A stretch of 64,000 nt of DNA from Tubulanus polymorphus (Eukaryota; Animalia; Nemertea): the NCBI RefSeq assembly GCF_964204645.1, contig NC_134030.1, positions 5,436,778-5,500,777 of the forward strand, read 5' to 3'. The position numbers and the translations under genes were made by a program. The notes beneath the pieces were generated by a model, which saw only the letters and a program-made list of their open reading frames with translations, did not search any database and was not told where the DNA came from. Positions 1 through 64,000 of this stretch are shown here, in pieces. The stretch's first letter is position 1. Each line of letters opens with the position of its first letter.

Positions 1-3000
1 CTTTATAATAAAAACGGTTAACTAATCATTTTTTCTTTCTTTGGCGATTTAAGGTATAGCATTTGTACCATTAAATGCATTTGCACCATTAAATGCAATC
101 CATGATACTTCTGGAAGGAGCCACTTTTGACGAACAGCACAAAATGTAGGTCGCTAGTTGAAATGTGTCTCGTAATTTTTAAATCGCCTAATTCTTCTTT
201 CGGAGATACCGAGCTACGACGAGCCTCGTCAAACGTTGTCTCGATAAATTACTTATATATTCAAATGAAGGTACGTGTGTCCACGAGGAGAGAGGTCTCA
301 CATGTAACACATGGTGTGTGTATCGGAACGTCCGCGCACACAACAGCTGCCGTGACAGACACATCTAAAACAGCGACGGATCCTTTCAACGAATCGACGA
401 AAATGAATTGGAAATCGACCGACAAGTGTCTTGGCACTAGACCATCAAACGGCGGCCACCGATGCCGACTCAAAACTTAACTGTCCGACAAACAAAAGCC
501 ACGCAATTTGTTATATGTTTTTAAAAGCGCCATTCGCTGTTGGCAAACAAGTAACATTCGTTGAAATTTTGGCCATTAAAGACATCGGCTACGTTCTTTA
601 AATTGAAATTACGACGAGTTTCCTTTATATTCGCTGTGTTGAGTGGGAGGCACCTATCGATGAAATATTATTATGGGCATTTTCGGCTACAAACGCGCAA
701 TTCGAAAACAATTTGATTCTAAAGTATGACGCAAATGTTTTTGACTTGTGCTCATATTAGAGAAAAAAATAACGGGTTCGAGTTTGCGTTCGTTTTATAC
801 GGTAGAAACTAAAGAGAAATTACTAATATTTCTGATATGGCGAGATATTTCTGGGCGTCGAAAGCTCATTCCCAACGCATAAATTATGCCAAAAATCTCG
901 CCGCGTAAAATTCAAGGATTACTCGAGTGGGCTTAACCCATCAGAAGAGGTAGCTAGCATCGCCTTTGATGGAGCGAGTTGACTGATTTCCCTGTTGCCG
1001 TCGACTAAAGCTCCCAGCGATCGCGCTCACAAAAGCCAGCAAAAAACCTATCAATAATCCGTGACGGGAACATCTCGGTTCTGCCTTGAAATCTAACCGT
1101 GCGCGCACCAGTCTTAACGTCGATGAGAAGACAGCAGGCAGCACTCAAAGCTCGCATCAGGTGAGTGAAAAAAACATTTTCTAAAAATTACAATTCTGCA
1201 AGAAAAATCAATGACGGCGTCCCGCAATCGCTGTACCAGCGCTGGAATGCCGGCCAATCTCGAGCCGTCAAAGCGGAATTCGCCGGGGTTTTTTATGACT
1301 CAGTTAGCACTGTGTATATTTTATGAGCCGCCATTTTGTATGTTGACACCTGCCTATAAAAGCTCATCCGGAACCATAACCATTACGGAGAAAATTATGA
1401 GGGTCATAAAATCAGAGATTTTCACGCAAATGTATGAACGCACAGTTATACACATAGTATTCTAGACTCATCATTGGTCAGGGTAGCTGTCTATTGCTAA
1501 TATACTGAGCTACTAAACGCACATGTTTTCAAATCATCAAACGACATAATTATAGGTTTTATAGAGCGCTACCTAATCTTTCATGACGTTTCAATCATTC
1601 ATTCTTCTTAAATTTCGATTTTTTCTTCGTTTTCTGTTTGTAAATCAAACGTACACCGACCACATTAGCAAAAGACGAAAATGATGCGAACCATTTTTTT
1701 AATCTAAGTTTCTTCCGAATCAAGCTGCGTGATGGAAATTTCATCATTATCTCGATACAGATATTACCAACAAGTTTTTTTAAAGTATATATTCAATTCA
1801 TTACAAAAATAAATGATCGTTTCTATCTATCTGATTTTTGTTTAAATGTCAGTCGTGTTTCGTGGTATAACACGCGCTCACAGCTTATCTGTATAATCTA
1901 CGTCCCGTGGGTCTTATTAATTGCCATTAAACTGTTCACAGATATTTCGTTTCACCTCTAATTTCATCATCTCGACAGAAAAGAAAAAATCACGAAAATT
2001 AGAATAAAAAGATTGGAAACGTAAAAACCGTTAGAATAATGTTTATACATTGATAACTACTGCATTATTTAATGGTGTGAGTCGATGTGCACTCAGCGTC
2101 ATCAATATTTGCCTTTCAAAATAAAAATTACAATCGTGAATTTTGTCCTTTTTTATAATTTTGATACTCCGAGAAGATGCACTACATCATCACTATGTCG
2201 GTTCTAGACTGGTTGCCGGTCAATTGAATTAAATAAACGATATAAAAATCAAAAAATAACTTTGTTGATCCTTGATATTATATAATATATATCATGTTAT
2301 TTATAGTCGACAATATTAAGCAAAATAAGATGTGTTATTTTTCAAGGCGTCAATAAACTTTCAGTAAGCTAGTTTTCTTGCTAATACCCATTGCTCGACC
2401 ACGCTGTTTGTTTTTTTAAAGCTTAATGCCTTCATTGAATGACAGTTTCCTAGCAGTATGATTTAAACCATTAACTTTGTAGGAAACTAAATTTAGGTCA
2501 GGATTTTTTCGATGCGGTTTCAGTTGAGTTGATAACGTTCTTTCTTTCTAAATCCTGCTGCTCCAGGAACCTGTAGCGTGTACCTTCGAATAAGCCTTAA
2601 TATCGGCGTCGAATGATCAGAAATTGACGAGGCAGCAGCCGGGCGGGTTCATTACACAACAGGTCGAGTCGTGTCTTGTGTATATATTTTCGTCGTTTAG
2701 CATTGTTCAACCAATTAACGATATCAGGCTGGAAATTGATCGAATCGCGTCGCACGGCGCTCAATATACACCGGCAAATTTGTCATTTTCTCTTCGCATA
2801 ATTGCGGAACATCAAACGGAAAGAAAATGATGATGGAAAATCGGGCGTCAAACGAATAATGAATCGCCCGTCGACGTATATTACATCAATGAACATATTT
2901 GCTCTGACAACGCCCGACGAAACGGCCATTAGAAAACAAATACATAACCGAGCAAATGTAAACATTGCGCCGCTCGCCCTCGAATAACAACCGTTTCGCT

Positions 3001-5472
3001 TCAGTTGATTAGAACAAAATTTCCTTTTCCGATTGATTTAAAAAATGATTATTCAAAAGAAATAGATATTCTTTTAATACGTAGTCTATATCGATGCAAA
3101 TCGACGTGACATTCCGGTACGGGGAAAAACTCATTTAACTGACGACTTAGAACATGAATAACCTGATAGTTCTCTCTCCACCAAACGAAGCGAATTCGAG
3201 GTTTTTTTACGTATGAATTACGCTAAAAACTTTTTATAAATGGTTTGAGAATATTGTGACAAGATTCGGCCAGTAAGAGTATCTACAATAGGCTCGTTAA
3301 ACGAGTTTTTGAAAATTGCCGCCGTTCGCCCAAAAGTGGCAGCACCGGACGGTCGGTCAAAATAGTCGGCCGATTTTTTACACACCGGAACGATCTGTCA
3401 TCCCTAAGAATTCAGCAGCTGGTTTTAAACCTCGGAAGTCTTGACAACATCGTCATCGATTTTGATGGCATCGACGTCGTCACACACTCACGAGACGAGA
3501 CGCGACTTTGATTCTAATAATTCATTCACACGAAGCCCGCGCGAGAGGATTTAAATTCAATTTCAAAAACCCGATAATGCATGATGACAAATTATGATTT
3601 GCGGTGAAGTATTTCCATTCAAAAGAAGTCGGTTTCAGCGCCAACTAGATCATTCATTACTAGGCGTATAAAAATTTGCGTACGGAAAGCGTCCTTTATA
3701 ACACGGAATGCAGGTGAAATCTCCCGAATTTTTTTACGGCTTTTGACCAAACGTTAGAATTCCTAATTAAGTTTCGAACTTAAGTAAAAAAATTTATGCT
3801 CCCTAGCAAACAGCGATGAGAAATTGTACCTATCAAACTGTCCTGAAAATTACTTTGAAAGAAATTATCTCTAATTCGACCGAATCGCAAAGAACAGTAA
3901 ACGCCTTCTCATGGCAATCACCGGGCCAGGGCAGCTTGATAGTGAGTTCGGATATGAAATAATCTTGCGGTATAACTACCTGTCGCCACCGATCACCAAT
4001 GATTGAGACATATTACCCTCGGAGGTCATCAGAAACGAATTAGCCACGACACAAAAGATCGCCACATCCTTCCCGAAATTGATACTAAAATCGCGATTAA
4101 TAAAAAAACGTCCAAACGTTAAGTGGCGTAAAACGTACGTTAATGCGCAAGAAATATCATTGATATTTAATGGCAAAATTCAACGCTGTCGTCTTTCCGC
4201 TGATATTCATTTCTGTTTCCTTTTTTCCTTTCTTTTTGTCGAAATCTTCACGAGAACTTATACTTCGATGTCCTCGAATTTGGGAAATATCAAAACTGGG
4301 TATAACCTAATCGACAAAAAAAGTTCCCAAAGTTCCCAAAGTCTGATCCAGTGCATTTTCATAGTACGTAATTACATGAAATTTCTATTGCCAAAAATAT
4401 CATTATGATCTTATGAATGGCACGTCCAGAGTATGAAGGCTGTTACTGAGTGATGAGTGGACGAGCTCTCACTATAGAATCAATTCTTGTACTGAGATGT
4501 TTTAAGTCTCCTTGGAGGTTGAAACCTCATTTTGCCTTCACATCTTGCCTTTCTTCACAAACAATGGTAAATTCTACTTCTAAATTAACACATCTTCGTT
4601 AAAGCCAATGGATACGAGTTGAGCAAGGTGGAATACACCGATTATACTACTATACGGGAACAATGTCCAAGTCGATTTATAAGTCCCATTATCGGGCTAT
4701 CATCGTCTCTTCTGTTGGTTCCGATGATGACACCGAGGACACAAATCGAAAAAAGAAGAGCGAACGTGATCGAAAATTGTGATTGAAATTTAAGTGGCAT
4801 AAAACCAGGATCAACGACCTGTCATAAAGCCGCGATAAAGATGACAATATAAACATCTCCTAATTAAACCATCGTCTTTCGCTTAACGCCGTTAAGTGTT
4901 CGGTTTTAGGCCGAGAATTCAAATGAATCGGTGGCAAAACTATGAAACAGGCCCCTGGTATAGAAATACACCTATCCCGTCTTCGGCTTTATCTTCGTAA
5001 TCTCAGGTCGGAGAAGGTCTTAGTAAGGTTTTCGTGTTCTCATTTTATGTTTTTACTGATTTGTAAACATGAGATTAAAGAAACAACATCAGTCATTGTT
5101 GAAACGTGCTTCAAATCGGTGTGAAATTTAGCATTCGAGTTTTTTCCTCTCCCCGGAGAAGGCGGCTTGTTGATGACTACCTTTACGTCATCGACACCGT
5201 TCATTGACACATACGTAACCGTTAAACGCCAATAGTAATTTACGCAGCGACCAAACGGAGAGTAACGTATTTCTGCCTGATGTGTCCGGGCACGGGATGA
5301 AGGTCTCGAGGCGACCATCAATTCAATATCTTCGCAATGTCGGGATCAAATGGACCAAAGAGACAAATGTCACTGGAACACGCGCATTAGTCAACAAAGT
5401 TGCTTAGACCTCCATCATGGATCTTTTAGATCACTCACAACCCGATAACAAACCATATTACGTTGCATCCTT

Positions 5473-5599
5473 AGCCCAAAACACACGGAAAACATGTTTC
5501 CGTGCTTTTTCCTTCGTCGTGCGTCGTGTTTTTGGAAACATTGTTTCCGAGATCAAACATGTTTGACTCTGTGTTTCCCTGCGTCGTGTGCGTTGGGCT
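5473..5599. mobile_element. MITE, Harbinger-like termini
   Basis: TIRs AGCCCAAAACACACG / CGTGTGCGTTGGGCT with TTA-like flanks and internal AAACATGTTT palindromes. Confidence 0.65.
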
Positions 5600-7029
5600 T
5601 TACCAGTTGTTTGAATAACTGAGACGAAGCGTCAGCTCCACAGTCAAGCTATACCATCGCGAAACAAAAAAAAAACTGACCACCGAAAGCCGACTAATTA
5701 AGATTGAGTAACTTATGCCACGAAATGAGGTAGTAATACTGTTAGTTATATTAGAAGCTAATAGATTGCGGAGACGACAAAGTAAAATATTACGACAGCA
5801 CTAGAAAATTGTTTCCGATGTACATCAGGAAATATTGGACTGGTCAGTGACGAATGGGTTCTCGATGACGTGCAAACAACATTGAGACAATTTATAAGAA
5901 TTAACGCGAGGCAGGATTGAGAATGGAATCCACCAAATCAAAATATATTTCTCATAACTTCTCAAAGGCTGCTGGATTTACGAATAAGGAATTGAATTAT
6001 GGAACATTGGTAATAATCCTTTCTTAAAAAGAGTCCCAAAACAATGGTTGTTTCTTTGTTCTGATGATATCATACTCGGTGAACCTGACGTGAATCGCAA
6101 ACGGTGGCATATCCGTGTAGTAATTAATACGATGAATCCATGAATTACAAAATACTTCATAAATGAATAAAAAATCTGGCGCAGATGTGCTGAAATATGT
6201 ATTGAATTCATACAATTAGTCAATTGATTATTCCAGGTTTCCATTCATTCTGTCTCTGTATCGAAGTCAAGTACTGTGTACACATTATGATTCGAATAAT
6301 TCAGAGAATTCGACTGGAATCACTGAATAACTCGCGACCGATAACGCGAATGACTAATCTCAACCTCCGCACAAAATTAAACAATGAACGAAACGAAACG
6401 AAAAGATACACGCTGAATAAATTCATCTCTCGTTCTCCATCTGCAACTCTGAATTTGCAAAGGTTAACCGTTATTTATGGCCTCTATCGCGACACGTCGA
6501 ATTTATTTACAATAAATCTGTATTGTACGCGTATCGCGCCTAAATTCGCCGCCCGGGAACGCCGCTCACCCGTGGGGCGACTCCGACCGACGCTGTTCCC
6601 GCCGAAGATTCATCACAGGCGGCGGCGAGAAGCGATCTGTCGCCGGGGTATTACATCGTTGAAAATATGGATCTCTCGTTTAAGGGGATTAACGCCCTAT
6701 CAAAGCGAGACCTGCGCTGAGCCTCGTCTAATGACCCATTGTCCGAGTAACAGGGGACAGCGGTGTCCTGACAAATGACCAGCTCAGAGAGAAATGACTG
6801 CAGCAGACTCGTGCAGGATTAAGTGTGAGATTTGTAGATATTTTACCAAGGTCAGTGCATTCTGGCGTGAGGACGATTGTCGTTTATTTCTGAGAGACTT
6901 TCTGAACGTATTCACGACCCAGGGGATGACTGAGTGAGGACTGCTGACCATTCCTGGTTAATCAGTCGTGATAGTCCAACCTGGTCTGGTAGGGCGGGCT
7001 ACAATCGGGCTAGGCTGGTATGTCGACCA

Positions 7030-7155
7030 GGGGCCAGTTCGATAATTGAGACTTAAGTCCGAACGTGGTCTCAAATCTTAAGACTGGTCTCAAGTTGTTA
7101 GATTGACTAAAACGGTCTTAGACTTGTATTGAAGCCGTGACTATGAACCGGGCCC
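7030..7155. mobile_element. MITE family A, copy 1
   Basis: Termini GGGGCCAGTTC...GAACCGGGCCC. Internal GGTCTTA/TAAGAC subrepeats are shared with the copies at 9034 and 27622. Confidence 0.7.
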
Positions 7156-9033
7156 TCAGGAACTAACCAGAAAGGTTCAATCACTATATATCAACTAAGA
7201 AGCAAGACCATAAGCTAATTTGAAAATAGGAGAATTTCTATGGACGACGAAACTTTACATAGATGACGTCACTGATGGAATTCGCGCAAAACGATGGCGC
7301 GAACGCACGACGTGTTATCTACAATAAAAAATTTACGTGCTCTTTCATTTCCTCTCGGTGTGAGTCGACTAGCATCGACCGGACATCCGATGTTGTAGAT
7401 TGTACGTCAAGCACGGTCTTCTAAATGTCCATTTATTGCCGATTTCGATGGTCAAGATAAGCTGATGTCGCAATAATAGTCATGTTTTTACAGAGTCGGA
7501 AACCTCGATACACGCCTGACCGTATCGACGCCGGGTAAACTCTGTCGCCGTGAAGATGGATAAGAATGCTTCTACTTTTAAACAAATACGTCTTTTTCTA
7601 AACCGACTCCGTATTACATCTACAATATGGCGTGTTTCATCGAAGGACAGATGAAAAGGATAGTATATAATCAAACTAGAGGTATACCGGACGCACGGAT
7701 AGTGCATCTCGCCACAATATTGACAAAATGGAGCGGAATCAAAGTCTATGATATTGTAAAACATTGAGATTTGAAGTGGAATTTCTACTATTTCAATACA
7801 TGATATGAAACTCCGATGGCAATTGCATAATTTACCTTTACTCTATTGTTTGTAAAAAAGATATTAAAATGGAACATGACGTAACTTTAAACGTATTGAT
7901 CTAAGGCCAAAAAAGACTGATTCTCGGAACGGGCTGACAGGTTACGAAACCGTTGGCCTGATTGCCGCTTCCCACTTCTATCACCTGGCCTCATCACTAC
8001 ACGCGTATATACGCATTACTACCAAAAATTCATAAATACTCGTCTCATTGTGAATTGTAGATAGTACGTTCTAACCAGACCGTGGCCAAATCATACATAA
8101 TCCAAAAATTGCGCTCAGAGACGACACGATATGATAAATGCTGCCGTAAACAACGACATATCACTACCATTAATCAAAGGCCTGTCTTCATTTCGCCTAA
8201 GTACCGGCTGTTCGGCGTAAAATTTACATTTTAAATTAGCCCGATTGGAGAGTGTCATCGCGTGTTCAATGTATGTCATATTTGAATTTTAAATCGTCAC
8301 CATATTGTTCACGTGTTTCGTTTTGTTTTAGCGGCACAGACGCGTATAAAACGATTATATTATGTCACATCGTATGCGAAATGTACTTATTAAAAGGACC
8401 GAAATGAAAAGCGCGAATCAGTTCGAATGGCACCAGAAACACGTAAACACCTATGCACTTTCGATGGATATAATCAAATCCCTGGGGAATTAACCATTTA
8501 GTAACCTGTTGAACTTGTAAGTACATATCATTTTTCATCAATACGTTTAAACCCGTTCGCACCGATGCATAGTACTGAAAATACATTATGTATTATATGT
8601 ATTATGTATACCTTCATTTCAGAATTCAATTATTTCTAATTTATTACATGAACGTACTAGGAGATCGGATTAGATTGATTTCCTGTGTTTTATTCTTCAT
8701 ATTTCAATGGCGAAAAAAACCCGCAGCGACTGATAAATCGTGCTCGTTGTGATTTGCTCGTGCACTTTATCCGTCGTTCGTAGTTTCGTTTAATTACCGC
8801 ACGCCGACGCTAATGACCACTTCACCAGTGATTTAAATGCAGTTTTAATGTCATTAACTGTGAATATTGAACTTGATTATACATTAGATTCCAATTGAAC
8901 ATCACATGAGTCGAACACAAAATCAAAACACGCGCCCGAATTGCTGCCTCGACTCGGTTGGAAAAAAATATTTTGACAACTCTGTAGGTGACGATTCCTA
9001 AGTATTCTTAAAAAAGTGTTTTTCGATCTGTGC

Positions 9034-9392
9034 GGGCCCGGTTGTTCAGAAGCGACCTTAAATCTTACCACCGGTCTTACGTTGTTAGATTGGCTACAGA
9101 ACTAAGTTAGTCTTAGACCGGTCTTAAATCTAAGCCACCATGACTATGCATCTGGCCCAGGGCTCAGTGGTACGGTCTTGACTTTAAGACCAAAAGCGGT
9201 CTTAAATGGCGTCTGGTGTCCATCAACTTAAATTACGTCATCTATTTATCACCTGTATTATTTTCTAATGTAATTTAATTTGTGAATAAAGAATGACAAA
9301 ATGATAACAAGATCTAAAGATTGGTCTTAAGTTGTTAGTAACTCTAAAAATTGAAATCTAAGCCAAGAGCCGTGAGCGTGCAACTGACTCCA
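9034..9392. mobile_element. MITE family A, two adjacent copies (9034-9158 and about 9160-9392)
   Basis: GGGCCCGGTT...TCTGGCCC termini. Shares GTTGTTAGATTG...GTCTTAGAC...TGACTATG with copy 1. The second copy is more degenerate. Confidence 0.65.
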
Positions 9393-9763
9393 GGTTAGCT
9401 TTGATTATGATTTGATTCAAAGTAGAATATTTGGAAAAAATACATATTACGAAATATATATATAGCTTGGTTGAAACGATCCATTAACTTAATCTATATC
9501 AATTCCACAAAAATATCGGCAATTAATTCTTTATGAACAGATATACACTACACACCGAGTGATCGTTTGTGTATTCAGATATCGTAAAACTAGGTAGTTT
9601 AAGTAAGCTAAAACAATAACGCCAGAAGGCGGAAGATGATTGATTTTAAAAAGTCGACAACGCTTGAGATAACAATTCACAGATGGCGCTCGAACGCGTG
9701 CTTCGATATCGCTCTGTTCAGCCGAACGTATGTTTCAAGCGATAGTTGACATCGAATTGCGCA

Positions 9764-9855
9764 GGGGCCCAGTTTCACAAAAAGAGGTATTTCAACGTTT
9801 TCAATTCAGTGTCGTCAGTAAAGTCGAGTTATTACTGTTGTGAAACTGCGAGCCC
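9764..9855. mobile_element. MITE with GGGCCCAGTTTCACAA termini
   Basis: GGGCCCAGTTTCACAA ... TTGTGAAACTGCGAGCCC; related ends occur at 23591-23711 and near 34305. Confidence 0.6.
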
Positions 9856-11094
9856 AGAATGTAACCGATTCCATGCGTAATCGCTTGCTCAAAATGCATC
9901 AGTGGAATTTAGCCATTTCAATATTTCTCGTCTGGGCATTTTCCATTATTAGTTTCTAATCATTCGTAACATCTTTGAATACATTTCAATGAGTTGATTT
10001 TCTAACTGTAAAATACAATTTCTTACAGTGAGTAACGGCCGATACTTCTTCTATTAGAAGGCCCTAGATTCATTTGCAACGCGGATAGCTTAAGTGAAAC
10101 CTTCACTTACTAAAAGTAATGATTACCTTTCTGTCTTAGAGAGAGAGCGTTTTGTTGCAATCGGAAACGGTCCGGTAAAAATTACAAGAATTACAAACAA
10201 ATTAGCGAAATATTCGTTTTACTAACTGCAATTTGCGAAATCGCGCTGACGATGATAGGTCATCAGAATCGCAGATAAAGTACTATTCGATACCGAAAAA
10301 CGCCTCGACTAAGAACATTAGCGGGCAAGTAGCCGTTTGTTGATGATAATTTGTGTCTTGGAATTCCGCTGCGATCCCGTTCATGAACAATAGACCGCCG
10401 AAAAGACTTCCTGGCTAGAGCTGTGCTTTAGCGTGTGATTGACGATTATGGCAGGCCTAAGACAGCTGTAATGTTCCCCGGAATACAAGCATCGGGTCGC
10501 CGTGACCAATGGCACCGACAGCCAAAATAACCGCTGTTCAACGCTAACATATTGATAGGCATCAATTTCAGGGGTTAATGTTTCAACATTTTTTTTCTTT
10601 CATTTGAAAATCGTTTAGAACGCCCGGTGTCAAACGTGCCTAAGGTTAAATGAAACGCATTTCTATCGCAATTGTTTCCGAAATCGGGGGTAACGTCGTT
10701 TTTACTCGCTTTCGAACGTTCTAGGGTTAAAAAGCATTTCCAAATGTCGTATAAGAATTTGAATATAAATGCGTATACGAATTGTGACGTATGGTCTGAT
10801 TTTTATGTTCACACCCTCGTCACGTACAACAGAAGGTGTGAATTCATATATTCATAAAGAACAAGACAAGATATTTCTATGCATTTTATCGACTTGAAAT
10901 TCAAATTCTCTTCATACGTTGAAGAACTTGAACCTGACTTTTCATATTGCAAAGCTTAAAGAATCATTAGGAAGATCTCATATAGTTTTACTATGGGGTC
11001 TAATTTAACCTAGTAGAAGGCAAAACGTTTTTTGAAATTTTCAATTTTTGTGTTCAAATTGACATCGCCTTGCAAACAAGGTATTTCTTGAAGC

Positions 11095-11222
11095 AAAATG
11101 ATGGGAAACTAGATGAGAATTCGACGTTTCAGCCCAGTTCTATGGGCCATTTTTCAGTTTTTGGAAAAGACACATTGAATTGGACAGAGACGTCAAATTC
11201 TCATCTAGCTTTTCATTATTTT
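11095..11222. repeat. Imperfect palindrome (about 60-bp arms) with hammerhead-like remnant
   Basis: AAAATGATGGGAAACTAGATGAGAATTCGACGTTTCAGCCCAGTTC is inverted in GAATTGGACAGAGACGTCAAATTCTCATCTAGCTTTTCATTATTTT. The - strand shows CTGAAAA..GGCCCA(loop)TGGGCT-GAAACGTC. Confidence 0.6.
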
Positions 11223-11509
11223 GGTCGCTTGAAAAACGTTTCTTACCTTCCTTAGTTTTCAAAATAATTGTTTATTCACTATTGTACGCGTAAGCATCAT
11301 AGGGGAACAGGAATCAGAAACATCCAGAAAAAAACCCCTAAAGACAACCTGCCCCGGTGAGACGATGTAGGGCGGTGAGTGTTAATAGCGCATGGCGCGT
11401 ATCACGCCCGTAGGGTCCTTATTCACCAATGCGTTCTGCTATGCTGCCCGTACATAAACCCACAAGCACGGTTACCTCTAAGGGATTTCCCGTGTTGTTC
11501 GATATCGCC

Positions 11510-11640
11510 GGGTTTATTACTCGTTGTAAATCTTCTTTATTGCTTTTTCTTAATTTATGGCCGCATTGCTGGCCTATGCTTACTGTGTAAGAGAAGCCGC
11601 GCTGTAAATTATATACAGTATTAAAACCGTCATAAAACTG
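11510..11640 (+). promoter_or_regulatory. Scr upstream Hox/Cdx-type site cluster
   Basis: TTTATTAC, GTAAAT, TTTATTG, TTTATGGCC (11554-11562) and GTCATAAAA, about 0.55 kb upstream of the ATG. Confidence 0.5.
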
Positions 11641-12011
11641 CCAACGTTTACATTGAGCCTTTCATCTAAAGGCTATTCGGCTTCTTTTATCTCCGATATA
11701 GTGAAAAAATGAAGGGTAATTTATACGATAGGACTCTGGGCTGCGATAAACGCACGCACTGACGATACGTCGAGTTTATACAGTTTCATTGCAATACGAC
11801 AGGCAACTACAGACGGAAACGTGCGGTAAAAGCCGATTTGGAATTAATAGTTTCTAAAAATTCATTCAGTATAACGAAGTTTGAATGAGCAAAAGATATG
11901 TTTCTATTTCATTGGAATTCCCAAGGCGCGCGGCTCGCGAGCAACATTGCCAGGGCAATTCTAGCTAACGCGAGAAGAATGCGTGTAACCTGTAACCTTT
12001 TACTCGGCAGC

Positions 12012-12036
12012 TGATTGGCTGCCGTTGTCACGTGAT
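12012..12036 (+). promoter_or_regulatory. Scr proximal promoter: inverted CCAAT box + E-box (ATTGG-N10-CACGTG)
   Basis: ATTGG at 12014-12018 and CACGTG at 12029-12034, about 135 bp upstream of the ATG. Spacing fits an NF-Y/USF-type module. Confidence 0.7.
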
Positions 12037-12168
12037 CTCTGACACAGCCGCCTAATACGGTATATTGTTTTCTATTAGACAGGTCAGAATAACTACAAAC
12101 TTAATGGAGTCATAATTCATCCGTGCTTAGATGTAGGCCGCTACCGACAATAAACACACAACACCACG

Positions 12169-12859
12169 ATGAGTTCTTATTTTGTAAACTCGCTAAACTG
12201 CTACAGCCATGGGGTTGGCGAACCGGGTAGTGAACATTATACCTGCACGAGCCCAGGAAATGCGTATACTTACTCAAACCCGAGCGGATACCAGTACTCG
12301 CCGAATCAGGCCCATCAGAACGGAGACTTTTATCATCACAATTCGGCCGGTTACGGCGGTATACAACACGCTCATCAACAGCTCGGGCCTCGCAACATGA
12401 CAAATATCGGAGTCAGTTACAGCCCACCACCAGGCATGATCGGCTCAGCGAGGCAGAATTTCTCTCCGGATACGACAAACACGGCCGGGACGTTTAATCG
12501 GACTTCTGTTGTCAGCGGCAGTACTGTCGTGTGTGCCGATCGTACGTCCCCGAGGACGCCGCCGTCGCCGAAAGTCGAGCCTCCGGGAAGCCCCCCGCCC
12601 GTGCCCACGACACCGACGTCAAAGGCTTCGTCGCACCAGCTACAAACACAACAACAGCAACAACAAGAGGCGAAATCTCCCGGAAACAACAACACCGGCA
12701 AAACGAATACTCAAAACAAATCGCCGACGACGGTAGGGTTTGAGGAGGATGAGAAAGAAGCGGGCAGTCCGAATTCTAATACCAGTGGTAACGAAGCGGG
12801 CTCACCTACTGGACAACCGCAGATCTATCCGTGGATGAAGCGAGTTCACTGTTCTCACG
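12169..12859 (+). CDS. Scr: Sex combs reduced / Hox5, coding exon 1
   Basis: Starts with the Hox N-terminal motif MSSYFVNSL. Has Pro-rich and poly-Q tracts and the hexapeptide QIYPWMKRVH just before donor G|GTATGT at 12859/12860 (691 nt, phase 1). Confidence 0.95.
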
Positions 12860-13234
12860 GTATGTATCAAAATACTGTGTTTAACATGTCCGTTGTTCGT
12901 CTTGTCTCGTCTAGAAATATCTATTTAATCTATCTTAGACATGCTTATTTCTTTTTTAAACAACCACATCGCGTGCATACGTACATTTGGCAAAAATGCG
13001 TAGTCGTCGTGTGACCATGTGTCATAAATCCAAATAAAACCTAGCAATTATCTTATATCCACTGTTATTGTATACTATATATGTTTTATGATGTTGTGTA
13101 TATGATTCGAGTCCCTCCTACCTCGGACCCATCGCTGTTCTATACTAGTAAATGTAGCCTAACGGTATCCCGAGCGAATGGTTTCCATTCCAGTTGTGCT
13201 CTATCGTATAATTTGTTCGATTGTGTCTTATAAA

Positions 13235-13315
13235 AGCCTTATTGGCCATTATGATAACGTTTTATCACCTAGTCGGTAATAAGAATGCCATTACGGCCAA
13301 ATTTACGACCCCAGT
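13235..13315 (+). promoter_or_regulatory. Scr intronic homeodomain-site cluster
   Basis: GGCCATTAT, TTTTATC, GGTAAT, GCCATTAC and ATTTACGAC within 80 bp. Confidence 0.5.
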
Positions 13316-14311
13316 CCGACGCGTACGTCGAAAAACGTCGGTAGAACACGTTAGGGCATTAGTTTTACGTTCTTTCTGTGGCGTAAATAAATTCCGACTC
13401 CCCGGCTCGGGTTACGCCGAGACGGCAGTCTTATGGCGTTTCGAGAGAGGCCTGCAGCCGTCGTAAATTCACTGGTAAATTGCGTAATGATTACATTTCA
13501 ACGGCAACGATGTCAAACGAGCCCGGAACGATCGGATAAGCGATAGATAAGTGTCTTTTCGACGGCATAACAGGTCGGAATTAGATGTTTACTAGACGGA
13601 AAAATGGTAATTTAGATGCAAAAATCGTGTTCCAAGTCACGATCGTCGACTGATACAATCTGCACTGTCTTCTACATGAATATAATATGATATTCGGTCT
13701 GCTTGGATGACACGTTGGAAAAGTCATCTAACATGGACCTTTGATACTCAAATATTAAATTATGCTGTCTCCCTAGACGGCAATAAAAGGCCTCTGTTGT
13801 GTACTGGATAAGGTTTTTTATTTTTTAATCGACTGAATAATTTGGTTGATTTATCATTAGATAGCTTGCAATAATCATATGATTTAAGCTTTCTTGCAAT
13901 CAGGCCATTCATGTGAAATATAGTCCGAATTCACAGTAAGACATGCCATCGTTTTTGTACATTCTTCGAAATCTAACTTAACATAGAAGTGAAATATAAA
14001 GTGAAGTGACGGAGCTTCCAAAGCATTTCCTTCCCGGTCTTCAACAGAAAGTAATAACTTATTAATAGACAATGTTATAAAAATCCTGTGAAATATCGTA
14101 AATCTTGAAAATATCATGATATAATTTCAATACGTGCGATACATATCCCATGCGAACTGCTAAAACATTGGTTTGACGACTGAAGCCCACACGAATGTGG
14201 GAAGTATGAGGTATTTACTTCATAATCCGTATCGTCAAACGTACCTTTCATAAGCTAAGCTCGAGTGCAGGTGCGGATAAGCGAGCAATAAAAGACGATT
14301 TTAAAGCGAGC

Positions 14312-14314
<3 letters not shown>

Positions 14315-14349
<35 letters not shown>
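14315..14349. repeat. (AT)n microsatellite
   Basis: Direct inspection. Confidence 0.95.
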
Positions 14350-14354
<5 letters not shown>

Positions 14355-17300
14355 GCACATAGTAAATAATCAGAATACAAAATCGTTTTTATCGTAAAAA
14401 GTAAACATGAAATAGTAACGACGTCACGAGCATTTCTTTCCGTTTATTTCCATATACGACCGCGTGGTTTAATGGCGGATAAGCGACGGTAGAAGAATCC
14501 CCATCGGTCCAATTCCTGCTCACATCAACGTCAATATGATTTTGCTCGCCGATTGCGAATGGGCTAAAGGGAAACTATGACACTAAATAGCGTCAACAAA
14601 TACTTTGGCTTTTACATGTTAGCATTTGACCACGATCCCCGAGTTTGGGAAAAATCTGTTCGCAGTTTTTGCGACTGTAATCCGATAAAACTGCGATATT
14701 TTGATAGCTTTTCATTGACTCGAAATCGGGTTGGAATTTACGAGTCGTCTTATATCGAGCTGAACGTAGTTCGTATCTTCGAATCTTTACCAATAGATGG
14801 AACCATGCTTTCATCTCCTGCTCGACTCGTCTCCCTCTCATCTCCCGCTCGCTCTCAAAGCACGGGATCATTAAGAAGCAGAAAAGGCCTCCTCTTTGCG
14901 ATTAGGAAAAGTAATTTTTCATGCGCGAGCTAGGTCAACGGTGAGGTATTTTCCAAGGCGGGTATATAGAAGCGGCGGCGAAGATCAAAAGGAAAATTCT
15001 AAGAATCGGCGAATGATTAAAATTGTGGTCTTCGTAAAATAGTCGACGGATGGTTGATGATCGAGACGGCACTTTGAAGCCAGTAAAAATCTTACGCGCA
15101 GAGAATTTGTCAATTCTTTTGGCAGTTGGGGAAAAACTGTTACAAAAGCTAGTTCTGTTTTCACTCACCGAATCCATCTGGTTTATATTGCTAGTTATCA
15201 AAGACGGCGTTATTTCATTCCTATGATTGCGTATAAAATCCGAAATCCTAAAACGAGAAACGAGTAATGAAATGAATACGATATGATATGATATCGATGA
15301 AAAAGGGAAAACATAGTTTTCGAGGAAGGTATAGCAAAACTGAACAAGAAAAATGCTTTTCACAAGTCTTACCTACCGAGAAAAAACAGTTCTAAGGTGC
15401 TTTAACGCATAAGAAAATGCGCTTAAATCGTTAAATTATCTAAGGACATTTTGAACTAAATATAAGCCTATCGTTGGATTTGAAATTTGAATCTTGTGTA
15501 AAAAGTTTGCGACCGATTTTTCATTTTCTAGATTTTTTTCTTGTTAATCTAACTTGTTTGAACTTTTTCTTTTGCGTCGATTCGCCGCGGTGTACGCTTT
15601 ACCTTGCTGCGGCATGAAATACTGTAACTAATAATTACTTTCACTGAAAACATCGCTTTGTCATCCGCAAATGATATAAATCATAGTCAGCCAGCGAGTA
15701 CTGTTGTCCGACGCTTTTATTTTCGGTCAGTACCGTGTAAAATTGCAAGTCAGTCTCAATGTCTGAGGAAGTCATTATGAAGTTACAAATGGTTAGAATT
15801 AATTCGTAGCCGACGCGATATAGATTCCATACATCCCGTGAGTCATTTATTCCATTCGAACAATTTTTTTCTCTCCGAAACGCGCGGAAAATATTTTACG
15901 GAGTCGGAAAATTTGAAAATCGCGTGCGACGATATTTTTCCCTCGCAGCAACGTAAATCAAGCGTAAAAATGCATTTTGATTTCGCAATTAACTCGAAAC
16001 AATATCTGAAAATGAAAATCATGCGCTACAAACTCTGCTCATTTCAAGGTGGAAGCAGTCAACCATTCCAATATATAACCTGCTAAATTTATGATTGAGC
16101 TTCAATCATGAGGTGAAATAAAGTATTGGAAACCACCATTTAAATAAGAGATAATGAACTTTGTGGTTGGCAGAAATGGTGGTTGAAATGGGGAGGGAAT
16201 CTGCGCCGAGTGACAAAGGCAAAGATATCGAAGGAAACCGCATATATCGACAGCCTTTTCCTAGATCGTCGTGAACTCTTGAGTCAGGGGTGAAACGCAA
16301 AACGATCCAATATCATTATTACCGCCGATACGGACGTTAACGACAACCAGTTGTACAGAGAAACACGACATCGCCATGATTAATACACGGGCATTCGTTT
16401 TATTAATACAACACTTAGATTTGACAATTAATAATTGTACAACAAGAGTCAAGTCAACAGAATTACAGCACCCTTTCGAATCTGTGGACACGAAACGTTT
16501 TTGCCGGACTCGTGATATTAGTTTGCCATAGGAAAATAGTTCGGCGCATATGGCCGGATCGTGTCGCGCCACGATCAGGGCTTTACCACTACAAGGCCGT
16601 CGCAATAAATAGCATTGCATCAACCGTTCGTCGGTGGCAAAATCGATGTATACGAATATAATCCTCGGTGGCCGTGATCTACGAGCTGATCTAGATCGCT
16701 ACTATTTTCTGATCGAATACACTGTCCCCGATATGTTAGACGACAGACATTCCGGCGTAGACAGCAACGACGCGAAATATTAGAAAAAAAAATCTAACCG
16801 CTTTTCGAACACCGACCCGCGTACAACAAAAGTGTCGTAATTATCGAACCATCCGTCGATGATTTGTCACCGGGGTGATATGAATTCCGCGGTCGGTCGG
16901 TAGCGTCGTGCTTTATTTGTTTATCGCGTTCGTTCATTTTTCCTCAATTCGGAAATTACTTCTGAGTTTATTGACGCTCAGTTCGAAAGCTCACTTAGAG
17001 AAGCTCTACGTTTTAAACTTATACATAGTTTTTAATATTTCTTGCCATTAGACAGTGGCTTTTTTGAAAACTGGAACATTAAAAACACCTGCCCTAAAAA
17101 TATTCTCGAAGTCTGGTTCAGACGGTTGGGGGTTTGCTAGGCATGTACTCAAGCACGTATAGCACGGCGCATTCCGATAAATTCTGTTAACTACAATAAT
17201 ACGGAATGAAGATAAAAATATGAAATAAAACTGTCAAAATGAGATCAATGAGTAGATGATTAAACAACAATTGAACGTGGTCGTAAAAATCATTATGAAT

Positions 17301-20300
17301 TGTGAAATGAGAGTAATAATGGTCCGATGACCACGACTAGAGGTTTGTCGAGTTAAGGGAGGCTTCAATGACCCGACTTGAAGGTAACGCTATAGGTTAG
17401 TCGAGTCGTTGTCATAAATGAATACACACGCGGACACTGACGTCGCATCACCTATAGTCAACTGGTTATTAATGGTTGTCGGCGACGGCTTTTGAAGTCG
17501 CCGCCGACTAATTAATCAGGAAAAATATCGCGCGGTGAAACCACCTGTAAATGAAGAACAACTTAGGAAGCTTGTGTATATTTCGTATGCTCTTTGACGT
17601 GTAGCCATCATCGTTCAGTGAAGGGCTTTGACGGCCGCTATTCGAGCCGACACACAAAGCCCCGGTGCTGATGTATCGAGGTAGCATCTTGTAGATTGTC
17701 TAAACACGGTGGTGACGTTGGAAATGACAACGCAGATCAATTTATAAATCGTTCCATTATTACTAATGTAACACATTTTTCAACGCGCGGACGACTGCGA
17801 AATATAATTGCGCTTCGTACACGAAATTTAGATTTATGGTTTTTCGTACAGCACTGGTTATTTCGAATGGTTCCGATAAACCCCATTGTGTTGTTACTGA
17901 TTACGTTATTTGTATGTGGTGATGTTCGCTTGAAAATTAGATTAGAATTTACATTCTACAGTGTATTTGAAATCACTTTTTAATGCAATGCGCCTGCAAT
18001 TTGCGCCAAGAAATACTACATCAATCCAACTTTCATTTAAAATTGTTGAGGTTCAAACGATATGCGATTACAAAGTCCTTCGAGGCCAATATTCTCTCGA
18101 TTTAGATATGTACAAAGGGTATCGCAATGAAAAGAGGGTTATCGTATCCTATTTGCCAACTCTTCATTTTAACTTAATTAAAACTCTAGAACTGGGTCCA
18201 AAATCTCGTGAAAAAACGAATTTTACATAGAGTCTTGTTTCTATCCGGTTACAGATGTCGGTGTAAAGCTTTTTCGCGGTCGATGATTCACCGTTAATTC
18301 ATTGACAATCATATCCCGTGAAATCAGAGGCTTATTAAACAGATAGCTAATTAGTTTAACGCAAATGACTGAATAAGATTTGACGATTGATAGGCGACGT
18401 CAGGCTTCGAATAAAACCTGAAATAAAGCCGTTATCTTTGAAAAAGTAAAGCTGTTATCTAATCTGAGTTAACCTAGGTTTTCTATAAGACTAAAGATTT
18501 TCTTATTCGTCGACCCTATAGCTTTTGCAAAATCAAAATTCTGATTTCAATGCTCATTTGAAATTATCAAAAGTAAAACTGAACTCTACAATGAGGACTA
18601 CACCGAACCAAAATTGTAGCTCAATTTGAAATCGCTGACTGAACATAAATATAATAAACTTTCTAAACAAAACCACAGAATGGGATAAACATAATATAAT
18701 AAGCTCATTTGCAAGTAATGTTTAAAGAAATTATGTACATTATGAATCACATTTTTCTAGTAAGCAGTTTTAACAAAATCTCTATTGATTATAGCGGAAT
18801 TTTGGTCGATAAGGTCAGGATTACAGAAACATGAATTCAATATGTTCCTTTGATTTCACTTATAATCGTATCTTTGCGGCATCTTGCGAACATGGCGATA
18901 CATTCTGTAACAGATTTACTGAATTGTCTGATCGATCGGAGAATTTTTTTTCTATATAGAAAAAAAATATCGATTTCACCGCGAATGGAACGCAGTTCGC
19001 TTCATGGCGAGGTATATATATCTTTTATTTGATTGAGACGACATTACTGGTCGAGCCATCCATTAACGTATCATATGAAAAAAAGATATTATCGATGTGA
19101 TTATCGTGTGTGCCGGCTGAATCCAAATGCGCTGTCAATTAATACAGTGAAGTTTCGCCGATGTCCACACACTCATAACTATCCCGGTGCTTTCTTTGCC
19201 GCTGCGTGCGTGTGCCTGACTGACCGCTATCCATCATTCCGCTGTCCCGCAGTTTCTACAATTGCCACGTCCCATCTATTCCCGTTCTAGCTCGCATATA
19301 CGCAGGCCCTCTGAAAGCTTCGGCGGTCATTTTCATCAATTTCCCGATCGCGCATTTATCAGCACACGAGAAACGGACACTGGCACCTGCAACAACCTCA
19401 CGTAATGTATATGACATTTCCGGTGGCGTTAATAACGATAATCTGTCTTTTTAGGGGTCAAAATTAATGAACTTTTGGACAGTTTCGATTTGTCACAATA
19501 TGTCGGCAGCGGCTGAGTGTAATGTCTACCGCATGAATTTTCTCGACCGATTCAGCACGGCGTCTCGGTTATAGCACGACTGGTTAAAAAGTTGAGTTGA
19601 CTGAAACTGAAATGTGCGACAGTTATTTGCGATCACGTAGCGAGGTTGCTCGGCACGGTTGAAAATAGTTCGGACCAGACTGGAGTCAAAATTTGGCCCG
19701 TGCTTAATGAGAAAGCGTGTTCACGTATTAACTACTCATTTGGAATTGCTTAAACTGTAGGACGTGCGCCATTTTATCTGACTCCACTCCCCAAACAGGC
19801 ACGGAACCACTTGGTAATTGGCCCAGACCTTATCTACGGTAGTACGGGCCATATTCGGACCTGGTCGAAAACGCTCGTGTGAGCGCCGCGTATGTACACA
19901 GACAGTAGATGTGCTGATGTAATGTCTACACTCGGTAAAAAGACATTAAGCCGCTGAAAACCGCAGAAAGCCATTTACAGTAAAACGGTGCAAATCTCCG
20001 CGTTCGTTTTTACTTTTTTCGTCGTCATTTTTCAGATTAAACCTTCGAAAATATCAAACTAGAAAGAGCCGGGTTATTAATTATAAATGGATATCGCGCT
20101 TCCATCACATCTGTTTTGCTTTTCGATGCACGGATTGCTTAAGAGCCACGTACGAGCCAAATCGAAAAAAATGTTATAATTCCCTCTCAAATTATACGTT
20201 ACCCTGGATCTCACCGTCAGTCACCGATTATGATTCGATTTTTTTTCGCTAAATCTTTGTAATCCTATCATTATGTCATCGCCTAATGCAGAAGTATACG

Positions 20301-23300
20301 GGTATTAGCATTTTGCGGTTTTAGTATAATGTTATCGGATTACCTAGTTTCATAATTTTATGATAATCGTCTCACAAACGTGACAATCGTTTTATACGGA
20401 TACAATATGCGCATTTTCTATTTCCAACGGGTTGAATATCCTCTAATACATTACATACTTAGACACCTCCATCTCCAACGCGGCCTATATTAGATAAAAC
20501 CGCACCAAACACCATCTTTTAAATATGAATAGGAGATAAATGTATTTTTGTCACCGGCAAAACGCGACGCGCTTTGATCTTTGCCGACACCGTACCCAGA
20601 ATGCCGCGAATGATAATATCCTAAGATTTGAAGACGTCGCTAGTCCCGGATTCGTTATAATGCAACGTTACCGAATACAACGAAATACGTTATCAAGCAC
20701 GAACGCCGTACGTGGCTCGATGTATGCTATTAAACTGAAAAAAATATCAGGACAGAATTTGATACATTTATCATTTTGATACACTTTTGCTAGTTTCAAC
20801 TGGAGTTAGTTATGAAGATATCTCAAAATCGTGCGTTCAAATCACGTCATATAATAAACTACAGTATCTATATAGGGATACACGGTATAATTCGAATCGG
20901 TTTTTTTCACCGCGAAATTGCGGGGATTTAAATACCATTTTCAATATTCGGTTCATTACGAATACAAAATAAACCGTTTTCCACGAGTGAAGCATTTCTG
21001 CGAAGCACACTGTGGCGACTGCAGAGTTCGCGCTCGATTTCTTCCGGCGAAATGAAACTGGAGGTTAGTGAGACTGATTGATGTCGTTACTGCAAAGTTG
21101 GCGCGGCGTAACGTGCTCTGGTGTTGGTAATGAAATAATTTTCTATACACTTCTAAATTAACGAAGAATGAAATGAAAGCGCGTTGCCTCTCGCGCGCTC
21201 GCCGCAAACGACCCTGCCGGATTAGGTGGACATAATGAAGCGAGTTGCTCTGGGATTACGCGTTCATAATTGAAGCCCGGATCCCATTTATCTATGTTGG
21301 TATTTCAATACTGATGGTCATTAAATTCGTGTTAACAGGTGTTGAAATTACGCGATTAAACTGGCTGCTGCCAGATCGGTTCTCGATGAGGTTTTATTAT
21401 CGAACGAGCAGATAATGAACCGTGTATTGCTTTGCAATTCTGAACTTATTACAAAACTGTATTTGTATTAATTTGTCAAGTTTAATATGGCGATGAAAGC
21501 CGAAGCAGGATACGGTGTGTTGCTTAAAGCCGGCGCAATTAATCATTTTGCTAAACAACAATGTGTTCGTTACACAAAGAATCCGAATTCTGAAATTGAT
21601 ACTGGGTTCTGTTTCCCGGGATCTGAAATTATCGATTTCGTGCATTAGGATTCTTCGATATACGCGTTTCTTCCATCGCGCGCGAGGCCCGTTCCCAGAG
21701 GGACCGTTAACAAACCATATCGTAGGCTATAAATTACAGACAGCACAATAACAAAAATACTCTTCTTGTCTATCCGAAATTCATTCAGCATTTTTTTTCA
21801 AATAAAGCCCGAATAATATAGCCGAATTACAATATTTTTAGTTTTATGTGACGACATATGATCTGACGGATTTTTTTTTTTCATTTATCTTCCACCATTT
21901 TGGACCGATGGCCATTTTGCACCATCGATCACCACTAGTGGGGTGGTCATTAATGTTTCGAAATATTCCCAGCCAGAATGCTGCCTAAGAGCACGTGCCC
22001 AATCCTTCAGGCGAAGTAAAGAACACGACGACACTCTATCAGCCTACGTGGAATTGGCCGAGACCAGACTCCCTCCAGGCTAGGTCATTATTTGCGGCCA
22101 AAACATCTTAAAATGTATTATTAATAGGGAACAATGGCTTTTATGATTGCGTAAAATTAATGGTTTCATGGCATATGGGGTTTAAAAATGTTATTATTGC
22201 GTCGAAAGCATGATAAATACGATGGTAGGTCATTACACGTTACGGCAAGGTGAGATAGATACTGCATAATATAGTCGTTAGGCAGGCGATGAACCGCAAA
22301 AACGATAAAATAACGTAACAACATCCGTAATAATGATTGATACGTCATCGTCGAGAAATGCTCGGCTGATCGCGCGTCCAGCTACATTGAAAAGCCATTA
22401 TCGCCGATGGAAAAGAAAATCAAACCGACAGCTCGTTGGTCAGGCATAGCGTGGTTCAGGTGGTTACGCTGTACCGGGCATTGGTCGCGTGGAACACGCT
22501 CGAGTCCGCTGATTCTCTCACGAAAGGGTTTTTTGCTTCGTTCCGTTGCTACAAATGTAAACTTAATAGACGTCGGGCTGCTTAATGGAGAGTGCCACGG
22601 TGTGGAAGCAATTCGAGAAATTCAGTCGGGGAAATCTACATCCAATGCCTTTTTCAAAATCCTGTCTCCATGCGTGGTTCATAGACAGGTACAAAGCCAT
22701 CTATACCACTTTATACGTTATGATGTTACGCGTTGTAACCGCGATGTGACTGATGTGAGTTGGGCCTTAGTTTATATCACACAGGGTGAATTCCCAAAAA
22801 GAAACAGTCGCAGATTGATCGTGTAGTCTGCCTTTGAAGTCGACCGCCTCGTCGGGGACGATGCTCGTAATTTATAGCACACCTGACCAAAGTATTGTGA
22901 CTAGTAATTTTTCTCTGCCATATCGACGACGAAACCCACCCCATCTGCACGACGGCGGAATATAGATAGTATTATAACGACAATTTATGCTACGAATTTT
23001 TCTATCATCGATTCGAGTCTAGATGCGATGTGATTATTCGATATAATAGAATAGGAATGTTTTGATCATGTCTAAAAATGGAGGATTATTTCTGTATTTT
23101 TCTCCTTTACAAAAAGGCAAGGCACATCTCATTCCATTAACACATTTAGATTATCGAATCGAAGAATCGAATGCAAAATAATTGTAAATTCCGAAACGAG
23201 CTCTTTCATGATGAACAAAGTCGCTCGCACAGGGGCAGAACAGACGTTGAGGTGCTATTCCGGAGTCAGAACACATATTTACCTTACTATTTGAAAAAGC

Positions 23301-23480
23301 TCATGCGATATTTTATGACAAAATTCTACCGTTAGGTTTCGAGTAACATTCGAGCTCTTAAGGTCCAAATCTTAGTCAGATCATAACCCTTGATATCTCC
23401 AGGGTATTGGTTTACGATAGACACTGTACCATAGATAACTGTCTGATACCAATGAAGCGAAACCCCACTTCACTTCAAAA

Positions 23481-23560
23481 TGAAAAAACTAAGAAAAGAA
23501 TCTGACGTTTCGAGTCAATTCTCCGAGTCGAATCGTCAGATTCTCTTCTTAGTTTATTCA
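23481..23560. repeat. 36-bp inverted repeat with 8-nt loop
   Basis: TGAAAAAACTAAGAAAAGAATCTGACGTTTCGAGTC versus its inverted copy at 23525-23560, with 4 mismatches. Confidence 0.75.
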
Positions 23561-23590
23561 ATTTCATTGTAGGTTTTCACTTCATCTCCA

Positions 23591-23711
23591 GGGCCAAGTT
23601 TTACGAAAAAGTTTAAGCCTAAAGCGGTTAAGTTTGAATTGTTGTCCTCATTCAAGTTACCAATAGCAATTACACCAGCAATTTGAATAAAACTTTTTTT
23701 GTGAAACTGGG
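23591..23711. mobile_element. MITE just upstream of the Scr exon 2 acceptor
   Basis: GGGCCAAGTTTTACGAAAAAGTTT ... AAACTTTTTTTGTGAAACTGGG form imperfect TIRs. Confidence 0.55.
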
Positions 23712-23714
23712 TAG

Positions 23715-24110
<396 letters not shown>

Positions 24111-25878
24111 GTGTGGTGTTTATATCGAGTCGTATAATCCCTTGAGAATCTCAAACGTGTGACTCGGCACTTATCAGTCAGTCACAAGGTACACATACAG
24201 ACTGAGTGCGGACTGAAAGTCATAGCGCGATAAACAATATCAGAGCAGTCGTATATACGTGAACATCAACCGTTTCGCGAGTTGCTGAACGTTATCGTTT
24301 CGACTCTGAGAAAGGAAGGAAAAATGCCGCCGACAGCTTCGTTTTGTAAATGTCGTATTGAAGACGTGTGGCATATTCGATTTGTATGAAGTTTCGTTCG
24401 CTCGTTCGTTCGTTCGTGTTCACGAATTAATTTAGTTCCGCCCTCATCATATGAGCGAAGGAACTGCAGCTAAAGCGATTTATCCAATAAATCGTAAAAA
24501 AAGAAAAACAAGAAATAAATCGTGTCGCGTAATACGATTACCTCTTGATATGTCACGCGGCATATTCCAAGGTCACACACACAATAAGGTTAAAATAGTC
24601 AACTACATACTTAACGATTATGACAGTATGACGTCATTATAAGATAAGCTTCGAATAAGTAATAACGCTTATCTACTGATGCCGAATGTATAGTGTATAC
24701 TTGAAATATGAAATGAAAATTATTTTACTATAATTACGAAGAGTCATATCATTGAAATTGTACTAGGATCGCGTCTTGTGTCAAAACGATGTGTGTATTT
24801 TAATAGCGAAAAACGTAGTTTGGTCTCAGGATTATCAATTGTATGTTTAGCATAAAAACCACGCGTCATTCTACGATTATGTGCCATATATATATAGAAT
24901 ACGATAATTATCAATTCCGAAGTATTTTCCGAATGGGAATCGAGCTGAAGACCTTATTTAGTCGTAATCTTGAAGCTGATAGATGCGTGGTTTCACTTGC
25001 TATTTCAGTGGTGTATCGAACGGAATCATCCAGTTGATATAATGTTAACCATATATCAATTTATGTACGTAAAATTGGCTTATTTCGCCGGCGTATATTA
25101 TCTAACTGTATTTGACACTCGCCTGCCGGTGTTGGCTGGTTCGCGTCGACCGTCAAATGATATACGTCGGTTTCCTTGTCCCCTGTAGACGGCTACAAGA
25201 TCCTCGCTAAATGACGTCACGTTTTTCATTCATTATAGATAGGATATCGTAGCCGAAAAAACCTCTTTACTTTATATATGTGAAATAAATCGCGATTACT
25301 TACGCTGACACCAGCCGCAGTCGCCATACGATCTACGGGTCAAATTCGCGAAAGCTCGCTAAGTCTGCTGATTGTTGTGTCATATTGTTAAACATTAGTT
25401 ATGCAACAACTAGACTTAGTAAGCTTCGATGAAAGCAACCACTCCGTTTAAAAAACTGCGGCAGTGGATCGTAAATATTATACTAGTTAGGATATCGAAA
25501 TTGAGCAGAAAGGCCCGCTTCTAGTAAATACTATTTATTTACATTTTTTTCTATTGATCTTATATATAAAGATATATATATGATATACAATATACTGGTA
25601 ATGGCTTAATATTTCTGGTTATATATTTCAACTTGTATATAAAATATTGGGCTTATTTTTGTGGGTCACGAGTGTCGTCGAAAACGAAGTGATTTTCGTA
25701 ATTTCTCGTCGTTTTAGAATTTCCTTGGCGTCGACACTGCGTCGATCCACCATGTATTCGGTTATAACGATCCTGACCACCCAGTTCTGTATCGTTTTGG
25801 ATAAGGTAGAATTTTGCAATTCGAAAAGAGTACAATTCTTTGATCAATATGAACATATGAAAAATCTATTTTAGAAAG

Positions 25879-26077
25879 TCCCACACTTTAGAATGAAAAA
25901 TTAAGTCCGGAATGTTTCCTTGAGCTGGTAATTTATTCGACGTTTCTGCTATATCCTAATAGTCATCTTTATAGGAACTCAGTATTCCTGAAGATGTCTA
26001 TTAGGATGAATTCTTTAATCTTCATTTTTAGAGTAAGATTTTCCATATCATCGCCACATGCACGAACAGAGTGTTCT
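25879..26077. repeat. Inverted pair of the same hammerhead-bearing repeat, in the Scr 3' region
   Basis: Left arm on the - strand: AGATGACTATTAGGATATAGCAGAAACGTCGAATA. Right arm on the + strand: AGTATTCCTGAAGATGTCTATTAGGAT. The outer flanks are also inverted. Confidence 0.65.
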
Positions 26078-26393
26078 ATCAACGGTTATCAAACCATCAC
26101 ATCATTCTATTCCTTGAATCACTTCGAAATCATTCTTAAAGCGGCAGGAAATTGAATTATCCAAAACTATGCAGATCGGGAGTGTTTAAGGTTTCTAAAT
26201 ATGGCTTTCTTTGTCTCCACTAGTACCCGTATGAAAACGAGTGGATACCGTAGTGTATACGAGTGATCTAGAATCGATTCTAGAACCAGTAAAAATCATT
26301 TGAAAAAAACACAATGAATATGATCTATATGGCTTATGTGAATGGAAAAAGATATGATATTCCAATAAATTGTTTTACTGTATATTAGTATTA

Positions 26394-26431
<38 letters not shown>

Positions 26432-26455
26432 GATTATTATTATTATCATCATTAT
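26394..26455. repeat. (ATT)n microsatellite
   Basis: Direct inspection. Confidence 0.95.
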
Positions 26456-27621
26456 CGCATGTGTAGTATAAGTAGTTAGGTAATTTCTCCAGGTAGTTTT
26501 CTTCGTGATCTTTTTTGGTAGAGACGATGAATTAAACAGTTGTTGGCAAATTTCAAAAGATTATAGAAAATTAAATATTTATCGGATGTATATGTGAGTG
26601 TGTGCGTCGCGTGTGCGTATATACATCGTGCACACCGTTTTCTATAGACAGATGGTGATGTACGATAATAGCATATTTCATATTTCCGCGCTTATCAAAC
26701 GAGCAGTTTGGAATCGCATTATTTAACCAATCATCCGACCGAAAATGCGGTTACGTACATTAACGTCAAAGAATATCCATGTAGCCGTTTGATTTCAATA
26801 ATAAAGTACATTACCATTAGAATACACGCGCACGGACGACACAAATAGATATGGCGTTTGTCTACTAGGGACGTACCGATATCTAACGAGGATCTTGTAG
26901 TTGACTCAAGCACAGGGTCGGGTTATAGGGTAATAATATCTATGAGCATTGTGTATATTTGTAATGATATTGTGGTAGAGTATTCGATATTTTTGACATG
27001 TTAGGCTAACTTAGCAATTGTTGTTATACAGAAAATATATGTTTAACATCCCCTCGTGGAGAGAGGGGGCATTGCTAGGATGCTTTAAATATGTGTATAT
27101 GTTGGTTGTATTATATTTAGTATAAATACAGTAAAATCATCAAGTTGCAATATGTATATTCCATTATGTGATGTGAACCCCCGTTCTCTTGTAGTTGTCA
27201 CTCGACAAAGTTTCAGTCACTGTCTCACTGTACTGCCGAACAGGCATCATCTTTTTCGCACTTGGTAAAAAGAAAAATACTACGACATTTTTTTTTGTTT
27301 AACATTATTTACAGTTTGCTGCAAATTGAGCATATCAATTCTCCGATGAAAATATACTTTACTAGGATGGCACGAATCTGTGCAGTAATTTTTACCCAAC
27401 CGAGACGTACACACAATAAAGATATATTGTGAGCATTTTGATAGATGGAATAAAGATTTGTAACTGTAAACAAATGATACAGCGCTTGGTTAGTTTTTCA
27501 TATTATTTGCTCTCGTCGAGTGAAGATGGGGATTCAGTTTAGACGAATTACTCCAGGAAAGGAGAGACATTTAAATATCTGAGGGATTGTCCTAGTAAAA
27601 CTTTTCCATCTTAGGTCCGGT

Positions 27622-27714
27622 TGAGGTTTCATAGTCAAGGTGCAGACTTAAGACCAGTCTAAGACCATTTAAGTTCTATAGCCAATCCAACAAACTCTCG
27701 ACTATGGAACCTCA
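27622..27714 (-). mobile_element. MITE family A, reverse copy
   Basis: Reverse complement aligns by eye to 9080-9150. Ends TGAGGTTTCATAGTC / GACTATGGAACCTCA are inverted. Confidence 0.7.
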
Positions 27715-30700
27715 GCGAAGTGTAATGAGATTACACTTACTCATTACACTTGCCTGGGAACGTGCTCCTGGTAATATTCCAGCTAAACCTTTAGGCATGA
27801 TTACAGATAGACAGAGGCAGAGACAAGGACATATACATACTAACTAACTGAAGAGAATTAGGCCCCATCTTTAAAATCTGTCATTTGATCTCAATGCTTT
27901 GGTTGGAGACGACATTTTTCCAAATCTAGATCAGACTTCACGCGTGGCGGAATGACGCCGACGGATGACTGCGGCGAATGTTTCCAAAGGCGGAAATTCA
28001 AGGCTGATTTAACTATACATTAAACTCCACAGATAGAAACAGATTGAAAATTAACACCAGATCCAAAAGTTATCGGTAATTGAAATAAATTCTTCATTTT
28101 TCTCGGCAAGTTTTGCATTTTTCAACGCGTAATCAATATCCATACGGTGAGAGCGGATTCCGTACAATTACGCGCGCCTCGGCGTCCATTGTTCATAAAT
28201 CAAAACAATAAATAAATCCTGACAATCCATTTGTTGTTTGTTAAGGGAAGCCGCCAAAAGTGTATCGAATTAGAGCTTTTAAGCAAGGAGACAAATAGCA
28301 ATTCCTCGTCCGCTGTGACTATACTCGCAAATTGACCATTGGGCTTTGACGGCACGCCAAGAAGTAATCGTTATTCGTCAGACAGGAAATGAAGAAAAAA
28401 TGTTGCCGTGTTGTCGACTAATTGGCAATTGAAAAGTGTGGAGAACAGGTAATGTAATGCCCATAAATTGTATAGACTTTTTTACGCGCCACCAATACAA
28501 CTGTAAACTCCGAAACCGACGTTAGAATTTGAAGAAATGCGTCCCGAATTCAACGAGTTCGCAAAGCGATTTCTAAATGGAAATCATCTGCAAACATTAA
28601 TATTCGTCTCATACTTTTAATTAATCACACTTTTATACTATCTTACTAATTAGATTTGACATTTCACTGTCGGGAATTGGAACTGTGTTTCATGCACAAT
28701 GGTGCACTGGAGTAGACCAGCAGCGCAGAAACACAGTCAATTTACCAAATTGACTAGATCACATTTGAATATATTGTAACGTATCTAAGTTCAATGACCT
28801 ACAATTATTCATTGTCGTGTATATCATCAATTAACATAGATACATAAATCTGTTCATCGTTTGGAAGTTCAAAAAATCAGCTCAATGCAAGGTACATACC
28901 ACAAGCACTATTTATTTAATTATTCAGCTTTATTGATATCTACCCATTTAACATAGAACTAAGTGGTGAATTCATCTTTAGATTTACTTGTTGAAATTAT
29001 GTTGAGCTCCAGTTTTGTTGTGTGAATTAGTAAGGCTACCATGGTTCGCAACATATCAAATTATTTTAAGTATGCGTAAGCTCGAAATGCCTAAAATATA
29101 TCCTTTATTTGTACGGAAATTGATATATTCTATCAATTAGAAAAATCCTCCATCAGTTGGCCTTTGCTTAGTTGATCATTTTCAATTATTAACCGCTCAT
29201 AAAATATGTATTCATCGCTAAACATTGTTTGAACGTCTAATTCTGACTTATTCATGTATTAGAAACCATAAATCTAAATAATTAATCTAATAGAAAATTG
29301 CAAATAATCCACAATTAATTCTAATAATATATTTGAAAAATCCATAGATCGCAAAGTACCACCAGGAATCTAGCACTAACTATGAATTAGAATTGATTTC
29401 TATTTTGGAGGCTTCGATATTTATATTTTTCAACTTAATGTCTAGTGAAAACGACTAACTTTTTCTCTTATGCTTTTTGTATTTCACTTAAAAGAAATAA
29501 ACTTATATAATAGAAGTAATGATAATTAAAAAACACGTTTTTCGTGTAAACCTTCTTCTTCGCTTTTCACTCAATTCATAGGGCAAAAAAAAATTAATTT
29601 CGAGGATTATTGTTAACACAAACAAATATGAAATCGACGTCAAGTTTTTCCGAAAAATTTATGCTTCATAATATCCGGCAGAATCATTCTAATTTTAGTG
29701 CCGAGCAGAACAGATGGACATAAAACTAAATTTGCAGCCGGGCCATATCCCGAGGAATCAGATTAATTTAAAGAAAACCCGCGCCTAAGATTGATGTTTT
29801 TCCAGAATTCTCAGACTGGGAATTATCAACAATGTTTCTGAATAAGAATCGGAGAAATAGAAAATACATGGCTTTTCGAATAAAGGATGCCACACATCAG
29901 CGCGCAAACATCATTTCATCTGCGCCGCTTAAACATTTATTATTTGCCGCATCCGGCGAATCAGATTCGACAAATTGTAATTATTCGTACGCATCGAAAA
30001 ATTCGGAAATTATTGACATTCATCCGTCCAGATAAGGAAGATATCAGGATTTTAAAACATAAAGCAACTTTAACAAAAGGGATTATACATTTTTTATTCT
30101 ACTTTCGTAACAGAGTTACACACATCTAAAGAATAATCATCCCTCGAAATTTGAATTGAATAGTTGATTAAAGTGTAATAATGCATTTTATTAGGATGTA
30201 AACGGAATGTTCTAAGGAATGAATGTCTGACCATGAACGAATCTTAGCAAAATTCATCGGACTTCTCAGTGTTGTTTAGGCATGTAGGTATTTTTTCAAA
30301 CATTTTACCACACACTTTGGATTAAGAATCGAAAATTGTATTTCATATTTGCAACAAACATCACTACATATTATGATCAGCTTTTATCGATCAAGTTCAT
30401 AAGGGAGTTATGCTTATTTTCAAATACAGCAAAACGAAGAAAGAAATGATCACATTTCGAATGAAAAATTTGGAATGAAATTCAAATCTTTTTTCCTACC
30501 CGGATCATGCTAAAACGTTATGCCACATTATCATGTGAAATATTGAAAAATCCATAGAAAGTCAATAGTTAGTAACATACACGTCTTTAATATGAGGGCG
30601 CCACCATACAGTGTCGGTTCATAAACCGTTCGAAAAATTCCGGAACACGCGAAAGACAAAGCCAGCGTAATTAACGAAATCTGATAACCCTTAAATATTT

Positions 30701-32797
30701 CAGTGATAAATATAGTCAAATTTCATGGTACCATTAAAGATCTTACTTTAGCTATAAGTGGAGCGGAAATTTAAATTGAGGTACAACGTGTAATTGGCAA
30801 GAACTGTGGTTATATTTACAGGGAAGAAATAAAAATTTTCGTCGTATAATAACCGATCCGTTCGTTTCAACTATGCATTTCTAGTGGGGGGTGATTATCA
30901 AAATATATACAATATTCTACGCATCATAACTTTCAGAAATAAAAAAACGTAAACTGCGATAAAATACACGAATATATAAGATGCCCCGATCTCGATCGTA
31001 AGAGATATAACACATCTTCTCTATAATTTTGCATATAACAAAAACATTTATCCTCGCATACCCTTTATTTTACACTGAGGAAATTGGTATCATGATATTA
31101 AGGAGAAGAAAATTATTCTAAAATAATCATTGAGATTTTACGCAAATTTACACCTCAACAATGAGTACTTATTTCATCGTCAGATAACAGTATTAAATAG
31201 ATTTCTCTCGACTTACTGTCACAGTATCTAAAGACAAAATTTCATTTACTACCGTCTATAGCGAGTATCAATCTCGACTTAATTATTTCGGAATAACTGA
31301 ATACAAAATTAACGAATTAAGTATTTCGAGTTCTTGCCGTATTTTCTATACATTGTTATGTGCTCATTTTCAAGGGAAATATCTTCGATGCAAAAATGTT
31401 ATGACCATCTGAATTTTCTCTTACTATTTGTGATACATTTTATGGTAATACACGACTATATGATAATATTAGGTAATAGCCTGATGATAATGAATATGTA
31501 AATCAGCGTGACAACAGTAGCAAATCACCGCTTTTAAACGTAGTAAAATAGAGTCGTATTATAACGACACGAATGAGTGAAGCAAAACCGCGCAGTCACC
31601 CTTGAAAATAACCCAACAAATTCCATAATCGACGGCGTATAGTTTTTCTTTCCTAATCGCATATAATCGAATAGATATTTCCACATATTTCGCGTTTGAC
31701 GAGTTCAATCTTTTGCTTGAACCGATATATGAGATGAAAGCTAATGTAAACATTGGCGCACTCTTACCTGATGAACATAATCCCTAAAATATTCTGGGCT
31801 AGTATAGCTGACGCGGGATGTTGGCTATAATTGAAGTTAATCCGGGTTGGTACTGAGGCCGCATAAGTGTGTGCATGGTGAATGATAATCGTGCAGTGAG
31901 TGCGGGGCTAGAAACATTGTTTTCTAAATATTACTTTTAGTGGCTCAATTCTCACAAATCATTGTGTTAAATTACAACATATAGGCCATATTGCGAGGCG
32001 TACATCATGGTAATAACCATCGCTATATTACTTTATAGGGCCTGCTTAAATTCAGGCGCACATAAATTTCGTGTTAATGCCTATAAGTCGTTTATTTATG
32101 CGCTCTTATATTTTCGCGCCACGTTTTAATGGACGCGGCCGTCTACGGACCGGTGCGTAAATTGCCATCTCGATGCCGTGAATGCGCGCATTAACGAGCC
32201 GACAACACCCGATTCAAGAGCGCCGGGAAGGATGATTCAATACGCGCCGAACCCGGGGCGGTTCGAGGCCTCGGAAGAAACAGCTTTATTGTGCAGATCA
32301 AAGGCGCCGACGACTGGTTAAACACGCTGCCAGTCTAAACAGCTTTGTGTTGTTTCAATGGCTTCGTTCAAAATAATAATTCACGGCAATAAAACTATCA
32401 AGTCGGGCCACTATTTTCGACACTCGGGCGAACGCCCGTCTGAATGACAGTTTCTTTTCTGTGTGATCCCGAGTGTAATTGGGTAGAAAGAACCCTCTCG
32501 TTCGAGGCAGACAAATGCTCCTGTCAAAAGATTCAGCTTATTATCTGAACGATGAATAAATGAGCTCGAACATCAAAGAGACGCCGACAACCAGTTCCCG
32601 TCGACGCATCGTGCACTAAAAGACACCAGAGAATATTAAGGCTTTTTCGCGTATCGAAATTAGAAATTGGCAAAGCAACAAAAATCTGCAATGATTTTAC
32701 AGTATTACTAGCTTAATTCGGATTCTTCAATCATTTCACTCGGGTGACATTTTTGCTCCATTTAACCTGGTAACATGTAGACTATTATTCATAATTT

Positions 32798-32907
32798 GGG
32801 TTCAGCTCCACAGTTCTGAGTTAAGATTTGACTCTGGGTTAACTCATTGAAAATGAACTTAATGTAACGCTCAGAGTTAACTCTAACTCACAACTGTGGA
32901 ACTTGGA
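32798..32907 (+). mobile_element. MITE family C, copy 1
   Basis: TCCACAGTT...AACTGTGGA inverted ends and GAGTTA/TAACTC subrepeats. A second copy lies inverted at 60724-60826. Confidence 0.7.
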
Positions 32908-35900
32908 TTTGACTTAATTCGGAGAAATCTGGGCAGGCCCTATACAATGAGTTATACCGTATTCCAAAACGTCTTCAAAGAAAGGATGAAACATTTAAAT
33001 TCAAATAAACAGTCGTTGTTCGAGTATATCGTGTTCAATTCTTATAAACCGCTCTTTTCAATACAATTCGATCCGTTTTAAATTTTAGCTGTTTTCGGTA
33101 GAATTACTTGCATCAATAAGACGTGATATGAGATAAATGCGCATTAGATTTGCTCGCGCAAAGAGCGCGTCATCAATCTAGTTGAACAATTTGCGAGGAA
33201 GCTAAGAGTCTACGATGGGACTTTTCAGCGATGGCGGCATCCGCGCGGCATTTACTGGAAAACCTGATTATCTCAAAAATCAATAGACAAATGGGTCGTT
33301 AATCGATATTCGATAGTGACGAAGGATGCCATCATCGGCTGGTGTCCATCGGCGAGCCGCGATCACAAACAGCTAAAAAATTCGGTCGGTCCTCGAAAAA
33401 ATCGATGATCGAAAATCCGGACTCGGAAAAAATCGAGAAACCGAAGTCGAAAAATGATGACGCGTATATCAACACCGCCTTGGTCTGTGTGACATACGCT
33501 GATCGGGCGAATTGAGCCCTGACGGATGAGCGCACCAGTTCTGGTAGACACATGAGAGCAACTGAGGTCACCGCAACATCCATAATAAGGGCATTATCGA
33601 CGCGGCAAGCCTTTGATCTGAACGAGCGTCATCACTCATATCGTAGACTGAGTACAGATTCGCATGAAAGCCGCGTTGAGCCGTATTAATGTTCGCCGTG
33701 TTAGTAAGTTGCAGTAAGTTGCGGATTAATGAATAAAGAAAATATATATTTTCTCAGGCGACGTCGCTTTAGCGCGACGTCGTCGTGTCAAACCGAGCTC
33801 GAGGGAAGGGAAAAATTCGCCGACGGGACCTGTCGCCCTACCTGGCGATAGAAAATTTAACTACAAAGTTCACCTGCGCGCGGCGAGGCGCGGGAATTGC
33901 GAAAACAATTTCGCCAGGAAAAAATCTTTTCAATAGCAATTTTTAGAATTTACGTCAGCTAAAGGGAAGGGTTACTCTGTCATTGTTTACCCATTGAATA
34001 AGAATAAAAAATTGTGTTTATTATCTATAGTTTACCAGTTTAAAAAGGCTGCATACATAACATATAGAAGTCAGATAAAGCGACATGAATTTGAAAGAAC
34101 AAATAAATCGTTTAACATCGCTTTTTCTAGGAAAATATTTTGAAGAAGGCGTATGTTATTAGTCAGTTTTTCGGCATCTTTTATGAAAAAGCCAGCCTAT
34201 ACAGGCTTACAAGACAAATACGAAAAAAGAGAAAAATACATTGATTGAATATACATTACGGCGGTGCATTTATGAGTAAGGTTTATCGAACTCCTAACTA
34301 ATTTCAGGGCCATGTTTCACCAAAAGGTTAAACTCTTGAATTGGATTTGATTTTTTCATTGATCCGGTTTATCGATTTAGGAGCGAACTGGACACAGAAA
34401 TCAAACAAATGAGACATTATTCGCTTTGATATCGTTCACTAAACCAACTGCATAAAGTCCCGTGGTTTTTAGTGGAATTTCTTTGCTGATATCGAGTGTT
34501 TTATGGCCGCTCGGTCGTCAGATTGAGCGGCGAAAGAGAAAGAAAATGTGAGACTGGGAGATGACATCGTCAACGCGCAATAAAAACACAAAATATATGA
34601 TAATGGCTAAGAGCTTTAACGGCCGATATGAAAGCGATCATAATAGACTAGTGGCGACAGGTGACAAATCGCGCTTGTCACCGAGAACATCAAGTAAACT
34701 TTAACTATGACCGATATTAATTACCGTATGACTTCGCTCTCGTAAAATACAACGTCACGACAGCCTATCAGGGTTGTTACGTATAAGAACGAGTTCGGTT
34801 CTTCGACGGGATGGGATTACTATATGCGACAAAGTCATGAAAGCCGTGTTTTCGTCGTCGTCGGTATAAGTTTGTTATGATAATCGTTATTTTTTTTCCG
34901 TCGAAGTCGACCGACCGACTCTCTACTACGGCTGTTAGGCGGTCTACTTCCTCGGTAAAAAGCGCCGGCGGTGTCGTGGCTGATGATCAGCATTACGTAA
35001 GCAAAAGGAAATCGTGTGGCGAACATGGCCGAACAAAAGCATCGAAGTTTGGTAAGTTCAGTAAGTTACGATTTATAATTAACTTGAATAGGTGGCTAAG
35101 GATATCCCTCAGTTTTGTTGGTATATGGAATTAGGTATTTCTCGACTCTTACGAACTCAAATGACATGCAAATCATAGCCAGATTAGACGCGGTTGTCAG
35201 CCACATCTCAACCAGTGCCAACTTTATATCAAACCCCGTGCTAACAATTTCTCATTATCAAACAAAACAACGGGGTGTCGAAAAGGCGTCGGTAGGTAAG
35301 GCTACTTGTCAAGCCATGTCAGTTTATTTGATGGATCGATTGTGAAATAGCGTGTAAAAAGCTCGGAATGATTACTTCGTTTAACATGACAGAAATTGAC
35401 AGAAATTGACAGATCCCACTCAGTATACGTGTATTTTTGAACGTGATCACCGGTGAATAATATGTATAGGCCTGCACATGAAACATTGGGCGTAGTCAAG
35501 AGCCGGGGTTCAGAACAATTCCGCTAATGCCTTTTCTTTAAAGGCCGACTCAAATGGAGGTCCAAAAACCCACCGGTTGGTACCTGAGATTTGCAGTGCA
35601 GGCCACATCCCACTAGCAACTAGCAAGTGGTAGCCGGCGAGTATTCAGGTCATTATAACCTTTTAAACTTAACTCATTTCATCTCATCTCAATATTTAGG
35701 AGGAGGGCCTTCAGATTCCTTCTAATACCACATAGCCTACATACATTGTTTACAATTTAAACTCAAATTTTCCAGGTCCGCTTTCCAAAAATATGAAAAG
35801 TGATTATTTATGGTAAACGTATCGGGTTTCAAACCTGGTCGCAATAGCTTGAACGCTGAGAAGTTTCTTTTTTTTCTACTTTTTTCACGGAGATCACTAT

Positions 35901-37619
35901 CATTTTAGTAAACGCTGACGCCATGTCATGTTATTTTTCTCCATCGATATTCTGATTGTCATGAAATCCGATCTGTCAAATAGCGACAGGCCCAACACAG
36001 CTGCACGCATGCGCTGTAACAGTGCATGGCTTTACCGGTCGGTATTCGACCTAAGCAATCTTTTTCCCGTGAAAACTTTCAAACTGTTGATTCAAACCCT
36101 TACCTATTTTCTCAAATTCTCGGGCGTTTACCTCGATTCTTGTAGGGTTCCTCATCTTCATATACACTGGGCATTTGCGAATGTCAGAAAAAGTGGACGG
36201 CTTCGAGTCACTTCGTAAACGAACCTAATTGATTAATCCACGACCTGTTATAGTCCAGAGCCTCGCGCGTGTAGAGAAGTTACTGAAGACAAACATGCAT
36301 CGTGTTTATGTTGCATCTTATACATACTTAGCACATGTAAAATATTACATCTATCTATATCTAGAGATGAAATTGGGTCAAACTCTACGCGGACATTCGC
36401 GATATCAAACGGTCAATGATCGGCATAGCTGATGTATACACTCCGTGTAGCCGCATACCGTCACTTCATAATTACTAAAAATGAGATGAAGATACTTCCA
36501 TTATGATAGTTAAGTATCGTATCATTTGTGCATGTATTTCTTCAAGTTAGATCAGTTTCAACGGTAGTGTATATTCAAAGGATCATTTTGTGAAGTGAAT
36601 TTACGGTAGCCTATAGCTTTTCAGTAACTACTTTCCAACTTCTTGGACCCAAAGCCATTGTTATTGTTAAGTTTTAAAGTCGACAGTTCACTGTGGTTCA
36701 GACAATGGTCGTAAAATATTTTTCACACGTCTTGACTGATCTTCAGTCGAAATTGTTCAGTTTGGCACAATTGGAATTCATCAATTAAGAAAGTTCATCC
36801 AGTTATAGCCGCTGAGTTAGTTGTACATCTTCCGATCAACCTGTATAGACATTTATAGGCATTTATATTTTTGCTTTCCCTTGAAAAAATTTGGAAATAG
36901 TTGAAATTAGTTCATTAGATACCATTAGTTTATCCAAATCTCATCTCAGACACAACTTGGCTCCTACCGTAAATCCAAATCTTATCACAGATGGGGTCCT
37001 ATCGTAAACTCCCCTTTAGGAGTTCATGATGGCCTGTTACGGTTCTCGACACTTGTATATACACGATGTATTGTTATGGGCCTGCCGTCTTGATGTTGCC
37101 CCTTGAGGCTAGAATCGTACTTCACGCATTATGAACATAAGACGTTCTATGTCTCACGGTAAGTCAGGCCAGTCACCACATGTTAGTCGGGCTATAGCCT
37201 AATAAAAATACGTTTCAGATATAGTTATACGGAGAATTCGTCTTGTCGTCCAGTCGTTTGGTTTACCGTTGGTCCGGTGTCTTGGGCATATTTTTGACCT
37301 TGTCATCCTTGGCGAAACAAAAATTGGCGAAACAAACAATACAGAAAATTAAATTGAAATGAAATTTTAGCGACTTTTTTAACATAAAGACTCCAATTTT
37401 TAATCGATTTGTGTCTCAGCTGACCAGTGGTTAGTTAATTTTTTTACTCGTTGCTGGACTCCGCTGATCTGTAAGACGAGGGGGCGTAATGCTAGGTTTC
37501 AGTAGATTAAACAGAAGTGGCCATCAAGCGCGCTGGCAAACCGTTAATTCTGTTTAAAAATCGCGACAAAGCCCATAATTTTGCGTGATTGTCGTTTATG
37601 TGTTTTGAACCTAGCGCCT

Positions 37620-37646
37620 TGATTGGCCCGCGCGTTCCATGTGATC
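37620..37646 (+). promoter_or_regulatory. Candidate intergenic promoter (ATTGG-N11-CATGTG), possibly for pri-mir-10
   Basis: GATTGGCCCGCGCGTTCCATGTGATC mirrors the Scr and Dfd promoter modules. It lies 5.6 kb upstream of mir-10 and is followed by a consensus donor at 38352. Confidence 0.5.
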
Positions 37647-38128
37647 GCGAATGCCTAAAAATAATGCCTCATATCGGTACATTACGAGCACACTAAATCA
37701 TAGAATAATTGCCACAAAGATACCACGAGGAATAATAATCTACTTGTTTTATGTTTCCTGTCGGCGGCGGCCGTGATCGGCTCATTTCTACCGCGCAAAT
37801 CTAGCATTCTTGCCGAGGATTATCTAGAGTACAATCACCGTGTTGTCTCTCATCACACAACGTGTGCTAAACGTATCACCCTCGCTTATTACGGCATCTA
37901 TGCGCCTGATTTTACCGGCGCTCATTTCTGCTCTATGGAGCTCTTTATTTTTCACTCGTCCAATCGCATCGATACTGATTTTTCTTCAGACGATATGCGG
38001 CGATATCGCTCGGAAAATGATGGTTGGGTTTTTTTTGCAGGGTGGCTGCCGGATCGGAGAAGCGATTAGTTATCAATTACGAGTGCCGTCAAGTGGAATA
38101 TAACGTAATAATCGGATGTTATCTGGAG

Positions 38129-38351
38129 ATGTGCGGCTATATTTTTGAAACGGGGGGAGGAATATCGGATATCGCGATCTGTTGGATGTATTCGTTCGTG
38201 TCGGATTCGAAACTGGATTTACGAGTTCGACCAATGGAGACCAGCGCCAGATTTGCACCTTACATCCTGGGTCACTCGCCATTGGTCGACAAGTCGGATT
38301 ATACGCGTCGAAGAAACCGAAAGATGACGTCATCGACCACCTATCCCTGGG
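38129..38351 (+). other. Candidate orphan first exon; short ORF ending in TYPW at donor G|GTAAGT (phase 1)
   Basis: In-frame ATGs at 38129 and 38234. Codons TAT CCC TGG at 38342-38350 are followed by G|GTAAGT. No transcript evidence is available. Confidence 0.35.
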
Positions 38352-41300
38352 GTAAGTTCCAAACTTAAATTCGATACTTGTAAAAAGCGAAACTTTTGAG
38401 ATTTCGATGTTGTTTTCAGCGTTTAGTTTCTACGAATTTCGCCGGCGATTAATCGATTCGCAATTCAAATGTCGGCGCCAATATTACAAACGCGTCATGC
38501 AGCCTGGCGTCCTGCATTTGCATATCGGATTTTGTATCCAATATGGCGGCGGTGACTAGTCTGGTACTGTAGTCGGCAATTATTGTTTTCGAGACGCAAT
38601 TTTCGACGGCTATTTACAGTCCCAAGAGGTATGGTAATACGGCAATTAATTACCGGATGTTTTCATCGATTAGCTACTGATAATTGCCACGTACTGGCCT
38701 TACCGCGGCCATTAGTCTGAAAGGTTTTCGGACGTGCGTCGCATATCTTATCGATCGAAAGTCTATCGAACGTTTATTCCTTTCGGAAATTTATTTCTTG
38801 TTCCGTTGTCGTAGTTTTAGTTATTTCTAATTTTGCTCGTTCTTTAGAGAGAGAAAAAATACGAACTTCTTTTCGTGACCTGATTTTAATTATTTATTCA
38901 ACATCTGCGGGTTAGTAACTTTACTTGTGGGGTGCGGGTCGACACTTGACCCAGATCACGTTTTATCGCTTTGATGTTTCCCATCCCCTGATACAGACAC
39001 GTTTATTGCCCAATAAATCGCCGGCTACCGAACGCATTTTGACGGCTACAGGCCAACTGAGTGCGCAATAAATTCACCCGCTGTCTCGGTCGCGCCGAAG
39101 CCGCGTTGATTTACCGCCACAACCTCGCTTTCGCGTCGGCGGCCATATTGCCTATTCTCCTTATAAGGCACCGACAAAAGAAGCCGATGCCGACGCTTAA
39201 TGACTAACTTATGCGGCTCTTTGTTGTTGTCAATGGAAACGAACACTTTATATGCAAAAATCGTAACTAAGAAAGGTCGCCGCTTTGACCCGACGAGATC
39301 CTAACAGCTCTGGTATATTTATGATGTTAAACAGTTGCTATCTGGTTCGTTTTTGATGTTTTCGATAATTTATATCCGTACTTCCGTTTAGTTTTTACGA
39401 CGCGCACAGTGTTTAGAAAATAACAACTGCGGCGCTATTAACCTTTGAATTATATTTCGGCTTACGAAATTTGAATATTGTTACCAAGGCGATGCCCGTC
39501 TATCGTGCGAGTCATTGGATCGTCGGTTAAGTTATGCGGCGAAAACATGTTTTATTTCAGATATTTTTATGTAAAAACGGCCGGGTTAATTATGACAGTG
39601 TATTCCATACTTATACCGTATGTTATATCTCGCCCTCGTCCGTGCAAACTTTATATGTAACGTGACGGTCTAATTTAATTCATCGCGATTTCTGTCGTTT
39701 ATAACTATAAATCTAAGGCGGACAGGCGCTCGCTTCACTTCAAAAGAAACGACTCGCGTTATGAATACGTTTTTCCAAAGACGATCTACATTATCAATTT
39801 TTCATAGTCAAAGATCATACGCGCCGCCTCGGTCGCTCGCAACAATTTGTAACCAGTCAATTTTAGCATTTGTATCTCAACGCCGTCGAGACCGCGACGA
39901 AAATCGTAGAAAAAAAGAAAAATTCTCTGAGTTTAAAGTTGAGAAATATTCTCTTAATGCATTGTGTTATATAAGTTTTTCAAAAATTCTTAAGTTGAAC
40001 TAGATACGAATTATAATCTATGGCTAGGTGAAGAAAATTTGATTAAAAAGTGAAATACATTGGCCATTATTTAGTAAAATATCTTATATATTGAACTACG
40101 TATTGTGTGTGTTAGGTTAAATTTTGTCGCAATTTGAAGGAAATAGAGACATAATATATACATTTCTCATGGCTGTTTTCGTTAATCCTTACACGAATCA
40201 TTGTCCAGTAAACGAATTATAGAATCGCAAATTATTGTGTAAACCTTGACTTGATTCGTTTATCGATGCATCGACGCTTAGGTTTGACAAATTTGTAGTA
40301 AAATAGAATGACGAAAAATATCTGAAAATTCGGCTTTATATGTTACAGTGTTCAAACGCGATAACGTATTCGCGAATATAAGAATGAAAATGTCCACTGA
40401 TATATCACATTTTTGTCGGCGATTATTAATGCGTGTTTGATTCTATTTGGGTTGCGCAAGGGATTCAAAGCCAAGAAAAAAAGTCGAGTAACAATTAACG
40501 TCATGTCGTAGATTATCACGGCATGGACTTCGTTACATTCTATAACGATGACTAGGGCGATGGGAGTTTGAAAGGTCAGTATTTTAACCCGATCTGGGCG
40601 GCTAACAGATCGTTACGCAGTTAATACGTTCATTTATATCGACGGCTCTAACGAGGGTTAATTAGCGATTTCTTTACGCGTGGTCAGTGAATGTGTCACT
40701 ATGACGGATGTTGCTAATCCGGCCCGATTTTCCTAACTCACGCCGTCGTCTCTCGCCCGATCGGTGCAGTAATATACTCGGAAACTTCCAGAGCTCATTT
40801 CGCTAATAGTCGGACATATTTGTCATGCGTTTTACCCCGTTTTCCCCTGTCAAGCGTTGGCCCCGGACGATTTGTTTCGACCCCTCGATGATGGGTTCAT
40901 TTTTCACGAAGGCTTTCGTGACTGATGGTCGTAATAAAACGAGTATTCGGTCCGTGTTATCATCTCCACCGGCCTTGGCAGAAACCGATGTCATAATACC
41001 AACATCGATTTACCATCCAAACAAATACAGTAATCATTTCATGGCAAATATTTGAATGAGCGAATTTTTCTTCGATAATTGTCCCGGAAGTGCTTATAAA
41101 AATCTAGCGCCGCCTATGGGATATATCTCAAACTAGCGCGCGATCGGCGGCTTCCTTTGATCTGATACATCTGGTGGTGAAAACACGATCATAATCAATC
41201 ACCAGGCACGGCTCAAGACAGAAAATCGATTGTTCCATCTTTTGATATATCAATAATCGCGCGTCATCTGAAAAGAACTGATCTGCGGTTTCTGAACAGA

Positions 41301-43204
41301 TGTGACTATCACGCGTACGCGTTCCGACGCTGTTTTTTTTTTAATGGTGACTCCGACAATTGACGGTGTCGCCACCTGTTGCCATATGACACAAACGAAT
41401 AAAAACAAAAAATTTGCAATATACAAAAAAAGACATTTCTCGAAAGAAAGCAAATAACTTTAAGATTAGTACTCAGTGTTTACGAACTACACTTTGTATT
41501 GGTTATTTCATGGTATAGTATATTGAATGTTCGAACTTTTGAACTTGCGTCAATGAGACATTTTTAAAAGAATTTTTTTTCAAACTAGTTTGTATATGTT
41601 TTATCCAGAATGGTGTATCAAATAATATCATTACTAGGACACAAAGATATAGGCCCTAATATAATTTGTCTTTGGGTTCTCATGGACGCGATTGTTCATT
41701 TTACTCTTTTGACGATTCTAAAAGAAAGTACGAAATTGAAAATTTGCATGTTTATCGCATTACCCTGCTACAGTAGACATGTGATATACTCTTAATATCA
41801 CGGGATATACAGTTCAAAAGACAAACAAGATAAAATTGGAAGTCTTTTGTCCAAACTAAGACTGATCTCAAATTTATGGGGCCATAAACATCACCGTCGG
41901 GCCGCCCACAATTAAATAATTCCATTTAACAACAGACGTAGAATAATGTGTTTTCTCAAAATACATAAATATTACCGGTCAGCGTGCCTTATGGCGGTGA
42001 AGTTAACTTACTGACGCCTTTTCTAATAGTGAATCGGGGTCTTCCTGGTCTCCAAAGAGGCTGCGGTCATTTCTTCGGAATATATATAAATATGTGCAAT
42101 CTTATAAAGGAATTTCGAATCGGAAACGGTAAGAGTTTATCAGAATTTCATGTTTTTCGGTGGATGGTGATAATGCATTTAGGTAGAACGTTAAACATAT
42201 TAGTGTCAATGATACTATAGGGATAATCGGTGTTAAAGTTCTTGCTTTCGAGGTTATCTTTACTATTCACGCGGATGCAACAGAAACTTTTCCTACGGAT
42301 ATCATTTCATAAGTTCATAATGTCCATAATTTTTGGTGTAATAACATATATAGTCGCCGCTTTATCGATTATACATGTATACCGACTGTACCAAATGACA
42401 AGAACGTGTATTAGCTATATACAATTCAATAATTCATCGGTATGCATTCGCAATTTACTTTGATGTTATTTATAGTCGGTTTCTGACGATTTTACGACAT
42501 TTTTATGGCCGCGTGGTCTGGCAACTTGTACATGGTCCGACACCGATACTGTGTTACTGTCAATACGTTAGCAGACACAGCAAATATGCAAGCACGTTAT
42601 TGATAGGATATGTTCGGACATAACGAAACATTTTTAGAATATTTACATTTACAATATGTGTCTCATTGCAGTGGATACAATATTGAAGGTAATTATATCA
42701 ATACCGCACATTCTCAATTTATTGTGGTTACTGATTCAAGATTCTGATTCTTGCTACAAAAAACCTCAGAAAACAAGACTGCCTCTCATTAACTAACTAT
42801 GTAATGAATAGCGTCGTTAATTAGTTTTTTCTAATGGGTATTTTACTACTTAGCAATTCACGATCTAGTGACCTTGGCATTTGTTGTACAGCGGATCCAT
42901 AAAACAGAGCAGTGTAAATATTTCCAGCGTTGATAAGCAGTGAGTGATACAGCGCAATTTGCCGATATTTAGCGCTATTTCTCTTCACTGGCTGCTGAAC
43001 TATCGGCTGAACTGTCGTGCTTCCTAGAGGCGGTCGTTGTACGGACACAAAGACTCGGTCATTTTAGCGCTGGGTGCAGTTAAAGGATGTCGGGGTTGTT
43101 TGCCGGACACGTGAGAGACGACTGATCTTTTCGCCACGTTGACAGAAACGATTTTGACACGAAACGGTTTCGGCCGTTCGGAGCAGCCGACCGCCAAGAT
43201 TTGC

Positions 43205-43286
43205 GCACGAGCATCTACCCTGTAGATCCGAATTTGTGTATATATTTTCTCATACAAATTCGTGCCTACGGAGAGTCTGCTCGTGT
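43205..43286 (+). ncRNA. mir-10: microRNA mir-10 precursor (5p mature 43216-43237; 3p arm about 43255-43276)
   Basis: TACCCTGTAGATCCGAATTTGT is the canonical miR-10-5p. The 3p arm begins CAAATTCG, and the basal stem GCACGAGCA pairs with TGCTCGTGT. It sits at the conserved position between Hox5 and Hox4. Confidence 0.97.
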
Positions 43287-44683
43287 GGCTGAACAACTCA
43301 CGACTGTGTCTTCGAAGATGGCAGTGAAGAAAGATCTAGCCTTCCCTAACCTCGACGATTACCGTGCTCTGATTTCGAAGGTCTTACCGAATTCGCGTGT
43401 ACCCCGAACCTTATCCCGCTCCAAATGTTCCCCGAGAACCCAATCGTCGCTAAAACAGTGGCTTCTTTTTTCATGCATTATGCTAATTACCGTCGGCGTA
43501 TCGTTCACGGTGAACTGTCGAGATCCATCGCCATCTATCCACAAATCGTAGAACTGACGACGAGGAAGAAAATCTTGTTAGTTCTCAGTTTTGTCGCTTT
43601 ACCGGAACGGTGGCGCTAGTGGCTAGTTTCGCGGGTTATCGTTTCGTTTTTCGCGGCACGTTTTGTTGCTGCTAATTTCGAGGCCATTAAAATTCACAAT
43701 TGAGTAAAGAAAGTAAAGTTTGATGACTGCAGGTGCGTGTCGCACGTGTAATCGCTCGACAGATCTCGACAATTTCCATTTGTTAAATGCGATTATTTGC
43801 TGATGTTCGCGACACAAAAGTGTAATTACTGAAATTGAGCCCTTATCAGGGATGTAATCGTTGTTTCTTTTTTAATCTGAAAGCTTTTTTGTCGGGACCG
43901 TCCAGGAATATCCATAGAATGATAAACAAATTATTCATATTTCCAATTTATTAATAATGATAATAATAAATCCGTAGACTCAAATATATTTTCACTAATC
44001 GTCAAAATATAATATCTCATGAATAACAAAAGTCGAAATAATTCATACAAATAGCTTTTGTGTTTGTAAGATTCAAAATCCCCGTGACAGGTGATAAGCT
44101 TACTGAGAAACCATCTTTTAGCTTTTAGCTTGGTGGATTCTTAGGCAGTTAAAAACATTTTGAGCGATTTTACGATCGTTTAAAACATTATTCGCATTAA
44201 AAACAAGTTTCACGCATTCGATGGATCGAATTATTTGAAAAATATACATGATCACGTTTCGTAGCATTTCTCGAAGTGAAAGAATCGGAGAAAGTCCCCG
44301 TTTCGCTTTGACATGTGTTCCGTGACCGAGGGAAATTTGTAAGACGGATATCTTACTAAATGATCGTACATGATCGAATAAGGAAAAAAATACGTCGTAA
44401 ACATAAATCAAACTTCCAGATGGTCGTATATGATAATAGTATCGGGAAGAGCTGAGCTATCGTGACACCTTTATTCCCCGGTTGCCTTAATGTCTTGCCC
44501 ACCGGCACTTAAGAGCACGCACGTTTTAAAGGCTTTATTTTTTTTCAATTTTGTTGTCAATTTAATTCGTACCGAATCCTTGCCATCGAAAGGGCTGTAA
44601 TTCAAAATCTTTTTCCGTAGATATTATATGAAAAGAAATATGAAAATTCTTTGATAAGTTTTTAGATACGTATATACTGTAAA

Positions 44684-44770
44684 ATCCCACAATACAAAAA
44701 GAAGAAATGTCTGAAAGATTTCCTTGAAATGTAGTTTTTCGATTTTATTCCAACTAATAGTCATCTTCAG
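44684..44770 (-). repeat. Degenerate copy of the hammerhead-bearing repeat
   Basis: ATCCCACAA...GTCTGAAA...TTCCTTGA...CTAATAGTCATCTTCAG, collinear with the 25879 and 55192 copies. Confidence 0.55.
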
Positions 44771-44898
44771 GGGCCAGTTGCTCATAAATTGGTTAAAGAT
44801 AACCGGCGGATAAATGCCATACTATAACGATGAACTTTCATTTCGATGTCAACTATCGACTGTATAAATCTAAACAACTTTTGAGCGACTGGGGCCCC
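44771..44898. mobile_element. MITE with GGGCCAGTTGCTCA termini
   Basis: GGGCCAGTTGCTCA ... TGAGCGACTGGGGCCCC; related to 49354-49506. It directly abuts the hammerhead-like repeat ending at 44770. Confidence 0.65.
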
Positions 44899-47800
44899 TT
44901 CTTGACTACAAAGTTACAAATTTAAAAAAAAGGTTTTTCAAATATAGACATTTTATCCAATTTTCCGTGCGTTTTTTTTTTACTTGAAGTATACAACTTT
45001 TTAGTGAAAAGAGCATCTTTTTCTCGGCTCGTTTTTAAATTCGGTGTCGCGCGAAACCACCCGGTGACACAACGCGCCAACAACGCGATCAATCTGGATT
45101 TACGCGAATAATTTTCAGACGGGAACCCGTTGTAAATCGCTGATCCGTTTATTCGCTATTTATTATCAGCTGAAAACTGGCGATAAGCCGTCTCCTTATG
45201 GTTATAAGTCATTTCACTGATTTTCGAATTCGCAATAATAAATCGGCAAAATCTAATGGGGATATTATGATTAAGGGTCGAACGACGATGACGGCATTGG
45301 CTCGGAGTCGCGCTGCGAACATGACGGAGAAAGTGAAGATTATAAGATAAACACAGTGACCCCAAACCCGCCTATTTTTCATAAATGCTTCTTAATCAAA
45401 TAGACTTTGGCGTCGAGTTGTTCTGATGTGTCATCAACCGTAAGACATTGAGACAATACGAAAAACTGGCGTGAAAAATGTCTTTAAAAGTTATCGAAAG
45501 ATAGTAATAATGACTTTTGTAATATAAGAAAAACATGATTAAAAATAGATATAATAATAAAAACGCAACTATCACAATCTTCATGATGATAATGAGTTGT
45601 GATAGTTGCGTTTTTATTATTATTTAACTATCTGGATACTCTTCCGAAATTATATAAAGATAGATATGTTTGAAAATCATTTCTTCTGATGCGACAATTT
45701 AGAATTTTTTATTTTGCCCACGCATTGTAATCAGCGGATCAATCTAAATTCGCAAATTAACTTCGTAATTGTAAGAATCGTAATTAAGGTTCATTTTTGC
45801 TCCCCGACGCGGCGCTTCTGAATAGAATTCAAAATGAAAAAAAAAACGACGAAGTACCTAGGCGGGCGTTTCGTGCCGAAGTGATCAACGAAACTACGAC
45901 GGTTAGAGAGCCTAATCAATCTAGTCGAAGTAATTAAATCTTGCATTCATCGTGCAGTAAAAAAAATAAATCAAACGAACGCGTTAACGAAATTAAATGG
46001 TAAATTCATCAGATTTTACCGTTCACGTCCATTAGAGGCGAATACGGTAATCTCGTAATTGGGAATTCGAAAGTTTGAAAAAAAAGTCCTGAAAATTTAA
46101 TTTCGCTGTCGAAACGCCGGGTTTACCTGAATACAGGAAGCAAAGAAGTGAGAAGTAGCAAAAATATAAGTAATAAAAAAAACATTCAAGTAACGCTAGA
46201 CGAATTAAGAAATATAGATATATGTAAAAGGTGAATGAGACGAACGTTATTGCCAACTGAATTTTAACCGTGAAATATTTGCATCTTCGAATTTAGAACT
46301 ATCTTGTTACGAGATTTAACTGTTTTAAAACAAAAATCATAAAAATATGATTCCAGAATTATTTCCGTGATTCTTTGATTCTCGATCGCAAAATGATGCT
46401 AGTTTTTTTTTTTGTCGCGGCGCTATATCGTGCGGTGTCAGTGGGTGGTAGGATTTATGTTCGAAGTCATCGCGACGAGAGCCGATTCTTATCAGAAAGT
46501 TGATTTCTTTGCCCCCGCTGTTCGGAACACTTGATTAGAATCGGATATTTTCGCTTCAAATTAATATAAATGGAGGCAATTTAGAGAGTAACCTTCGTGG
46601 ATGTGCCGGTGTTAAAGGTTGAAATATCGCTTCCATGTTGTTATGTAATGTTGTCGGACTTAATGCTCGAATAATTATATCGTAGTCTTCAATTTAACGA
46701 CGACAGTTGCCGCACTCCGGGGAGACTTTCCGGGCTTTCACTTGGCTTCCTGAAAATTATAAATGAAATAGATTACTGCCCCGATTTAAAAAGGAAAACA
46801 CATATTTCAATTTCTAATCGTCGGTGTTGCTGTCACGCACCAGGAGTTAAAGGGATTTCTTGTTGAACTTCTTTCTTATCGCAGCTAAACTTAGCATTAA
46901 TTTCAATTAAATCTGTAAGTTTGAATTAGGTTTTAAATGACCGTCTTTGTGGTTGGCATTTGACTTTAAAGAAATCGGCGAAGCTTTTTCGTAATAACGT
47001 CGTAAATAATATTGTAATAAACGTTATAATACTGAATTAAAACGAAGGCGAAAGATTTAACTGCTCGTTTCGAGTCTCCCCTCGGAAAACGAACCTAGAA
47101 TTTTGTTCTGGCTTCTGTATTTCAACTGAACATTTTTGAGGGTGATATTATTTCATTGCGAACTGTTATTCTATAGTTTTTATACACCGCCTAGATACAA
47201 CAACCGGCAAAATACTCGCACGTTTCGAAGGAATTATTTTCAATTCGCTCTATACGATAATTAATACGTTTTTACGTCGCATTGATAAATCGATTGGTAA
47301 TTTTTCAGACTGTCTCTTTCTCTCTATTTCTATCTCTTGGTCATTTCTTGTGTGAAGTCGCAACATTCGAAATAAATTACGACTAACTGCTGTTCGCCGA
47401 GTTTAAAATTTCTATTTCCGCTATTCAACAAAAGGCACCGCTTAACTGTCTTCGTTTGAATGGAATAAAAGATGCGTTTTCTACGCTCGCATAAGTATGC
47501 TTATAAATTGGTAGTGGCTGTTTGTGTCGTCGTCGTCGTCTATGCGCGCTTTGATCTGGGTTACTATAGCATATACTCAAAGATGCGGCCGTTCAAGAGT
47601 CAATTCATGCTTTGAAAAGTGCTGTCCAAAAATCAGCAGTTATTAATGAACGTGGTGCGTAATTTAGCAAATCTATTGACGACGCTGTCAACCGAAGTTC
47701 GGAGATCTAAAGCGGCCGCCAGCGCCTCGCCGTGTTCTCTACAGCGCTACGAAACTCGACCTATTCGTTGGTGAGGCTTTGTAACGGCATAGAATATTTT

Positions 47801-49353
47801 ATTTTATTAATGATATAACTGTTGACAGTGTATACGGAAAGATGTTAATTCATAGTAATTTGCATATAGCACGTTGGTGCTTCGGTTTCTTTTTAATTTC
47901 GGAAGGCAAGAACATTCGTAATGCCCGATTTCCAGCCTATGAAAATGTTCATTATTTTTGCTGCATAGATGCTAGGATGGAAATGATACTAATTCAAAAT
48001 ACAAAGTTTCCATCTGTTCATTCTACAGTCCAGTTCTTCCTGGATAATGAAAAATTAATTGAGACGAAAATGTGTACATTTTCTGCATTTTCAGTTATAG
48101 AAATGTTGTTTGCGATGTGAATATCTTTGAGTACAATCGTAACTAAAATACTGTCAAATGTTGTTTGGAGTTTTCGCAAATTCTTCTCTTCAGATTTTTC
48201 CAGTAATTTCGAGATTATGTGACAAGCGTTGCTAAAAATATTCGCCGCGCGAATGAAATCCTTTGAAGTATTTTTTTTTCTTGCGCGTATACAGTAATGA
48301 GCCTGGACTGGCAAAGATAATGTAACCGGCCGTTACAGTGACACTGAGTAAATTAATGTGACCCATTAGTTAGTGTTGGCGCACCTGCCTGCCAGACACA
48401 CACACTTTATCGGTCAACATCGTATAGAAAACCCACCTTTCCACCGCTGCAGGAGTTCGATAAGACCGAAGCGCAGATTGTTAAAAAAAAAACTTTTTCA
48501 TCTAATTTCTGGTTTCATGAATTTCTTAAATCCACCGAGAACTTCATTTCTCCCGCAATATATAAATCCTAATGCATTGCTTCTGTTTACGAAGCTTTTC
48601 GCGAGCAACCCCAAATTGGATTTTAGAATTGATAACCTATCTTATAAACTCAATTAGATACTAAAATTGGATGTTGCACTTATTGAGAAAAAAAACGCTT
48701 GCGAATTTCAAAAGTACGAACAAATATGGAAAGATAATTTGTTTCCGCAAATTGGAACGATTTGCATCAGCATTTTAAAAATTCTAAATATGAAAATAAA
48801 TCGTGACATAGATCGAAGAGATATAGTTAGTTGTTATTTGATTTACCCTGATCTGATAGTTCCATATGATAAATGACTCGGAGCAAAGCGGCCACGAAAA
48901 GAATTTAAACGTGTACGAAAATATTGAAAATGTCACATTCGTATTCATTATTTTTCTCTTCGGAAAGAACTGATAATTGAACAATTCGCGCCGAATCTTG
49001 GTGATATTTCTCGGTCGTATATTTCGAGGCTTTGAAATCTTCGGATTAAACAATAATTTGAAAACGGTTTTCAATCTATATACATGACACCCAGTGGTCT
49101 ATCAGTAGATGTTCAAATATTCTACTATTTAATTTCCGTATATGTAAACACCTCTGGGTCTCTTCTAGAGATATAATTACTTTCACCATGGATGTATAAA
49201 CTAGTTTTTAAGTCCACGTTATCCTTTATTGGCAAGAGCCATTCAAAGCGCCAATCACACCTAGGTGGTGCCCTGAAATATGCCTCCATATGTGCTGAAA
49301 TGACCCAGCCTACAAACAGTCAGTTGCTTATGAGTGACAATTAAAATGTCCAC

Positions 49354-49506
49354 GGGCCAGTTGAACAGAAGTTAGTGAGTGGCGATTAAAATTGCATTGT
49401 AATCATGGCATTTAACGATCACTAGACTCTAAACAAGTTTTAACCATTTATACCATAGTGTTGCCACGGTTTGTCCGACTTTAACCAACTTTTGAGCAAC
49501 TGGCCC
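49354..49506. mobile_element. MITE with GGGCCAGTTG termini
   Basis: GGGCCAGTTG ... CAACTTTTGAGCAACTGGCCC; its 3' end is nearly identical to that of the 44771 copy. Confidence 0.65.
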
Positions 49507-52500
49507 CCGGTGTCGTGTTTCGTAGGGTTAAAGTTGCAGTTCCCGCCGACACGCGTCGTGAGTCGCTGGCCGTTATACAATATACTGTACGGGTCGTTGG
49601 AGGCAATTTACACATTAGTTTACATCACAATAAACACGGCTTTGTGCTGCTCGGAAATCAATTCGAATGAAACTGCTAAGTGGGTAATTAACGTGACCCG
49701 TGATATAAACAAAATAAATCATCTGAAAACAACTCTTTTTTAGATATTTCAATCTCGATGACTTAATTGAACACTCGGGACGCTGTTTTATAGCGAACGT
49801 AATAAGAAATCGTCGCCGGCATCGCCGCTATTCCCGCGCAGGTTAATTACCTTTCAATATCGAGGAGGAATTCTCCGCAAATAAATGATACCCGCGTATA
49901 TCCCCGCGAAAGAATCTGAACTGTGATAGATATTGCGAGTCAAGATTTCTTGAATATGCGAGTAACGGTCATTCTAACGGTCATTCTAGATGGGGCTACA
50001 CGAAATTGAGTATTAAGCTCTTCTCGAATTGCTGTGAAAGAAATTTGGTTTGTCATGTTCTAATCCTTAAAAGAACAAACAGTTTCATAATTTCTGATAC
50101 ATCTTTCCCGATCCTACAAACAACATCATTTTAAAACATTACATTTTCGGCAATTTTTCCGAGACTCGATCTCGTATTCGAAATAACGACTCGCCGCCGT
50201 CGTAATGAAAGCCGTGCAGCGGGCGTGAGATCAGTGAGGTGCATATTTTCCACTCATAGCTGATCATTAGTCATTCTCATCTCGCCGACCGATTTGTTCA
50301 TTGTGTGTTTTCTCGTCGAATGATAAGAGGCGGCGAACATCAAAGGCAGACGTTTTTGTGCTCCCGGTGGCGGCTTTTCGGTTACTTTTGAAACGATTCG
50401 AGAATAAGAATAGCGTACACGAATAGAATACGCACAAAATACAACACGGATCGGTATACAATATACGCAATATACGTGTGTCCCAGTCATTTGCATCTTT
50501 CATTTCGTCTAATCAAAAGAAGTTAGTGTACATTGTAGTAAACTTTCAGTGCGGACAACAGCTTTAGTTTTTCTTGACAACGGACTTTTTAATCAGACCG
50601 TCCCCGGTACGCGGTGTCTTCGCCAGAACGTATCTGGACGTCGGCCGATCGTTTATCCGGTGTCGCCTTCGCCAGAATTGATTGGTATTTACATCAAATA
50701 TTTGCTGATACTTTGTCATCGATACATTTCAATGAGCTGTTTGGCGGCCGCACTGCTGGTCGCGTATTCTGACCTGGTGTTGTGTCGACGGACAGACAGA
50801 CTGAGGCCAGTTCTTTGTCTCATCTGTGATACACTTATATTTGTCAAGTGGTCTATATATATATATACTGGTGAACAAAAAGTGCCGCAGTTTATACATA
50901 AATGACACTCGGTTTGTCCAGATTTCGACCTTTCATCTTACCCGCAAAATTACGATTTATTGGCGTTTGTCATTTCTAAATCATTCGCGGCTGATTCGCA
51001 GTCATTTCAATTATTTCAAAGTATATATTCCCACCTGACGATGGCTGGGAGTGGACAGTCGAAACGTTGTTACTAACAAAAATTCAAAATTAGCAGATTT
51101 CGTACTTTTTCGTTTATATTGTGATATTCTATTGCATTTTCTGGTTTTATTCTATGCGCTGTACGTACTCTGCAGTATAAATTCTATTACATTTTTCTAT
51201 TCGCTTATTACGACTACGAAGTTAGTTCGAGTAAAGCAGGGCTAACAGGACGAACAGGGACTTCCTTTGCTTCGTCGAAAGAGGCAAAACTAAACAGTTT
51301 TCGCAGAGTTAAGGTCAAGGTCGCGCCGAATACAATAATAACCCTACGTCATTATGGAAACGTTATGTTTATGATATGAGTGAGATTGCTAGGAACGTGC
51401 GTTGCACCTTTCGCGTACTGATTATCAATCAAGACCGGCCATAAAAACGTCAGTCCACGAGGGCTAGTCTGCTATCCATCCAGCTTTATAGACCCGCTGT
51501 GCTGAACAATGATACGTTTTAGTGTCCTTTCGTTCATTTCAATTAAGTTGATTAAACTCTTTCTCTATCAATGGGAATCTAGATTTTAGAACGATTTTAG
51601 AAAAGAGCGTTATTTATCATCATTTTTTGCGACATATTTCGAGATTTCGATGAGTCAATATTGAACATATTCGACACCGATACCGACACTGAAGTCGCGC
51701 ATGAAAATGCCGCAAGCGAAACTGTTCATATTTGCGACGGCGCTATCGGTGCTGGTTAGTTGTTCCTGGACGAGGTAGTTTGTCAAGTTATGGTCGAGAT
51801 AAAATTTTACGCGGGTTACGTTGACAAATTATTTTGCCGCCTGTTGCGTCCAATAACGTAAAGTCACTCGTATCGATTTGTGTTATTAATTTCACGGATA
51901 TGATAACATCATTACACCGTATTATATGTCCATTTGTTTCTTTCGCCTCGCACATGTTTTTCGACGTGGACCGAGCCGCAAACGCGTCCAATCTGATTGC
52001 CATCGGCACGATGTGAATTAATTTCTTTTTACGCAACTGCCAACTTGACTCGTGCAGGAAATATCGGTCTTCCTGTTGGCATAGCAAAGCATCGCGTATG
52101 ATCACAAGCCACCGTGTAATATTGAAATCACTGCTTGATTTAGTGTTTGTTTCTTATCTTGTTCCTTTTTGAAATACAACAATCTGTTGAATTTTAAAAA
52201 TGTTGTTACTCGGAATCTTAGATATTATGACATTTTTTCTTTAAGTCTACCAACACAACAGATTTTATTGCGGCTTAGTCGGAGTTGAAATACGATCGTA
52301 AGCGATATCCAATTGAATAGTTGCGTATATAATTCTATTATTACGTTGTACTTTCCCCGCATAGATCATACTTACTAACAAAGATATTATCGATAATAAC
52401 GCATATATGTCATCGAGATTTTGAATACGTTTTAAGAGCGATTTTATGCATAAATTAGAAATAGGCATCTTGATTGGGACGGGTAACTACGGGACACACG

Positions 52501-52999
52501 TGACTTTGACAAGCCGTCGCAGCCTTTAAGCCGGACTCGAGCCGATCTTGAAACACTGTCGCCAAACGCCAACCGCCGAGCGAAGTGTTCAAATCGAGAA
52601 CTAGAAGTTTAGAGGAAATTCGAAAATGTTATAGTGCTGTGCGGTACGCGTGGATATAACAGATAAATCTCTTTTGCATCATAAATCGTGCCGGAGCAAT
52701 ATAAATCGCAAAAACCATAAAACTAACACAAACGATACGATCTCAATGAACGGTTGACTTTTATTATGGCATCCGTGACACATTTATGACCTGATTCGAG
52801 ATAAAAGCGGCGTATATGAGATATTAGTATCGTCTGCGTATATCTACGAAGCGCTGCGAGCTCTTTTTGCCATTAACTTCGGATTCATTTCATTTTCTAC
52901 GTTTGCGGATGGATTTTAAGCAAATTTAACTGTTTTCGTCGCGCGCCGCTTACACTTAACCTTCGTTTTGCCGCAAAAAGCGCGTTTCAAGAAGGTCAA

Positions 53000-53080
53000 A
53001 GCTGTCAATGCGTGATTGATGCGCTCGGGTCAAATTTAATCGTTTCCATTGGTTGATTTATGCACGTGACTACGTAAATC
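53000..53080 (+). promoter_or_regulatory. Dfd proximal promoter: Meis site, Pbx-Hox sites, ATTGG-N10-CACGTG
   Basis: CTGTCA at 53002-53007, TGATTGAT at 53013-53020, ATTGG at 53048-53052, TGATTTAT at 53054-53061 and CACGTG at 53063-53068. Confidence 0.72.
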
Positions 53081-53161
53081 TACATGTGGGGGCGTGGTTA
53101 TGTTAACTCGACAACGACAAGTAGAGAGAAAAATTATTCCTACTCAATACCGTCAAAATTA

Positions 53162-53576
53162 ATGACCATGAGTGGGTTTTTGATGAACTCTACTCCGTAC
53201 GCGGATCCTAAATTTCCACCGAGTGAAGAATATTCGCACCACAACTATATCCATAATCAAGGACCGGAGTATTTTCGGCAACAAGGGGAAAGTAATCCGT
53301 ATAGCTATTCGCATCATGCGGAGAATGTTGTTGGAGGCGGCCAGTATCAGGAGGATGTGAAGGATTCGTACGGCGCGATGCCAGGCAACTATGGCTGCTA
53401 TATGCACGGTTTAAACGGGCTGCCCAGGATGCCTGGACCGGACGGTATGTCGATGAACTGTAACATGGCCATGGGCGGCATGAACATGGAAAATCAAAAT
53501 CCGCAGTCGTGTGTGCAGGGTAGCAATCAACCCGTAATCTACCCGTGGATGACCAAGGTTCACTCCGGTAATTCAG
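53162..53576 (+). CDS. Dfd: Deformed / Hox4, coding exon 1
   Basis: Starts MTMSGFLMNSTPYADPKFPPSEEYS, the diagnostic Hox4 N-terminus. Hexapeptide VIYPWMTKVH; donor CAG|GTATGT at 53576/53577 (415 nt, phase 1). The ORF-track start at 53084 is probably too far upstream. Confidence 0.94.
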
Positions 53577-53684
53577 GTATGTAAAGATTTTTCTACACCT
53601 CTTCTTACCGAGGGCTCCCGGTTCCTTATGTGTGCTCCTGGCACCTCCATCGCCTTCTATACGTTCAAACGCACGCGTCAGGGG

Positions 53685-53797
53685 AAATTTATGTCCATTA
53701 TGGGCCATAAAATACATTTTACTGGGGCATTTTTTCACCTCGAAGCTAGTTACATAATTACAGAGGCCATAATCGTAAATCACCCCCATCAAATGGC
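53685..53797 (+). promoter_or_regulatory. Dfd intronic homeodomain-site cluster (HB1-like)
   Basis: TTTATG, CATTA, GGCCATAAA, TTTTAC, TAATTA and CGTAAATCA (Pbx-Hox on the - strand) are packed 110-220 bp after the donor. Confidence 0.6.
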
Positions 53798-55191
53798 TTT
53801 CGACACAATGACGGGACCGCGTCTAGGCTATAAAAACGTACTTGATCGGTACCATCGAAATGTATGACAATTTGTTTTAGATAGTGTCATTGTTTTGTCC
53901 CGTTTATGCATAGTTGATAGCTGGGTATATACGATGCATACACAGACGGAGGCCGCTGTGTTACGCTGTATGCGCGACAGCGAGATCATTAAAAAACGTT
54001 TAATCGGAAAGAAATTAACCCCCAGTGAATAACGAAATGAAGACTGTCAGTATTTTTTAAGCCTACGATTTGTTGTAAATTTATTTGTAAAACTGGGACT
54101 GGTGGAGTACATGAGTAAGTGGGATGCTGGTGTAATGGCGGTGCTATGCGGGTGACTTGTGTGAGTAAGACTTTTACGCAGGAGCTGCAATCAGCGGTTG
54201 TTATAAACCACCGAACTATCAGCTGTAATTACATTCAATATTGGGCATTTAAAATCGAATTCATTTTCTGCTACACAGCATAAATGCACAACGGTCTGAT
54301 TCGCTTGAATAACACTCTTTACCAGTAATCTGTTTGAAAAGTTTGCGCATTTTCTCGTTACTGTTCAAGATTGAACGCCTTCTCAGCAACTACGAAACGC
54401 AGAAATGCCGGCTGTTGGGATTTAGTAGTTAATGCTTTTAAACTTGGTCCACGCAGTTTAGGGCTTGAATGGATTTTTAAAATCTGCATTGTTGCTTCTT
54501 TTGGAGTTTTCTATCCTGGCGTTGAGTAAACAAGCTCATTAATTTTAGAATTTACTTTCGTCACATCTGCCGATGAAAGGATGAAAATGTCCTCCGTGTG
54601 CAGCTGCCTCTGTACGTTATGACATTTTCGGGGTCTGTAATTATTGTTGATGACAGTCGCCGACGGATTAGCGGGACCCGGTTTTCTTACTTACTCTAAC
54701 GGTTCAATATCGCATATATATATATATATGTATCATACGTTCGTTTGAATAGGTTAACGCTTAAAAGGTATAATAATGATAACGCTTAAAAGGTATTAGG
54801 CTGGCGCAAATGTTGGAATCATATGTTCGCCACGTGAAAAGATTCCGAATCAGCTGTTGTTTTATCGACGAAAAAGGCACAGACAATCCGGGATAATCGA
54901 CAATCAAAACGCAATAAGGCACGACAGATCCCGATATTGATTGATGTCGATGATGTAGTGGTATCCCGAAATGACGTAGTAGGTATGACGTAACAATACG
55001 GTAGTTTAAACGTCTTTTTGGATATCCGAATTCGAGACGTGATCATAGATAGAATTCATATCATCTATTATTCGGTATATATAGAATGCAGACTACTAAC
55101 CGGGCTTGCCCCGCGCTGCATATAGTTTTCCGATATTTTCGTATGTCACCATATGTTATATCGTGGAATATAGAGGGTAATAACCATAAGA

Positions 55192-55366
55192 CGAAACACT
55201 CTGTCCGTGTTGTAACAACGACATAAAAAAATCCCACACTAAGAATAAGAAATTGAGTCTGAAATGTTACTTTTACCCATTAGTTTATTCATCTTAACTG
55301 AAGTTTACATTCCCATCGTTAATTCAACGTTTCGACTATGTCCCGATAGTCATCTTCGGGAATACT
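55192..55366 (-). repeat. Penelope-like repeat with degenerate minimal hammerhead ribozyme (core 55322-55365)
   Basis: The - strand reads GTATTC-CCGAAGA-T-GACTAT(CGGGAC)ATAGTC-GAA-ACGT-T-GAAT: stem I, CUGANGA-like core, stem II, GAAA and palindromic stem III. Confidence 0.65.
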
Positions 55367-56364
55367 AATCTTGTGACAAAAATGTGAAGCTTATGTACAA
55401 TCCAATCTCTTCAGGGAAACATTTCGGTCTCTATATTCCGTTCTTAATGTGGGATTTTTATATAATAGGGGGTCATTCAACCGCAATTCTTTCATTCAGC
55501 ATCTACCGGCGAACTAGATTTTTTCAATGTCCATTCTTCTCAAATGATGCGATGCATTCTCGTATTGCCACCATCCCGTGCGTCTCTCCCTCTTTACATT
55601 TCCCATTTCCGGATTTCTCATCTTCTGTTTACGTCTTGCGCGGCGCCGGGATCCGAGCGGCGGTACGCTACGTGCACGGTTGAAACATCAAAGCAAAGCC
55701 GCCTTGTACACGCTTCCACATTAGTGTTTTATTGCAGGCTCATTATAACCTCATCAAACTTTGTTATGACACCGCTTGACCCAAAAAATATCCCCGAGCA
55801 CAGTAAGCCATTCAACGAGTAAAATGATCATAATTTTATTGCCTGGAATGGCCATTGAAAGACCGGCTCATTAATCTGTTAGTACCGTTATACACCGGGA
55901 CAGATTGAAAAGCTAAAAGATCAACGTCTCATAAACGATCCCAGAATATGAGAGGTCTGATCCTGCAGTTTATCAAAAACACACCAACGCCGATCTTGAT
56001 ATCGATTACCCGCGCACATATACGTGGAAAAAATATGTATATGCTTTTAATCGTTCGTGGGAAAGTCGACAGCAACTTGTTGACAGGTTTGACGCGGTTT
56101 GATGTTGATGAATGACCCTCCCGAACATCAAAGCTTCCGTGTGATACCTGCGTAATGCTGGAAACACTCGCAGTAGTTTCATACTGACCTGATTTACAGG
56201 AATGTGCAGTATATACTCTGGAGGAAAGCTGCAGAAATACTGAACACATTTTTAATTCGCGTTGTCAGAGTCCCAACTTTTCATTGCGAGCGTCGTTGTG
56301 GGTTAGCCATAGTCTTGTGGGATTGCCAGATCATCGCAATAACCCTAATGGAACCAACCCATTA

Positions 56365-56519
56365 CAGTAGACTCCGCTCGAGTCGGATCAACTCGGATAT
56401 TCTACGGAATGTTTCGTTAGAACATTATTAATGAAATACATAATATCCAACTAAGGATATCGGCAAACTCGGAGACATTTTTACGGTGCCAAAAGGTCCG
56501 ACTCGAGTGGAGTCGACTG
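56365..56519. mobile_element. Tc1/mariner-pogo-type MITE (155 bp)
   Basis: 23-bp TIRs CAGTAGACTCCGCTCGAGTCGGA / TCCGACTCGAGTGGAGTCGACTG (2 mismatches), flanked by TA on both sides. Confidence 0.85.
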
Positions 56520-57404
56520 TAAATATCGATCAAGTTCAACAAAGTGACGCGTATAACCCCGAACACCGGGTGATGTAATTAAAGAATTTATAGCTGCAAT
56601 TCGAAGACATTACCGACTGGAAGAAACGATATCTTAATCCTTTCGGGCATACACGCACGTGCAGCGTGAAATAGAATAATAATCGCCCTTTCAATATAGA
56701 AACAAAATAGAGACGTATTACACTACGTATAGCTATAACACAACTCGTGATAAGAGGCCATAAACTATATCAACTACACCGAGATATTATTGATTCCGCT
56801 GTTATTGCGTTGATATTATTGTCGCTGATTCAACATTTTCATCATTAAATATTTATGAGTCGGATGAGATTCACAGGTTTTAGGATTATCCGATTGCCCG
56901 CGTAGATTTGTCTGATAAACCGCTTTTGTCGTTGCGAGGATTTTTCCGTCGTCTTTTCTCTAAGCACGAGGTGCCTGGATATAGGAATACTCGGCGGGTA
57001 AAATCAACACTTGGTGGCAATATGCGAGTCCATTCTTCGATCGATTCAATCAAGAAAAAAATGTTCTCAAAACATAGATTTTATTTACACCTCACCTAAC
57101 CTAATCTTGTATGTGGCACGTTGAGTGTGTGGGTTGACGTGTCCATGTAATTTCATTTCATTGAGAAATATATACACCCTAAATTTTGATTTCTTATAAC
57201 GATATGGTTGCGCGCAAAGATTCGATCTCGGAACCTCTTTCTCTGATCTTTTCAGATCGTCCCACCACATCCATTCGGCCACGTTCACCCATTGATTAAC
57301 GCCATGCTTGACCAAAACTCATCGGGGTCATACCGAATTCATCGAGAGACTAAGGAATCCCCGCTGCTGACGTCATTCGTCTGGAAGGGAAGCCTCAAAT
57401 CAAT

Positions 57405-57527
57405 GAAACACTCCGTCTGCGTTGTAACGATATAAGATCATATCCCACAATATGAAAGAAAGACAAATTCTAAAAAGTCTCGTAAGACTTTTCTACTTTA
57501 TCCTAATAGTCATCTTCGGGAATACTG
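57405..57527 (-). repeat. Degenerate copy of the hammerhead-bearing repeat
   Basis: GAAACACTCCGTC...GTTGTAAC...ATCCCACAA...ATCCTAATAGTCATCTTCGGGAATACT, collinear with the 55192 copy. Confidence 0.6.
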
Positions 57528-60500
57528 TTCGGTGGCTGTCGAGACTAAATTGACACTTACATTTAGTTATTCACACGAGGCCATGAACTCTTGATACGTA
57601 TTTAAAGCCTCATTGATGATAATCTGGCTCTCATTTCACTGCGGCAACAGGTGTATTTTTTCTCGTTCGGGAGATCGAAATGAATTTACAATTGAAGCTA
57701 TACGTATTTTCCGTACATCCTTTAATTGCTTCTGGTGACATGTCGTCATGATTGATCAGTACGATTCTCTACACCGAAGCCGCGTCAAATCGGACAGTTC
57801 TCATATTAGTTCACGTCGACTCTTCGTCAAACAAAGAAAATATTCGCTCCGCCATATTTGAAAAGTGTCAACGGCGGCTTAGACTATTGGCGATTATTTT
57901 TTATTTCGGAATGCGCTGAAAAGCCGCGGATTAACCGAAAAACCCCTTATTGAACCGTCGTTACATTATTGTCTTTCAATTGAGGTCGATTTCGCATGTG
58001 GATTATTTCCGGGGTTTCGACCTGTTAGAAGGCTGGCTGTCGATGCATGCGTTCACTTCGGTTACGTTAGTTTTCAATAACCGAAGATGTGCGAGTCATT
58101 CCCGCGTGATATGACTGAGTTATGGATCTCCGTAACAACTTAATGTAGAAAAAAACACTACAGGACACAAATCTCTCCTTTGTTCGATTGTGTAACGTCA
58201 CTTCCATAACCGGACACCGGACTTTTTTACGTTTTCCTCCAAAAATATAATTAATGATATAATTAGTAAGGGATTATTCAGATCACGCGTGGGTCGGTCT
58301 AAGCCCCGGTTCGATAAGTGTCCTTTATGATGACCCGATCCCCGAGGAGTTATCTTCACTTGACCGACGGCTCGCCCGTTAATGCGATGATGAATATTTC
58401 AGTCCCTCGGAACAATAGCAATTTGTCGACGACGACCGGCGCTTAATTCAAGTCCAGTGTCCGGCCCATTATACGATACCTCTTCAGACCTGTCGACATG
58501 TGATCGTAAAAAATCACCGACGACGCCGGTCATCTCAGGAACTAATACAGATTAAATCAGGTCGTCGACGTTAATTCAATTAAAAGAAATCGTATTTACA
58601 TTTACGAGCAATTTGATACACTGTTCCCATGTCATAACTCTATCTGTCATGCGTTTCCTGTAATATTGAGTACATCGGTCTAAAATGCATGATTCTCGAA
58701 ATTCCTTGCTGTAGATTTTGAAGGAAAAGACTTTTCAGCGGACGAGACAAACCTGATGTGGATTATAGAGTTATAATCATTACGCCTACACAGTCTGTTA
58801 CGCTTCACGCCGTTCTAGTCATGGGTGGTTAAGTTGCAGTACTTTTCACTGCGTTCGCCGCGCCGCCGCTATACGTCGGCGCAAGCTCCGCTTTAAGAAG
58901 ACCCAGTCAGACGTACATAACAACCCCATACGGCAACGATATCAAAAGAAACGAGGAAATCTGTTCCCGAGATATTGTGTCATTTCGTGTCGCCGGGTGT
59001 TTTGATTAATACTTCAAGAACTCAGCCCCCTGATCGTTTCGACCGAATCGTTTCCAATTTAGCGAGCTGCACACGTTCATGCCCGATTTGAAAGTCGATA
59101 CAAAATTCAGATCCAATCGGAATTGTCGGTGTGATGATTAATTTTGGACGATATTTCTATGCAAATCGCGATTGTTGTTTTGACAGTATTTCTGCACGAT
59201 AAGTTATATTATAGTACATGTATTTAGTATTTTCGCCTAGCGTTACTTGATAAATGTAAAATTAATTCAAATTTCACACTTTGCAATCTGTTTCGTCGTT
59301 CTACGTGCAACGTATATATCTTATCGTTTGGCGCAAGCGACAATAAGAAATCTGGTGTTGTAGCTAAATTGCAATTTGGTCACACGTTTCTCGATTACAA
59401 TACAAAACCTAATTTTCGCTTTTGTAGATTTCATAAACTGGTATATTCATAAATAAGCACTTTCCATTTCTGAATACAGAAGTATATCGTCGGTTTTCCG
59501 GACTGTTCTGAAACGGGAAATAATTGACACCGAACCGATTCTGCGTCCACAATTACGATGAGATCGTGAATAACAAGCATGTTTATCTAGCACTGCTTCT
59601 GGTCGTATGACAAATGTCCAACCGACAGGCGCACAATGTCTTCTGTGGACTGCGCGATGATTAGTGACTTACGGAATTTAACAATTTCAGACGCACGATT
59701 TCGAATTTTACAATGCAGCTTTCGAAAACAAATGGACGAAGTCGGATTATATGTCAGATTATTAATGCCTTCTTTGCGTGCTAATTGGGCGAGGTTCAAT
59801 TCGTGGTCTAACGGTCCCTTGTCGTGGTTTTGTCTTCTTCAATTTTAATCATAATGACTCAATATTTGAAATACGTGCATGAAATTAAGGCTCGTTCTAA
59901 GATCTGGCCATTGATAGCCACAATACAGTTTTGCACGATCTCGATCATGTAAACATGGTCGGACATTCTATAGTTTCGCTTACCGTCGTTTTCTGATCGG
60001 ATAATTAAAGTCAATCGCGGAACAGTGGAACTATTTCAACCTTGGACTAATCATGAAGAGAAAAATTTCGACAATTATCAAGGAAAGCTAACAGAGCTTT
60101 TACGTTTCCACTCAACTTTATGAGCTATTTGCAAGACTTTGTTGACAATGACTCGCAGAATTGGTTGAAACGTCGATGCCTCCTTGTTTTTTTCTTCGTG
60201 ATATTGTTATGTTTTTTTCTGCAATCGAAATATAGGCAGTCACTTTGTCAATGGAAACCAAAGCTGTTTATTTCTATGTATATAATGTATACACGATGAT
60301 GGCCCTATTCGTGGCCAAACTGTCACACATGCAACTTGAATGACTGGTTGGAAACTTCATTTTTAGCGTCTTATTTTCTTTCGGCACTGATAAAGCTGAT
60401 AGGTCTCGGGTTTGTTGAGCCAAGCTGTTGACGATACTACAATAGCGGCACTCTTGATGGCGGCAGCTTTGATCGTTTCCTTATTAACGGAATCATCTAT

Positions 60501-60723
60501 CCAGATCTATGGGCTGTGTTGGCATGCGCCAGTTGTATACGATACGATCACGAGCAGATTATGGTCCCGCAACAATAGTTGCTTTCTCGCAGACGTGTGA
60601 AAAAATGCTGATATTATGAGCTTATCGTCACGAGATATCTCGGCCTGCAGCGAGATCACTCATGTACTACAAGATCTCAACGGGAGATGGTCATATCGAT
60701 ATAAAGAACCCATGGTAGTGACC

Positions 60724-60826
60724 TGGTTGTGAGTTAGAATTAACTCTCTGAATTGAATAAAGTTGGTTCATTTTCAACGAATTAACTCTCGAGTCAATTT
60801 ATAACTCAAAACTGTGGAACTGAGTC
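60724..60826 (-). mobile_element. MITE family C, copy 2
   Basis: Reverse complement of 32800-32895 (GTTGTGAGTTAGA...TTCATTTTCAA...AACTGTGGAACTGA). Confidence 0.7.
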
Positions 60827-61790
60827 TTTGAAAAATATCATAGGTCATTGTATGCTTTGCCTGCGGGTCTTCGCATTAGGCTCCACATTCGGCGGTGAAG
60901 CCCTAATAAATGTACTTGACTAATGTTAACATTTCACCCCATCCAAACGAAAAACAAGGTATATAATAGTTCGGCCCAGAAGGATTGACCCCATCCACCG
61001 TCTTCTTTGGTAATGAGGGTTTATACCATGTGCTGAATTACATTTTTTGCAAATAAAACTCTAACTGCCAAAATAAGTTCTTTAACAATTCCCCGAAGGA
61101 TTAACCCCTCCCACTGTCTCCTATTGAATTCGGAGGGCTCCATTTAGTGAATTACCTTCCCGCCGGTAAATCTGTAGCCAAACCGATCAAAGGATGACGT
61201 CACGATACATTGTCACCGACTGACAACGGGACGAGGATAATAGTAACGAATGATGATCCGTTAGTTGGCGACTTATGTTCTCGTGTTTTCGGTGATTATC
61301 ATTGTGTGCACAGCACGAACCGTGTTAGTAACCACATCAATGAGATCGCGACACGAGATCACGTAATTAATTATCATCGAGTATGGCCATGCTTGAATCC
61401 CCGGTGATTCATTATTTGTCCTGAAAATACTATCTATCCCCCGTAGACGGTTTATCATCTATCCGTCGGTGCAATCTTTTTTTGTGCCCGCTCGTCATGA
61501 CACTACAGACGCGCTTTTTCACAAATAAACTATTTTCCGGTTAAGTCAGTTCAATGATCATCACGATTTGTGTGACAAATTTTAAAATCATATACCGAGC
61601 AACACTATGGGCATTATCAGTTATGAATACGTTTCATGTTTCCTTGAACTTCTTACGTCAGAGGCTAGAAAGAAAAAATCGCTCGCCTCAAGGGTTCGAG
61701 CCCCAACAAAATCCAAATTCCGAGGGTTTATTAAAGGAATTCGATACGTGTATCTAAAATGTTGTCATTCATTTTATTTTTTGTTTTCAG

Positions 61791-62098
61791 ACGGCCACAG
61801 TAAGAGAACGCGAACCGCCTATACTCGCCATCAAATTTTAGAACTCGAAAAAGAATTCCATTACAACCGTTACCTAACTCGCCGACGGAGGATCGAAATC
61901 GCGCACTTACTCACGTTGTCCGAGCGACAAGTAAAAATATGGTTCCAAAATCGACGCATGAAATGGAAAAAGGAACACAAATTACCGAACACTAAAATGC
62001 GTTTAACGGACACGACGGACCTGCGGCCGCCGCAACTTACGGATTTATCAGTGGTCAGCTGCGGTCCCCCGGACCATCGAACAGCCTTGACTACTTGA
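61791..62098 (+). CDS. Dfd: Deformed / Hox4, coding exon 2 (homeodomain 61799-61978)
   Basis: Acceptor ttgttttcag|AC. Homeodomain [60 protein letters not shown] is followed by the Hox4 parapeptide KLPNTK. Spliced CDS is 723 nt (240 aa). Confidence 0.95.
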
Positions 62099-62209
62099 CA
62101 TTCGTTTCATTTCAAAGAGATAATAATATTTATTATGTCATCAACTTCATTGTCATCATCATCGTCATTTGTGATCTCGGGTAACCAGTGACCTGTATGT
62201 GTATATATC

Positions 62210-62210
<1 letters not shown>

Positions 62211-62241
<31 letters not shown>
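62211..62241. repeat. (TA)n microsatellite in the Dfd 3' UTR
   Basis: Direct inspection. Confidence 0.95.
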
Positions 62242-62244
<3 letters not shown>

Positions 62245-64000
62245 AAAAATATATGTATAAGTTATTAAAAACTAAAAAAACGATCGTCTGTGAATTCGTG
62301 CGTGTAGTGTATCTCGTAGAATATAGATGGCGTTCCGCGTAATGCGTGGTTCGAGTTGAAGAAGCCATCATTTTAGGCGCATACGTAGAACTAATCGGCG
62401 ATTTCATCGATATGAAATTCAATGTGTACATATATGTTGTCCGTGTGTTTTACTAGCTCGAAGCTGAGTACAAGTTGGTTGATAAAGTGTCCAATGAAGA
62501 ATGATAAACGCTGTCTCAAACCGCGCACGACGAAGGCATCGCTGTGCCTGGTTGGTGTCCGCGCGCGAAAGAAACTGTTCGTTTCGCGTGTATTACGCTG
62601 AAAATCGTGATTTTATGTACTGATGAATGTAGCGATAAAAGCCCGGACGAAAAACGATAACATCTGCACGGTGACGTTTCTCGATATGACTCGGCGCCGT
62701 CGTCACTGGGGTTCGCGTGTGACTCCACACCACTTACGCGCGCGCTTTCCCCGAAGACTACTTAGGCTTAATAGAACATATATATATATACAATAACATA
62801 AAGATGGCTATCTGGGGGCTATATCATTCAGATTCAGAAAACATTGCTAACGTACTTACGTATGATAAAACCTATAGCGTCACAAATATTTTTTACAATG
62901 GTTGAACTGAAGATAGTTTTTTATTTTTGGCTATGACCTGTAGGACCAGGTCCCCATAGATACGCAATACTTTCATTTTTTTTCATCATTCTTCAAACAG
63001 TATATTTCGCTTTTGAAACTGTGCTGCTTACTCTTTGTGTCATTCGGTTTTCGCACATTTAGCGGATTATCTCGTCGAGCGCTTGTCGTGAAAAACAGCG
63101 CTGCACTGATCTAGCTGCGAGCAGGCTAATCCCTATATCCAGCATCGACTTCTAAAATACCTAAATCCTCTTTATATATACACTTAATATGGCTTAAAAG
63201 ATCAGGGTGTAAAATGTATAGAATTTAGTCTAGATTTTACTGATTTCCGAGATGTTAAATTAGTTGACTTTATTTTCGCAGATTTTATATGTTACGTCCT
63301 ATAGGGTACGATAGTTATCCGTTTTGCATTTAGATTATTTCGGATCCACTTCTCTGACACTAGCTGCGTAATCTACTTCTATCGTGTATTTTATCATACT
63401 TTTTTTTCATTGGGAATGTATAGTCAGTTTTTCAGATGTTTGTCACGTTGCTGCTCTCAAGCCACGGCACCTATAGAGTCGTCATATTTAGCAATACATG
63501 ACCAGGAACATGGGTCGAATGTCGTAATGTGGTTAACTTTTTTCAGTGTTCAGTGAAAACCTAAGAAATAGAATTTATGCACTCGGATGACGTTAATGAA
63601 CTCTAGCAATTTCTACCCATGCTGTGGCTTGGTATTTGATAGTTTATAGAATAAATGAAATTCGTCGTTCTCCCATATCTCGGAAAATCTTTCACGCTTT
63701 TCTCGCTGAAATATTCGATTTGAATTCATTTCTATTTACTTTTCTACTTGGCGACGGCGGCCCTCATTCGTGGCTGGTTATAATTTCAATTGAGGGAAAA
63801 ATTGTTATTTTATTTCCATTTCTTTTTCTAAATTGCCCCCTCCCTCTCCCTTTTATTGATGTCATTTTTCATAATTTTCGTTTCATCTTTAAACCAAATA
63901 TACCGGCTGAAAAATATATTTGAACGGGCGAGTGCGAACTTCAAAATCAATCATCGCATTTGATGTGTGAAGTAGTTGTTCTTATTTGATTTTCGTGAGG

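Follow-up and report, generated by a model that had tools for sequence, protein, structure and literature searches.

The window analyzed here, a 64,000-nucleotide stretch (G000:C6:5436778-5500777), covers the stretch from Scr to Dfd in the intact Hox cluster of the palaeonemertean Tubulanus polymorphus; coordinates above 64000 are window numbering extended along the chromosome. The cluster comprises ten consecutive homeoboxes, all on the + strand: five that precede Scr, and then Scr, Dfd, Hox3, pb and lab. Scr and Dfd fall inside the window, and Hox3, pb and lab, each with its own hexapeptide exon, were read from the DNA beyond it. The peptide of Dfd exon 1 is 100% identical to the RefSeq Hox-B4-like protein of Tubulanus polymorphus. 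The Dfd 5' leader (window 53077-53238) is 78-83% identical to the Hox4 leaders of other animals (L020:10012-10173, L018:10029-10175) and stays open in frame from an upstream AUG (53084), whose counterpart is where the Lineus RefSeq protein begins. Between Scr and Dfd lie the mir-10 hairpin and, upstream of it, a spliced unit whose exons we call A and B; a third exon, C, lies beyond Dfd (Table 1).

Table 1. Features of the unit between Scr and Dfd and of its splice partners, in window numbering (the slash in G/GTAAGT marks the exon-intron boundary)
Feature	Position	Strand	Remarks
Exon A, upstream, probably first exon	34743..35051	+	3' end from RNA; 5' end predicted
CCAAT/E-box (NF-Y/USF-type) module	37620..37644	+	Same type as at the true first exons of Hox genes; a candidate for a second promoter, proximal
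Unspliced RNA contig	37768..37963	.	Depth 9.6, run X2
Exon B, 311 nt	38041..38351	+	Acceptor 38039-38040, donor 38352; stop-free in Dfd homeobox frame
Open frame from first in-frame AUG	38129..38351	+	Further AUGs 38186, 38234, 38324
YPW codons	38342..38350	+	1 nt before donor
Route 2 intron	38352..64000, on past window end to exon C	+	Loose end on 2096-nt contig
Putative homeodomain-site-like motif cluster, intronic	38610..38715	.	Motif count
mir-10 hairpin	43206..43285	+	5p arm from 43216; fold z -3.8
Normal Dfd/Hox4 coding exon 1, with YPWM	53162..53576	+	Skipped by both splice routes
Dfd homeobox exon, coding part	61791..62098	+	Route 1 target; RNA loose end maps to 61791
Exon C, 59 nt	Extended 69894-69952 (G000:C6:5506671-5506729; L002:6671-6729)	+	5' end from RNA; 3' end predicted from G/GTAAGT donor

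Four sequencing runs were assembled on 37400-43399, none of them labelled RNA on record, and their nature was told from their contigs. Runs X3 and X4 yielded scattered pieces with a recurring linker, as in proximity-ligation libraries, and the 2015 run X5 yielded no contig on this interval. Run X2, from the same sample as X3, yielded a contig at 38040-38351 with three loose ends. The first of these, before 38040, maps to 35021-35050, after which comes a G/GTAAGT donor at 35051; this is the 3' end of exon A, in which no acceptor-like site was found and whose 5' end we place from 308 unaligned RNA-contig letters, assuming no further intron. The other two leave donor 38351: in route 1 it is joined to 61791, the start of the Dfd homeobox exon (depth 15, the exon contig having 20; both are contig means, which cannot firmly rank isoforms), and in route 2 to 69894, after an AG acceptor 7.8 kb beyond the Dfd stop, in a 2096-nt contig of depth 22.7. 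All three are exact GT-AG joints on the + strand with depths of 15-23, and all use full-consensus G/GTAAGT donors, of which there are only seven between Scr and Hox3. Others of these donors lie at window 37158 and at extended 70052, 83850 and 95771-95919; the last has a strong acceptor and may be a further leader exon. Run X3 spans 38307-38646 without a break and the exon B region is single-copy in the genome; hence the junctions are splices rather than the trace of a deletion or a retrocopy. The RNA basis is one run (X2) from one animal, in the form of contigs only, which carry no strand, start or level.

The best-covered RNA form takes exon B as an internal exon, entered at acceptor 38040 from the exon ending at 35051. 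An earlier note on this DNA, made from the sequence alone, lacked this acceptor and had described the unit as an orphan first exon, a description that the RNA does not support as it stands. Other parts of the same proposal came through: the X2 contigs contain, at depth 15, the predicted in-frame splice from 38351 to the Dfd acceptor at 61791; the mir-10 hairpin falls inside the intron so defined; and no homeobox was found from exon B to Dfd, the ten homeoboxes standing in their usual order with none there. The further suggestion of an alternative first exon for Dfd or a downstream Hox3 survives in part, in that the Dfd junction is real and the route past Dfd fits Hox3 with the unit as a leader, while the main RNA form does not have it as a first exon and the Hox3 fit is not that of a homeobox fusion. 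The unspliced contig at 37768-37963 has about twice the coverage of the intronic background (intronic pieces of depth 3.7-5.6), which hints at the 5' part of a proximal first exon starting behind the module at 37620, or at pre-mRNA.

Exon C probably ends at 69952 and is probably a Hox3 leader, in which case route 2 would continue into Hox3. Thirty letters of the 2096-nt contig were read beyond exon B; what remains of it has the right length for Hox3 exon 1 (from an acceptor at 120860) and exon 2 together with about 700 nt of UTR. In both Tubulanus and Lineus the Hox3 CCAAT/E-box module is preceded, at a distance of about 35 nt, by an acceptor-like site. In RefSeq one Hox3 protein of Tubulanus carries three accessions, and in Lineus a single isoform carries at least four, which is consistent with several leaders. 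On the Hox3 route, the YPW frame of exon B would be an upstream ORF whose stop at 120947 leaves two bases to the Hox3 AUG. Acceptor-like site and module together take up extended 120860-120916 (L098 ~9913-9975 in Lineus); the module would be exonic in long transcripts, and the Tubulanus acceptor is a tandem NAGNAG (120860 or 120863). Two other arrangements were rejected: exon C joined directly to the Hox3 homeobox exon would be out of frame, and the idea that exon B supplies an absent exon 1 to Hox3, pb or lab fails because each has its own.

The mir-10 hairpin is intronic in both routes, in the introns 38352-61790 and 38352-69893, and the mature miR-10 sequence has an exact match at 76 metagenome loci. 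Three miR-10-5p seed matches lie behind the Hox3 stop (extended 129283, 129621 and 129701; G000:C6 ~5566060-5566480); Dfd, pb and lab are followed by one or two, and the 1.4 kb behind Scr has none. A repeat search returned nothing besides this hairpin, and an Rfam scan of the window at gathering thresholds gave no match, missing the hairpin despite its standard 5p arm. An intronic X2 contig at 42967-43189 ends 17 nt before the 5' arm of the hairpin; this end may be a mark of processing or may reflect low depth alone.

Upstream of exon B, at 37620-37644, lies the CCAAT/E-box module that the earlier note had given as ATTGG-N11-CATGTG at 37622-37643. Under the strict pattern the window has two matches, one in the exon B unit and one at Scr, where 0.02 would be expected; the genome has 81, and the reversed control 4. 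The module is a real motif class in the Tubulanus polymorphus genome, and in looser form it marks the first coding exons of the five genes Scr, Dfd, Hox3, pb and lab. A spacing of 10-12 bp from CCAAT to E-box has already been described (PMC4889920). A similar module 3.5 kb upstream of pb exon 1, at extended 151962 (L010 region), coincides with no known first exon and is possibly an upstream pb promoter. The claim that the unit copies the first-exon layout of Scr and Dfd holds for the order of its elements, namely module, YPW, phase-1 donor and motif cluster, but only in part for their distances. The YPW lies 720 nt downstream of the module, within the 394-812 nt seen in true Hox exons, and it alone is at the roughly 700 bp that the earlier note gave for the ORF; the in-frame AUGs are 507-612 nt away, where true Hox first exons have 57-155 nt, and the donor comes 1 nt past the W codon, against 25-52 nt in five true Hox first exons. 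The dense TAAT/TTTAC-type cluster pointed out at 38610-38715 is indeed there, with a motif count in the top 0.7% of same-size windows, though the window was delimited after the fact. Also as described earlier, the YPW sits at the consensus donor G/GTAAGT (38351/38352) in phase 1, and its linker is very short: 3 residues separate it from homeodomain position 1, whereas normal Dfd has 12 and other Hox4 proteins 16-23.

Read in the frame of the Dfd homeobox, exon B runs through 103 codons without a stop, as do 0.8% of GC-matched non-coding windows, and the chance of YPW as the last three codons of an exon is about 2-3e-5 per position. A 103-codon open frame ending in YPW is hard to get by chance; these small probabilities weigh less because it was the YPW that singled this exon out in a very large scan. 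Read into Dfd exon 2, with frames followed by coordinates and the exons searched apart, the frame gives 176, 157, 141 or 111 amino acids from the AUGs at 38129, 38186, 38234 and 38324, respectively. Seven AUGs precede 38129 in the spliced form, exon A contributing six and exon B one; from a proximal start there would be eight, plus one at 38116 (nine). Two uORFs crossing from exon A end at 38067 and 38101, and the AUG at 38324 has an A at -3. The codon score of exon B is intermediate, with 7% of non-coding windows scoring as high and 24% of coding ones as low; one training exon was one base off, which costs the test a little of its weight. The YPW has no M after the W. In Abd-B-class W motifs the linker is roughly 5 residues. 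The Lineus Hox3 gene (L098; P0054-P0056) has three isoforms with W-to-homeodomain linkers of 22, 34 and 47 residues, so nemerteans do vary this linker by splicing. Set beside the YPWM first exons of Hox genes, exon B shares the YPW codons, the phase-1 donor and the upstream CCAAT/E-box module; it differs in the absent M, the 3-residue linker, an AUG more than 500 nt from the module and its internal place in the main RNA form. It thus has the phase-1 in-frame splice but fails as a canonical hexapeptide first exon.

A word search of protein collections found no homologue of the exon B peptide, and no annotated isoform was found. Across 1.84 billion proteins, phmmer gave three weak matches (E ~2e-4) to residues 6-51 and not to the YPW end, all to long repeat proteins (one of them, P0049, a bacterial-type repeat protein), which we take as chance. 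In an Atlas search the peptide reached a best score of 0.81, within the shuffled range; exon B matches only itself in its own genome; and Pfam returned nothing for three overlapping ORFs at 37773-38368. Neither at the DNA nor at the protein level is there any likeness of the unit to five Hox first-exon regions or to about 50 Hox4 and Hox3 proteins. The flanks covered in relatives were those of Lineus Dfd and Hox3 (10 kb) and two animal contigs extending 22 and 36 kb upstream of Dfd, none of which reached mir-10. At 76 metagenome mir-10 loci, apparently from distant animals and 11 of them with more than 5 kb upstream, neither the strict module nor a YPW donor was found.

With modest confidence, we lean toward the unit being a regulatory host transcript of mir-10 with weak translation. 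Of the features of a mir-10-hosting polycistronic Hox transcript, exons between Hox5 and mir-10, an intronic mir-10 and an exon shared with Hox4 were found here, while the route past Hox4 is predicted to reach Hox3. Exon B would belong to a long sense unit starting between Scr and mir-10, at exon A (~34.7 kb) and perhaps also at the 37620 module. The RNA joins exon A to exon B and exon B to either the Dfd homeobox exon or exon C, passing over mir-10 and Dfd exon 1 in the one case and over all of Dfd in the other. Such a transcript would be the mir-10 primary transcript, with Drosha cutting mir-10 from the intron, and its position would give miR-10 a more posterior, Scr-like expression domain. 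It would also run through the Dfd promoter and may damp the more anterior Hox genes, its own Hox3 message included. The YPW frame could yield a short form of Dfd, probably held at a low level by the upstream AUGs, as uORFs do for iab-8.

Several known systems bear on this interpretation. Zebrafish hoxb3a splv2, the host of miR-10c and also a target of its repression, has one exon between hoxb5a and hoxb4a and another two between hoxb4a and hoxb3a (PMC2148072). The Tubulanus unit is like it in having a start and an exon between Hox5 and Hox4, an intronic mir-10, a further exon between Hox4 and Hox3 and miR-10 sites in Hox3, and unlike it in having two exons before mir-10 and a Hox3 link that is so far a prediction; moreover, hoxb3a splv2 is not described as spliced into the Hox4 homeobox exon or as having a YPW frame. 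In mammals, the polycistronic units HOXD4-3/mir-10b, Hoxb4/mir-10a and HOXC6-5-4 (PMC1831499, PMC3185001) similarly share an upstream exon among different Hox genes and carry mir-10 in an intron of a Hox4 transcript initiated upstream. The upstream exons of mouse Hoxd4 are, however, non-coding and precede the coding region, whereas in Tubulanus Hox4 exon 1 is skipped in favour of an in-frame substitute. The iab-8 RNA of Drosophila is spliced to exons of abd-A, and its uORFs keep the level of a truncated protein low (PMC11463788, PMC3359974); there too the host RNA of a microRNA extends into the Hox gene next on the anterior side and splices into its downstream exons, though the microRNA and locus are different and iab-8 has no reported hexapeptide-like motif. 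In the fly, pri-mir-10 begins 6.8 kb upstream of the hairpin and is polyadenylated 700 bp downstream of it (PMC3290615), ending soon after the hairpin with no demonstrated reach to Dfd, whereas the Tubulanus unit reaches Dfd. For annelids, antisense Hox RNAs have been described and polycistronic ones only suspected (bioRxiv 10.1101/2021.01.30.428931). In the literature searched, which covered few subscription papers, we found for spiralians only antisense Hox transcripts and no mir-10/Hox4/Hox3 polycistronic one, no alternative YPW exon of any Hox gene, and nothing on the Tubulanus cluster.

Two observations sit poorly with a mainly regulatory transcript. It leaves unexplained the 103 stop-free codons in the homeobox frame and the terminal YPW. 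Splicing of iab-8 into abd-A is about 500-fold rarer than termination (PMC3359974), whereas the Dfd junction is not rare (15 versus 20) and makes up a large share. A rival reading, which we regard as possible if rather doubtful, has exon B as a selected coding exon: a second N-terminus of Dfd, giving a protein of 111-176 amino acids whose own W motif is separated from the homeodomain by only 3 residues. This protein would be made in the mir-10 domain and would alter or block Pbx/Exd-dependent binding. The in-frame Dfd junction at depth 15, the openness of the whole exon in the homeobox frame up to its last three codons and the Hox-type module at a distance typical of true exons all speak for it, as do the uORFs ending at 38067 and 38101, which would permit re-initiation, and the A at -3 of the AUG at 38324. 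Against it stand the missing M and the linker of 3 residues, the at least seven upstream AUGs, a codon score between coding and non-coding, the lack of any homologue or annotated isoform, and the choice of the exon from a large scan for its YPW. We think it unlikely that the junctions are by-products, with pri-mir-10 RNA sometimes reading on and taking the next acceptor to give spliced products without a role. Long Hox transcripts of this kind were proposed to be noise (PMC2148072) and the intronic contigs do show unspliced RNA in X2, but the three junctions stand above this intronic background and use full-consensus donors throughout. Least probable is the relic idea of the earlier note, under which the unit would be what is left of the first exon of a duplicated Hox gene, its own homeobox gone and that of Dfd used instead: the order of its elements recalls Scr and Dfd, but there is no sequence similarity to Hox first exons or to Hox4 and Hox3 proteins, the AUG is far from the module, the donor directly follows the W, and none of the ten homeoboxes is missing at exon B. 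Nor is a gene between Hox4 and Hox5 to be expected in bilaterians.

Long mir-10/Hox4/Hox3 transcripts occur in vertebrates and have been proposed to explain both the kept place of the microRNA and the clustering of Hox genes (PMC1831499). A matching layout in a palaeonemertean suggests that the arrangement is either old or has arisen repeatedly, and the idea of mir-10/Hox polycistronic transcripts is now testable in spiralians. If the YPW frame is translated, Hox4 would have two independent tryptophan-motif exons, and the choice of splice would switch the Hox-Pbx interface in a manner tied to the production of miR-10. The short isoform would then be a natural test of the minimum linker between the W motif and the homeodomain.
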